A stretch of DNA of 64,000 nucleotides from NCBI RefSeq assembly GCF_028641065.1, contig NC_073401.1, positions 13,702,001-13,766,000 on the forward strand, given 5' to 3'. The DNA comes from Leucoraja erinacea (Eukaryota). Below the pieces are notes generated by a model, which searched no databases, was not told the origin of the DNA, and saw nothing but the letters and a program-made list of their open reading frames with translations. Positions 1 to 64,000 of this stretch are shown here, one piece after another. The number at the start of each line of letters is the position of its first letter. Position 1 is the stretch's first letter. A program made the position numbers and the translations under genes.

Positions 1-304
1 CTGTCGATTCCTTCAATGGTGGGAGGTCGATAACCATGATGGACTGGGTATTGTCTACCAATTATTGCTACCTTCTTGGTTCTTGGGCATTTGAGTTACC
101 AAATCAGGCTGTGATGCAACTAGTCAGTATGCTCTCTACTGTACACCTGTACAAGTTCGATCAAGGTTTCAATGACATCCCTGTTTATGGTATCCTGCTG
201 TGAATAAAATAATTTTCATTTTATATACTAATCACTGCACCTCAAGCAGCAATTTATTTATTAAATGTGACATACTTTTAGATCCACCCGAGACACAAAT
301 AAAT

Positions 305-440
305 CAGTCTGAAGAAGGGTCCCGACCTGAAACATCGTCTGTCCATTCTCTCCATTGATGTTGCCTGACCCACTGAGTTTCTCTGGCACTTTGGGTTTTG
401 GTCAAGGTTCCAGCATCTGCATTTGCATTTTCTTGTGTCT
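305..440 (+). repeat. Penelope-derived terminal repeat fragment with decayed hammerhead motif
   Basis: CAGTCTGAAGAAGGGTCCCGACCTGAAACATC...GATGTTGCCTGACCCACTGAGTT matches the 3' end of the Penelope element at 15555-15645. Confidence 0.7.
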
Positions 441-464
441 ATAAATAAATGTTTTTATTTATAG

Positions 465-725
465 ACACTGCCGCTTCCTCACAACTGTCTGTGTGGGGTT
501 TGCCCGTTCTCCCTGTGACTGCATGGGTTTCTTCCGGTGCTCTGATATCCTCCCACATCCCAACAGATGGGTTTGTAGGTTAATTGGCCTCTGTAAAATT
601 GCCTCTAATGTGGAGGCAGTGGGATAACATAGAACTAGCTTTGACAAGTAATCGAAGGTCGGCGTAGATTCAGTGGGCCGAGGGGCCTATTTCCATGTTC
701 TATCTCTAAATTCTAAACTAAACTA
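465..725 (+). mobile_element. tRNA-derived SINE (HE1/V-SINE-like), partial
   Basis: Core GTGGGGTTTGCCCGTTCTCCCTGTGACTGCATGGGTTTC and CR1-like tail shared with other copies in the window. Confidence 0.75.
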
Positions 726-984
726 ATCATCTTCAGAGGCCCACATCTTGTGGACAGATCATACCTGGACAATTGTCCTCATGGTCACGTAGATGTCAGC
801 TACTTGATAACTTTATGGTTTTTATATCAAAATTTGGAGAATAATTTGAGATTTTTCTTTCACACCTTGCCCAAAGTATTTATTTAGCTGGTGTTTGTAA
901 GCAAAATGAAGCTGATTATATGTTGATGTTGCTCTAAATTTCTGATATACTTTGGTAAAGTGTTTTATTTTAACAGTACAGTGT

Positions 985-1300
985 CTCTCTGTGAGAAAAA
1001 GTGTTTCCTCGTCTCCGTTCTAAATGGCTTGCTTCTTATTCTTAAACTGTGGCCCCTGGTTCTGGACTCCCCCAACATCGGGAACATGTTTCCTGCCTCT
1101 AGCGTGTCCAAGCCCTTAACAATCTTATATGTTTCAAAGAGATCCCCTCTCATCCTTCTAAACTCCAGAGTGTACAAGCCCAGCTGCTCCATTCTCGCAA
1201 TCCCGGGAATTAACCTTGTAAACCTACGCTGCACTCCCTCAATAGCAAGAATGTCCTTCCTCAAATTAGGGGACCAAAACTGCACACAATACTCCAGATG
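985..1300 (-). mobile_element. CR1/HER1-type LINE 3' fragment
   Basis: [33 protein letters not shown]...RTRGHSL, the CR1 ORF2 C-terminus. Confidence 0.9.
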
Positions 1301-1679
1301 TATCATTCAGTTGGACTTCTAATTGTAAGGCGAGCAATGGGGGAAGAGGAGTGGTCAAAAAGGAACACATTTAATTTTTCCAAAAGTAAATGGTAATTTT
1401 TCCCCCAATCACTAGCAAAATTGTCAACTGATATTGATGTGTTGTAAAAGATTGTAAGATAACTCACAATTGTAATGATCTTAAAATTATGTACTATAAC
1501 ATTTTCCCCCCTCCCCAAAAGTTGGTCACCTACTGTCCTGTCTCACCTCTCCCTCTCTCCTCTTTATAACGGCCATCTTCCCTTTCCACTCTCAGTCTTG
1601 ATGTAGGGCTTCAATCCAAAATGTCCACAATACCCCCCCTCCTCCCACAGATGCTTCATGACCTACCGAGTTTACTTTA

Positions 1680-2135
1680 GTTCAGAGATGCAGCATGGAA
1701 ACGGGCTCTTCAGCTCACGCCGACTATCGATCACCTGTTCACATGCGTTCAACATTATCCCACGTCCGCACCCACTCCCTACATACTAGGGCAGCGGTTC
1801 CCAACCTTTCTCGTCCCGTTTACCCCTGGCAACTTTAATTGCACATAACAATGTTATTTCACTTATTTATGAACAACTAATGATGAACAGATGTACAAAT
1901 GCAGAATCAACAAATTTACCCCCTGGGTAGGTGAAATTATGAATTTACACCAGGTTGGGAACTCTTGCACTAGGGACAATTTACAGCAGCCAATTAACCT
2001 ACAAACTTGCACGTCTTTGGGATGTGGGAGGAAACCGGAGTACCCAGAGGAAACCCACGCAGTCACAAGAACATGCAAACTCTGCAGACACAGCACCCGA
2101 GATCAAGATCGAACCCAGGTCTGTTGCTGTGAGGC
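1680..2135 (-). mobile_element. tRNA-derived SINE interrupted by a hAT MITE
   Basis: Reverse complement of the SINE core (GAAACCGGAGTACCCAGAGGAAACCCACGC), split at 1792-1967. Confidence 0.8.
1792..1967. mobile_element. hAT/Charlie-type MITE
   Basis: TIRs CAGCGGTTCCCAACCT / AGGTTGGGAACTCTTG; 8-bp TSD TACTAGGG (1784-1791) / CACTAGGG (1968-1975). Confidence 0.8.
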
Positions 2136-3609
2136 AGTTGGTTGTTTAGCTCCAGATTCCAGCGTCCACACGTCTCTAGAAAATTACAAAGTTTATTTAA
2201 CACACTTTCCTTTCATTGGCCGTAGTTGATATCATTACCAATCACCATTTCTTCAAGTTCACAGCCCCAGTTTTTAATTCTTGTAATCTATTTATTCCTT
2301 TTAAGTGGTCTAAATATCATATCTTCATTATACGCAACTTGAATGTATGTAACTTAGTTTTTCAAAATTTAAAACTGCAATATTTAATTAGTCATTACTA
2401 CCCACTCTAAACTTTCTGCAAAAGATCAAGGGAAATAATCAAATATTCTACGTGTCATGTCAGAATAATGATTCTATGGATCGAAGGATGAACAACAAAA
2501 TTATGCAAGTTTCCAACGTATTACTTCAAAACTATGCCACCATATTTTAATAGAAACAGCTGTTTTACGTAACATTATTAGAACACAAGTTTGAAGCCGA
2601 TTATAAATATTTAAGACTTTACAGTATTAAACAACTGAATTGTAAGATTCTAATCACTTTTCCAACGAATTGTAAATCTAAGTATAGGTCAGATAAGCAT
2701 CGTAAGCTAATTGAAGAACTATATTAGGTGTAACCAGTGGTGTTGCTCATGTCTTGCAGCGGATTTTTCCAAGTTTATAAATTTTGATAGTCATTTCACG
2801 ATTTAAATGCTATATCCATGTCTTAAAATATAAAATAAAGGTTTCTGTGCACTTGACACTGATTCCATGCTTATTATGCATTCCCGTTGTAATATGTAGA
2901 TTTAGCATATTTTAAAGTTCCCCTTCTAAACAACCAATCTCTGCTATAGGCTTACTTTCAGGAACAATTTCAAAATACATTTTCTGTTGATTATTACTTA
3001 ATCTCTAAGAGTGTGTTCTTGGTTATGATAATTTATCTGTTCCAGGATCAAGTACATTCAAAGTACAGTTAATGCCTTCAGAGGAAGTTATCAGCAAAAG
3101 CAAAATAAAAATATATACTTTAATATTTCCAGTCTACTCTACTAGTATTTCTTCAACCAAAAATCAATAACTAGGATCATTTGGAATACAGGTAGTTCTG
3201 CCACAGTGTGATAGCTGTGTCCCCAAGAAACCTCATGTTAAAGAAATGATTGTGTCAGTGAGGTGAGAAGTGGAAGAGGTTACGCTAGAGATATTCAGGC
3301 TGACAATAAGAACATTCTCTCTCCCACATGATTTTAAAAGAATAAAAGTATTTTTAATAGCCACAAGCTTATTTTTGTTACTGCAACCTTAAAATATTAA
3401 ATGCTGTTACATTGCACACGTATCAATAGAAGCCATTGCTGGACAATTTCAATGGCCACCCACAGTAAATCTAATCGACTGTTTTCTTAGAGACAATTGT
3501 GTCTGATTACCGCAGGAAGGTTACTTGGAAACACCGTAGACGTTTCCCCACACACCCGCAAGACAGATTTTTCTCTGGTGACTTTTAAGTGGTTCTCTGG
3601 TTATTTTAC

Positions 3610-3895
3610 ATTAGTTTTGGAGATACAGCGGAGAAACAGGCCCTTAGGCCCACTGAGTCCACACCGACCAGCGATCCCCGCATATTAACACTATCCCACA
3701 TACACTGGGGACAATTTACACTTATACCAAGTCAATTTACCTACAAACCTATACGTCTTTGGAGTGTAGGAGGAAACCAAAGAAATCAGAGAAACCGGGG
3801 AGAATGCACAAATTCCATATAGACATCACCCATAGTCAGGATTGAACCTGGGTCTCTGGCGCTGCAAGGCAGCAATTCTATTGCTGTGCCATCCC
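3610..3895 (-). mobile_element. tRNA-derived SINE
   Basis: Same SINE family; tRNA-like head at the 3840-3895 end. Confidence 0.75.
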
Positions 3896-4703
3896 TGTTC
3901 CTGATACAAATCATGTTATAACCAATTCACCTCACACAATACAAATTCTCTGATTTGCCAATTGTGTTATATCCATATATCAATTTGTGTTATGAAATAA
4001 AGAAATAGCAGAACTAGCTGTTAAATTCTAGTGTTGAAACTTTAAAGGTAATTTTGTCAAGAACCTGATCAATTTAGTTTAGAAAAGTAGATTCAGTTAC
4101 TTATACACTCGTTTAAACAAATCCATAATCAAATTAGTTGAACCAGAATCTAACACATGGATTAACCAGGAGCTAATGAAGAAAAATCCTAGAATATTGA
4201 TGTTGTAACTGTCACAGAATGATTGAGATATGCACACACATACAATTGCATTATTATCCATTTTCTTCAGCAAAACAGAAAACGGTTAACATCAAGGGCT
4301 TGAAAGAACATTTATTTGTGTTTGTGGATGATGGACCAGCACTTTACATAGACCAGCAGGGCTTCAGAAAGCAGAAATAAACAAAAATGGCTCAGAATTT
4401 CATGCATATTAATTACATGATATACTACACCATTAACAAAATGAAATATTTACAGGATTGAAAACCCTCAGTAATTCAAGAATGTGGCACTTTCTTCCGC
4501 AAGATTGTAAACTACTCTATATCAGACCGAGCAATAAAGTTCCTTTCATATTGCTGGAATAGTTAGCTAGTTTAGGTGGAAATTAAACTTACAATTTACA
4601 TATATTATACATTTAAAGACATGACGATCAAGATTGAAAATGGGGATAGAAATTGAAAAGGAAAGAAGGAATGAAATTATAAAAAAGCAGTTGTGGCAAA
4701 AGT

Positions 4704-4821
4704 TTAGGATTTTTTGTATTCAATCCGTTCTACTTTTACATCATCAGAGATCAGTTGATAAACATAAGTGACTACTGTGGATGCCTGAATGTCCATTAAT
4801 ACGAATGAAGGGATGATATTT
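4704..4821 (-). CDS. VPS29: VPS29 last coding exon
   Basis: Acceptor AG at 4822-4823; encodes [38 protein letters not shown]. Confidence 0.95.
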
Positions 4822-7800
4822 CTGGAAGAGAGAGTATAAAACTAGTTAGTCTCTATATTTTTTCTCTATGGCAAGCAATGCACAAAAGTTATTAGTAACA
4901 AACCTCTCTGGAAACTAAAAAATAACTTTGTGTTGAACTTCACAAAGGCATTTTGTGCCTTTTTGTACTTTGCATGTTATAAACACAAATGAATACTAAA
5001 TCCAATATTAAATATTCAGCTTTGTACCATTAATGTATATGAAATCGTTATTGACCTTGTTTTTAAATGAACAGACATTATATTCAATTCTGTGCCACAG
5101 ATATTTATTGCTTGATTGTAAACAGGCCCTAGGGCCCATCAAGTCCTTACCGACCACTGATCACCCATTCACATTAGTTCTCTCATCCCATTTTTGCATT
5201 CACTCCCTAGGGATAATTTGCAGAGGCCAATTAATTTATAAACCCACATGTCTTTGGGATGTTTGAGGAAACAAGAGCACCCGGAGGAAACCCATGTGGT
5301 CACAGGGAGAATGCACATTCCAGACACCACAGGGTTGGGATTAAACCCGAATCTCTGGTATTGCGAGGCGTCAGCTCTATCAACACTGTGACGCTCCTCA
5401 TTTTATTGGTTGCATCTTCTGAACTTTAAATGAATGCACTAATCCATCTCTTCCAATTCAAACATGTACGACCAGATCCAGCAGACTTTGGTGTCAACTT
5501 ATGAGTTGATGAATCAGAGTTTCACTATTCCAGTGAAACAAAAATTATGAATGAAAATTAATTACGAATGAAAAACCAAAGTTCTTGGAGAAAACCCACG
5601 CGGTCATGGGGAGAATGTACAAACTCTGTACAGACAGCACCCATAGCCATGATCAAACCCGGGTCTCTGGCACTGTAAAGCATCAACTCTACCGCTGCGC
5701 CATGTGATTATTATTTTCCCCAAATAATTATTTTCATAATGCCATTATTTGATACTATATCTGAGTACTTACCCTTCCAGTGCATTTCCAGCACCTGTGG
5801 CTGAACCTGGGTTGATATAGAACTTGCTCTCCTGTTCAAAGGCCTCAAACTTGTGCGTGTGCCCAGATATTAGGATATCGACATCGAGCTGCCGTTGTAG
5901 CAGAGCCAGGCTGGTCATGTCACCCCATGGGATCACCTGGTGACCATGGATCAGTCCGATTTTGAATTGGCCCACTGTTACCACTTTCTGCTCAGGATAA
6001 TTCAAATTCTGAAATTAAGATGAGAGCGGTTACATATTTAAAATAGTCTTAGATAGATACAAAATGCTGCAATAATTTAGGGTGTCAGGCAGCATCTCTG
6101 GAGAAAATGGATAGGTGAAGTTTTGGGTCAGGACCCTTGTTCAGATAGATTTTAAAATCAACTTTACAGTTGCAGCCCTACAAGAACTGATCTTTACAAC
6201 TACAACAACACTGATTAACATGCAGAGATGCTAAGAATGTTACTCCTGCTCCACATCATCCACTGTTATTAGTAAAGGATTCACTGCCATATTTCTTTGG
6301 TCAAATACACATTTGGTGAACTACCAACAGAAAAATATATATTTTCACAGACCAAGAATTAATGTCTCCAAGGTAAACTGGGGGGCATGAGTAGAATGGT
6401 TGTCACATGTACCTCAGTACAGTAAAATTACTTTCTTGCATACAGTTCAGTAAAATTCATACTATGCATAGGCACAATTGTACTTCAGTAAAAGAGTTTA
6501 GTATAGTAGATTATATCAAGACACTGAATTGATTTATCAATGTGATACATTTATCTTCCTATTTAATGTAATTAATTGTTCAGAGATAATTAATTTCTAC
6601 AGCAGCAAAAATCATAACATTAAAACAGTATCCCTTACCTCATCAAAGTCTCCTCTGACAATATGGACATCTCCAGCCAATGTTTTAAGATAATCATAGC
6701 TCTCTTTGGTGCAAAGATTGCCTGTGCACAAAATGTGCTGGATCTTACCCGGCACCAACAGCTTCTTGAACTTGGCTGGCAACGTATTACAGCGATGAGG
6801 AATGTGAAGGTCTCCCAGTACCAGCACCAACTGCGAGAAAAGCAGAAAATAAAAGTGCTAATAAATTATTCCGCACATGCAAATTAACAGAAATATATGC
6901 CATATCTTATGATTTTATTGTAAAGTTTCATTTGTCAGCAGTCAAATAGCTATAATGAACAGAATATATAGCTTCATGAATGTAATTCAGAATTTGTTAG
7001 TAACTAAAGAGTGAATAAATCGCACAGCGCTTACAAGGCTCCATTTGGCAATGATTAAGGTCAAGTCTTTTCATCCCCTCAATTTCGAGGATAAAAGTAA
7101 AAATAGTTCAGCCAGACACAAGTTCTTTGTTAACAAAAACATGCTTCGAAATTCATGTTTACAGATCACACAATATATCTTGCATACACTTGATTAGGAA
7201 ACAGATTTTTGAAGCCAATACTTCTGAGGATGTCACAGTGGCGCAGCTGGTAGAGCTACTGCCTCACAACGCCAGACACTCGGGCTTGATTCTGACCACA
7301 GGAGCTGTCGGTGTGGAGTTTGCATGCTCTCCCTGTGACCACATGGGATTCCTCCCACCTCCCAGACATGCAGGGGTGTAGGTTAATTTCTGCTGTAAAA
7401 TTGCCCAGAGTGTGCAAGGAGTGGATGGAGAAAATGGGATAACATTGAACTCTGCAAATGGCCGATCAATGGTCCCGTGGACTTGGTCTGCCAAACGGCC
7501 TGTATCCATTCTGTATACCTCACCTAAATTAAACTACTGCAGTTTACATTTCACATCTGCCACAGGCCAGGCCCATGATTTTCTTTGTGAATAGTTTTGC
7601 ATCATGCTTACTTTAATCAACTTGTGGATATCTAGTTAGCAGTTTTAACGTTGTGTTTAAGCCATTTCCTCTCTTTCTGCAGGCCAACACAAATTCATTT
7701 CTAGTTTCAGCACTCCACAAAAGACCTTTGTCAGGATTTGTTCATCAGACAATTACACCACATGAGCTGAATGTAATAGTTATCCTTTTACAGTGAGAAT

Positions 7801-10162
7801 ATTTATAGTTGCCAGGTCAGGCTCAAGAATTTTAGCATCAGGAATCTTGATTTGGCATCTAATCTCAAACGGCTGTGATAAAAGTAGTTCCGTTTCTTAA
7901 TATGACATTTGTCCAATTTTCACGGTTGACAAAGCAGGATTTCCAAATAAAAAGGCAGTCTTTTTTTTTTAACATTGTGCTCGGTTTTAGTTTCGTCTGT
8001 AGATTAGTAACTCTCAGTTTAAAGGTGTTCAGAGTGTGTCAATGGCCAAAATTGCCAATTAATCATACTCATATTCATCCCATGGCTGTGTACATTTTAC
8101 CCGATCTGCATACAGTCCAGGCAAAAATCTAGACCATGCCTTAAAATAAGATTCTAAACCAATGGAAATTTCAGTTACAGTTATGGAAACAAGGTGCTAT
8201 CTCTATTTCCTAAATTAAGAACATTTGAAGACATGGGGAAACAGATAACAGTTGCTAAGTCTGAGCAGTCTGAAGAAGGTGTCTGCGTTTAGTCTCGCCG
8301 ATGTATAAGAGTCCACATCTTGAACAACAGATACAGTAGATGAGGTTGGAGGAGGTGCAAGTGAATCTCTGCCTAACCAGAAAGGACTGTTGGGGTCCCT
8401 GGACAGAGTCGTGGGAGGAGGTATAGCACAGGTGTCGCATCTTTTGCGGTTGCAGGGGAAGGTACCCGGGGAGCGGTTGGTCTGGGTGGGAAGGAATAAG
8501 TTGCAGTGGAAACGGTCTCAGCAGAAGGCGGAAAGGGGTGGAGATGGAAAAATGTGGCTGGTGGTGGGATCCCGTTGGAGGTGGCGGAAATTTCGGAGGC
8601 TTATTTGTTGTATGCAATGGCTGATGAGGTGGAAGGCAAGGACTAGGGGTACTCTGTCTCCATTACGACTAGGGGAGGGGGAGCAAGGGGTACCGAGGAG
8701 ATACGAGTGAAGGCCTCATCTATGATGGGAGAGGGGAACCCCCATTCCCTAAAGAATGAGGACATCTCAGATGTTCTAGTATGGAACACCTCATGTTGGG
8801 CGGACATGCGGCATGGACGGAGGAATTGGAAGTAGGGGATAGAGTCTTTGCAGGGGTGCATATCTTTCATTGATTGTTCTTTATCTCTCCACATCACCGT
8901 CTATATCTCTCATTTCCCTTATCACTAACCAGTCTGAAGGGCCTCGACCCAAAACGTCACGCATTCCTTTTCTCCAGAGATGCTGCCTGTCCCACTGAGT
9001 TACTGCAGCATTTTGTGTCTATTATCAGAATGGTGTCAGATTAGGAAAAGGGGGGGGGGGGGGGTGCAACGAGACCTGGGTGTCCTGGTACATCAGTCAC
9101 TGAAAGTAAGCATGCAGGTGCAGCAGGCAGTGAAGAAAGCAAATGACATGTTGGCCTTCAATACCAAGAGGATTTGAGTATAGGAGCAAGGAGGTCTTAC
9201 AGAAGTTTTAAAGGGCCCTGGTGAGATCACACCTGGAGTATTGTGTGCAGTTTTGGTCTCATCATTTGAGGAAGGACATTCTTGTTACTGAGGGAGTGCA
9301 GCATAGGTTCACCAGGTTAATTCCCAGGATGGTGGGACTGATATATGATGAAAGAATGGATTGACTGGGCTTATATTCACTGGAATTTAGGATGAGAGGG
9401 GAACATAGAGAAATATATAGAATTATTAAGGGATTGGACAGGCTAGAAGCAGGAAAAATGTTCCTGGTGTTGGGGGAGTCCAGAACCAGGGGTCACAGTT
9501 TAAGAATAAGGGGTCAGCCATTTAGTACTGAGATGAGAAAAAACGTTTTCACCCAGAGTTGTGAATCTGTGGAATTCTCTGCCACAGAAGGCAGTGGAGG
9601 CCAATTCGCTGGATGTATTCAAGAGAGTTGGATTTACCTCTTAGGGCTAATGGAATCGTGATATGGGGAGAAAGCCGGAACGGGGTACTGATTCTGGATT
9701 ATCATAATCATATTGAATGGCGATACTGGCTCAAAGGGCCGAATGGTTTACTCCTGCACCTATTTTCTATGTCTCCACCTGACATTATGGCCACTTATTC
9801 TGTTCTGTCTGCGCAGAATACAAATATTTCAGGATATTTAGGCATTTCATAGATGGAAGAGGCGGTTCCTGGACGATATTATAAACCATAAACATTGGTG
9901 CAGACTCACTTAAAACATACAGTGGATGTTTCTGGACGGTCTGTCCAAACATCCTCAACCCCGTCCCTCCCTCCAGCTGATGGACATCACATGACCATTC
10001 CAAGCCCACTGCAGGCCCCGAGTCACCAACCACCGGCCCCCGACCATTGGAACCTGCTGCTCCGTCACCAGCTACACGTTAGAGACTCTATGCACACCCG
10101 TTATTAAGCTGAGGGGACAAAACGCAATCAATCAATCGACCAGCCGACTACGGACTCACCAT
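4704..10162 (-). CDS. VPS29: VPS29 retromer subunit, whole spliced gene model (182 aa)
   Basis: Exons 10160-10162 (ATG only), 6639-6830, 5773-6008, 4704-4821 give 549 nt with consistent phases and GT-AG junctions. Protein [15 protein letters not shown]...GHTH...[10 protein letters not shown] is near-identical to vertebrate VPS29. The first-exon position is less certain. Confidence 0.95.
5120..5705 (-). mobile_element. Two tRNA-derived SINE copies (about 5120-5395 and 5575-5705) in VPS29 intron 3
   Basis: Both carry the GAAACCCA(T/C)G(T/C)GGTCA..GGGAGAATG core. Confidence 0.7.
5773..6008 (-). CDS. VPS29: VPS29 coding exon 3
   Basis: [30 protein letters not shown]...GHTH...NPGSATG; acceptor AG and donor GTAAGT; 236 nt. 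Confidence 0.96.
6639..6830 (-). CDS. VPS29: VPS29 coding exon 2
   Basis: [14 protein letters not shown]...VRGDFDE; acceptor CAG and donor GTAAGG; 192 nt, phase 0. Confidence 0.96.
7228..7535 (+). mobile_element. tRNA-derived SINE, near full length
   Basis: A box TGGCGCAGCTGG, B-box-like GGCTTGATTC, core GTGTGGAGTTTGCATGCTCTCCCTGTGACC. Confidence 0.8.
8255..9020 (-). mobile_element. Penelope-like element fragments (GIY-YIG and RT end on minus; terminal repeat on plus)
   Basis: [30 protein letters not shown] (GIY-YIG) and [14 protein letters not shown]; opposite-orientation terminal repeat at about 8860-9020. Confidence 0.85.
9021..9775 (+). mobile_element. CR1/HER1-type LINE 3' portion
   Basis: [37 protein letters not shown] and the 3' tail GGGCCGAATGG..CTCCTGCACCTATTTTCTATG. 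Confidence 0.9.
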
Positions 10163-10300
10163 TTTCCCAGCGTCCGAACGGGAAGCAGCTCTTCAATGAA
10201 AAGACACGGCAGCGATCGAAGGCGCGGCCAATCCGGTCGCGGTTTAGGAGCGGGTGCCGACGGCGCTGCCACCAGGCCAAAGTTAGAACAGCCGCCGTTT
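10140..10300 (-). promoter_or_regulatory. VPS29: CpG-rich putative VPS29 promoter and first exon (ATG at 10162-10160)
   Basis: Minus strand reads CTGGGAAA-ATG|GTGAGT, a consensus donor directly after ATG as expected for the ATG-only first coding exon. Local CpG enrichment, CCAAT at 10228-10232, ETS-like CGGGAAG near 10179. Confidence 0.65.
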
Positions 10301-11245
10301 TGAGTTATAAATTCAAAACACACCACACAATTCCAACAGTACTTCCAGAAACTCTAGGATTCATTGTGCACAAGCGGGGAAATTAATAAGTAGATACAAA
10401 GAAGTGCAGGTGCTGTTTGCAGAAAAATACACAAAGTGCATAAGATCAGGCAGCATCTCTGGAGTAGTTGGATAGGTGGCATTTCGGGTCGGGACCCTTC
10501 CTTCAGACTCAATGAAGAATTAGTAATTTGGCTAATTTTCTGAGGTAATGGACAATTCCTGAAGTCAATATATCTATATTTTGCATTCTGTATTTTCCCC
10601 ATTGCTCTATCAATTTTACTTGTTTGAACTGATTGTATCCATGTTTGTATCCACATCTGATGTTTGACAAGCATGAAAAACATAGCTTTTCACTGAACCT
10701 AAACTGTCTTTCATGATAGTCCACTCATTTGTTCACTGTCAGAATCATTTCATTCTCTCATTGCTCAAATCATAGCACAATGAAAGGAAGTAAAACTGCA
10801 CAATTAATACTTTCCCAGCTGCGACACTTACCTTTGATTTGGCTTTCTTCAAGCCTAGTTGCCCACAGTAGTCGCAGGATAATGGAGTGACTGGGAATTG
10901 GTAATGTAATTGTACCACTGACATGGACAATGTAACTGAGGTATTTTCCTTCTCAGTTGGAGGGAAGGTTTCCCAGCAGGGCAAAATTCACATTGGCAGT
11001 AGCTTTTATGGTGATTATAACCATGAATTTGTTACGGAGAATTTTTGAAATAGACTGTCAGTTGCTTTCATCAATTTGAAATTTATGCCCGAGCTTCAAA
11101 ATTAAAAAATGTCAAAGGTCATAAAAATTGCAATTGATTGATTTGGTGCACGGACTGGAGCAAAGATTATAGAGGATAGGATCCTCTAGGATCTTTGGAC
11201 TGAAGTAGCCACAATAAACATAAGCACATATAGTAATGCAAACTT

Positions 11246-11555
11246 AGGGCAGCACAGTGGTGCAACTCTAGAGCCACTACCTCACAGCGTCAGAGACCTG
11301 GGTTTGATCCTGACCTTGGGTAATGTCTGTGTGGAGTTTGCACTTTCTCCCTGTGACCGTATGGGTCTCCTCCGGGTACTCTGGTTTACTCCCATATTTC
11401 AAAGACTTGCGATTTTGCAGGCTAATTGTCCTCTGTAAATTGCCCCCTAATTTGTAAGGAATAGAATAACATTGAATTAATGTGAACGGAGGATTGATGG
11501 TCGGCATTCCCTGGGCGGTATATGGGCCTGCCTCCCTGTTGTATCTCTACACTAA
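11246..11555 (+). mobile_element. tRNA-derived SINE
   Basis: Head GGGCAGCACAGTGGTGCAAC...GGTTTGATCC and the family core. Confidence 0.8.
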
Positions 11556-11789
11556 TCCAAAAGCCAGATGCTGCATTGTGAGAAAAATGATTGAACAAAG
11601 GCATAGAACATGGAAACATGCCATTCGGCCCATCTTGTCCATGTGGGCAAGGGCATATTGGGCCAGTCTTATTTGCCTGTATTTGGCTCATTGCCCTCCA
11701 AACCCTTCCTATGACTGAGATCTGAATGAAACAAGGCGACAAACCACAGGTACATGGTTTGTACAATTTGTGACGAAGTAAACCCTTTT

Positions 11790-12160
11790 TTGTGCACAAA
11801 GGGACTGCAGATGCTGGGTATACACTGAAGATAGACACAAAATGCTGGAGTAACACACACAGCAGAACAGTCCTCATTTCTGGAGAGAAGGAATGGTTGA
11901 ATTTTTTAGGTCAAGAACCTTCTTCAGACTGAGAGTCAGGGGAGAGGGTCGAGAGATTTGGAGGGGTAAGGTGTGAAAATGACAGATCAAATCAGTTGAG
12001 AATCAAGGAAATGTTCATTGTTGGATAAGGGGAAGGTGACAAGCAAGACTTACAAACTAAAATGAATCAGAACAGTGAATAGTCGGAGAACTAGGGTGGG
12101 GAGGGACGGAGAGAGAAGTTGAGAAATGAGAAAGTGAGGAAATCAATATTTGCAAGGTAT
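11790..12160 (-). repeat. Penelope 3' end and terminal repeat fragment
   Basis: AGACACAAAATGCTGGAGTAAC...CCTTCTTCAGACTG, similar to 15555-15780. Confidence 0.7.
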
Positions 12161-12174
12161 TTGATAAGGTGCCG

Positions 12175-12480
12175 CCTACGTCACCATGGCAACCGGGATC
12201 CGAGCGAGAGAGGGGCGGACTCTCCCGCGCAAAGCTCCGGGAGTCGCGCACGCGCACGCGCTTCCTGACTGCCGGTGCGTCACACGCTCTGCACAGCGGT
12301 CCGTTGGCGGGAGACTGGGGGTGAGGGACAGGACAGGACAGCGGGCCGAGTGGCTCTGTGGGCCAGAGGGGGGGGAGGGGGGTCACGTGATAACGGGCTC
12401 GTGCGCGAAAGGCGCCAGGTTTGAAGCGCGCCAACGACAAGGTTGTCATGGAAGCCTTGCAGCGGCCCGGGAAGCATTGA
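12175..12480 (+). promoter_or_regulatory. CpG island, RAD9B promoter
   Basis: CpG-dense. X-box GTCACCATGGCAAC 12180-12193, NRF1-like GCGCACGCGC near 12246, E-box GTCACGTGAT 12382-12391, E2F GCGCGAAA 12403-12410, CDE/CHR GGCGC-N4-TTTGAA 12411-12425. Confidence 0.75.
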
Positions 12481-12613
12481 GGGGCTGGGGCACCCAGAGG
12501 AAACACAAGATTAATCTTCAAATCATTGCACTGACTCGCTTGTTGAAATCAAGGTTTGTTGTTTGTGTTGCCAACAGGTGAAACACGATCACATCAAAAC
12601 AGCTGCCGGCACC

Positions 12614-12647
12614 ATGAAATGCATAATTCCCGCAAACAACCTGAGAG
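12614..12647 (+). CDS. RAD9B: RAD9B coding exon 1
   Basis: GCACCATG context; [11 protein letters not shown]; donor GTAGAT. An AG at 12576-12577 suggests an upstream non-coding exon. Confidence 0.85.
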
Positions 12648-15600
12648 GTAGATTTCAAAATATTTATATTAATAGCACAAGTATGTTTAATCGTGAAAAA
12701 TGCTATCTATACCGCAGTTGTTTATAGGAATATAATATATATTCTTCAGTAGCAGATTTAACCAGTCTTTTATTCAAATCACTTCGGATGCGAAAATCAT
12801 AATTTTGTTTTATGATTTATTAATTCTCTAAACCTTCCATGAGCTATATTTTAAATAAGGTATGGGGCACTCTTGGCCTTTTGGATCCGTTCTCAGAATT
12901 GTCAGGTCATATTTTATTTTTAATCACTATTAAAGATGAAATCTTAGGATTTAATTATCATATGCTTTCTTTACTTCTGATATTATAACATTGGCAGGTT
13001 TTCCCCTTTTGTATAAGGCAAAATATTTAATTAACAGTCAGCTGTATTTGCTATAATAAACGTTTCTTTGTTATCATATGTGGCTTTGTTTGTTTCATAT
13101 TACAACAACTGAGTGCTGGAAAATGAACCAGTAGATAATGTTTAATCATGAAAAATGCTATCTTTCTTTGCAGCGTTTGGAAAAGCAATCCATGCCTTAT
13201 CCAAAATTGGCGATGAGATATGGCTCGATCCTTTAGAAAATGGTGTAAGTTGTGGATATTAACAATATGTTTGTGACACTGACGGTATGGGAAGGTAATT
13301 CAAGTTGGATGAAGCATACCCTCTCCTAATGTTCTGATTTTAATCTTTTACTATAGAAACATGATGATAGAAAGTAGGTGCGATAGACCACCAGGTCCGA
13401 GACCCGCACCGCCATTCGCTCATGGTTGGACACAAACAGACACACTTGGTAGACACTGTGTAAAGCTTTGCCTCCCCTCTATACCTCTACACCCCTCTCC
13501 ACTACATCGTGTCTCCTGGGGGAAAAAACCGGTACAAATTCTAGATTCCTCTCCGCCCCAATCCAGTAAATCGATTGTAGATCACTCAAAACAAAATATA
13601 GGTCCATATCCCTGCCCTGGACAGATTGGACCATTTTTTAGTCTTAAATATGCCCTTTCTGCTTCCATTCTCACCATAAATTAACCCCCTCTGGGTGAAA
13701 AGTCTTGCAAATCTTTGGCTTATTCTGAAACTATGTTAGTTCTAGCCTTCATTGGGAACTCCTGGTGCATCCACCCGATGGTCACGATCTTGTTTTTCAA
13801 TGAGATCGCCTCTCATTGATTAAACTGCCGTAGAGTCACATCAACCTTGTCGAAGATGTCAATCCCCTCAAATTAATCTTTCCTTCGCTGCTGCCTCCAG
13901 GGCCATCCTTTCAGGAGATTTGCAAACTGTATATTCTTTCATAACTGTAACATGCAGCAAGCTCACTCAATCCCCCTAGCATAAAGGCCAAAAGTCCATT
14001 GGCTTCCTAATTGCTTGCTGCACAATTTCAGTGTCATTACTAAAATCCCTTAATTCTAAAAAATTCTAATTGCAAAATGGTTATTCACATCAAAGTGAAG
14101 AACTGAACTTCACCATGAGTCAGGACATTAAAATAAGAAATATGGGGCAGCAGTGTCGCAGCTGGTAGAGCTGCTGCTTGACAGTGCCAGAGACCTAGTT
14201 TCGATCCTGACCTCGAGTGATGTCTGAGCGGAGTTTGCATGTTTTTGCTGTGACCATGAGGGTTTCCTCCAGGTGCACCATTTTTCCTCTACATCCCAAT
14301 CATGTACGGGTTTGTAGGTTAATTAGCCTCTAAATTGCCCTTAGTGTGTAAGGAGTGGATGAGAAAATGGAATAACAGAACGTGAGAACAAGTGATTGAT
14401 GGCGTGGACTCGGTGGGCTAATGGGGCAGTTTCCATGCTGTGCCTCTTTAAAAGAAACAAAACATTTTTTTTTTTTAAAGATCTTTTTTGATTAGGCATT
14501 TTTGATCATTTAAATATTTACAGCATCACTTCCTTAAATAGGAATCATTTAATTTTCTGCACCTTGAATATGAATCTCTTTACTTATAGTACCTGTATAT
14601 TCTTTGATTTAACTTGTCAAAGTGTTTTGAATATTTTTCAGCTATATTCTAGAATAGTTAATCATTTAATGTTTTGTTTTGCAGCTTGCACTGAGATCGG
14701 TTAATTCTTCTGGATCGGCATATGCTTGCTTTTTATTCTCTCCCCTCTTCTTCCTGCATTACAGCAGGGGTAACAAGCAGCAACAGGAAACCTCTGAAGC
14801 TGAGGTTGTACCCCTCAACTGTAAGATGGCAATTAAGGTATAGTTTGGGTTTTCCGAAGCTAAAGGCTACAACATAGAAATATAGAAAATAGGTGCAGTA
14901 GTAGGCCGTTCGGTCCTTCGAGCCAGATGATCATGGCTGATCATCCAAAATCAGTACCCCATTCCTGCTTTTCCCCCATATCCCTTGATTCTGTTAGCAC
15001 CAAGAGCTATATCTAACTCTCTCTTGAAAACATCCAGTGAATTGTCCTCCACTGCCTTGTGACAGAGAATCCCTTATTCTTAAACTGTGACCCCTGGTTC
15101 TGGACTCCCCCAACATTGGGAACATTTTTCCTGCATCTAGCCTGTCCAATCCCATAAGAATTTTACGTTTCTATAAAATATACTCTTATCCTTCTAAATT
15201 CCAGTGAATATAAGCTCATTCGGTCCATTCTTTCATCATATGTCTGTCCCGCCAACCCGGGAATTAACCTGGTGAACCTATGCTGCACTCTCTCAATAGC
15301 AAGAATGTCCTTCCTTAAATTAGGAGACCAAAACTGCACACAATAATCCAGGTGTGGTGACTCCAGGGCCCTGTACAACTGCAGTGGGCCCATTTTGCTC
15401 CTATAACCAAATCCTCTCGCTATGAAGCCCATCATGCTTTGCTTTCTTCACTGCCTGCTGTACCTGCATGCTTACTTTTAGTGACTGATGTACAAGGACA
15501 CCCAGGTCTTGTTTCACCTCCCCTTTTCTTAATCTGACACCATTCTGATAATAAACACAAAATGCTGGAGTAACTCAGCGGGACAGGCAGCGTCACTGGA

Positions 15601-18600
15601 GAGAAGGAATGGGTGATGTTTCGGGTCAGGATTCTTCTTCAGACTGATGTCAGGGGAGTGGGCGGGACAGAGATAGAATGTAGTCAGACTTCAACAGTAA
15701 GACTGGTTGGAGAACTGGGAAGGGGGAGGGGTTGGAGAGAGAGGGAAAGTAAGGGCTATTTGAAGTTAGAGAAGTCAATGTTTATACCGCTGGGGTGTAA
15801 ACTACCCAAGCGTAATATGAGGTGCTGTTCCTCCAATTTGTGCTGGGCCTCACTGGAGGAGTGGAGGAGGCCCAGGACAGAAAAGTCAGATTGGTATTGG
15901 GAGGGGGAGTTAAAGTGCTGAGCAACCGGGTGATCAGGTAGATTAAGGCGGACTGAGTGGCGGTGTTCAGCAAAATAATTGCCAAGCCTGCGCTTGGTCT
16001 GGTCGATGTACAGAAGTTGACACCTGGAACAGCAGATACAGTAGATGAGGTTGGACGAGGTGCAAGTGAACCTCTGCTTCACCTGAAACTGCTGTCGGGG
16101 TCCTTGGATGGAGTCAAGGGGGGCGGTAAAGGGACGGGTGTTGCATCTCCTGCGGTTGCAGGGGAAAGTACCTGGGGATGGGGTGGGAAGGGACAAATTG
16201 ACCAGGGAGTTGCGGAGGGAACGGTCTCTGCAGAAAGCAAAAAAGGGGAAGATGGGAAGATGTGGCCAGTAGTGGGATCCCGTTGGAGGTGGCGAAGATG
16301 TTGGAGGATTATATGCAGTATGCGGCAGCTGAAGCGGTGAAAGGTGAGGACAAAGGGGACACTGTCATGGTTACAAATGGGAAGGAGGGGGAGCAAGAGC
16401 AGAGCTGCGGGATATTGAGGAGATCCTAGTGAGAGCCTCATCTATAATGGAAGAAGGGAACCCCCATTTCCTAAAGAATGAGGACATCTCCGATGCCCTG
16501 GTATGGGAAAACCTGGGCGCAGATGCGGCGTAGACGGAGGAATTGGTAGGGGATAGAATCTTTACAGGATGCAGGGTGGGAAGAAGTGTAGTCTAGATAG
16601 CTATGGGAGTCAATGGGTTTGTAGTAGATGTCGGTCAATAGTCTGCCTCCTGTGATGGAGATGGTGAGATCCAGAAACGGTAGAGAGATGTCGGAGATGC
16701 TCCAAGTGAATTTGAGTGCAGGATGGAAATTGGTCATGATGTTGATGAAGTCAGTGAGTTCTGCATGAGTGCAGGTGGTACCATTGATGCAGTCGTCAAT
16801 GTAGCGGAAGTCGAGTTCAGGGATAGGCCCAGTGTACGTCTGGAACAGTGATTGTTCCACGTAGCCTACAAAGGCCGGCATAGCTAGGGCCCATGCGAGT
16901 GCCCATAGCTACGCCTTTCATTTGAAGGAAGTGGGAGGAGTCGAAGGATAAGTAGTTGACGATAAGGACCAGCTCTGCCAAGCAGAGGAGAGTATTAGTA
17001 GACGGAAATTGGCTGGTTCTGCGGTTGAGGAAGAAACGGAGGGCTTTAAGACCTTCCTGGTGGGAGATGGAGGTATAGAGTGACTGGACATCCATAGTAA
17101 AGATGATGGAGTGGGGGCCTGGAAAACAGATATCAATGTAGATTAAGTTCTTTCCTAAACATTCTGATAATAATCTGCTTTCTTGTTTTTACCACCAAAG
17201 TGGATAACCTCACATTTATCCACATTGTACTGCATCTGCCCTGCATCTGCCCACTCACGCAACCTATCCAAGTTACCCTGCAGCCTCATAGCATCCTCCT
17301 CGCAGCTCACACTGCCACCCAACTTTATGTAATCCGCAAACTTGGAGAATTTACTTTTAATTCCTTTCTCTAAATCGTTGATACATATTGTAAATAACTG
17401 GGGTCCCAGCACTGAGGATCTAATTCCTTTTCTTTGCTTCCTGCCAACCAGTCTATTCATGTCAATACCCTATCCCCTTTTACCCTCACATGTTTAGCAG
17501 GGGTGACTAAATAATGTTCCTGCTGAAATAGAATTTAAACGAGATTTGTGTAAGTTTCTCAGTACACCCTGATTACAATGCGTTGAGGCAAGTTGGTAAG
17601 TGCCTAGCAATGTTATGTTAATATTGTTTCCTTCGTGTTAGCTGACGGGCAACATGTTCATGTTGGTTTAATGTATGGTCTGTAATTTATAATGTCCTAT
17701 GATCTTTTATTCTGTTTAGGTTGAATAATGATCACAAAAGATTATTACCACACTAAATCTTGGTATGAAATATGGCATTGGCTGAATTTTGAAAAAAAAT
17801 CTTTATGTAACCCCTTATTTTTAAGTTTGCAAACATAATATCATGGTGTCTAAATTCAAACTATAATATGAATTTTGACAGTAAATCTGCATATGTTTTT
17901 TTTCCGCAAATCACCTCCCCACCCCCCGGCAGATTACTTGGGTTTTTTTGATATTGGATTTCATCAATTTGCTGTTTTATCTTTTGCGCTACATATTATG
18001 TTAATTTTCAACAGAAGCTGAGAATTGAATAACTTCCCATTTAAAAATAATACTAAATTGGCACTTTGAAATACTATTTATGCCCCAAATAATGTTATTT
18101 ATCTTTACAGTTTCATTTCTTAACAATTTTGTGCAAGTTGCAATGTGACATTATTAATTAGAGCTTTTAAAATAAAAATCATTGAATTATTTGAACAAAA
18201 GATTTGATTTAAGTGCAAATCTCATGATCATGTTTTTTAGCTCCTTTTAAGAACATTCAGAAAATTGTGTTTGTTATATATGCTCTCACCTGTGTAGTTA
18301 GTGTTAGTGATATGACTGGATCTTGAATTTAATCTTTTGGAATGAGAAATATCCTATGTTTATGATTAAGAGGTCATTGTTTTTATTACTATTGTAACAG
18401 ACTTCTTGGCCTTTTTTGTTCTTTTACTCAGTATGTTCTTCCAATGTTTCGATGCCTAACTACATTAGAGAGGAATGTGGAGAAATGCAAGATTTATGTA
18501 AATTCACAGGACTGCCGAGTTGTTTTTCAGTTCTGCTGCAAACACGGTACAAAAACAAATTTACTAAATGTATCTTGAGATTTCATGGTGCCATTTAAAA

Positions 18601-21600
18601 AAAAAAATGTAATCGTCCTGATAGAGGAGATGGGGCCATAGCTAAATAGCTCATGTAAAAGAATAGTACCTCAGCTCCCACTCCAATAATCTATTAGAGC
18701 ATTGGAAACGATTTTGTGCTCCAGCCTTTGGAGGGAGAACTGAGCTGCCTTCTGATTTGAAGGTGAAAGTGCTGTTAACTGTGGCATGGGTGAATCTGTA
18801 GAACCTACCTGACAGTTTAATATGACATGTCATGTGCAAATTGGCACTAGGGGCGGGGAGCATTTGCTTATTGATACTCCGAAATGTCAGCCTCGAATAT
18901 CCACTGGGGTCTTGAGTGCTGCATAAACTAATGGCCTTCTAATGATACTTCCAGAAGTACATCATTGGCTATGTAATTGAGCTTTCTGACAGTGTGAAAG
19001 CTACTTTGGCTACAATTTGTTTCTGTAAGTCCTGGAGAAAAAATAATAATTCTCTGCTCACAGTCTATAAGAGTGTGGCAGCTGTCAAGTGATGCATTTT
19101 ATTTTATTTTTTCACCTGTTTTTGTTCCGTGACTTTCTATTTTGCTGGTTACAGGAATCACTAAAGCTCACCATTTGGCATTTCAAGAGTGTGAGACCCT
19201 ACAGGCTGTGTTTTCGAAACAGTTATGCCCAAATATAGTGCTATCTCATGCAAGGTAGGAACAATCATGCACTACAAGTGGAATGAACTATAATGGGTGG
19301 AAATAAATATTACTATTATGAAGAAAATTTAAGCCAAGTAAAGGGCAAACTCCATGCGGCATTTTACTAGTTCCATTAGATTGGAAATTTGTAAAACCTA
19401 AAAATTCAGGCACACCACTATCTCAAAAGGGCCTGGCACACAAATACTAAGTTAACAATCTCTTCACTGACACGGCTGTAAATGTCGAGGTGTGCTATCA
19501 ATGCTGTTACCTTCAAGACAGAGCCTGACCCTGTTGACTGTTCTGCTGGTTGACAACTGAAACCTGAAAATTAAATTAAATTGCAGATGCCAGAAATCTG
19601 AATTAAAAACAGAGAATGCTGGGAATTCTTCAACTTGAAATGTTAGCTTTCTGTTTATCTTCCTTCAGATGCAGCCTGCCCTGCTGAGTATTTCTAGTAT
19701 TATCTGAATTGTGACCATGCCAGTGCTCCCTATAGGTACTACATAGAACAATACCTCGCAGGAACAGGCCCATCGACCTATAATAGCCGTACTGAATATG
19801 ATGCCACATTAAAAATATAAAAATGCCTGCAAGTCATCCATTTCCTTCTGTTCCCTGCATACACATGTGCCTATTCAAAAGCCTCTTAAATGCCCATATT
19901 TTATCTGCCTCACTGCCACCCCTGGCAGCCTGTTCCAGGCACCCTCTGTGTGTCAAAGAAAACTTGTGTACACACTTTAAACTTTGCCCCTCTCACCGTC
20001 AACCTAAGCCCTGTGGTCTTTGACATTTGCACCCTGGGGGGGGGGGGGGGGGAGGTTCTGCCTGTCTACCTTATCCATGCCTCTCATAATTGTATACGCT
20101 TCTATCAGATTTCCCTTCCAATGCTCAACCTCCTATGCTCCAGAGAAAACAATCCAAGTTTGTCCACCTTCTCCTTGTAGCTAATACTATGCTGATTGAC
20201 CCTGCTAAGTAAATATATCTTTTTCTGGTTTAGCTTTTGCTTTCCAGTAATTGCATTTTAATGCTGTTTACCTTTAACTTGGGACTAAGTTCCCCTCTTC
20301 CTCCTTACATTAAGGGCCACCGTTATTAAGTATTAATGAAGTAACAATGAAATGTGAAAGTAAGTGCTCTTGAAAATAATGGAAATTGTGTTGGAAAAAT
20401 ATGAAAACTATGACACGTGAGAGAATAAATGAAGGAGACCTGTCTTGGGAATCAATAAATACTTCATTAAAATAAAATGATGCATGTGATTATTTTTTTT
20501 AAGGCTTCTGGCTGACGTTGCCATTCATTTCCCAATGTCTCAAGAAGAAATTACATTGACTGTAACTCCTCTGAAAGCTTTCTTCAAGAGCTATGTAGAT
20601 GAAGACAAAGGTAATTCGATCATCACCACAATGCAAGTGGAATAGAGTTCAATTATCAGCTAAAAGAGATAACGGTCTTTTAATTCTCTCCTTATGTAGA
20701 CTTTTCTTGTTTATATACAGATTTCTCAAAAGTAATGCAAACTGAAGTGAGTTTAAAACCCAATGAGTTTGAATATCTGCAGATTGGAGTTGACGCTGAG
20801 ATAACATTCTGCTTGAAGGAGCTTAGGGTATGGAACTTAATATTGTTATTGTATATTGACGTTTTTGAATTTGGTGTCACAAAATCACATGAAATTCAAT
20901 CCAATGGATCCATATCAGATCAATTTTCAGTATGTCAGTATAATTATTTTAATTATAAATTAAAGGATTAAATACACTAAGAATATTTATGTAAGGTTTT
21001 TTCATAAAGGATTTAATCTTTTCATAAAAACAGAGGCAATTGTGATTTCTTAAATTCATCTACACTTCCTCCCCGATATGATTGGGAGTATGAAAGCCAG
21101 ATTTATCGTATAAGCTGTTTAGTTCATATCTTGGGTTTTACAAATAATTTAAATTAAAACTTTGAGATGGTATTTTAGGGACAGTTTCTAACCATCCTAT
21201 CAACAACTAGAGAGCGGTCCTGAGCTACTATCTACTTCAGTGGTTCTTAACCTGGGGGGTTGTTTGGGTCTTTACCGGAGACATGAAGGGGTCATAAATA
21301 ACATATTCATTTGTTGAGCCCCTTTTTAGGAACCTAATAAAGGTACATACCACATACAGTATTTTGTTCGCGTATGCGCGTAGTATACCAAAAAGGTTAA
21401 GAGCCACTGATCTACTTCAATGGAGACTGTCGGACTATCTTTTATCAGACTATCTTGCACTAAATGTTATTCCCTTTTTCATGTATCTGTATACTGTGGA
21501 CGGTTCAATTATTCATGTATAGTCTTTCCGCTGACTAGTTAGCATGAAGCAAAGAGCTTTTCACTGTACCTCGGTACTTGTGACAATAAACTAAACACGG

Positions 21601-24600
21601 CATTATTTTTACTGCATATATAACCAACAGTACTCGGAAGGTTCATGCTCAAAGATAGTCGTGTAGCTTTTAATTGTTTTAATAGGAGTTTGCCACGGTA
21701 AAATGTGTATTGAAGAAAAAGCCACATCCAAGGTAACTCAAAGACAGTTGTTTTAATTGGATGCATTGAACGTTAACGTTACATGTTGTGGTTTACATTG
21801 TACAATCGATAAAACATAAGAATACACTACAGACTGTAAATAAGTGGTATGCACCTTGTCTTATGGGATTCTGTAAAATAAAAATATCTAGGACATTTTA
21901 ACCTTATTACTTGGAAGTGTCAGCATGCGAGTCCAGGCTATTTTTGTACTTTGTTCAACTTCCTACAGTGTTGCAGGTGACACATTTTAAGGTAATTGGT
22001 GCCTCCACGGAGTTAATCAAACAGAAGTTAACGCAGAGGACATCCTGTGATTTCCGGGTGGGGGGGGGAAGGAGGGGGTAGAAATTAAATTTGGAGTTAG
22101 TTGGGTACACAGTAACGTCAGCTGAACTTGAGATTGATAAAGATGGTAATTATTGCTGACTGCATGAAGCTGGTTGCTGACATTTGTGGAGCAGCTCCTA
22201 ATGAGAAAGCTCTGAAATAGAAAGTCCGCATGAAGCATTGTGAATAAGGTTAAAATTAGGCTTTGTATTACATGGTAGGATTTGTGATATTCCGTAGTAT
22301 ACTTTATATTGAGAGTACTGCCTTGCGAGTGCTTTTAATTATGTAGGTAATGTCATTTTAATGAATACCCACAGGAGTAAAATAACAAATGTTTAACAAT
22401 TCCTGGCTTTTTCATTAATCTTCTCTGCATGTTTCTAACTGATTCATGATATTTAATATTTTTTGTTCAGAACTGAATCATTGCAGATTATTTTCATCTT
22501 CCACTCTGACTTCTCAACTAAAGAAGTGACTGGTTTGGGAATGTTAGGTTGGCACCTTGGATATATTCTTGATGCCCAGATAGATCCTTGTATGAGAATT
22601 CTACAATGGAATTGCTTTTGGTGATAGTTAGGATGTGATTGAGAATAAAATTGTGAAAAGAATAGATCTGGTAAACAAAATCATGGGAGGAATAGATTGG
22701 GTGAATGCATAGAGTCTGTTGCCCAGAGTAGGGGAAGCACCAGAGGTTTAAGGTGAAGAGGGAAAGATTTAATTGGAATGTGAGAGGTAACTTTTTTACA
22801 CAAGGAGTGGTGGGTATATGCAATGAGCTGCCGGATGAGGTAGTTGAGGCAGGTATTATCATAACAGTTAAGAAACATTTGGACAGGTACATGGATAGAA
22901 TATGTTTTGAGGGTTATGGGTCAAGCACGGTCGGGTGGGACTACTGTAGATGGGGCATGTTGGTCATTGTGGGCAAGTTGGGCTGAAGTACAGTTTCCAC
23001 GCTGTATGACTTTGACTCTATAATACTCATTTCAGCATGTTTGAACATGTGCAGTTTAGGCAATTGGGACTGTATTGTATCATTCTCTCGTGTTCCTTCA
23101 TTTCCTGTAGTTCTTTCTCAACGTTTTGTGCTTTCGCTTTTTAACTCGTTCCTGATAAATGGTGACAAAGGCGGCTAAGCCAAAACTATGTGTAACTTTC
23201 GACTTAACTTCTTAATAATATATATTGCTTGTGACAACATAGTCTTCACTGTAGGTACATTGTGTAAGTATTCTGGACCAGAATCACAGAGTGAGAGAAT
23301 CATGTTTTTTGCTCAGTTGTAATTTTGGGCCAAGATTAGTGCCCCAGGGAACGTCCACAGAATGGAATTATTATGACGGCTGCTAAGCCAACAATTTGTT
23401 TGTGGCAGTACACCAACTTCGCCCCTTTCTGTTCATAAAAATGAAAGATCTTGTGTGTTCCACATAAAACAACATGAACCCTATCAGTGTCAGCTTGCAC
23501 CATGGGCCAGGCTGCAGACTGCAAAATCTTGAATACGCTTTGTCTGCTTGTCTATATGAAAATGCCTCTTTTTGTGCAGACATTGAAAAGCTTTTATCAC
23601 CAGGGAAAGTCTGGTTGAAGCCATCTATACAAAAAGTAAGAGACGTGGTCGCTGTCAGCTATGATTGTTTTGTCCCTTCCTTGTTTTGAAATTGCAGTGT
23701 TGGCATATTTAAGTGACTACCTCTTTGGTGAAGATAGGTAACAGAATTTGGTGAAGGATTGGAGATGAACATACTGAGGAGGGGGAAGAAACGGGGAGAC
23801 TGGGGTGGTGGGAGAAGGTTGGAGAAATGTGTACACACTGGGGTGAGGGTGCAGGGGGAAAGGGGGCGGGGGGGCTAAGGAGAGTTACTTGAAATTAGAA
23901 AATTCAATGTTCATGAGTTCATCAAGAGACTGTCTGGCCTGCTGAGTTCCTCCAGCAATTTGTGTTTTGTACAATTTAAGCCTTGAGTTTTTGAAAGAAA
24001 TAACAGCACATTTACAAGTTAAAACATTTTTGGAATGATATAAATATTCCTGCTGAATAGAGTTCTATTCTTTTGATTAAAAAAAAAAATAAATAAATTA
24101 TGCCTCTAGCATTATTGATGTCAAGAAGGGGCCTTTACTTGGAATAAAAGGCTCCTTCTCCACATAAAAGATGCATCCAAAGGGGCACAAAATTAATTAA
24201 AAAAATTAAAAGAGAGCCAGAACTTTCTAATTTAGAACAGACTTGCAGCCTTCACTCTCGTGAAAACACATTATCTGTAAATAATGCACTTTATAATGTC
24301 TTGAATAACATTCCAATAATGGGTGTGATGCTCTTTGACGAGAGCATAAGCTAGGTGATATATTGGACAGCAAGTAATATATCTTTGTTGGAACTGTGTC
24401 ATTGAAGAAGGTGAGATTGTTTTGAAGTTAGCTTGTGGGTTGGCAAATGTTACTGACTTTTCTCGCCCTCTGGATAAATTGGAGAAGCTGTTTAATCTAC
24501 GATTCGCATACAATATTGTGCAATTTGCTCTTAGAATAACAGTTATTAATGTTTCCAATTTACGTTTTAGAAAGTTTAAATACTATTTAAATTAATACTT

Positions 24601-27600
24601 CTTCCCCCCCCCCAAGAAAAAGTTGTAGCAACACATATTTATTGCTACATTTACATTCATTTCCATTTTTTACACCACTTCTACGTTCTTAAAATTTATA
24701 GGAAATTGCAAAGAAAACACTTCAATTATGAATGCCAGTGCTGTTTATTATTTGGTGTATTCATTTCTTAAAATGTTCAAGTTCTTGCTATAGGACTGTG
24801 TAATAACCTGCACCAATCATAAATATGTTAAAGCAATCTCATTATTTGTGTTGTAATAAATTGTGGTTTTCAAGATAATCTGCTTGTTTTGATAGTATTT
24901 TGTCAATTAACTTACTCGGCTTCCAAGTATGTTAATTTTTATTATAGCTGGCTTCACGGACATAAGCAGTATTTAGCACCTTACACAATTATACTTCATT
25001 CATGCATTCTTAATTATGTTTATAACATGTAAAAACATATTTGGATATTTGACTAATGAGGCAGCAATCCAAGCTCAAAGCTGTGCATAAATGTTAAATG
25101 TTCTACAGCAGCTTTTAAAATAAATATCATGTTCAAAAAGGTCCTCGTCATTAGTTAAACTTCAACCATAGCATTAAATTTGAAGAATAAACGATTGATT
25201 TCCCATTATATCATATCTGCATTGTATTATTCCAGCATTTGTGTTTTGAACTGGATTTTCACTTACTATAATTTGTACTTGGTCATCCGGAAACCTACTG
25301 GTTGATTTCAGAGCAATTTGAAATCACTATAGTTGGAAAAAAAATTGTTTCAGTTCAAGATGTTGTTCTGTTGTATTGGTTTGTTCTACACTGCAAAAAA
25401 GAGCACATTGTTTTAAAAGTTTATGGTACTAAGTTTTGCTACATATAAATTATATTTTTTTGTATTGAAGGGTCTTCTGGCATTTGCTGAATCTATGAGC
25501 CTTTCTGTATCAGCCCATTTTGGAACAGCTGGGAAGTAAGCTTATTTTCTACCTGAGATTTACTGAAACAAACCAAAAATTATTTGCATATTTGTAGGTT
25601 ATCCGTAAAGGGCAGCACAGTGATAGAGCTGCTCCCACACAGAACCAGAAACCCTGGTTTGATCCTGTCTGTGTGGAGTTTGCATGTTCTCCCTGATACT
25701 ACGTGGATTTCCTCAGGGTGCTCCGGTTTCATCCCGCATTCTAATGATGTGTGGGTTTGTAAGTTAAGTGGTCTCTGTAAATTGCCCTCATTGTGTAGGG
25801 AGTGGATGAGAAAGTGGAATAACATGGAACTAGTGTGAACATGGTCAGCGTGAACTTGGTGGGCCAAAGAGCCTGGTGCCATGCTGTACCTTTATCAATC
25901 AAACTATGAATTCCAACAATTGTAGACTGCTTGCGGCTTAACAACTTGCATTATTTCATTCAAACAGCATTTGTGACTAGAAATACAGATAGCCTAAAGC
26001 TCATCTAAAGAACTGAATTTCAAAATGGGTTGATGGGAGTTTGAGGTGGATGTGTTCAGAGAGCCACGGTGCAGGTGCAAGTGAAGGGAAGGGGTGTTAA
26101 AGAAATATATGGTGCAGAGGTAGACTATTTAATTTATCATGCCATTATGGTTTAAACCAAAAGAACAATTTTGACTAATTTGCCCATGACCCTTTAGATC
26201 ACAGTCATGGAAACATACAACACGGAACCGGCCCTTCGCCACATCTTGCCTATGCTGATCAAGATGCCCCCATCACCACTAGCCCCACCTGCCCGTGTTT
26301 GACCCATGTCCCTCTAAACCTTTCCTTGTGTACCTGTCCACAATACTTGAGGTATTTTTAATTCATGGTATTGCTTCTGCCTCTACCACCCATTCATAGA
26401 AACATAGAAACATAGAAATTAGGTGCAGGAGTAGGCCATTCGGCCCTTCGAGCCTGCACCGCCATTCAATATGATCATGGCTGATCATCCAACTCAGTAT
26501 CCCGTACCTGCCTTCTCTCCATACCCTCTGATCCCCTTGGCCACAAGGGCCACATCTAACTCCCTCTTAAATATAGCCAATGAACTGGCCTCAACTACCC
26601 TCTGTGGCAGAGAGTTCCAGAGATTCACCACTCTCTGTGTGAAAAAAGTTCTCCTCATCTCGGTTCTAAAGGATTTCCCCCTTATTCAAAAGATGAAATC
26701 TCTCTAGTTCTCTTTGGATTAAAAAAAAAAAAAAAAAATCCTTCAATCAGTGAACCTGAAATATGATGCACCCTTGTTGATCTCTCTCAAAGACATGCAA
26801 AGACTAGACAATAAGAATTCCAGTTTATATTGTCTACTTTGCAAAATTGGATGCAAATCAATTCCATCTCCCTTTGGGATTTCTCCTTTAATGAGAACAA
26901 TCTTTGCCAAGCCAGTCTTTCCCCTTAAGTAAAATTCTCCAACCTTGGTAACATTCATGTGATGTGCCTGAAATGTACATAGTGCTCAAAGCGTAGTGTG
27001 AGCATTTTATACATCTTCTGTATAACCATGGCTAAATATTTTACAACTTTCTGCATCACCTTAACTGTATGTCAGGTAACCTTCAGCAACCTGTGAATTT
27101 GCACTAACATATTCCTCTAGACTGCCTCATTCCCCATCCCAAATCTACTACTTCATACTTTGCTCACTTATTGCTCACTTGGTCAGTTCATTGATATTCT
27201 GATTAAGTCAAAGAGCGATTATAAAAGCATCAGCACTTGAATCACCAACTCTTACTATCTAGAGCCCTTGGCACAGAATAATTAAACATTCAAATTCTTC
27301 TAAGCACATTTTTGTTCATAAGAACATAATATTTCTGCTAATTACATGATATTGAGATATTATTTTCTAAATGCTTAGTTTAGAGATGCAGCATGAAATG
27401 GTTTGCATCTGAAGCCAGTTCAGGCAATTTTGTCGTTGAGATAAGGTTTATCTCCATGAAATTAGTCTTTTTATCCATTTGATTTTACAGGCCAATTGCA
27501 TTTATTATTGATAATATGATGCTTGAAGGTATTTTCGTACTGGCTACGTTAACTGACATAGGGAGCCAGGCATCATCACAGCACACTCAGAACTTAAAGA

Positions 27601-30600
27601 CCTATGGCAATAAGAGGTAAGAAATTGTGGATAAACCTTTGATTATTATAATCCAGTTAACTGAAATATCCTTTGATGCTTTATTTCCCCAACTATTATT
27701 TCCTTTTGTTTGTGTAATGCAGCATTTGTAGTTCCTGGTTTCTACTGTTGTTTTGTTCTGTTTAACTGTTAATATGTTCACCCTCTATTGTATAGGAAAT
27801 GTTTTGATTAATATTGTTACTTGTGATCCTGAAAACCTTGCTTGATCAAATCATGCTATACACGATTTGATTGATTCAATCAAAATAGTATGATTTAGAC
27901 ACAATGCTGGAGTAACTCAGCAGGTTAGGCAGCATCTCTGGATAGAAGGAATTGGTGACGTTTCATGTTGAGACCCTTCTTCAGACTGAAATTCAGGGGA
28001 GAGGGGGACAGAGATAAGGAAGTGGATTTTTAGAAATCCACTCCTCTGTACATTTGGTACATTATTTTCCTGACTTTATTAAAATTGTTGACCAATCTGA
28101 CCTTTTTTAAAAAATCTGACCGTTGCCCAGCTGCTGACGTTACAATAACAGTGACATTTATTCTTCTGGTAGAAATTTTCTTTATGATTTCAAAAATCCA
28201 CTCCTCTATAAATTTGGTGAATTATTTCCTGAGATATTTACTAATATTTATCACCAAACTGACATTTTTTTAAAAATAACGGTTGCCCAGCTGCTGACCT
28301 CACAATGCCTTTCCTTGTGGCCCCCCCCTCCCCAACGCCGCTCTGGATTAATGCAGCTGCTGTCAACGCGCATGCGTAGTTTTCCACGAGGTACGTTAGC
28401 CCACACCCCCGTTCTTCAAAACGCGCAGAAAGAGGCGTCGCTCACAGCTGCTCGCTCACAGCCGGAGGCCACCGGCTTGCTTCTGAATCCTCTCCGTCTC
28501 CCCCGCCCGATCGTAGAACATGGTGGCGGTAGCCGTTATTGTCGCGCGGGGCACGCAATGAAAAGGTGGCACTGGCGGCCATTACTCCCTCTATGAGAAA
28601 CCCGTGATTCCTCCGTTGATCGCAGGGACACGGGGAATCGTAACGCGAAAGCTGCAGAGACTCTCCACGCCGCCCGATGTCCAGAGAGCTGCCGATGCTC
28701 GCTGCCCTTTCGCAGTCGGCCCCGTCCGAGCCGCCCGCTCGCCGAGTTCAAGTCCGCCCTCACCTTCTCTCCCCATCCTCCTCCCCACTACCCCCTCTCC
28801 CGCTCCCTACCTCCTCCTCTCCCTTCCTCCCCTCCCCTCCGCCCCCCCTCCTCTACCCCCCCCCCCCCTCATCTCCCGCCCTTTCCTCTCCCCCCCGTCC
28901 CTCCCTCCCAACCCCTCCCCACTCTTCCCCCTACCCATCGCCCTACCTCTCCCTCCGTTCCCTCTCCTCCCCACCCCCTCTTTTCCCCCCCACCTCTTCC
29001 CCCTTTCCTCTCCTTCCTCTCCCCTCCCTCTCTGTCTCCGCCCCTCTCTGTCTCTGGGGTCAGGAAGCATCTGTCGAGAACATAGACAGACTTCTTCAGA
29101 CTGCTGAAATCTGCTCCACTTTGAAATGTAAATTAACTGAGGTTACAATCTCGTATTCCAAAGAAAACAACCCCTAGTTCATCCAGGCTTCCTTCATAAC
29201 TATAACTTTCTTATCCAAACAACACTTTCATAAATTTTCTCTGTGTCATCCAGTAATGATAGCCCACAACTGTATGCAACATTCAAACTGTGGCCTATCC
29301 AGTTTTATGTATAGTTCAAACATTATCGTCTAGACAGACACATCAGTGAATCAAATATTATCTTGCACTAAATGTTGAACCCTTTATGTGCACTGTGATT
29401 GTAATCATGTGTAGTCTTGTCTTTGACTGGATAGCATGCAAACCAAAGCTTTTTACTGTACCTCAGTACATGTGACAATAATAAACTGAACTATAACATT
29501 TATCTACCAGCAGTGATGATCAGCCAAACATTCAGACTGAAGATGTGAATGAATTGATTAATGAAGAAATTAATTCACCAGCAATACCCATAGTAACCAC
29601 TACACAAAAAGATGGTCGGTCCCAAATTCAGAAAAGAAAGGACCACTGCAGGAGCCCCAGATTTACAGAAGATCTAAATCAAAATGTCAAGATATCCTCT
29701 GTGTTTAGCAATTACTTAGCGGATGGAGTTGAAAATGAAATGGTGCCTGGAACACCACCAAATAAAAAGGTAGAGTATTGGTTTTTTTAAATGAGATGTT
29801 TTTGTTGAAATAAACTTAACATTGAAATGCAGATTAAAATAATGTACTTTGGACTATTTAGCATTATACTGCAGGTAACCTCTACATTTGATTTAGTTTC
29901 ATGTTTCCCTAACAGAACCATGCTTCCTTTCTCTCATGTATTAGCCTCCACAGGGGGGTAGGGGTGGGTATTTAGGTCTCACAGATGGATAGTCACATTG
30001 GGAGCACTGAATGCAGTAAACTAGGTTTGGGGAGGTACATGTGAAACTTCACCTAACCCAGAAAAGCAAGCTGCTGGGGTCCCATGATAGATATAAACAT
30101 GATCTGGTGATGTTCAACATGAGCATCTCCCGCTGGGAAACTCATTGCAAGAGGCCGTCATATCTAATCACACTTAAACACTCAGCTCTGTACTGACAAG
30201 GAGCAGATGACTGCATGCTGGCAATAGAATCACTTAGTAGGAACACTGCAGTGGATCTAATCATATGCATCGTACTCGGTAATGAGCGTAGTCCCCGATT
30301 TCCCAATGGGTAGTTGTAGTAGGAGAGGGTGCGGATTAGGGAAAAAGCAGAGGATGCCCATTCCCAATCACTAGGAACTGGAGACAGGGGTTAGGACAGA
30401 CTCCTGCACGATTACAGGGAAAACAGTGGCAGCCTCTACATGTAATTGAAATATTACATTATTTCTCCTACTTTTCCTAAGCAGTACATGAAGGTAGGAA
30501 TAAAAAGTTTCCTTGCAGGTTAGAAATATGGCTGATGATCTGCACTTTGCCACAGGTGGGGCAGATGGTACACGATGAGGTAGCTCAATAGATTGCTTAG

Positions 30601-31537
30601 AATGTTTCTGTGACGTTGAATTCCTCCAGCACTTTGTTTTGCTCAAGATCTCAGCATCTGCAGTTCCTTGTATCTCCACGATCCAGGACAAACTTCCATG
30701 GCAAAGATATTCTAGTTTTTCTCAGATCTGACAAGGGAAGTGTGCCTAGTTGTGCCGTTTTTATGCAAACCACAATTATTCTGATCAGTTACTGCCCCAA
30801 CAGTTGAATGAATCTAGGGGGATTTGTTGATGATTCAGGACAAAAAATAGATAAAAGATACGAAACAATAGACCATATGCCCCAGTCTATTGTCAGTCAA
30901 TAAAATCATAATTGATTCAGTGTCATAAGGCCACTTTCCCACCAATCCAATTATCTAAATTTCTAACCTACTAAATTATGACAGTCACTTTGACAAAACA
31001 AGGGAATGGCCATTCAAAACACGCTGGAGGGTAGTGAAGCTTTAGAATTTATCATGGATAATTAACTCAGTTGCTGAATATGATTAGTTTTTTGCGAATT
31101 TAAGAAAGGCATATGGAGTGAGTGCAGGAAAATGTGGCGCTTGGGTCAAAAATCAGTCATTACTCTGCTTGAAAGTGGGCATCAGATCAAATGGCCACAT
31201 ACCTATACCAGATTCTTGTGAACCAATCTAATCAATGATTTACATAGTTTGATAGTAATTCTGATTTTGCGTTCACTGTTCCTGCTTATAAAAGTCTGAC
31301 CTGAGAATCTTGAAAGTTATGTCCTCTAACATGTTTAATATTGTTATGTAATTTAAAGATTTACAATCTTGGTATTAATCCTGTTTCTTTCCAAAACAGT
31401 TGTGTTCACTATTCTTCAGTGCTGTGTTAACCAAACATCAGAAGAACAGTCATCAAACCTTGGTGAGCCTAGCAGATGACAGTGAGGAGGAGGATATTAA
31501 GGAAGGAAAACACAGGCAAAAGTTCTCAGAACTCTGA
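12614..31537 (+). CDS. RAD9B: RAD9 checkpoint clamp component (9-1-1), RAD9B by synteny, whole spliced gene model (424 aa)
   Basis: Eleven coding exons total 1275 nt, in frame with GT-AG junctions. Rad9 motifs [19 protein letters not shown], [13 protein letters not shown], [22 protein letters not shown]. Lies between VPS29 and PPTC7 as human RAD9B does. Confidence 0.92.
13174..13244 (+). CDS. RAD9B: RAD9B coding exon 2
   Basis: [24 protein letters not shown]; TTTGCAG acceptor, GTAAGT donor. Confidence 0.92.
14143..14445 (+). mobile_element. tRNA-derived SINE
   Basis: Head GCAGCTGGTAGAGCTGCTGC...TTCGATCCTGACC and the family core. Confidence 0.8.
14685..14837 (+). CDS. RAD9B: RAD9B coding exon 3
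   Basis: [26 protein letters not shown]...NCKMAIK; 153 nt. Confidence 0.92.
14872..17470 (-). mobile_element. CR1/HER1-type LINE split by a Penelope insertion (CR1 parts 14872-15554 and 17160-17470)
   Basis: [15 protein letters not shown]...SKFADY...ADYYQN on one side continues into [18 protein letters not shown] and the CR1 tail on the other. Confidence 0.88.
15555..17159 (-). mobile_element. Penelope-like retroelement (probably Neptune type), 5'-truncated and frameshifted
   Basis: RT motifs [38 protein letters not shown]; Cys linker CNRRRCNT; [35 protein letters not shown]. 14-bp flanking duplication CATTCTGATAATAA at 15541-15554 and 17160-17173. Confidence 0.92.
18432..18546 (+). CDS. 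RAD9B: RAD9B coding exon 4
   Basis: [39 protein letters not shown]; 115 nt. Confidence 0.9.
19155..19254 (+). CDS. RAD9B: RAD9B coding exon 5
   Basis: [33 protein letters not shown]; 100 nt. Confidence 0.9.
19740..20185 (-). mobile_element. Older CR1-type LINE 3' fragment
   Basis: Reverse-complement CR1 3' region (CTCCAGAGAAAACAATCCAAGTTTGTCC, GGCAGCCTGTTCCAGGCACC). Confidence 0.65.
20504..20610 (+). CDS. RAD9B: RAD9B coding exon 6
   Basis: [35 protein letters not shown]; 107 nt. Confidence 0.9.
20721..20827 (+). CDS. RAD9B: RAD9B coding exon 7
   Basis: [35 protein letters not shown]; 107 nt. Confidence 0.92.
21180..21600 (+). mobile_element. LINE-derived 3' tail (Rex1/L2-like) carrying a nested hAT MITE
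   Basis: Ends CACTGTACCTCGGTACTTGTGACAATAAACTAAAC; the same tail occurs at about 29345-29495 and 51960-52020. Confidence 0.6.
21238..21409. mobile_element. hAT-type MITE
   Basis: TIRs CAGTGGTTCTTAACCT / AGGTTAAGAGCCACTG; perfect 8-bp TSD ATCTACTT at 21230-21237 and 21410-21417. Confidence 0.88.
22670..23020 (+). mobile_element. CR1-type LINE 3' fragment
   Basis: [30 protein letters not shown]...KKHLDRYMD. Confidence 0.8.
25471..25535 (+). CDS. RAD9B: RAD9B coding exon 8
   Basis: [22 protein letters not shown]; 65 nt; donor GTAAGC. Confidence 0.9.
25609..25905 (+). mobile_element. tRNA-derived SINE
   Basis: Head GGGCAGCACAGTG..GGTTTGATCC; core GTGTGGAGTTTGCATGTTCTCCC. Confidence 0.8.
26395..26690 (-). 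mobile_element. Young CR1/HER1 3' end
   Basis: (CATAGAAA)n tail and near identity to the reverse complement of 56580-56826. Confidence 0.85.
27491..27616 (+). CDS. RAD9B: RAD9B coding exon 9
   Basis: [30 protein letters not shown]...; TTTTACAG acceptor, GTAAGA donor. Confidence 0.9.
27896..28020 (-). repeat. Penelope terminal repeat with hammerhead core motif
   Basis: Minus strand reads CAGT-CTGAAGA-AGGGTCTCAACAT-GAAA-CGTC-ACC. Confidence 0.75.
28026..29050 (+). repeat. Helitron-related internal repeat with about 160-bp tandem subunits, a CpG-rich segment and a C-rich low-complexity tract
   Basis: AATCCACTCCTC..GTTGCCCAGCTGCTGAC occurs twice (about 28034 and 28194) and resembles 63410-63490; C/T-rich tract at 28750-29050. 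Confidence 0.55.
29511..29769 (+). CDS. RAD9B: RAD9B coding exon 10 (disordered tail)
   Basis: Open 259-nt frame ending VPGTPPNKK|GTAGAG; CAGCAG tandem acceptor; phases fit both neighbours. Confidence 0.82.
31400..31537 (+). CDS. RAD9B: RAD9B last coding exon
   Basis: [10 protein letters not shown]...[10 protein letters not shown]...FSEL*. First downstream AATAAA at 31970-31975. Confidence 0.88.
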   Translation: MCSLFFSAVLTKHQKNSHQTLVSLADDSEEEDIKEGKHRQKFSEL

Positions 31538-33499
31538 GTGACAGTCCTGGGAATATCTAACTCAATAGCTTCAGGATCAGGACAGCCAATGGGCAGCTTT
31601 ACGAGGAAAGCAAGAATCTTGCTGATCTTAACAACTGCAACAATGGGATATAGACATTGCATTTGTTTCTGCTCTTCAGCATGTTATGAACGGACTTACA
31701 GTAATGATTAGATGCATTTACATTTGTTTTAAAGCATCACAATCATTGACTTCACGTTAAGCATTAAGAATGGCAAATTCAAAGTTGCAAGTTGAGATTT
31801 GAATCAAATCTCTTGCAGACAATTCATTTAAAAAAAGTTTAATTTTTTTTTAATGAAATGCAAGTCAATTTGAATTTTGCAAATTGTAAAAAATCTCCAA
31901 CTATACTTACACCAATCAAATGTGAAAATAATTAAATGCTTTAATCACTATAACATTTTATAATATGTGAATAAATTTGCCATTTTTTGATAATAGCCAA
32001 TCTTCTTTTGATAGCAAAGATGTTTAAGTTTAAGGCAATTATTTGATTTATTGCAATCTTTTGCATTTTAGTCTTTCAAAACATACTAGCAAGATTTGTA
32101 ATGGCAAGATCTTGACTGAATTAAAAGTTTTTCATGTAACTTACTTAAACCAATGACCCACGGAGAGTACAAGATCTGGTGATTGCTGGAGCAATTTTTC
32201 AGAGCGATGCATTTCTAAAATTCGAGTTTAAGAATGCTGCCTACTTTACTTAGTTTCAAATTATATTACAAGTAAAATCTCAGCATAATACTTAATGGTA
32301 ACTGACTAACCAGTAAATGGTGGCATATGCATTATACACTTAAGATGTTCAATTGCAAATATTTTTCTAGTTAAGATGCAATATAATGTAAATTCAGTAG
32401 ATTGAAACAATCAAGACAGCTGTTAATAAACATCCAAAAAGATTTGAACAGGTGCGGCATGACGTACAAGTTTTGAACATGTCAAAATTAAGATAATTAA
32501 TAGTGAGCAGTGGAAAATACTGGCAACTAACTTGGCCCTATGATTGTTTAAAAATAGAAGCACAGCAGAGGATGCTATTTAGCCTATTATATATATACAC
32601 AGCCTTTGGTAGAGGAAAATAAATGAAGCTCCTCAAGCCTGCAAAACTAAAATAAGATTCACATGATGTCTGGCATTACCACTGGAGCATTATTTTGCAA
32701 TGCTCAGCAGAAACGATTACAGCTTTAAAATTGTACTCTATTTGCTGATTTAATAAAATTAAAATAGTTTCACTTGGACATGGTACAATTGCACCATCCA
32801 TATTTACCTATGTCAATGAAAAATTACAAATGCAGAACAATTGGCTACTTACATATTCAATACCCAAGTACTTTTATATTCTACATCATCCATTTTGGAA
32901 AGGTTTTTTGTAAAGATGAGTAAAGTTGGCAAAGTTAAATATTAAATAGCATATTGGAAACAAGGGATAGAGAGAGCCAAGCACCTAACCTTGACACTTC
33001 ACTAATCCATGTTTAGATTTGACATTTAGAATCACCAGCTGGTTAAAGATGAATGTCAAGATGAAACTGAAATGAAAATATTGGAACGTAATGCTCTCCT
33101 TTTGGAATTCAAGCCACTGTTTAGGTTACAGTAATGTTAACCTTGAAAACATTGCATTTGACATTAAAATACTGGATATACACTTGGTTAATACTGTAAT
33201 GCATGTAATTACATACAACAGCATGCAGCGAAAGCATAATGTTGGTGGTCACTTTAAATAATTTTGAGTAATGAGGACTTCCATATTCAAAATTCAAGGC
33301 AATGCACATCTCTGGAATTTAATCATGTATATTCCCAAGAATTTGTGCTCCCATGTTCAAAATCAGAGTGCCAGAGACCCAGATTTTATCCTAACCTCAG
33401 GTGCTCTCTGGAGAGTTTGCACATGCTCCCTGTGACTGCAATGGTTTCCTCCCACACCCCCACGAAGTGTAGGTTCAATGTTCACACATGGGTAGAAAC

Positions 33500-36052
33500 A
33501 AGTACTTAGATACAATATTTTATTAACTAATTGTACAGCTTTTCAACATGTACACAATTATTCCTGCATTTATATTTACGTTACAGTTGAAGCATACAAT
33601 AGTTAGTTACTTCGATGAGTAAAAACATCACCCTTCATTGGGAGGGAATATACCCTTTCACCAAGTTATATACTTTTCCACACACACCAATTAAAATTCC
33701 GTTTAGTCCAAAACAAACTAACTTGAAGGACAATGAATTTTCCCAATTTCAACAATTGTGAGAATTAAAGTTAGCTTGCCTTGAAAAATATTGTCAAAGG
33801 CCTGTAAACATAACTGTCCAATTATTTTGTGCGCAATTTTTTTGTTTAAAAAGAGATGGCTTCAGTTGAGCACTATCTCCTACACATACAGTAGTGCATT
33901 ATAGAACATACTCTAAAATTAAAACTCTAGCCCAAAGCAGGTATTGTGTAATGTTTCAGTACAGTATTGCTTAAAAACTAGTTTCTGTGTAGGGGAAGAA
34001 AAATGCATTCTGGTCTTTGGTGTGTACTTGTGACCATATGAAAGTTTATTTCCCACTAGGAATAATACAATTTTAGTTTGCGATTATCCAGCATTCAAGT
34101 GTGGCAAACAGGTTTTTTTTAATCTTCACCTTTACAAAAAGTCTTTTACTGGATCACTTCATACAAAAATACCCATTTAAATAAAATTGGAACTAAAGCT
34201 TATTTTTGCCACGTGGAAGAGTCTGTCACACAGCCACCACCTCCTTCAACCCCAAATTATTCTTTTTGGTAAAATGTAAGGCCTCATGTTGTCAACATTA
34301 CATATTTTTTTACCAAGAAAGTGGAAAATGTGCATAACCTACAAAGATGCATAAACAACTCATAACGTGGAATGTTGCTACCTTTATTTTTGTATTGTGT
34401 AAAAATCTACACAAATTTGTATTATGCAGTCAGGAAAGTTCAAAATGAAATTCAGTGCAGAGCATGCAACTCCATAGACAAAATTGAAAGTAGGATTAAA
34501 GGAAGACTGTTACTAAATAGTTTTGGTGCTCTATTCTGGCTTGAATGGAAATTTAAGACATTTTGTAAACTGTCAAATCCAATTTTATAAAGGACAACTT
34601 TTCTTTGGGTGGAGCTCCATTTCCCCCCAAAATTTTAGATAGTTACAAAGATGTCTGCTTCTAGATCGGTTTAATTTTTCAATCTGGATAAATATATTTG
34701 TCCACTCCAATATCATCGAATAAGCAAAAAATGTAGTAACAAACCAACACCCTTCCTAAAATTAGCACATTTTGATAAAAACGTTTCTTGAATAATTTGT
34801 GGTGCAATATAACCATAAGTGGACAAAAAGGTTTAAGTATCTGCTGTCCACCAAAATACTGAGTTTTAAAAAGGTTCCAAAGCATTCAGACAACCAAAAT
34901 CTAAAAAAAAACATAATTGGAACTCAGATCCATAAATGCAAGCAATGTGCAAAACCAAGGAAGGAGTATAAAGTATTCTAGTTTATGTGACTAACAAAAA
35001 AAAATGCCTGTTACAAGCATGTTTAAATAGGAAATTGACATGTACATGGTACATGTAAATAAATTAAGTCATACTATGTACAGCATACATAATGAAACAT
35101 AACCCCCATATAGGAAAATAAAACAAAATACACTGGCCATATCTTTCTCAAAAATTACCTGATTTACTATGTAGTTAGAAATGGCTTCATGGCTTTAATC
35201 TCTCCATGGGCTGCATGCTACAACATTTTATAGCCAATTGTTCTCTACACAAAACCAGAACAATTATGCTAATCCATCAAAATAGTTTTCTGCATCCAGC
35301 TATTAGCATAATTAATCTCAACTATTTGAGGCAATTAATAAAGTTAAACATCCATGTTGTTCAGTGGGCGGGTGAAGGATTTTAATATTACGTCATGTGC
35401 CATCAACAACGATCCTCAATTTTCAACTTTTATCAGAACGCAATTCTGAACATTGAATACAGGCGACCCCATTATGAGGATTGCTTTCCTAGAAAATAGT
35501 CCATATTATGAAGCTGTGTCAAGAAATTCAAGTTGCAAAACTAAGTGCATTTCCTTGCTCGTTCCCCTCCTTCCCTCCCTTCCATCAATTCCAAGCACAT
35601 TTTATCCTGTATCTCAAATTTCAGTAATTAATTCTGTAAGGGTGAATTTCTGTTACCTGAAAACCCACAATGTGGGGGTCGCCTGTATTTTAAAGCAGTA
35701 GTGCCGATGCCTATTGGTTTATGTGCCATCCAATCAAATAATTGGCAAATTATTGGACTACAGTACTGTTACAAACCAAGCATCATGTGACAGGCCATTA
35801 TCCTTTCTGAACTACTGCCCTAGCAAAGTACTGCTGGAAGAGGTTTATTTTTTCCCTGTATTCAAGCTCATTTAAGATCATTTAGAATCTCTTGCTGACT
35901 TTAGGGCTTGTTTTGTAGTGTCAAGCTTTTGCTTGAACGAAGGAAAAATTGTACAGTGAGAATGGCCAGCCTATTGAGAAGTTATCATCGAGGAAATGAA
36001 GTCCTGCCAGCAGGAAACAGTGGAATTTGAATTTTCAGGTAAAATGATGCAG
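33500..36052 (-). other. PPTC7: Probable long PPTC7 3' UTR with polyA signal at 33519-33524
   Basis: About 2.5 kb AT-rich stretch without recognisable repeats downstream of the stop codon. It ends at TTTATT on the plus strand (AATAAA on minus) just before a SINE fragment. Confidence 0.55.
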
Positions 36053-36111
36053 TTAGTCTGTATATTCTGCTACTATTGACAGTAGAACAGTGATGTCATC
36101 TGGTTTACCCC
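36053..36111 (-). CDS. PPTC7: PPTC7 coding exon 6
   Basis: [19 protein letters not shown]. Confidence 0.95.
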
Positions 36112-39100
36112 CTGGAAAACAAAAAAATGGATTTGAAATGCAAATGACTCAACTTGCCTTGAAAAATATTACCAACAACCAATTTTAAGAACGTATGCAC
36201 GAGAAACATTAGGTTTCTTTAAGCTACAAGGTACATTCTTCATTTTTAAGCCAAACCATACCGTCATATTTTCATTTCATCTTTCAGTGGTTTCTACCAT
36301 ATTCATAAAAAAGTGTACTGTGAGCACAAAACTTCAATTGAGTTATTTTTGCTGTACATAATTTAAACACCCACATAATAATGATTGATAATCTTACCTC
36401 GTACATTCAATCCATTATCACAAGCAAATTGTGCAAATGGTGACATGTAGTTTGGATCATATGCTAGTTCATGAGCCTGTTCTGCAATGCTTCTTGCTGT
36501 TTGCTGTATGCTTTCATAGTTAGTTTTCTGCAATCACATTGATATAAATAACATCATTCCTACAGAATACAATTATTTAAAAAGACAACACGTGTGGTAT
36601 TTTATATTAGCTGGTATATTCTGGGTAAATACAAAATGAGCCTTGTAATTGTTGGCAACCAAGCTTCAAGACATCAAAAGAATTGCATTTCGCTTATTAT
36701 TAAACCACTTATATCTATTTAAATGGCTCACGAAATTCAGCAATTATCCCATATCCATAAAAGGGAGATTACAACTATATACAATAACTTAATAATCTTA
36801 GAATATGCATGCACAACTCTTAACATGTAGGCAGCAATACCTGGATACCATTTACCATCCTGGCTGTTCATGGTAATTTTGCAAAACCATTTACCAAGGA
36901 GCTTCTTTAAATACACGTACACACCTTGCTCCAGAAATGGATTCCTTGTTCAATCTAATGGTGATAATTGACTTTCAAATTTTAACTTTATTTTTTGATC
37001 TGTTCAGATTATCATGGACTATCTCTGCCTTGTCCCGTTTATGATATCTTAAATATAAAATGATACAGTATGGAAACAGACCCTTCAGCCCAACTTGTCC
37101 AAGCTACAATGGTCCCACCTGCCTGCGGTTGGCCAATATCCCTCCAAACCTGTCTTATCCATGTACCTGTCCAACTGCTTCTTAAACGTTGAGATAGTTC
37201 CAGCCTTAACTACCTCTTCTGGCAGCTTGCTCCATACACCCACCCACCTTGTCCTGCCCATGTTAGACTTACCAAAATGCAACACCTCACATTTCTCTGT
37301 ATCAAATTCCATCAATCATTCCTCAGCCCACATGGCCAATCGATCAAGATCTTGCTGCAATTTCTCACAACCTTCTTCACTATCTGCAAAACCACCCACT
37401 TTTGTATCATTAGCAAACTTCTTAATCTTGCTATGTACGTTCTCATCCAACTTATTGATGTAGATGACAAACAATAATGGGCCCAGAACCGAACCCTGAG
37501 GCACACCATTAGTCACAGACCTCCTGTCCGAGAAGCAACCTTCCACCAACACCTATGAAGCCAATTTTCTGTCGATTTAGCTATCTCTCCTTGGAAAGGC
37601 TTTTTGCTGTTTTGAATTTCTCCTTTTAAATGGACTGAACCCAATTCAATGGTCAATATTAGACACACGTTCTAATTATGCTTAATTGGCCTTTGTTGTT
37701 ACAAGGACTATTCCAAATATGTTCGAGAAATATTACCATCTTTCTTATCCCATAATTTTGGAAGTTAAACCTCCCCAACAAAAAGCATTAACAAGGTGTT
37801 GGTCTCACTGTTACAATATTATATTTAGTCATTTCACCGATGTCACAAGGTTGCTTACACACAATTACCATTAGAATCTTAAATTCATTCGTGTCTCACT
37901 CGTACCCACAAAGTCTGAATGAGCTGCTCTCTAGATCTTACATATTTTACAGTTGAACTAATTTCATCCTTGACTGCTGGTTTAGAATGGCTACATTTCT
38001 TTAGAACCTATGTTCAATTCCTAATCCAACTGAAATAGTTGAATATGAATTCTTTGAAATTAAGAATATAGGGGTGATCTTATTGAAAGACAAGACCTTT
38101 ATGAACCATGATTGGGTTGACATTGGGATGATTCCACAAGTGGGAGATTCTCAAACAAGACACAATTTTTTCAAAATAAGGGCCCATTAATTTAAAACTG
38201 AAGTGCGTGGGAAAAGGGTAAAGAACCGTTGGAATGTTCTACCTAGGCAAGTTGTGAAGGTAAGCTCACTGGAGGATCATTAAAATGAAAATAAAAGATT
38301 AGGGAATTCAGGGCCATGGAAAAATTCAGGGTCAGGGAACTGGCATGGAAAAAGATTTGAGGGCTGGGGGGGGAAATCATTCATGATAATATTGAATAGC
38401 GAGCCAGGTTTGAGGGGCAAGCTGGCCTATTCCTGTTCCTACCTTATAACCATTCTATAGCCATGTCTCAGTCATGCTACCTTGGCATCCCTTCCAAGTC
38501 GTATTTACTAAAGCAATCGTAGATTTTCCATATATAGAAATGCAAAGAGCCGTTTGGCAGTATGCAAGTCTAATGTCTCAATCTTAAATTATTTTATACC
38601 AACAGCTTTTCTCCTACCTAAACATTTTTTTTCAAACTGATCTAATTCTAACATAGCACCCCGGCTATATTTTAATGGGGAATAATTGGTTAAGTGCTGT
38701 GCCTTAGAGCCTTATGTTTTACAGTACGAGTCATCCATGAGGGATCATCTGAAAAACTGCACTCAAATGAAAACCAGCCATTTTGGGATTTCACATAATT
38801 GCGTAATGCAGCAGATGACTAAAGCGTGTTTACAAGGAGATTTTGTTTGTGAATTGTCAATTGCTTTTCATCAAATCTCTAGAGAAATTTCAGATCACCA
38901 ACAGCCAGACAGTTGCACGATAATTGCACGTCAGTGTGCATCTAGATCAATTTAAAACAGCTGCAAATACTGATGTTGGTAACAACTTGTATTTACAACC
39001 ATTAGATTATGGGATTGTATCCAAGGCAGATCAGTAACACTGCTTATTTCTGAACACTCATTGATCGGACAATCTTCATAAAGGAATTAAGGAAAATTAT

Positions 39101-42100
39101 TATTTTATTGATTATACAGGAAAAATTAGTTAAACACTTTTAGCAAGTTGTGAGATTTCAAGAGTGAATCCAAGGGAAAACGCAGAAATCACAAATCCTC
39201 CCCAGCTACTATTTTCCTTTATGGTCATTGTGTCCTTGTATGTTGTGGAAATTGCTGAACCAGTGTTTTATGGTTTCTTGAGGGAGCAAGGAGATTGCAC
39301 ATTCCATTTCACAGCACAGTTAAAGCATATAAAGGTTAGCCCTGAACTATCTAACCAACAAATCTTGATCAAATGACTGATAGCTTGATATTTCTGAGAA
39401 ATAGCACCAGGTCAAAAGTGACTGGATTTGATTTTTAAGAAAATAGTTGTAATTTAAAAAAAGTACAGATATTTAGCCAAAATATATTCCTGGCAAAAGA
39501 CTTTTGAGCTCCTAAAGATATAAAGAAACGTGGGGGGTGAGAGCGAAAGTGGTTGACTGAACCAAACAGTCGAGTTTGCTAAAGGCCAAGTGTATCATAA
39601 CACAAAACTGACAGTATCAAATAGCCACGAAAGGCTGGAGTAACTCAGCGGGTCAGGCAGCATCTCTGGAGAAAAGGAATAGGTGACGTTTTGGGTCGAG
39701 ATACTTCTTCAGACAGAGTCAGGAGAAAGGGAAAGGAGAGACATAGATAGTGATAGAGAGATATAGAACAAATGTATCAAATAGCCACTGCTTTCACAGC
39801 CAACTCAAATGAAAAACAGGATTAAAATGATGTGATCTAAAATCATTGTTCAAAGGTATCATATGAAAATATGCACAACAACAAGTGAATAACTCCATAC
39901 GAATTTTTACATTATCCAATCTCTTAAAAAAATGCTATTGCCAACTTCTGCTTAGGCAGTATGCCCTGACACAAAACTGACAGTATCAAATATCACTTCT
40001 CTTTCACAGCCAACTTGAACAAACATGGTTAAAATAATTAAATCTAAAAGCATTGTTCAACAATAATATGGGGTGGGAGATTGCAAACTTCACGTGGTCC
40101 ACCCTGTTTCGACGAATGCAATCAATCTGGTGTGCACAATCAAATAAGATCAAATAGAACACGTTGTCCTACAACTTTAGGCTGTGCACGGCATTATCAA
40201 GAAGAACAACAATAAACTTATGCACAACAAGCGAACAGCTCAATGAGAATTTTGACATTAAACAATCTTTCCTTAAAAAAACCCCAATTTAACCATGATC
40301 CAAATCAATATTCAACAAGGTCATCTGGACACTGCCCCAACACGAATACAAAACATACATTAAAATATCAGTACATTAAGCAGGATGCAGTTATACAATT
40401 GATCTAATTGATCCAAACAATGCCCCATATCTATTAATAAAATGTGATTTGTACAGACAATATTATCTGCCTGAAGCCAAGGAGAATAAATTGGTTTTTT
40501 GGAGAATAGTCCTATGTAAACTCTCGGTAACCTCAGATTTAATAGTGTTTAAGTGACATCATGAAAAAATTAGGCCACTTTAGTTTCTTACAAAACGGCT
40601 AATTCTACAATGTAGCAGGATACACTTTTAAAGGGATTTAACTTTAACCTTTGGTTGCTTTACAGTTTTCACTGAATAGGAAATGACAAGCATTTTGAAA
40701 ATGTATTGCATTTACACAAAAGATACCTTTAGCTTCTTTAGCTCTTGCAAAATCATGTAGTCAGGCATGTTATCAAATAATCCATCTGTTGCTGTCAAGA
40801 TGATATCTCCTATTTGGACATCAATGGAAGTGCTGTCAGCAACATCAGGGCTGTGTGGACAAATGCATTAAAGTTTTCAGGCCATCAGAAATAAATGCAA
40901 ATCGGGTAACATTTATTCCGACAATTAATGGAATTAACATAATGGCAACACTTACAATCATTTAAATTGTTTGTCATAGCCACATTATAAACAACCCTTG
41001 TTTTCAAAGCACAGCAGACTTGAAATTGCTGATTCTCTAGCAGGAAGACTATTAGGCATTTTTTGCTTATACTGTATTCAAGTAAATGTGTGGGCTTCAG
41101 AGGCCGAGCCAGCATTTAATAGTCCATCCTAATTGCCCTTGCGAAGGGCATGGTGAGCTGTCCTCTTGAACTGTTGCAGCCTTGGAATGTGAGTATTGAG
41201 TAGGGAATTTCAGGAATTTGACTCAGCAGAGCAGCAACAATATGTTTCCATGTCAGGATGGAGTGCGACTTAGAGAACTCCCAGTTGGTGGTGCTCCCAT
41301 ATTTTTGGTGCGCTTGCCCTTCTAGCTAGTAGAGGATGTGGGTTTGGAAGGTGTAAATGGTACACACTGCTACATCTGTGCATCAGAAGTGGAGTGAGTG
41401 GTTTTGGATGGGGTGCCTGTGCTGCTATGTCCTGTATGGAGCAGTGCTTTGTGTTTTTGAGCGCTCCCTGCAAGAGAAGAGTATTCCATCACACTTGAGC
41501 CTTGTAGATGGGGGATAGGCTCTGGGGAACTAGGAAGTGAGTTGTTCGCTGCAGGATTCCTATCTTCTGGTCTTGTCGCCACATCAAGTATATGGATCCT
41601 CCAGTTCAATTTCTGGTCAATAATAATACCTAGGATGTTGATAGTGGGAGATTCACTCTTGGTGGCGCCGAATGATGGCTGCCTCACCAACGGTCTGTCT
41701 CATCTTTTTCCTTCTTTGTTGATTTTAGTTGTTGAATGTATGTTTTAGTGTACCTTTAGATTTGAATTATGTGGGGTGTGGGGGAGGGAACTTTTTTAAT
41801 CTCTTTCCCCAACGGAGACGCGGCTTTTATCCGTATCGTATCTCCGTCCGCACTGCAGCCTAACATCATAGGAGCTGGCGACATCTCGCTGAGGATCGAC
41901 CTCGGTAGCTCCAACTGCGGAAGCCTGCTGACTTAACATCGCAGAGCTGGTGGTCCCTTTGCCAGGGATCAACCTGGGAAGCTCCAAGCGTGGGAGCCTG
42001 CGGACGTAAAATTGTGGAGCTCGGGGTCCCTGTTTAGGGACCGACTTCAGGAGCTCCAACCACGGGAGCTTCGACCGCCCCGACACGGGAGCTTCGATCG

Positions 42101-45100
42101 CCATGACGGTTCAACTGCCCCGACCTCAGGAGAAAAGGAGGAAAGAAGATAATACTTTGTTGCCTTCCTTCACAGTGGAGAATGTGGTGGAGCCGCTGTG
42201 GTGGATGTTTATGTTAAATTTTATGTAGTTGTGTGTCTTGTTGCTATTTTTGGTATGACTATGGCAAACCAAATTCTTTGTATGTTGCAAAACAAACTTG
42301 GCTAATAAAATTACGATTACGATTCAGTGATGGTAATGCCAGATAACTGGATTTTTTTACTTGTTAGATATCAACATTAATTGCCCAGCATCTGTGTGGC
42401 ACAAGTATTACTTGCCACCCAATGGCTGAGGCCTGGATATACTCCAGATCTTGCTGCATTTAGTTGTAGTCTACTTCATTATCTGAGAAGTGAATGGCAC
42501 TGAACATTGTGCAATCATCAGTGAGTATCCCTTGTTCTCATCTTACAATTGAAAGAAGGCCATTGATGAAGCAGAAAATGATAGTTTGACTATACACTAT
42601 CCAGATAGGCTGTGGGCCGAACATCATAAATGTGTACCGAGATCGTTTTTGCTATCAAGGCAAATTATACCATACAAAAAAAAGCCACACCATACCAAAG
42701 CACCCAATTATTTTTATTTTTTTTAAAAGAGAAACAGAAGTATATAGTATTATTTGTCACATCTTTCCCACATTCTTCCATTTTCAAAGTTCTGAATGGA
42801 ATGCTATCAAATATTTTTGGAAGAATGGACATCTCCAGTCCCTTCCAGCTAAAGATCATGAAGCTCAAGATCAATCTTTTGTCCTCAAGATAGAATCCAT
42901 CCATTGAGTTGGCTCTGCAACTTTCCCCAATCTCGCTCCACATTTTGTTGCCCAACTGAAAGTTTCTCCCAGCAGCCACACCATGACGTGATTTTTTTGT
43001 TTTCCTTCTAATTTCTTTACCCTTTCCTGGCCTCCTTTCTTATCAATTGCTGGCTGCACAATCACTTTCTGGTCCATCCTTACGAATTAACCTTTAGACA
43101 TAGTTCATAAGGTCATGTGATAGGAGCAGACTTAGGCCATTCGGCTCATCAAGTCTACTCTGCCATTCAATCATGGCTGATCTATCTCTAGCTCATAACC
43201 CCCATTAACTTGCTTACTCCCCATAACCCCCGACACCCGCGCTAATCAAGAATCTATCTCTGCCTTAATATTCATTGATTTGACTCCACAGCCTTCTGTG
43301 GCAGAATTTCACAGATTCACCATCCTCTGACTAAAGAAATTCCTCCTCATCTCCTTCCTAAAGGGACGTCCTTTAATTCTGAGGCTATAACCTCTAGTTT
43401 TAAACTCTCCCACTAATGGAAACATCTGCTCCACATCCACATCCCTTTGCCAGTCTTGTTGGTAATTATAGCATGCTTCATCCCACATTCACTATCATAG
43501 GTGTCATTAAGGGTACCATGGAGCAGAAAGAAGAGAAAGCTCAAATGATTCCTGCAATATAGAAGCACTCTTTTTTTAACATTAGGATCTGGTTCGCCTG
43601 CAATCTACTTGCAGATTCATACAAGACTAGGATGAAGTATTGTGGCTCATAAATAACCTTGAATCCATAATTTAGCAGATTTAATGCCTTTAGAATTATT
43701 TTTTAAAAAGCATCCAAATAGACGTTAATTCAACACATAGTAGGCAGTCTCCTTCTATACTAATGATAAACATTTTTATATAATGAACCATGTTTTACCT
43801 GTCACTCAGAACTACACCTTCGGCTTCAGGTGGCGGTATTGACAATTGGAAAGGGGTGTTAAAATAATGTTGTTGCTCGTCTGACCGGTGAACCACTTCA
43901 CCTCCCCGGACTACCAGAAACCCAGAATCCCCTAGGTTTGCTGTGTGCAACTGATGGCTTCTTCGGTCCAGAACAACTAAACAAGCGGTACTACTTCCTG
44001 CAAGGGAACAATGGATTAAATTAAGCAGAATGCTGAAAGGAAGATAGATACAGATTTAAAGGCAAATACAAAGTGATTATAAATATGAAATGTACTATTG
44101 TAAGATGAAAAAACACTTCTTGCCATTTAATGGTAGAAAGCAAGATAGATTTTAGTTCCAAATGTAGAATTAAGTATTTGTGTACAATTAGATACATAGC
44201 AAAGATAGAATAAACCACTATCTAAACAAGCATGGTTCTGGTAATTAAAACATAAGCTGATATCCAACAATATGCTTGCTGTATGATGCAGCCGTGAATG
44301 ATTTTGATATTCTGGATACAGGATGCCTAAAGAGTTTTATTAACTAAAATTAACAACAATATTTTATAGTTATTGACTATGACTATCAAAAATTAATATA
44401 GCCTTGTACAATGTCACTGTCCAATCTGTTTATGATTTTTATTTCTAACTCATTAAAAACCCAAAAATAACAGCTGTAGAGAATTTATTGCCCCCAAATT
44501 GTTTAAATTATTATCATAGTTTAGAAGATCCAACATATAATGGTATAGCATTTCCAGATGATTTGCAATTGACAATCTGGACAGATCATATACTTAAAAT
44601 TAAGCTGATTGTTCAAAATTCATTTTAATGTGATGAATGTCATGAGAAAAATTAATTGACCATTAACAGACTTTGCATAGAGGTCGTGGCAAGTCATTTC
44701 CAGAACTACTAAAGCGTAACAGACCAAGTGATTACACATGAATGGTGATAGATTTTTCTAAGTTCGAGTTATAATTACGATCTGGAGCTGAAGCTGCAAG
44801 TGGTGGCACTCTATTGCATTTGATGCCTTTGTACTCTGTGTTGTAAAGGCCATAGGTTGGAAGGTCTGTCAGAGTTCAAGCAGTTGAGTGCTTTGTAAAA
44901 AATAAGAAGTGTGTGAATATTCAAGGTAGTGGGCGGGTGCCAGTCAAGCAAACTGCCCTGGATGGCACCAACATTCCTGAACAATGTTGGACCTGCACCC
45001 ATTTAGGCAAGTGCACAGTATTTCATTACACTCTTTGTACTTTGCAGACAGTTAAATATTTGGGGTGTCAGAGAGAAAGCCATTCATTGCTGGATATCCC

Positions 45101-48100
45101 TTCTGTGAACTTCCCTTGCAGTTACAGTATTGCCAATATTTTTTCTCAGATTTCCTTTGTTGCTTGACTGCTTTATTGAGAAAGTATATTTTGTGCATTC
45201 ATGGTGAATGTTCCATTTAACCCTATGAAAGGATGCGGGCCAATGAAGCAGGTGAACACAGCAAGACCTAGGTTATATTTGCGGTGTCTGATATAATTTG
45301 CATAATCAAAATATTCAATGAACTGGCAAGATTGAATACCTTAACAGAAAGCAATTTCTTCCCCCAAATATTCATAGTTAATAATGTTAACTGATACAGA
45401 CTTTAGGATAGCTGAAAACAGATGTTACAGAACAAAACTTTGAGCAACAAAATCTTTAAAAAATTGAAAATGTCTTATACATCGTATTAAGTAATAATAA
45501 ATTGGTGGCGCTCTCCTGTGCACGGCTGCCCTGCCAGCAGTTGTCTGTCTTTTCATCGTTTTATTTTAATTTTTAGTTAGTTAAAGTGTTTTGTTTTGAG
45601 GTCTAGACTTTTTTGTGTGGGGGGGTTGGGGCGGGAGGGGGAAACTGCCTTTCAGGGTCCCTACCTGGTCGGAGAGGCAGCTTTTCTCCGGGCTGCAGCT
45701 TCGACCCGTCCTCGTGGCCTACCAGCGGGCCTGGAGCGGCGTTTCCTGTCGCGGACCGCCCAGAACCTCGGCTTCGGCGGCAGCACAGCGCTGGAGCGCT
45801 ATCGTGGAGCGGGCGATGCCTTGCCTGGGTCGCCGCGCTGGAGCTGCAGGGAGCTGAGACCGCCGGGTTAAACATCGCGGAGCTGCGGGACTGTGGAGCT
45901 GCCAGCTGCGGCGCCGAACTTTACACCGGGAGCCTGGGATCTCGCGACGAGATCGCCAGTTGTGGAGCTCCAACCGGCGCGGCCTTGTCGGCTTCGGAAT
46001 TCGGGGCCTCCAGTATGGAGGCGGCCGTTCCAGGGTTCCCATGCCGCTGTGAGGACTCTCCCGACGCCGGAGCACCACCACCCGGCGAGAACGGCCAGGA
46101 ACATCAGGCTTCTGTAGAGGCAACTGTGGAGGCCTTAATAGGCCCGACTATGGGTGAACTGGGGTTGGGGACTGGACTTTGTGCCTTCCCTCATGGTGGG
46201 AGCCATTGTGGAGGGATGTTCTTTGTGTTTAAGACTCTCATTGGTGTTATGTCTGTATTCTTTCTTTGTGTGCTGCAAAATGGCAAAAAGCATTTCACTT
46301 CATTACACCGCGATGTATGTGAATGTGACCAATAAAATACCTTTGATACCTTTTGAAATAAATAATATTCAATATTTTAGCTAGGAGACAGACTGGATTA
46401 TATAATGTTTTAAATTAATATTAAAGATTACATCAGCTTTAATTACATAAGTGCAATCTGCATTTGGAGTTCGTGGAAGTCTGGCGCTACTTTCAAATTA
46501 ATTGTACAACTTTAGGCCTCAACCCCTAAAAAACAGAAAAATCTCCTTTGCATTCTTTTTATACAGTAGTGCTTTATAAGAAGGTTGGTAACTGAATGCA
46601 AGTTTGAACTGATCCAAATTTTAATTTTTATTTACCCTATTTAATATTGAAAGCATATATAGATCAGCCACGATTGAATGGCGGAGTAGACTTGATGGGC
46701 CGAATGGCCTAATTCTGCTCCTGCAGCTTATGACCTTGTGATATACATAGTTGATACCTTAAAAATGTTATACTTATATCTGCTTGACCAATCATATCTA
46801 CTTTTCCATCCATTAACCATTGATGCATGCATTTAAAGAAAACATGCCAGGCTTGACTGAAAACCTACCAGTGTTAGAGATGTTATAATTAAGATAAAAT
46901 GCAAAATATTACACAAGGGTTATTAAAATGAGACAACTAAAGTCAACCAATTATAACATGTAAAAAGGTCACAAATCGATGGAAAGCACAATATCTGAGC
47001 AAGCCTCAGTAGGAGAAACTGTCTGAGCTTAACTGGCTAGCCATCCGTATGCAATATAGGAAAGCAGTAAAAAGGGTGCATTTGTTGCTAGAATTTCCAA
47101 CAGGATGGCTTTGAGAAACTAAAACCATAAGGCAACCCTGAGGCATCATTCTATAATTACATAATAAAGTATGGACAGTTGAGAGCACTGAAGGCATAGA
47201 CCATAGAAGAATATGACAAATGTGGAGCAAAACAAATTGCAGATGTGCGGGCAGGGTTGAATAATGATCTGCAAAGTACTTCAGAGCTTAAATAAAATGA
47301 ATGAGAACTGGCTTGAGTTTATTTCTTTCCAATGAAACAAGTCCAGCTTACAGTGCCCTCCATAATGTTTGGGACAAAGACCCATCATTTATTTATTTGC
47401 CTCTGTACTCCACAATTTGAGATTTGTAATCACATGTGGTTAAAGTGCACATTGTCTGATTTTATTAAAGGCCATTTTTATACATTTTGGTTTCACCCTG
47501 TAGAAATTACAGCAGTGTTTATACATAGCCCCTCCATTTCAGGGCACCATAATGTTTGGGATACATGGCTTCACAGGTGTGTGTAATTGCTCAGGGGTGT
47601 TTACATTCCTCCTTAATGCAGGTATAAGAGAGCTCTTAGCACCTAGTCTTTCCTCCAGTCTTTCCATCACCTTTGGAAACTTTTATTGCTGCTTATCAAT
47701 GACCAAAGTCAAAAAAGCCATTATAAGACTGAGAAACAAGAATGAAACTGTTAGATACATCAGCCAAAGAATAGGTTTACCAAAATCAACTGTTTGGAAC
47801 ATCATTAAGAAGAAAGAGAGCACTGGTGAGCTTAATAATCACAAAGGGACTGGCAGGCCAAGGAAAACCTCCACAGCTGATGACAGAAGAATTCTTCTAT
47901 AATAAAGAAAAATCCCCAAACACCTGTCCGACAGATCAGAAACACTCTTCAGGAGTCAGGTGTGGATTTGTCAATGACCACTGTCCGCAGAAGACTTCAT
48001 GAACAGAAATACAGAGGCTACACTGCAAGATGCAAACCACTGGGATGGCCAGGTTACAGTTTGCCAAGAAGTACTTAAAAGAGCAACCACAGTTCTGGAA

Positions 48101-51100
48101 AAAGGTCTTGTGCACAGATCAGCAAAACTTAACATATCACAGTGATGGCAAGTCCAAAGTATAGAGGAGAGAAGGAACTGCCCAAGATCCAAAGCATGCC
48201 ACCTCATCTGTGAAACAGTGGTGGGGGTGTTATGGCCTGGGCATGTATGGCTGCTGAAGGTACTGGCTCACTTATCTTCATTGATAATACAACTGCTGAT
48301 GGCAGTATCATAATAAATTCTGAAGTGTATAGACACATCCTATCTGCTCAAGTTCATACAAAATGCCTCAAAACTCATTGACCAGCGGTTCATTCTACAG
48401 CAAGACAATGATCCCAAACGTACTGCTAAAGCAACAAAGGAGTTTTTCAAAGCTAAAAAATGGTAAATTCTTGAGTGGCCAAGTCAATCACCCGATCTAA
48501 ACTCAATTGAGCATGCCTTTTATATGCTGAGGAGAAAACTGAAGGGGACTCGCTTCCAAAACAAGCATAAGCTAAAGATGGCTGCAATACAGGCCTGGCA
48601 GAGCATCACTAGAGAAGACACCCAGCAACTGGTGATGTCCATGAATCGCAGACAGCAAGCAGTCATTGCATGCAAAGGATATGCAACAAAATACTAAACG
48701 TGACTACTTTCAATTACATGACATCGCTGTGTCCCAAACATTATGGTGCCCCGAAATGGGGGGACTATGTATAAACACTGCTGTAATTTCTGCATGGTGA
48801 AACCAAAATGTATAAAAATGGCCTTTATTAAAATCTGACAATGTGCACTTTAACCTCAAGTGATTTTTTCTATTACAAATCTCAAATTGTGGAATATCTC
48901 AGAGGCAAATAAATAAATGATGGGTCTTTGTCCAAAACATTATGGATGGAACTGTATATGTAAACACTTTCTTACTTACACCAAGATCTATTTGTGTTAA
49001 AGTAAAAGTATATTGGATTCCTAACATAAAATCAAAGGAATACAACTAATTTTAACCATAAAAGTAAAATTGTAGCAACTCTAGAAGATACAAGTAAATA
49101 ACCCCTTTTCAAAGCCAAAATCAATCCTTCAGTTCCTTACCTAGCAAAGGGACTTTATTTTGTAATAATTCACAATAGCTTGCAGTAAGGATTCCTACAG
49201 GATTAGATGGTGCAAAGCGCCCTTCCCGTACCAAGCGCTCACATGTTCGCATCAGGGTCCCCGAGAATTGGGAAGGATCTACTCCATAATCTCTCCAACC
49301 TCCAACCCCATCTGCGACTCCTAAGAAAAAAAACATCAGTTGATATGCAAATATTAGTGATACTTTCAGTCTAATTTTTTTCCAGTTTTCCAAAGTTAGT
49401 TACTGGAAAATCACAGAAAAATCATGTGTCAGAGAGCCACTGGTCCAGCATTTGCTCAACCATTTCAATACCGGAACACACGCGGTATGCCCGACTCATC
49501 CCACAGGCCTCCCAAGTGACTGTGGTGAATCTGGGCGGTGAGGCCTGTCTGAGCCGAAGGAGCCTCAGCGGTGGCGGTGATGGGAGCCTCGGCAGCAAAG
49601 TTGGAATCGGCGGCAACAGGAGCCTCGGTGGTGGTGGGGCCTCGTGGTCAATGAGCATGAGAGGGAGGGGAAGATAATGGAGACCCATGGTGGGGGGGCC
49701 ACCATGAAGAACAATGGGGACCCGGCATATGGGGACAGCCGTAAAGAACAATGGAGGACCCAGCATTGGGGGACGGCTGTGAGGGACGGTGGGAGAACAA
49801 AGGGGGGCCCGGTGTGGGAGCACTCTAGTGTAGAATCCTCTGTCCAGGGGATAAGTCTGTGTTCGCTTGTTTGTTCATTTGTTCCAGCTCTGTTCCAGCA
49901 CACGGCAGCCAGCCAACTGTCGATTGTTTTTTTCTTTTTGTTTTCACCATTAATTTCAAGTTTTTGTGCGCCTTGTGTGTTGTGACTGTCGGCAGACCAA
50001 TTTCCCTCCGGAGATGTATAAAGTTTTATCGTATCGTATGAAATTTTACAGCAGTCAACAAGTCTCTTAAATGCCACTATTGTATGTTTCCATCACTACT
50101 TCTGGTGTATGTTCCAAGCACTTAAAAAAACCTGCCCCACAATTATACCCTCTAATATTTGACCATTCCACCCTGGGAAAAGATTTATGACCATCAATTT
50201 TATAAACTTCTATTATGTCTCCCTTCATCTTCCAATATTTCAGCGAAAATAATCCAAGTTGCCCAACCTCACCTTTAAAATGAATATCCTCTAATCGAGA
50301 CAGCATCCTGGTAAACCATATTTCATATTTTTTTTTAATCAGGCAATCAAAAATGCACAGAGCGTGGTCTAACCATAGTTTTATAAAGCTGCAATACGAC
50401 TTCCTGAGTCCAATACTGATGCCCCAACCGATTAAGGCCATGCAAGTCCATTCTGACTTCACAAAGCTGTGGAATGGGACCCCAAGACCCCTTTGCACAG
50501 CAATGTTCTATTAAAGCCCTGTCCCACTGTACGGGTTCATTCAAGAGTTCTCCCGAGTTTGCCCTGATTTGAACTCGGAGGTTTACGGTAATGGCCGCTC
50601 GTAAGTACTCGGGGCTCTCGTGGACATTTTCAACATGTTGAAAAATCTTCACGAGTCTTCCCGAGCTTACCACGTTTCCCGAGTACCTGCCGTTAGCGTT
50701 ACGAGCCGCTAAGAGATGGCCCCGAACTCCGACGTACCCGCTAAGTACATTCTACGTGCTTCCACGAGTTTGATTTTTTTTAAACTCGGGAGAGCTCTTG
50801 AATTAACTTGTAGTGGGACAGGGCTATCCTGTCATTAACTCCCTACTTTCCCCTTGATTTGACCTTCCATACCTCACATTTACCCGGAATAAATTAAATC
50901 TGCCATTTCTCCGCCCACATCTGAAACTGATCTACATCCTGCTCTTGAAGTCTGAAGAAGGATCGCAACGGGAAATGTCACAAATACATGTCCTCTAGCA
51001 CTGTTACTCCAACCGTGTTTTGCCGCTGTATCCTTTGACAGTCTTCTTCCCAATTTGCAACTACGTCAATGTTGTGTTGTCTGCAAACTCATTTTCGTAT

Positions 51101-52282
51101 ACATACGATATCCCAACACTGATCCCACGTGTTGAATGCAGTCGTAAACTAAATTATTTCAACTTCTTACCCATTTAGAGGTCTTCCCAGTTTTTGTGAA
51201 TGTCAATAAACAGATATTTACAAGCAGTCGCAAAGACTTGATAGTAATTAGCTGTCACAAGACCTGTCAGGGCGGTCCGTTTCCGTTACTTGAGGCCTAA
51301 CAGGGCTCGCAGACTGCTCCATCTTGCGGAACAGCCTCACCAACGAGATCGGCACAACGCTGAGAACCAAAGGTATCTTGGAATCCAACTCACTGAATCA
51401 AATGCAATTAACCAGAGTGTTTCAAAATGAAGTTTCGTAACGAATTCGCGTCCACGTTAAAGTAAATTGTATCCGTTTCATTTCAATTTATAAATGCGGA
51501 AGTCAGGCTCAGAACTACTGTAGTTTGCAGTATTATTACTGTGAAAAGGTTATGCTCAATTAAAATGTTGTGGCCAGGCGGGGTAACTACGAAATGCACA
51601 ATTTTAACATAGATGTAGGTGCAAGCTAAATGGTGGTAGGTGGATATTGGTTATCTACCCCATTAGAAACGATTGTAATAATTTGGGTGATAGATTATTT
51701 AATGACTAGGAAAGAGTACAAAAAAATGGTTATGTGAAATATTACATGTGATCTTTCTCGTGTAGTGAGCAAGCAGTTCACGACTTAACAGATGGACAGC
51801 GACCTGCGGGTTATCGGGTGATTTAAAGACAAAATGAGCCGATGTAATAATCAGAACTCGCTGAATTTAGTCATTCTAAGCCCGTCGCTACCGCGTAGGC
51901 CTTTGTCAAGAGACTTGACTCTCTCAAACCTAGTTGCTCCATGCCGTCGTTTTCATTCTTCCTTGTATACGCAACGAAATAGCTTTTCATTTACCTCGGT
52001 ACACGTGACAATAAACTCTATTTAAATATAATTGACCGAAAATAAATACACCAAGTGATAAAAAAAAGTGAACCGCTCACCCAAAACGTCGGCACTTCGG
52101 TGTTTGGCTATGAAGCACGCGTCGTCACCGTAGCACATTCCTTTCTTTAAAATCCCTTTCCTGAAGTCCTTCCCAAAGCCGCAGCTGGCTGTCACCAGAC
52201 TATAATCCCGAGAATCAGTCTGGGAAAGTCCCCCCAACACCGCCCTGGCCACCAGTCTTCCGTAGGAAAACACGGAGAACAT
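36053..52282 (-). CDS. PPTC7: Protein phosphatase PTC7 homolog (mitochondrial PP2C), whole spliced gene model (297 aa)
   Basis: Six exons total 894 nt. Motifs [46 protein letters not shown]; N-terminus [18 protein letters not shown]. Confidence 0.97.
36398..36527 (-). CDS. PPTC7: PPTC7 exon 5
   Basis: [43 protein letters not shown]; 130 nt. Confidence 0.95.
37060..37590 (-). mobile_element. CR1-type LINE RT fragment with internal deletion
   Basis: [24 protein letters not shown]...KKFANDTK...LQQDLDRL; EKCEVLHFG joined directly to the 3' tail. Confidence 0.85.
39629..39773 (-). mobile_element. Short Penelope terminal-repeat insertion with 15-bp TSD
   Basis: Flanked by GTATCAAATAGCCAC at 39614-39628 and 39774-39788; decayed hammerhead motif at 39682-39714. 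Confidence 0.8.
40727..40850 (-). CDS. PPTC7: PPTC7 exon 4
   Basis: [41 protein letters not shown]; 124 nt. Confidence 0.95.
41656..42320 (+). mobile_element. GC-rich non-autonomous retroposon inserted in an old LINE fragment (about 41090-42600)
   Basis: Starts near GGTGGCGCCGAATGATGGCTGCC, has internal GGAGCT repeats, ends AATAAAATTACGATTAC; flanked by GATTCA at 41650-41655 and 42321-42326. Confidence 0.6.
43100..43445 (-). mobile_element. CR1-type LINE 3' fragment
   Basis: GGCCATTCGGCTCATCAAGTCTACTCTGCCATTCAATCATGGCTGATC is the reverse complement of the CR1 tail. Confidence 0.75.
43799..43997 (-). CDS. PPTC7: PPTC7 exon 3
   Basis: [52 protein letters not shown]...; 199 nt. Confidence 0.95.
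45503..46355 (+). mobile_element. GC-rich non-autonomous retroposon-like repeat
   Basis: 5' GGTGGCGC..GGCTGCC..CTGTCT..TTTT head like 41661; tail ATTTCACT..GTGACCAATAAA(ATACCTTTG)n. Confidence 0.6.
47351..48954 (+). mobile_element. Tc1/mariner transposon (DD34E, IR/DR type), full length with inactivated transposase
   Basis: TA at both flanks; about 210-bp TIRs starting CAGTGCCCTCCATAATGTTTGGGAC with internal direct repeats; HTH and GRPRKT motif; QDNDPK...SPDLNSIE with 34-residue D-E spacing; stops and frameshifts. Confidence 0.93.
49141..49320 (-). CDS. PPTC7: PPTC7 exon 2
   Basis: [30 protein letters not shown]...NKVPLL; 180 nt. Confidence 0.96.
49430..50040 (+). mobile_element. Non-autonomous retroposon with Rex1-type 3' tail
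   Basis: Ends GACTGTCGGCAGACCAATTTCCCTCCGGAGATGTATAAAGTTTT(ATCGT)n, matching the 3' end of the LINE at 60950-61590. Confidence 0.65.
50045..51100 (-). mobile_element. Decayed CR1-type LINE, interrupted by a MITE and a Penelope repeat
   Basis: [15 protein letters not shown] and [17 protein letters not shown] remnants. Confidence 0.7.
50515..50825. mobile_element. Non-autonomous DNA transposon (MITE, possibly PIF/Harbinger-like)
   Basis: TIRs AGCCCTGTCCCACT / AGTGGGACAGGGCT plus inner inverted segments TTCAAGAGTTCTCCCGAGTTT / AAACTCGGGAGAGCTCTTGAA. Confidence 0.8.
52081..52282 (-). CDS. PPTC7: PPTC7 coding exon 1
   Basis: [57 protein letters not shown]...ADVL; donor GTGAGC. Confidence 0.96.
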
Positions 52283-53157
52283 GCCCGGGAGCTGATGCGG
52301 CGGCGACCTTCCCGCGCACCGTGACCTGCTCCGGGGACCTCGCCGGCTCGCCCGAACGCCCAGCCCACTTCTCGTCTTGCCCTCACAACGTCTCTCGTCA
52401 CTCAAAGTCTCCGATTGAGGTGGATTGGATGGTCGAGACGCGGCCTGACCACCGCCATCTTCCGCTTGAAGAGAAGACGTCCTGGGGGGGGGGGGGGAGG
52501 CGAGGCGGACGCTCGCTGAACCCACTGGATGGATGGATAGATGGATGGATGGACGCCCGACGATCCCGCTCCGCAGCTCGAGCCCGCCGCTCTCGTGACT
52601 CCCCACCGACGTCACAGGCAGGGACTTTGCGTCACCCGCCGCTCTGACGCATCAATCGCCTCCAGCCTGACCGCCGTCTCGCGCGCGTCAATCAAAGGCA
52701 ACCGCCGTCTCGCGCGCGTCAAGCAAAGGCAACCGCCGTCTCGCGCGCGTCAAGCAAAGGCAACCGCCCGCCGCGGCCGTTACTCTCCGTTTTACCCAAA
52801 GATCTTAGATCTTAGATCTAAGATCTTTGGTTTTACCCATCAGATTCAAAGCACGAATGCGCGGGAACTTCCTCGCCAATCGCTCCGGGATCGAAAATTC
52901 CCCGCCAACTGTGTGTGTGTGTTTTTTTTTTACGAGGGGTAATTCCCCGCGTATCGATATTATTTAAGTTAATTGCTTCATTGGATTCGTTTTTATTTGC
53001 AAAGGTGCTGTGGGAGTTGTGAGGTTTGTGGCAAATGACGGCTTTTTGTTTGCATGACTTTCGGTCATCCCACAGGAAACGGATGTTGGCGGTTGTTTAA
53101 TGGTTGCCCACGGCGATGGGTCGGTCGCCCGCTGTAGTGAAACGGTCGCCCGTGGCG
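52283..53157. promoter_or_regulatory. CpG island, bidirectional PPTC7/TCTN1 promoter and 5' UTRs
   Basis: Very CpG-dense; the divergent start codons are under 900 bp apart; YY1-like AAGATGGCGG (minus) near 52452-52461; CRE-like GACGTCA near 52608. Confidence 0.8.
52670..52768. repeat. 31-bp tandem repeat, about 3.2 copies
   Basis: Unit ACCGCCGTCTCGCGCGCGTCAAGCAAAGGCA starting at 52670, 52701, 52732 and partial at 52763. Confidence 0.92.
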
Positions 53158-53419
53158 ATGGGATGGTTGGTCTCCCTGTGGATGTTTTGGGGGCTTTTCC
53201 TGATCGATGCAGCGTTTAAAATGCAACCGAAAATAAATGCGGATCGAACAAGCACTCCGAGCCTCTTTGATCCCACCTCTGGCGACACCGCGCTCTCTCA
53301 GTTGCAAAATTCCACAAATATAACACATGTTTTGACCAAAATCACTAAAACAACTGCCCAAGAGACACCGAGGATGATTCTGCTCCGGGCAAACTCCCTG
53401 CCAGATCTTAAACTAGACG
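53158..53419 (+). CDS. TCTN1: TCTN1 coding exon 1 (alternative in-frame ATG at 53116)
   Basis: Hydrophobic signal peptide plus S/T-rich linker ending LPDLKLD G|GTAGGT; phase 1 matches exon 2. Confidence 0.75.
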
Positions 53420-56400
53420 GTAGGTTATTGATTTTGCTCAAGATGCCAGCATCTGTAGTATCTTGTGTCTCCAGATTTATGGCTTTATTTCATTTCATTG
53501 GCGTTCACATTTCATAAAGTCATACAGCGTCGAGACAGGCACTTGAGCCCAACTTGTCCATGTCGTCCAAGATGCCCCATTTGCCCGCGTTTGGCCCATA
53601 TCCTACTAAACCTTTCCTCTCCGGGTACCTGTCCAAATGTTTATTAAATGTTGTTTTGTACCTGCAGCCTTCATGACTCGACATTGAGTTCAACCATTGT
53701 AGATAATCAGCGTTTCTAGTCTTTGTTTTTCACCATGTCGAGAGTTCACCGTCACTGAATTCACTGACTGACCGAGGGAACTGATGATTCTCTGGTTTAG
53801 GTTTATTATTGTTATGTCTATTGAGGTACAGTGAAAATATTTATTTTTGCATGCTATCCAATCAGATCAGATAATATATGCAATCAAGTCAAACTCAACT
53901 ACCATAGGGCGAGCAAAGGGGAAGGTGTAGACTGTAGAATATAGTTCCCAGATTTGTAGGGTATCAGATCCATAAACAAATGGATGCAACCCAATCAGAT
54001 CGGATACGAATGTAATCAAGTCATTCTCAACTACAATAGGTAGATCAAAGGGGGATGTACAGAGTCCAGAATCTTGTTCCCAGCATTGTAAGGCATCAGA
54101 TCCATAAACAAATGTCCTCAATGGGGTAAAGGTGAATCGGACAGTACCCTGGCTTATATAAGTGTTCAGAAGCCTGATAATAGAACGGATGCTGTTCTTG
54201 AGTCTGGTGGTACTCTCCATGTATGGACCTTTTGTTATCCACCCTTTTATTATAATATTTAATTTGTTCAAATGTTGCCTGATCAGCTTACTTTTACTTT
54301 TTGATAAATTTCCATGAATTCTTTGACGATAGGAGAGGTGATATATAGGTATGTTTAGATTTCCAAAAGTACACTTGTACATATAATGTAGATTCTATAT
54401 TTAATTTCGTGAAATATTAAGTTCTATAATATGCATTTGCTGTGCAAGGACAATTGTTATATTGGTCATAGATGCAAGGATGGATGGATTCATGTAATTA
54501 TAAAAAAAATCATTGCATCAGCTATAACGTTTGCCTTGGTGTAAGAGGATTATTTGTTCAAGATTTGGTGCATTTGAGCATATAGTTAGGCTAATATTGT
54601 ATTGCATTCCCAAGAGTGTTCTGCGTTTTCTGTAGTGCTCATTTTTGGATGGGCTATTAAACCAGCACTCTGCCTATTTTCAGATAAACACAATTGATCG
54701 TAGAGAATTGCAGTATGGGTGTCCAGGCCAATGCTTATCCGTAATGCTACACTATAAGAACTAATTAACTAGTTGCTTAACTCATAAAGGTCATTGTTAA
54801 ATTAACACTGATATATTTTTGTTATTTCAGTTCACACTTTGTGTGTCTGCAATTTACTGGTTGAACAATGTGATATAAATTGTTGCTGTGATCCAGACTG
54901 TACAGCTTCTGATGTCTCTACCTTTACAACATGCGATGTTCATATTGTCACGTAAGTTAAACCGCAAAATAGACTAATTTATCTGTGGCCTAAACTTGAA
55001 TTTATTGAATGTCTACTTGTATCCAATAAATACGTCATAAGTCAGAAACAGGTGAGTTGATCATGGGGAACAAGGATATGGCGGACCAATTGAATAACTA
55101 CTTTGGTTCCGTCTTCACTAAGGAAGACATAAATAATCTGCGGGAAATAGCAGGGGACCGCGGGCCAAAGGAATTGGAGGAATTGAGTGAAATCCAGGTT
55201 AGCCGGGAAGTGGTGTTGGGTAAATTGAATGGATTAAAGGCCGATAAATCCCCAGGGCCAGATGGGCTGCATCCCAGAGTACTTAAGGAAGTAGCTCCAG
55301 AAATAGTGGATGCATTAGTAATAATCTTTCAAAACTCTTTAGATTCTGGAGTAGTTCCTGAGGATTGGCGGGTAGCAAACGTAACCCCACTTTTTAAGAA
55401 GGGAGGGAGAGAGAAAACGGGGAATTACAGACCAGTTAGTCTAACATTGGTAGTGGGGAAACTGCTAGAGTCAGTTATCAAAGATGGGATAGCAGCACAT
55501 TTGGAAAGTGGTGAAATCATTGGACAAAGTCAGCATGGATTTACGAAAGGTAAATCATGTCTGACGAATCTTATAGAATTTTTCGAGGATGTAACTAGTA
55601 GCGTGGATAGGGGAGAACCAGTGGATGTGGTGTATCTGGACTTCCAGAAGGCTTTCGACAAGGTCCCACATAAGGGATTAGTATACAAACTTAAAGCACA
55701 TGGCATTGGGGATTCAGTATTGATGTGGATAGAGAACTGGCTGGCAAACAGGAAGCAAAGAGTAGGAGTAAACGGGTCCTTTTAACAATGGCAGGCAGTG
55801 ACTAGTGGGGTACCGCAAGGCTCAGTGCTGGGACCCCAGCTATGTACAATATATATTAATGATCTGGATGAGGGAATTGAAGGCAATATCTCCAAGTTTG
55901 CAGATGACACTAAGCTGGGGGCAGTGTTAGCTGTGAGGAGGATGCTAGAAGACTGCAAGGTGACTTGGATAGGCTGGGTGAGTGGGCAAATGTTTGGCAG
56001 ATGCAGTATAATGTGGATAAATGTGAGGTTATCCATTTTGGTGGCAAAAACAGGAAAGCAGACTATTATCTCAATGGTGGCCGACTAGGAAAAGGGGAGA
56101 TGCAGCGAGACCTGGGTGTCATGGTACACCAGTCATTGAAAGTAGGCATGCAGGTGCAGCAGGCAGTGAAGAAAGCGAATGGTATGTTAGCTTTCATAGC
56201 AAAAGGATTTGAGTATAGGAGCAGGGAGGTTCTACTGCAGTTGTACAGGGTCTTGGTGAGACCACACCTGGAGTATTGCGTACAGTTTTGGTCTCCAAAT
56301 CTGAGGAAGGACATTATTGCCATAGAGGGAATGCAGAGAAGGTTCACCAGACTGATTCCTGGGATGTCAGGACTGTCTTATGAAGAAAGACTGGATAGAC

Positions 56401-59400
56401 TTGGTTTATACTCTCTAGAATTTAGGAGATTGAGAGGGGATCTTATAGAAACTTACAAAATTCTTTAGGGGTTGGACAGGCTAGATGCAGGAAGATTGCT
56501 CCCGATGTTGGGGAAGTCCAGGACAAGGGGTCACAGCTTAAGGATAAGGGGGAAATCCTTTAAAACCGAGATGAGAAGAACTTTTTTCACACAGAGAGTG
56601 GTGAATCTCTGGAACTCTCTGCCACAGAGGGTAGTTGAGGCCAGTCCATTGGCTATATTTAAGAGGGAGTTAGATGTGGCCCTTGTGGCTAAGGGGGTCA
56701 GAGGTTATGGAGAGAAGGCAGGTACGGGATACTGAGTTGGATGATCAGCCATGATCATATTGAATGGCGGTGCAGGCTCGAAGGGCCGAATGGCCTACTC
56801 CTGCACCTAATTTCTATGTTTCTATGTAATACAGCATATCTTGCCAACACAAAACGTAATTTCAATTATTTTAATGATTGTATAATTTCTAACAGGCTAT
56901 TTTGAAATCAGTAGCAATGAATTGACCAAAGATACTCATGGAGATGTCTGTGTGTGCCTTTGCCCCATTTTCTGACATCTAATGTTTTCTTGTTTCTCCA
57001 AGTATTTTGCTCTTCAGACTTTCTTTTGTTATTTTGTTTCCTTTTCCTCTTTGCATTTGTTTCTTAATACATTTTCTTTCTTTCGCTTTCCATGTCAATA
57101 TCATGCGTTAATTTATTATCCTTTTTGGAGTTTCCGAGAATTGATATGTCATTCAAAAGAAAACTGATCTTTTTTTCATATATCAGATGTGAAATTAAGT
57201 ATCTCAGTTTATTATCACCTGCAATACTCCTTCCCAGGTCCTTTGGCACTTTTTTGTGGCCATGAACAGGTTTGTTATGGACGATGAATTATTTTCTCCC
57301 TCATTGATGTAGTTTCAGCATTAAATGAGAAGTCCAAACTTAAAGGCAGGCGAAAGCAGGTTAATACTAATAATATATTTACGATCTGGTACAGATAAAG
57401 TGTTAGAATTAAAGAAGCACGTAGATTTTGAAAGCTTATAGGATTAGAGATGTGCGGCATAGAACTATTTGAAAATGACATATAAAAATTCAGACATTGT
57501 TGTAACAAGTTATCCATCATAGAGTTTGACAGCAAATACTCGGATCAATATAAATTATAGCCAGAATAGCCAGGAGTCTACTGATATAGTGGAAGGTATG
57601 GATTAGGATTAGGCTGAGTGACCTGAGGCTAGTCACAGATGAAGCAATGATTAGAACATGATTGTAATTTTAGACTAAGAGCATTCCACCAAGAACATTC
57701 TGTTCCTATCTTTGATTATCACACTGCTTATTTCAATAGACAATAGGTGCAGGAGAAGGCCATTCGGCCCTTCGAGCCAGCACCGCCATTCAATGTGATC
57801 ATGGCTGATCATCCTCAATTAGTACCCCGTTCCTGCCTTCTCCCCATATCCCCTGACTCCGCTATCTTTAAGAGCCCTATCTAGCTCTCTCTTGAAAGTA
57901 TCCAGAGAACCGGCCTCCACTGCCCTCTGAGGCAGAGAATTCCACAGACTCACAACTCTCACAACTCATCCTCATCTACGTTCTAAATGGCTTACCCCTT
58001 ATTCTTAAATTGTGGCCCCTGGTTCTGGACTCCCCCAACATCGGGAACATGTTTCCTACCTCTAGCGTGTCCAAATCCTTAATAATCTTATATGTTCCAA
58101 TAAGATCCCCTCTCATCCTTCTAAACTCCAGAGTATACAAGCCCAGCCGCTCCATTCTCTCAGCATATGACAGTCCCGCCATCCCGGGAATTAACTTTGT
58201 AAACGTAGGCTGCACACCCTCAATAGCACGCATGTCCTTCCTCAAATTAGGGGACCAAAACTGCACACAATACTCCAGGTGTGGTTTCACTTCGGCCCTG
58301 TACAACTGCAGAAGGACCTCTTTGCTCCTATACTCAACTCCTCTTGTTATGAAAGCCAACATGCCGTTCGCTTTCTTCACTGCCTGCTGTACCTGCATGC
58401 TTACTTTCATTGATTGTTGAACAAAGACCCCCAGATCCTGTTGTACTTCCCCTTTTCCCAACTTGACACTATTTAGATAATAATCTGCCTTCCTGTTTTT
58501 GCTACCAAAGTGGGAGCACATTTATCCACATTAAACTGCATCTGCCATGCATCTGCCCACTCACCCTACCTGTCCAAGTCACCCTGCATTCACACTGCCA
58601 CCCAGCTTTGTGTCATCTGCAAATTTGCTTATGTTACTTTGAATCCCTTCATCTAAATCATTGATATATATTGTAAATAGCTGTGGTCCCAGCACCGAGC
58701 CTTGCGGTAACTCTTTGAGGTTGAGCCAGGCTGCTTTTACCTTGCTCTGTTTGATTGTTTCAACCATCTCGTGCAAAACTATTATTATTATTTTATCTTG
58801 AAATGAGACCCAGATGACCCATCACCTTTTTTGTTTTCTGATTGACTCCTTCTTGTGTTCATATCTCTTGCCTTTCCTGGACTTCAGAAAAAATCTTTAG
58901 TACTTTATCCTGTGCATTGTCCTGTGCATTGTCATAGTCTGTCATACATAAACAAGTAGGAGAGCAGAATTGCTGCCACCAGTGCATCATGAGCTTTGCA
59001 CCAGGTTTTGAGATCAATGCAGAATGATGTGATGATCATGTCAAAATTAATTGTCCCTATACTAGGGAGGTTCCATCTAGCAATGTACAGATACATTGGG
59101 GGGAGGGAGGGGGGGGAGGGGGGACTAAAGGGAAGAATGATTCATTATGAATGTTGAAAAGACTGCAATAAATTCTGGTGAAAGTTTCTTTTGGAAGCTT
59201 TGTATTCTATTGATCAGGCAACAGTGTTTTTTTCATTTCAAGTTTTTGCAGTACTTGGTAACCTGTCATTATCAAACTACATCCGCATTTTTAATTCCCA
59301 TTTATTCCATAAGGGTTAAAACAAATATAAACATCATTTGATAATTACTTATATCAACCTTTCATGATTTCCATGCAGAGGAGACAGAGAACTTTGCAAG

Positions 59401-62400
59401 CATGAGGCAGCAATATACTTACCAGTTGCAAGCAAAGTTGTGACCTTGACCAACCCCAGCATCTTTTGTATTAAGACAAACAACTGTGAGTGTATTTTTT
59501 GTCAGCATTTAATCTGTTTTCATAATTGTTTTGTTAAAATGTAATGAATTATAACACTTACATTTAAAATATGATTATTAATAGTTCCATATAAATGAAT
59601 GATCTTTGTATTTTTATGGCAATAAAACAAGGTATATAATAAACTAAAAATCTCAACCAATATCTGATTAGTCCATGCTTCATTTATTAAATATATATTC
59701 TAATTAGATCTGCAAAGTAAAACTAAATCAGAATTGTAGATGTATTTCCCAAAGTTAATGAAAGCCTAAATAATTGTAATGGCATAAGATAAACCTTTTG
59801 TAAGGTTTATATTATGCACAACACAGAAAAAAATAAGCATCACATCTGACCAATGGTTGCATTTATATAAACATACATTTTTATAGATGTTATGTTTATA
59901 ACCTTTGCTCCCTTCTGAATAATAATTCATGTTGATAATTTGTAAATTTGTTTCCAAATGTTTGTTCTCACCCAACATTTTTCTGTTTGTTTGTCTGCAA
60001 TTTACTCCTCAGACAAGAAAGGATCATCTTTTTTTACCCCTGAATTGCCAAGTACTGATAATTTTGATCGTTTGGTGAAACAGTTTGGTGGTTTTTCCTT
60101 TGGTACTAATGAAGCACCTCCAAGTACATCTAGTTCAACTTCAAATGGCTATCAGGTAGTTTTGCAAATTAATATATTTTACTATGCCTGAAATTGTATT
60201 TTTATTCTGGTCTCTACTTAGATTAGACGAGTTTATTATTCATATACGCCAGGTTGCAATGAAATTCCTTGTTCACATGAAGAAGCTCACACAGTAAACA
60301 ATATACATACAATAATGATAAACACAACAATAAATATGACCAGTGAAAAACAGCAGAATGATGCAACATTGTAGTGCAAGTAAAATAACGGAGTAACCGA
60401 ATGAGGCAAAGTTTAGAATAAGAATGGCAATGTCTCCATGAAGGGGATGTGAAAGAAGTGATTGGTTCAGGAGTGTGATGGTAGTGGGGAAGACGCTGTT
60501 CGTAAGTCTGGATGTTTGTCTGGAAGCTCCTGAAATTCCTCCCAGAAGGTAGAAGTAAAAAAAGGAATGGCCTGGGTGACAGGAATCCTTGATACCTTCA
60601 GCCTTCCTGATGCAACGCACCAAAATTGTAGTTTGACTCCTTAATCCAAACTTCATTCATTTTGTTTCAAATAATTTCCTTGAAATTGCTCATATGGTTT
60701 TATTTTTGGCGCTAAGTACAACATTCTGGATCCCGTGTATTCTTTATTTGGATCACTTTATTAACATAAAATAATCTCAGAGCTATTGAGTTATTTGGTA
60801 AGTGGCCAGAAATGGAGATTAATATACATAAATGTAACTCATTTGTTAAACTTAGGGAGATTATGATTTAATTGGTATGTTGGAAACAAAGTCAATTTGT
60901 TCAATTTTCTGTTAGAGATGTTTTGTACAAGCTTCTTTTTTTTTCTTAACGATATGATACAATAGAACTTTATTTATCCCAGGAGGGAAATTGTTCTGCC
61001 AACAGTCATAAAAACACAAAATACATGAAACATGAAACTAAAGTGATGAGTGGAAAGGATTGGGGGGATGTGCAAAGATTGGGGCGGAGGGGAGGGAGCG
61101 AGGGAGCAGAGTCAGTCTCGGTCTACCCATGACAGAAGGGGGATGAGTTGTACAAATTGATAGCCACAGGTAAGAAGGATCTCCTGTGACGTTCTGTCCT
61201 GCATCTTAGAACCAATCTGTTGCTGAAAGTACTCCTTAGGTTGACCAGTGAGTCATGGAGGGGGTGAGCTTAGGATGTTTAGGATATTGTTTAGGATGCT
61301 CCGCAGTTTGAGGAGCATCCTCCCCTCCAAAACCACCTCCCAGTAATCCAACTCCACCCCCGGGACGGAGCCAGCCTTCCTGATGAGTTTGTTGATCCTA
61401 TTGTCGTCTGCAACCTACGCCCTACTGTCCAACACACAACAGCGAAGAAGATGGCACTGACTACCACTGATTGGTAGAACATCTGCAGCATCTCACTGCA
61501 GACGTTGAAGGAACGGAGCCTTCTCAAAAAGTACAGCTGGCTCTGTCCTTCTTGTACAGGGCCTCAGCGTTCCTGTACCAGTCCAGTTCAATGAAATAGC
61601 ATTTTTCAAATAAATACAATAACCTATAAAACAGATGAACTATTATTATTATCCCAGAATTAAATTTTGGAACAGAATATCAGCTATCATAGATACTAAC
61701 TATATCGAAGCATAGAGGTATTAAAAAATATTTTTCGTTTGTGAAGCCATTATGCATTACTGTTTCATTTGGCTGGTAGAAGTTCTTTGGCTTGCAGATG
61801 TTGGGTATATGGTAAGGTGGTCTTTCATATGCTTCAGTGAATTATTCAATTATAACCTCATTTTGGCCTCCAATCTTGCACAAGAGCATATCTGAACATT
61901 GCAGCTCAATGACTGGAGATGTTGTGACCTTAGGTATTGAAGGAATAAGACAAAGTTCTCCAACTCTACTAGAAATACTCAGCAAGCCTGACAGCATCTG
62001 TGGAACGAGATAAAGGGTTTACATTTCAGTTTGAAAACTGTCAGACAATTCTGATGAAGTGTCATTAAGCTGAAATGTATTTCCCTTCGCACAGATGCTG
62101 CCTGACCTGCCGAGTTCCTTATTCGTTTGTCTTGTTGACAAGCGTAGGTCCCCTTATACCTCAGCACTATAGTATCTTTTCATATGTTACATGTTTCCTT
62201 AACTTGTTTACATTCTCTAAATACATAAGATAACACTTTCCAGGCTGAATTTCATTTACCTCAATTCTCCCATTGATGAACTGAAATATCAGTTCCGTTG
62301 ATATTTATCAGAAGCCCACAGGTTTCGACCCTGTTGTTAACTGCCTGAGCAGTTTTCGTATCAGTTTCAAATTTACTTTAAAAAAAACAAAAAAAGAATC

Positions 62401-62527
62401 TGATAATATCTCTCGTGTCGTTGCTTTGTTTCTTCTCAGTATGGTATGCCTATTAAAGTTAATGGTGGTTATCTAAAGCTTCCTGCTCCTCTGGCAACAT
62501 CTGCATGCACTGACAACAACCCTGCAG
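53158..62527 (+). CDS. TCTN1: Tectonic-1 (ciliary transition zone), first five coding exons; gene continues past the window
   Basis: Signal-peptide-like [19 protein letters not shown], tectonic cysteine motif [20 protein letters not shown], then NPSIFCI and CTDNNPA. Head-to-head with PPTC7 as in human. Confidence 0.92.
54831..54951 (+). CDS. TCTN1: TCTN1 exon 2
   Basis: [40 protein letters not shown]; TTTCAG acceptor, GTAAGT donor. Confidence 0.94.
55041..56827 (+). mobile_element. Young 5'-truncated CR1/HER1 LINE (RT domain to 3' tail)
   Basis: [55 protein letters not shown]; two premature stops (55783, 56466) and a frameshift near 55920; (TTTCTATG)n tail. Confidence 0.95.
57735..58710 (-). 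mobile_element. CR1/HER1 LINE 3' portion with internal deletions
   Basis: [28 protein letters not shown]; KADYYLN...[11 protein letters not shown]...RTRGHNL. Confidence 0.92.
59379..59485 (+). CDS. TCTN1: TCTN1 exon 3
   Basis: [35 protein letters not shown]; donor GTGAGT. Confidence 0.9.
60013..60155 (+). CDS. TCTN1: TCTN1 exon 4
   Basis: [30 protein letters not shown]...NGYQ; 143 nt. Confidence 0.9.
60225..60565 (-). mobile_element. Rex1/Babar-like LINE 3' fragment
   Basis: [12 protein letters not shown]...[17 protein letters not shown], the typical C-terminus of this LINE group. Confidence 0.65.
60950..61590 (-). mobile_element. Rex1/Babar-like LINE 3' portion
   Basis: [32 protein letters not shown]; 3' end CAATTTCCCTCCTGGGATAAATAAAGTT followed by a short repeat tail. 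Confidence 0.8.
62440..62527 (+). CDS. TCTN1: TCTN1 exon 5
   Basis: [29 protein letters not shown]; donor GTAAGA. Confidence 0.92.
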
Positions 62528-62854
62528 GTAAGAGGGAAAGTGAAATGTGCTTAACATTAAAAAATATATATATACTGCTTCTAAACTCCATTCAGATATT
62601 ACAGAACTGGGATGATTGTTTTCACTTTTTTGTAACATTGGGCCAGAACTTCATGTCACTGGTGAGCATTCCATGCCAGCTAGACATTACACTTGGCTAC
62701 AAACTTTTTATGGATTTTTCACTTAATCTCCTCTAATTAGAAAGCAATTTCAGTAGATCAAGGCTTATGTGAATCAAACAAGAAACGTTGCATCTCCTTA
62801 ACCAATGAGTCTGAAGCAGAAAATATCAGATGGATTAGAATAGCAAAAAAAGCA

Positions 62855-63160
62855 GCAGCTAGTAAAAGACTGAGGTTCATTCCTGACCTTGGGTACTGTC
62901 TGGATGGAGTTTGCATCTTCTCCCTGTGACTCTGTGCGGTATCCTCTGGGCACTCTAGTTTCTCCTTGCATCCATAGGTGTGCAGCTTGGGAAATTCATT
63001 GGCTGGTTTAAGTTGGCCCTAGTATGTAAGTGTGAGGTAGAATCTGAGGAACATTGAGAATGTGGGGAGAAGAAAAATAGGATTAATGGTTTAGTGGAAT
63101 AATGAATGATGGTCAGCACGGTGGGCTAGGGGGCCTGTTTCCAAGTTGTATCTTTCTATG
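62855..63160 (+). mobile_element. tRNA-derived SINE, decayed
   Basis: Core GGAGTTTGCATCTTCTCCCTGTGAC and tail GGGCCTGTTTCC. Confidence 0.7.
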
Positions 63161-63287
63161 ACTGTGGTTGCTTGAAATCTGAAATAAAAAAATAAAATAC
63201 TTGGCAGACACCATCGGTAGAAGACAAATTGAGTTCACATTTCCCCAAATATAGGAAAGGTTCCTGAGGACTAGAAAATGACAAATA

Positions 63288-63726
63288 TCTATAATATTAA
63301 AACTGGTGCCTGCTGGCGGGCTGCTGGCTTTCTGCCTGACTTTTGGTTGCCAGCTTTTGATTCGTTGCTACGCCAACGTCAGACCCAAAGACGCTGACTT
63401 TTTTCCCATTTCGGTAGAGATTTCACTTTTCATTCCAAGAATCCACTCCTCATTAAATTTTGTTGTGGTTATCTACACATTTTTAATAAAATCCTTCTCC
63501 CCCCCCCCACTCACTCATTTTGCCGCCTCCTGCTGGCCAGCGACCATAACAGCTGCTGGCGCCCGCATCTCGCCTCAAAGACGCCCACATCTCGCCTCAA
63601 AGATGCCATTTAAAAACAGCCGCACTGCTGATTCCTGAGCCGCTTGAGTTGGAGGACCACGTCTCCCGTGGGGGCTACGGGTAGGCAATGGCAGCGTTGG
63701 GGGAGCAGTCTCTGCACTTGGTCTAG
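63288..63726 (+). mobile_element. Non-autonomous Helitron
   Basis: Begins TCTATAATATTAAAAC after an A, ends GGTCTAG before a T, no TSD, with GC-rich hairpins (CCCGTGG-GGG-CTACGGG; GCAG-TCT-CTGC) near the 3' end. Confidence 0.75.
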
Positions 63727-64000
63727 TATTTCATAAAAGGCTATTAACAAATTTGAACCATGAATTAACAGCCGGTAGCAGCATGGGAAGGAAATTGACT
63801 TAAAAGCAGACCACAGAGAATAGTGAAAAATATTCCCCAGGGATCCATGAATGAACAATGCAAAATCTTTAAAATTTAAATCGATAGATAACAAATAAAT
63901 CAATAAATAAGAAAAACATCTATCAAAGGTAGTACAATGATGATGGGGGCTTTGAGGTTCATATAGACGGCACCAAAACCAATTGGCAAATGATGGTTTG

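Follow-up and report, generated by a model that had tools for sequence, protein, structure and literature searches.

Two Penelope 3' ends within one 64,000-nucleotide stretch of DNA (the window) are joined to CR1 at the same CR1 codons, raising the question of whether Penelope selected this site twice or whether a ready-made junction was copied. The earlier note offered two answers, a preference of Penelope for this CR1 site and amplification of a Penelope::CR1 chimera. We found that both junctions on which it relied are real. At locus 1 (+ strand), the junction lies between positions 9020 and 9021, with CAGCATTTTGTGTCT at 9006-9020 leading into ATTATCAGAATGG from 9021. At locus 2 (- strand), it lies between 15553 and 15552, with CAGCATTTTGTGTTT at 15567-15553 leading into ATTATCAGAATGG from 15552. 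An assembly artefact was ruled out, as the two loci differ by 14% and independent sequencing runs (those with a word share below 0.2 being left out) contain up to 73% of the words sampled from 7500-11000.

Confirming the proposal that a Penelope element had inserted into a CR1 at locus 2, both CR1 halves are present there and the element is flanked by the 14-bp duplication TTATTATCAGAATG (17173-17160 and 15554-15541). The 5' part of this CR1 (17160..17416, - strand), which comprises the RT core, is 84% identical to 55821-56076 and gave an RVT_1 match with an E value of 2.4e-5, which falls short of the curated cut-off. Its end forms the upstream copy of the duplication (17160..17173), which carries a rare A that we consider below. 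The Penelope element itself (15553..17159, - strand), a 5'-truncated copy of 1.6 kb that we refer to as family A, comprises a putative RT, linker, GIY-YIG, and UTR, with a stop codon at 15758-15756 and the start of the hammerhead-like motif at 15646. The downstream copy of the duplication (15541..15554) and the CR1 3' half (14875..15552), both on the - strand, complete the locus.

Locus 1 begins at its left breakpoint with a stub of 14 nt (8266..8279, + strand) from the start of a Penelope hammerhead. This stub matches the locus-2 element at 13 of 13 positions (E value of 0.042) and lies at most 4 nt from the breakpoint. An inverted fragment of a family B Penelope ORF follows (8283..8854, - strand), whose translation contains a putative RT thumb, a CX4CxxC linker, and the start of GIY-YIG; read from 8854 to 8283, it is 75.8% identical to the locus-2 ORF over 591 nt. 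The next segment (8860..9020, + strand) consists of a family B 3' UTR, a hammerhead-like motif starting at 8930, and a tail-less 3' end. This segment is 80.8% identical over 151 nt to a copy at 39771-39623, whereas its alignment with locus 2 covers just 92 nt. The CR1 3' half (9021..9775, + strand) then starts at the junction and runs as far as the CR1 tail; it is 79 to 80% identical to intact CR1 copies and 86% identical to locus 2. We looked for the CR1 5' half in the vicinity of locus 1 and found none, and we found no target duplication around the whole block or around its Penelope part. The CR1 5' half and the upstream duplication were likely lost through a deletion, which we assume to have accompanied or followed an inverted insertion. 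As separate observations, the juxtaposition of the stub and the inverted ORF piece (8266-8283) could be the trace of a lost mini-copy or of a template switch, and the DNA directly 3' of locus 1 (9950-10310) is GC- and CpG-rich with a CCAAT-like box, a possible gene start.

Translations at both loci contain a GIY-YIG motif with two cysteines between GIY and YIG, and the locus-2 element is 44% identical over 156 amino acids (E value of 5e-40) to P0126, a protein bearing PF01541; a direct Pfam scan of the decayed Penelope copy gave no GIY-YIG match. We also observed RT-like motifs upstream of the endonuclease when reading across frameshifts, and a Pfam scan of two pieces returned no match. The CX4CxxC linker is complete at locus 1, and its last cysteine is mutated at locus 2. 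In the sections of PMC8557442 available to us, a CX2-5CxxC linker between RT and EN characterizes the Neptune and Nematis clades and is proposed to mediate target bias. A CTGAAGA-stem-GAAAC core was seen by eye in the Penelope copies, and Rfam at the gathering score yielded no matches; minimal hammerhead motifs are described in the accessible text of PMC4209133. The closest named proteins are from Rhinoraja longicauda and Chiloscyllium punctatum, which makes a cartilaginous fish the likely host. Two Rhinoraja gene models, P0123 and P0130 (receptor-transporting protein 3-like and neuromedin-U receptor 1), contain pieces of the element's endonuclease, probably as annotation artefacts or through exonisation. 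The LINE at both loci, which we take to be CR1, has 120 homologues, including a Chiloscyllium RT-domain protein, and TTTCTATG-type tails.

We compared the Penelope 3' ends in the window. All five tail-less copies (6055, 9020, 15553, 27897, and 39623) end at a GTGTCT register followed by A, so that the Penelope side of each junction is uninformative about how the two loci came to agree. A sixth copy (11833) continues into a tail, and the loose-end consensus in four public runs, although mixed (agreement of about 0.4), shows the same tail. The common GTGTCT end bears the signature of internal initiation as PMC11167929 describes it in vitro for the anole element, whose endonuclease cleavage favours ATT. 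The copies at 6055, 15553, and 39623 show a duplication (8, 14, and 15 bp among the three), and in each of them the base departing from GTGTCT is that of the target, so that the nick is likely to sit a few bases further upstream, with the primer imperfectly paired with the RNA. This suggests that an imperfectly paired target end primes, in contrast to the anole element, for which initiation in vitro was reported to be non-homologous. At the CR1 junctions, locus 2 retains the target TT (GTGT/TTATT, the slash marking the point of joining) and locus 1 has the element's TC (GTGTC/TATT). If pairing was imperfect in this way, the nicks at loci 1 and 2 would differ by at least 1 nt. The claim that both elements join CR1 at the identical nucleotide thus stands for the RNA register and fails for the nick positions that these junctions imply.

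Several short copies of the Penelope type share features with the two loci. Mini Penelope copies lie on the - strand in non-CR1 DNA at 6044..6145 (element at 6145-6055) and 27886..28016 (element at 28016-27897), and a short family-B-like copy with a 15-bp duplication lies at 39612..39771, also on the - strand (element at 39771-39623). A fixed tail-less 3' end, an optional tail of 30 to 40 nt, variable duplications, and an inverted partner are all found among copies in the window. We further noted that short Penelope-type copies at 302-397, 6055-6145, and 10447-10509 start at the hammerhead start or a few bases from it, that the copy at 27897 also lies within a short local tandem duplication, and that, at 39600-40000 (- strand), 26 nt from the 3' junction of the 39623 copy are repeated about 370 nt upstream in addition to the 15-bp duplication.

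Sequences 5' of the hammerhead differ between the two loci, as the earlier note had observed, and this difference proved to be one between lineages. The Penelope ORFs of loci 1 and 2 differ by 18.7, 14.4, and 27.3% at codon positions 1, 2, and 3; the excess at third positions indicates two diverged active lineages, masters A and B. Consistent with this, the locus-1 UTR resembles the copy at 39623 rather than locus 2. In contrast, the two CR1 halves differ evenly across codon positions (12.4, 15.0, and 11.3%), indicating a single decaying lineage. These flat differences and the identity of 86% between the two halves, relative to 80 to 82% to other copies, uphold the assignment of both loci to the same CR1 subfamily. 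Over 671 columns compared with two other CR1s, 33 changes are private to locus 1, 38 are private to locus 2, and 11 are shared. Judging from sequence, the 11 shared changes would be subfamily characters except for an L-to-Q replacement, the sole non-conservative one. None of the substitutions private to locus 2 at 15529, 15514, 15479, 15592, and 15595 occurs in locus 1. Elsewhere in the window, two CR1 3' ends (26402-26695 and 56534-56827), 30 kb apart and in opposite orientation, are 97 to 98% alike and represent either a CR1 subfamily of much younger age or a conversion tract, and a 138-nt inverted repeat with 93% complementarity is formed by 47428-47565 and 48728-48865, 1.2 kb apart.

The exceptional L-to-Q replacement reflects a CTG-to-CAG change 7 nt from the junction that is present at locus 1, at locus 2, and in both copies of the locus-2 duplication. 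In four of four public runs, the same base reads T in 95 to 96% of the depth, leaving at most 5% for the A variant. Among the 66 homologous proteins that cover the codon (a further 55 homologue rows that do not cover it were left out), 48 have L and none has Q. These frequencies rule out CAG as a general CR1 subfamily character; CAG copies may constitute a small sub-lineage of CR1 of up to 5%. We first took the rare A as a sign of common descent, but its position so close to the junction led us to look for a functional reason.

A candidate reason emerged from folding of locus 2, in which the CR1 target pairs with the end of the element's UTR and the start of its hammerhead. The target matches the reverse complement of these element sequences at 13 of 15 bases, revealing a motif downstream of the insertion point that is the reverse complement of the element's hammerhead start (CAGTCTGA). 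We then scored the core 8-mer, TCAGACTG, on the three non-CR1 targets. The targets of the copies at 6055 (TAAGACTA, 6051-6044), 27897 (TCATACTA, 27893-27886), and 39623 (TGATACTG, 39619-39612) each match it at 6 of 8 positions, all at +4, with the common pattern TnAKACTR. The CR1 target, reading TCAGAATG, matches at 7 of 8 positions at +5, at 9025..9032 (+ strand; the rare A within its CAG codon) in locus 1 and at 15548-15541 (- strand) in locus 2. All seven mismatches to the 8-mer across these targets fall on C/G positions, and motif positions 1, 3, 5, and 7 are invariant over the four distinct targets (T, A, A, and T). The rare CR1 base is motif position 3 and thus one of these invariant bases.

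A match of 6 of 8 at +4 is reached by 0.45 to 0.49% of T/A or YT/AW sites, and no random triple among 200,000 reached 6 of 8 at any common offset. Without reference to the element, the three non-CR1 targets are identical at 6 of 10 columns from +3 to +12, for which P is about 5e-5 against random YT/AW triples and 8e-5 with an AT-rich null (500,000 random triples per null). A regular-expression pattern, fitted on the same four distinct targets in this one window, occurs at 13 of its 2870 YT/AW sites, which include five Penelope junctions and one duplicated copy. An intact CR1 copy has 37 YTAW sites on both strands, and together with the scarcity of sites with the downstream pattern, this makes the agreement between the two loci more than chance. 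At two sites, the 8-mer demonstrably belongs to the target: locus 2 has it in each copy of the duplication and within the CR1 frame, and the site at 39623 has it in the duplication and in the 26-nt upstream repeat. At 6055 and 27897, it lies mostly outside the duplication. As controls, two uninterrupted CR1 copies of another subfamily, at 55811..56827 (+ strand) and 57736..58709 (- strand), read TCTCAATG and TCTAAATA at the homologous site and lack the motif.

The motif does not accompany every Penelope-type end. None of five other ends in our comparison (four bearing tails and one of another family) fits it, the best reaching 3 of 8 at +4 or +5. Among the element-into-element joints, 12 of 206 were listed and 9 distinct ones were read by hand; the 8-mer occurs at +4 in one of these nine, and most of the remaining joints listed have CTATCC-like microhomology. 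A Penelope end is joined to CR1 at 15478-15487 in 4 joints among the 15 of 144 listed, with one or two contigs per run, indicating that other CR1 positions are also targeted. The site next to these joints does not match the fitted pattern and needs a relaxed centre to reach 6 of 8. As an observation in its own right, this second cluster of Penelope-to-CR1 joints (15478-15491) lies about 65 to 75 nt from the studied site and appears in several runs. The available portions of PMC8557442, PMC3846280, PMC4209133, PMC12910113, and bioRxiv 10.64898/2026.07.22.740005, along with full-text searches, report Penelope target biases toward AT-rich DNA, ATT, and microsatellites and one rDNA case; within that scope, neither a downstream motif of this kind nor a Penelope hot spot in CR1 appears.

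We moderately favor the explanation that two Penelope families arrived at one CR1 position by independent insertion at a preferred degenerate target, YT/AWW(N)TnAKAmTR, that is predicted to be read by protein. The GIY-YIG endonuclease and its zinc-finger linker would bind the 8-mer in DNA, and the bottom strand would be nicked about 5 to 7 nt upstream of it. The freed 3' end would then pair imperfectly with the RNA at GUCU/AU, where reverse transcription would begin internally. Priming of this type would set the Penelope side of each junction and leave target bases at the mismatches, and a second nick 4 to 12 nt further along would yield the target duplication. Ordinary CR1 (TCTGAATG) is without the invariant A, so that copies with the CTG-to-CAG change would be near-optimal targets and thus targeted. 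Since three non-CR1 insertions have the motif and ordinary CR1 does not have the invariant A, the preference is not for CR1. Of the earlier suggestion of independent targeting, the independence is borne out by two masters, different nick offsets, and a motif-internal base as the only private change in common; CR1 as the preferred target is not. The shared position likely reflects a sequence preference rather than targeting of CR1 as such or an amplified chimera.

The same motif might instead be read by pairing with the element's RNA or cDNA, which we regard as unlikely. CAGUCUGA at the 5' edge of the hammerhead would capture the top strand of the target, and a second RNA segment 90 nt downstream would prime on the bottom strand, so that the RNA splints both target strands. 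The match of the CR1 target to the reverse complement of the family A UTR end and hammerhead start, at 13 of 15, is the best of 8,736 T/A sites, two of which reach 13, and the target matches the family B reverse complement at 9 of 10; however, among 1,500 random sites, 19 equal or exceed 13 of 15 against at least one terminal 15-mer, indicating a real but moderate link. Similarly, just two overlapping 8-mers among 822 terminal ones, both located here, fit all three non-CR1 targets, but 57 of 65,536 possible 8-mers do so, and one match among 822 is not by itself surprising. Pairing would also account for the centre base A (antisense form) in four of four targets and for short copies at 302, 6145, and 10509 that start at the same hammerhead edge. 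Yet the match stops at 8 nt at 6055 and 27897, and initiation occurs without homology to the cut DNA in the consulted part of Frangieh et al. (PMC11167929). Protein read-out is favored over pairing because all seven mismatches affect strong G-C pairs, which pairing should protect. The constant spacing, the position of the motif largely outside the duplication at two sites, and the proposed role of the linker in target bias (PMC8557442, in the sections available) likewise favor recognition by protein.

Three further explanations were weighed. Local copying, a case that the earlier note had named as refuting its reading and that we consider about as unlikely as pairing, would have carried the locus-2 block from hammerhead to CR1 tail (or the CR1 alone) over to locus 1 shortly after the insertion, either through template switching or as a CR1-primed retrocopy of read-through RNA, with family B then inserting or recombining at the inherited junction. 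The loci are 6.5 kb apart, inverted, and of the same CR1 subfamily, at 86% identity against 80 to 82% to other copies; they have the rare A in common, and locus 1 begins at a hammerhead stub without the CR1 5' half. Two rare CAG-type CR1 copies at this distance, both carrying Penelope, remain a coincidence under our preferred reading. Nevertheless, the loci share no flanking DNA past the CR1 tail and no private change except the motif-internal one, and they differ at the junction (TC versus TT). Local copying also needs three events, of which the last amounts to re-targeting, and leaves the motif at three non-CR1 sites unexplained. Amplification of a Penelope::CR1 chimera by means of the CR1 3' end, which the earlier note had entertained, is in our estimate very improbable, although locus 1 does end at the natural CR1 tail without a 5' half. 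Two different Penelope families, hence two masters, argue against it more strongly than do the contig pieces; among the 32 longest listed, out of 354,371 in four runs, 31 consist of CR1 alone or of Penelope alone. The one piece that crosses the junction (run X15, record 22) has 26 Penelope-side letters and 9 gaps, under the 31-letter rule. This test is weak and speaks only against very large numbers, as the window's own junctions are also unlisted and contigs break in repeats; read depth in the four-run comparison is no copy number, and some joints are uncounted. The A variant, at no more than 5% of depth, also speaks against an amplified chimera. Chance, equally improbable in our view, would combine a fixed Penelope end with TAT microhomology in AT-rich DNA of a genome dense in both repeats. 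The fixed end and the CT/A microhomology are real, the CR1 site is one of nine AT-rich YTAW sites in a 1-kb CR1, and the window was chosen for looking odd, but chance explains neither the six common columns in three unrelated targets nor the common rare A.

Searches of other collections added little to these comparisons. Scans for the junction pattern gave no matches in viral contigs or prokaryote genomes, collections with little host DNA in which blanks are uninformative, and all nine pattern matches in metagenome contigs, a collection similarly poor in host DNA, were rejected as chance matches without Penelope or CR1 flanks. A search with the junction-spanning peptide found one protein, a CR1-only product, and none among representatives.

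An 8-mer at a constant offset, in a family so abundant among vertebrates, would be new beside the reported biases in Penelope target choice and joining. Protein read-out of the motif would provide a concrete substrate for the zinc-finger linker. With RNA read-out, the element would be a natural self-guided retrotransposon and the hammerhead, or ribozyme, region would gain a role in integration; RNA guidance, if true, would explain the motif, the short hammerhead-edge copies, and the repeated insertions at the CAG-variant CR1 site. More generally, identical nested junctions need not imply common ancestry.

Tx1L targets another transposon in an element-specific manner by means of an APE endonuclease. 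The skate element is, like Tx1L, nested in another mobile element, but true element-specific targeting is a feature of Tx1L. Strict site specificity of the R2/Tx1 type was ruled out here, as three of the five tail-less copies lie outside CR1, the loose-end consensus is mixed, and at most one of the 32 contig pieces listed crosses the junction. The Penelope copy inside CR1 also recalls Pen2 of Adineta vaga, a retroelement nested in a non-LTR element, which differs, in the text of PMC3846280 at hand, in being a single nested event with no motif. As with the spike-moss rDNA families in the available sections of PMC8557442, related Penelope families have inserted at almost one and the same point in a multicopy target; those families are strictly site specific for a conserved gene, whereas the target here is degenerate and CR1 is incidental to it. 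The skate element most resembles in composition the Neptune-type EN+ PLEs of Craig et al. (2021; PMC8557442, as far as its accessible text goes), with a putative RT, a CX2-5CxxC linker, a C-terminal GIY-YIG with two cysteines, a pLTR with a hammerhead-like motif, an inverted 5'-truncated partner, variable duplications, and an optional tail. Unlike the microsatellite bias of linker-bearing clades in those same sections, its likely preference is for a degenerate 8-mer that is non-repetitive and stands at a constant offset. With PAc, the Poseidon element of Anolis carolinensis (Frangieh et al. 2024; PMC11167929, in the part available), it would share internal initiation, which gives fixed 3' ends whether or not a tail follows, and cleavage at ATT, the CR1 site here being GATTATTATC; homing into its own pLTR is proposed for PAc in that text. 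The skate element differs in having a linker, which Poseidon does not have, and in the 3 to 4 nt of microhomology and the target bases retained at mismatches, whereas the consulted part of PMC11167929 describes for PAc no downstream motif and initiation non-homologous to the cut DNA.

Follow-up and report, generated by a model that had tools for sequence, protein, structure and literature searches.

A dispersed Penelope-like repeat of Leucoraja erinacea whose consensus has the pattern of a minimal type I hammerhead ribozyme

What is the short repeat that closes a decayed Penelope-like element on contig NC_073401.1 of the skate Leucoraja erinacea, and is it a working ribozyme? We analysed 64,000 nt of this contig (assembly GCF_028641065.1, positions 13,702,001 to 13,766,000, forward strand; the window), in which a preliminary description had recognized a dispersed Penelope-derived repeat with a minimal hammerhead ribozyme as its consensus. 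With good confidence, we consider that the repeat is the pseudo-LTR of a Neptune-like Penelope element, that its consensus has the full minimal type I hammerhead pattern and probably needed a dimer or the protein of the element to cleave after GUC, and that the mutated copies here are likely inert.

The focal copy (15612..15645, minus strand) is a decayed minimal type I hammerhead with 12/12 core positions and 2/4 helix II pairs, located 110 nt past the stop of a reading frame. Specifically, C3 is at 15642, G8 at 15637, the extra A at 15635, G10.1 at 15634, C11.1 at 15623, G12 at 15622, and C17 at 15615. The predicted cut lies between 15615 and 15614, and the helix III palindrome is broken at 15617. 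The 3' part of the pseudo-LTR (15555..15611, minus) contains a pyrimidine stretch that, by prediction, base-pairs with the catalytic core, followed by a conserved hairpin, and the copy ends before an optional tail of ~35 nt. At the other edge of the core is an initiator-like TCAGTC (15642..15647, minus) whose A, at 15645, precedes the core by 3 nt; the same letters can be read as a CAG splice acceptor behind a pyrimidine tract. A pyrimidine-rich, subfamily-specific 3' UTR (15646..15755, minus) connects the repeat to a 5'-truncated, frameshifted ORF (15756..17130, minus) with an RT core followed by a C-terminal GIY-YIG endonuclease, inside which there is a Cys pair. The CX4CxxC-type linker has lost its third Cys at 16.1 kb and is intact in the copy at 8.3 kb and in P0001. 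The element is flanked by a 14-bp target-site duplication (downstream copy 15541..15554, inside a CR1-like LINE; upstream copy 17160..17173; both minus) and lies antisense in a RAD9B intron.

The Penelope origin proposed earlier holds, as the repeat follows the RT and GIY-YIG frame, and a bamboo-shark Penelope-type protein matches 17095-15786 at 46-74% identity by tblastn, a further match falling at 8285-8852. In three DNA runs, contig records span from the ORF end to the core. No Pfam family was matched by the ORF pieces of the window alone; the GIY-YIG call derives from relatives and falls below the curated cut-off in 2/3 of them. A second ORF-linked copy (8266..9020) combines the 5' half of the motif (plus), an inverted RT/EN piece (8283-8854, minus), and a pseudo-LTR (8874-9020, plus) that carries a core deletion. 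Overall, the hallmarks of endonuclease-bearing (EN+) Penelope-like elements are present: 14-bp and 15-bp duplications, inverted pieces, and the ~35-nt tail in loose ends and four copies. Both ORF-linked copies are 5'-truncated, and no intact or tandem element was found within the 64 kb. The two same-site insertions could also reflect a single composite Penelope-CR1 unit. We consider two separate events more likely, given 79% similarity and differing 3' UTRs between the Penelope parts against 87% similarity between the LINE parts.

An iterated nhmmer search seeded with the 15.6-kb copy identified 16 related segments in the window (best E in the reversed-window control, 0.23), and a 17th fragment at ~8266-8283 is the 5' half of the motif, giving about one repeat per 4-6 kb. 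All ten copies listed previously were recovered at their places and strands, with offsets of at most a few bases. The best-preserved solo copy (27899..27989, minus; antisense in a RAD9B intron) has an intact palindrome, 3/4 helix II pairs, and 12/12 core positions, in line with the earlier statement that 27954-27988 keeps the core. Similarly, helix II is preserved (4/4 pairs) at 10476-10508 as had been claimed, within a tailed solo copy (10400..10510, minus) that starts 3 nt before the core, has a core insertion, and has lost U16.1. Also with 12/12 core positions are a tailed solo copy (304..440, plus) with a broken palindrome, a start 4-5 nt before the core, and an 8-bp candidate duplication, and a short copy (50949..50998, plus; antisense in a PPTC7 intron) that starts 3 nt before the core and has 1/4 helix II pairs. 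G12 is lost from a solo copy with a tail and a long part of the 3' UTR (11800..12080, minus, upstream limit approximate) and from a solo copy with ~60 nt of 3' UTR and a 15-bp flanking duplication (39628..39775, minus; sense in a PPTC7 intron). A solo copy that starts at the core (6059..6148, minus; sense in a VPS29 intron) retains 10/12 core positions, and an older, heavily decayed copy (1592..1673, plus) retains 8/12. The copy at 29057..29103 (minus) starts 4 nt before the core and is deleted from helix II to the cut site. Cores are missing from an older-subfamily inverted junction with a tail (19560..19701) and from a 3' part at 23895..23963 (plus), and the segment at 30599..30670 (plus) is a 3' end and tail only. 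A head-to-head inverted pair of the older subfamily (61967..62119) has a CUGAUGA core in its plus-strand copy. As suggested earlier, many copies are intronic: 8/10 of the listed copies are flanked by coding exons of VPS29, RAD9B, or PPTC7, where the status of three depends on an inferred ATG-only first exon of VPS29. The repeat copies have decayed mostly at CpG, with 24/64 CpG positions changed and a non-CpG divergence of 7-16% in eight copies.

The consensus drawn by eye in the preliminary description equals the majority line of 11 aligned copies. A covariance model built on these recovers all 11, one further copy at E 0.012, and two chance-level matches. Majority letters in public sequencing data (one RNA and three DNA runs) move the focal copy to the consensus at 15633, 15632, 15629, 15628, and 15617, with the consensus letter at 15628 reaching only 46% in one DNA run; contig depth in these runs is not copy number and was not used as such. 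The consensus comprises a complete minimal type I hammerhead, namely CUGANGA, an extra A, helix II, GAAA, a palindromic ACGU, and GUC. It has 12/12 of the core positions in CUGANGA, GAAA, and UH, as do 5/11 copies. A single base separates positions 9 and 10.1, and the G10.1-C11.1 pair is formed in 10/11 copies. ACGU at 15.2/16.2 is intact in 3/11 copies, and G16.2 is the letter in 66% of RNA reads and makes up 54-56% of the DNA depth. Helix I is about 2 bp, as described earlier, with U-A and G-C as its only pairs. Helix II is also present, but not as the 5 bp with a 2-nt loop first drawn: the folding model disallows this, and the stem is instead GGGU/ACCC around a loop of 4 nt.

The minimal type I architecture is supported by feature-by-feature agreement with the published min-HHR consensus and by a minimal-hammerhead descriptor, which the consensus passes and which matches once per 1e8 nt of first-order Markov sequence. 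Consensuses built with one, two, or three copies left out pass in 10/11, 40/55, and 107/165 cases. No copy in the window passes on either strand, consistent with the earlier remark that none is perfect. Could the likeness nonetheless be chance in an ordinary repeat end? In its favour, the folds are unfavourable, no Rfam hammerhead family matched the window or the best copy alone at E up to 10 (5 and 9 weak matches to other families), and covariation is missing. Specifically, the helix II covariation put forward as a test in the preliminary description was not found among window copies: 6 helix pairs across 11 decayed copies gave 0 compensatory changes, with all 500 shuffles reaching the observed value. 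This absence neither confirms nor refutes the hammerhead because it is expected for neutrally decaying copies. Cross-family covariation was likewise not obtained from the 13 motif-frame proteins kept of 32 found with a profile of the translated repeat (19 dropped), which belong to the same family. Against chance, the descriptor null is ~3e-6 for a 130-nt repeat on both strands, and the motif sits exactly where Penelope elements carry it. A chance likeness is thus strongly disfavoured and scarcely credible.

The skate repeat is of the known Penelope minimal hammerhead type, its average sequence matching the class described by Cervera and De la Pena (2014). Of the four min-HHR features given there, the consensus has all except shown covariation. 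Shared traits are the type I core, the one base between A9 and G10.1, the G10.1-C11.1 pair, the palindromic 15.2/16.2 without a loop 3, the site 3' of the RT-EN frame, the predominance of solo copies, and close opposite-strand pairs; the 4-bp helix II with its tetraloop is also that of an Acropora Neptune row. Published Penelope-like hammerheads have helix I of 2-6 bp, so the 2 bp of the skate repeat are among the shortest, a length also found in the Culex, Oikopleura, and four Drosophila rows. Families with a 2-bp helix I (their Fig. S3) and thousands of solo copies were already on record, including 4,000-9,000 such motifs in coelacanth and Xenopus. The very high copy number and intron richness emphasized earlier are seen in the window, but both are ordinary for this class. 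Cartilaginous fish are absent from the 56 rows and Table S1 of the 2014 survey, and a density of one per 4-6 kb in this 64 kb would exceed its vertebrate counts if it held genome-wide.

Within Penelope-like elements, the closest clade appears to be Neptune (Craig et al. 2021, PMC8557442), given the C-terminal GIY-YIG with an internal Cys pair, the CX2-5CxxC linker, the tail, and the inverted 5'-truncated piece adjoining the pseudo-LTR. Nematis shares a linker motif with this clade, and, unlike the Neptune description, no (TA)n targets were seen in the skate window. The repeat also resembles PAc of Anolis carolinensis (Frangieh et al. 2024, PMC11167929) in its hammerhead within a pseudo-LTR, an optional tail (30-40 nt in PAc), AT-rich targets, and the lack of RNA-seq ends at the cut site. 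However, PAc is of the Poseidon clade, with a start codon at stem II and demonstrated activity, whereas the skate element has a Neptune/Nematis-type linker and an ORF start that lies outside the window. Non-LTR retrozymes (Cervera and De la Pena 2020, PMC7229834; 10.64898/2026.07.22.740005) similarly have type I hammerheads in short pseudo-LTR-related repeats. They were reported in the single chondrichthyan genome surveyed by Li et al. (2026, 10.64898/2026.07.22.740005), whose families may include the skate repeat. Retrozymes are tandem units with complete hammerheads; the skate repeat occurs as dispersed monomers, with no array in 13 TRF rows and 0 complete motifs, and we rejected this assignment. 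No relatives with DNA context were found in viral contigs by protein (25 candidates, 0 confirmed) or with two patterns, or in prokaryote genomes. Three metagenome matches (56-59% GC) lack the other features of the repeat and were taken as chance. The literature search, with subscription papers and Repbase/Dfam entries mostly outside it, yielded no description of the skate family.

By analogy with other Penelope elements, the endonuclease would nick AT-rich DNA, and reverse transcription would begin at an internal position of the RNA, at one or the other end of the tail, and proceed toward the 5' end. Most cDNA products would halt at or near the hammerhead, yielding solo copies of 90-130 nt, and a few would extend into the ORF. 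In RNA of the founder element, two ACGU palindromes could pair to form helix III, a dimer state predicted to be unstable in naked RNA. Folding favours a structure that would sequester the core. For helix II, ViennaRNA predicts a probability of 0.005 when the full consensus is folded; with the eight real downstream segments, the values span 0.001-0.56. A dimer of two hammerheads comes out at -6 to -13 kcal/mol, less stable than an alternative dimer at -21.5. Such instability, tied to the 2-bp helix I and the competing fold, would restrict cleavage to the RNP of the element or to a tandem transcript. For PAc, both protein assistance and internal priming were shown (PMC11167929).

The same short helix I and competing fold could instead mean that this subfamily had a founder ribozyme that was degenerate from the outset, a hammerhead by descent that failed to cleave even while the element was active, and that the element spread without it. 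We regard both this history and this cause as possible but not favoured. The 2-bp helix I has a predicted pair probability of at most 0.02 and the core is sequestered in the predicted folds; hammerhead mutants left PAc insertion in vitro unimpaired, Naiads without canonical hammerheads still reach high copy number, and 8/9 predicted Xenopus dimers did not cleave. However, none of the 12 core positions is lost from the consensus, which also has the palindrome and the G10.1-C11.1 pair; the difference in the older subfamily falls on the free N7 position; the stem is intact in a common loop variant; and weak cleavage was seen for a Drosophila motif with a helix I of 2 bp once helix III was extended.

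The genomic copies in the window are likely inert debris. In PolyA data, there is no place on the repeat, cut site included, where a fifth of the RNA molecules begin or end, and reads on it are strand-symmetric (6615 vs 6425). Core-bearing intronic copies are without strand bias (4 sense, 5 antisense). If intact copies cut host pre-mRNA, they might have been purged or put to use by the host. Consistent with this, 4/4 sense intronic copies have a core change while 3/4 antisense intronic full-length motifs keep 12/12 (Fisher P 0.071), and an inverted pair is present at 62 kb. But the contrast is not significant, the changes in 3/4 sense copies include loss of G12 at a CpG, solo copies have no dimer partner, and there are neither descriptor-passing copies nor read ends at the cut. 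We therefore consider host pre-mRNA cleavage very unlikely.

The 5' ends of several copies raise another possibility, compatible with our preferred explanation: the conserved 35 nt may also serve as an internal RNA polymerase II core promoter, with transcription beginning at the A that lies 3 nt upstream of the core. In that case, solo copies would be run-off cDNAs of promoter-started RNA, and cleavage would remove a capped leader of 31 nt. Both proposals are tentative, and we think each more probably wrong than right. With a start 3 bases before the core, helix I could not exceed 3 bp. Of the 13 core-bearing copies, 7 share no upstream sequence past 1-5 nt, and 7/17 of all copies start in the 5-nt zone before the core (P 3e-7 to 2e-3 under assumed rates). 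In 3/4 runs, the loose-end consensus extends as far as the A and is lost at the following base (place 15627). Given hammerhead geometry, the match of TCAGTC to the Inr TCA+1GTY has a chance of 0.001, and that of CGACC at +18 to +22 to the revised MTE CGANC a chance of 0.002. An internal Inr/DPE promoter is known in D. virilis Penelope, and by eye TCAKTY occurs within 15 nt upstream in 9/56 published Penelope-like hammerheads vs ~1.3-2.0 expected, a figure that relied on guessed base frequencies and non-independent rows. On the other hand, the motifs were sought after the fact. The DPE matches at 4/5, a level reached by a third of random hammerheads, and +27 to +29 at 1/3. The C before the A is retained in three or four of the seven short copies, PolyA reads have no start pile-up, and the consensus sequences are Drosophila-derived, with the DPE said to be rare in humans.

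The pyrimidine tract and CAG could be a 3' splice site of the kind found in D. virilis Penelope, with an upstream exon lengthening helix I. Six long copies have an upstream pyrimidine fraction of 0.72-0.82, five of them ending in CAG, and the D. virilis intron (416-491) ends at the 5' arm of helix I, with C3 at 496. But short copies keep the AG and have no common upstream exon, and no such joint occurs among the 15 listed from RNA reads, which contain 277 more. We judge a splice site improbable, and less probable than a promoter. In its broadest form, the promoter proposal is that the hammerhead overlaps an internal Pol II core promoter, with the Inr at the 5' arm of helix I and an MTE-like motif in helix II. 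The ribozyme would be the capped 5' end of the RNA and a self-decapping switch, solo copies would be full-length cDNAs of 90-130 nt from the start to internal priming sites, and the Inr-before-hammerhead layout would recur in other animal Penelope families. We hold this whole a shade more doubtful than its first step.

Overall, these results add an abundant cartilaginous-fish repeat to a known ribozyme class and carry the warning that most hammerhead-like matches in such genomes are defunct Penelope ends. Whatever hammerheads contribute to Penelope elements, they are dispensable for insertion in vitro, and no ends from them were seen in RNA data. Promoter overlap, if true, would account for why helix I is so short, where the 5' ends of solo copies lie, and what purpose the cut serves, and the high copy number makes it testable from sequence alone.

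All ten repeat copies listed in the preliminary description were found in the window, and the consensus proposed there is the majority line of 11 aligned copies. Iterated nhmmer searches recovered 16 segments (best match in the reversed-window control, E = 0.23), beyond which lies an extra half-motif at ~8266. A descriptor, written after reading the 2014 paper on minimal hammerheads of Penelope-like elements (PLEs), specified the core, an optional extra base, helix II of at least 4 bp, GAAA, a complementary pair, UH, and helix I of at least 2 bp. The consensus passes it, bearing out the proposed hammerhead architecture, and the null rate is 1 match per 1e8 nt of Markov sequence, or ~3e-6 per 130-nt repeat. 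When one, two, or three copies are omitted, the rebuilt consensus still passes in 10 of 11, 40 of 55, and 107 of 165 combinations. None of the real copies in the window passes; all 12 core bases are kept in 5 of 11 copies, and the palindrome (ACGU helix III) in only 3 of 11.

Helix II of the consensus has 4 bp and a tetraloop; the 5-bp version in the preliminary description is disallowed in folding and was ruled out. Compensatory changes were found among the window copies for none of the hammerhead pairs, and an Rfam search for a hammerhead found nothing in the window or the best copy. By every sequence test available, the motif belongs to the PLE minimal hammerhead class; the original observation was real and its identification correct, the kind being ordinary. 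Cervera and De la Pena 2014 (PMC4209133) already describe such a motif in PLEs, its location, how abundant solo copies are, and variants whose helix I has 2 bp; cartilaginous fish are absent from their 56-row alignment and Table S1. A 2026 preprint (bioRxiv 2026.07.22.740005) describes tandem retrozymes and PLEs across vertebrates, one chondrichthyan among them. A literature search, with repeat databases outside its scope, found no paper on this repeat family. The repeat would work like other members of the class, with cleavage here a prediction.

Four public runs were aligned to 15490-15850: three of DNA, from three coded organisms, and one of RNA, from a fourth coded organism that may differ from the species of the window. 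Each DNA run contributed between 141,217 and 152,915 contig records to this interval, and the RNA run 16,588 of its 7,335,232 reads. Among the 40 of 103 variant rows listed, the majority letters of the runs shift from the focal copy toward the consensus. Among the same rows and across the four runs, G16.2 accounts for 66% of the reads in the RNA run and 54-56% of the depth in the DNA runs, the two helix II guanines for 82-88%, and loop bases for 69-77% and 46-73%. Because 63 more variant rows lie beyond these 40, we make no claim of core invariance from the table. Nine copies taken together differ from the consensus at 20 of their 54 CpG positions, and at 24 of 252 elsewhere.

The focal copy (15612-15645, minus strand) lies 110 nt past the stop codon that ends a broken RT + GIY-YIG frame; this frame shares 46-74% identity with a protein from a bamboo shark. 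The element (~15555-17159) sits antisense to RAD9B in intron 3, inside a CR1-like LINE, and is flanked by a 14-bp duplication (15541-15554 and 17160-17173). In a second ORF-linked copy, at 8.3-9.0 kb, an inverted ORF piece adjoins the repeat; 8266-9020 reads as one unit in which half a hammerhead, broken two bases into helix II, and the inverted ORF piece are followed by a full pseudo-LTR. A ~35-nt tail occurs in four window copies and in the loose ends of all four runs, and the Cys motifs point to a Neptune or Nematis element. Duplication, tail, inverted piece, and Cys motifs are among the hallmarks described for canonical PLEs (PMC8557442).

Both ORF-linked copies stop at one shared position of the CR1-like LINE (15541-15554/17160-17173 and 9020-9032). 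Both LINE copies have an extra base there; it is missing from 95-96% of the depth in two DNA runs and from 54% in the third. Because the two Penelope parts carry 3' UTRs of different types, the shared end point may mark an AT-rich target that is preferred, or else a composite unit. Older-subfamily inverted pairs lie head-to-head at 61967-62119 and 19560-19701, and pieces of separate copies suggest that this subfamily had another set of helix I pairs, visible in no single copy. An isolated small remnant of a Penelope endonuclease lies within a RAD9B intron (29995-30063), and the flank of the 39.7-kb copy is duplicated locally ~200 nt off (39560-40100). Public predicted proteins P0189-P0218 and P0004 include read-through translations of the repeat or the Penelope frame, probably gene-model artefacts.

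Among the host genes, that with a Pfam Metallophos_2 match (minus strand; coding exons near 6830, 6010, and 4841, and presumably a first exon near 12188) we take to be VPS29. One exon of RAD9B (12581-31534, plus strand) is 92% identical to a protein of a sawfish, with 71-86% identity in other chondrichthyans; full-length identity to bony fish is 49-63%. This points to a cartilaginous fish as the source of the window, probably a skate or ray. PPTC7 occupies 52282-36056 (minus strand), and the gene starting at ~53 kb is, we assume from synteny and one exon, probably TCTN1. VPS29/RAD9B (12180-12650) and PPTC7/probable TCTN1 (52280-53520) are head-to-head pairs with GC-rich promoters, and within the latter interval a 31-bp unit is repeated 3.2 times (52670-52768).

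In 7 of 13 core-bearing copies, upstream likeness to other copies ends after 1-5 nt, and two of these seven have a candidate duplication at that 5' edge. Each subfamily has its own upstream region, so a few of these seven may be long copies without matches, but in six of them the upstream sequence is not rich in pyrimidines. The loose-end consensus at 15627 tracks the repeat as far as the A that lies 3 nt before the core, and in three of four runs diverges one base on; no copies begin at the cut site. These edges are consistent with a tentative and rather doubtful reading in which the hammerhead overlaps an internal Pol II core promoter, with transcription starting at this A. Counting this A as +1, TCAGTC in the consensus agrees perfectly with the Drosophila Inr, and CGACC at +18 to +22 does so with the first contact of the revised MTE (Drosophila-derived consensus, as in a review). 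The chance of these matches given the hammerhead geometry is 0.001 (Inr) and 0.002 (MTE), both tests being post hoc. The DPE fits at 4 of 5 positions, which carries no information, and +27 to +29 fit poorly. The K form of the Inr is TCAKTY. By eye, TCAKTY stands within 15 nt upstream in 9 of 56 published PLE hammerheads (5 TCAGTY) versus 1.3-2.0 expected, a post hoc comparison with guessed compositions. Alternatively, and less probably, the CAG before the core might be a splice acceptor, as at the matching place in D. virilis Penelope (Cervera and De la Pena 2014, PMC4209133).

The RNA run places the repeat in polyadenylated RNA, with strands nearly equal (6615 versus 6425 at the peak), and its reads include no site where at least one-fifth of molecules begin or finish. 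Over the endonuclease part (15756-15850) RNA reads are skewed ~2:1 between the strands, and over the pseudo-LTR even. According to Cervera and De la Pena 2014 (PMC4209133), minimal hammerhead monomers fail to cleave, and cleavage by dimers is weak. For PAc, the anole Poseidon element, PMC11167929 describes internal priming of reverse transcription at both tail ends, nicks at ATT, and a protein-assisted hammerhead dispensable for in vitro insertion.

In ViennaRNA models, the core of the full consensus pairs with downstream pyrimidines, helix II has a probability of 0.005 there but 0.44 when the motif is folded alone, and the double-hammerhead dimer is weaker than an alternative dimer. These models support an off state for the naked RNA; founder RNA would be cut after GUC only upon pairing of two palindromes or refolding by protein. 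Intronic copies show no orientation bias; the core is intact in none of four sense copies versus three of four antisense ones (P = 0.071, not significant), a hint that sense copies lose it more often. Fold z-scores of four real copies span -1.0 to 1.7. Overall, the genomic copies are best read as inert passengers within host introns.
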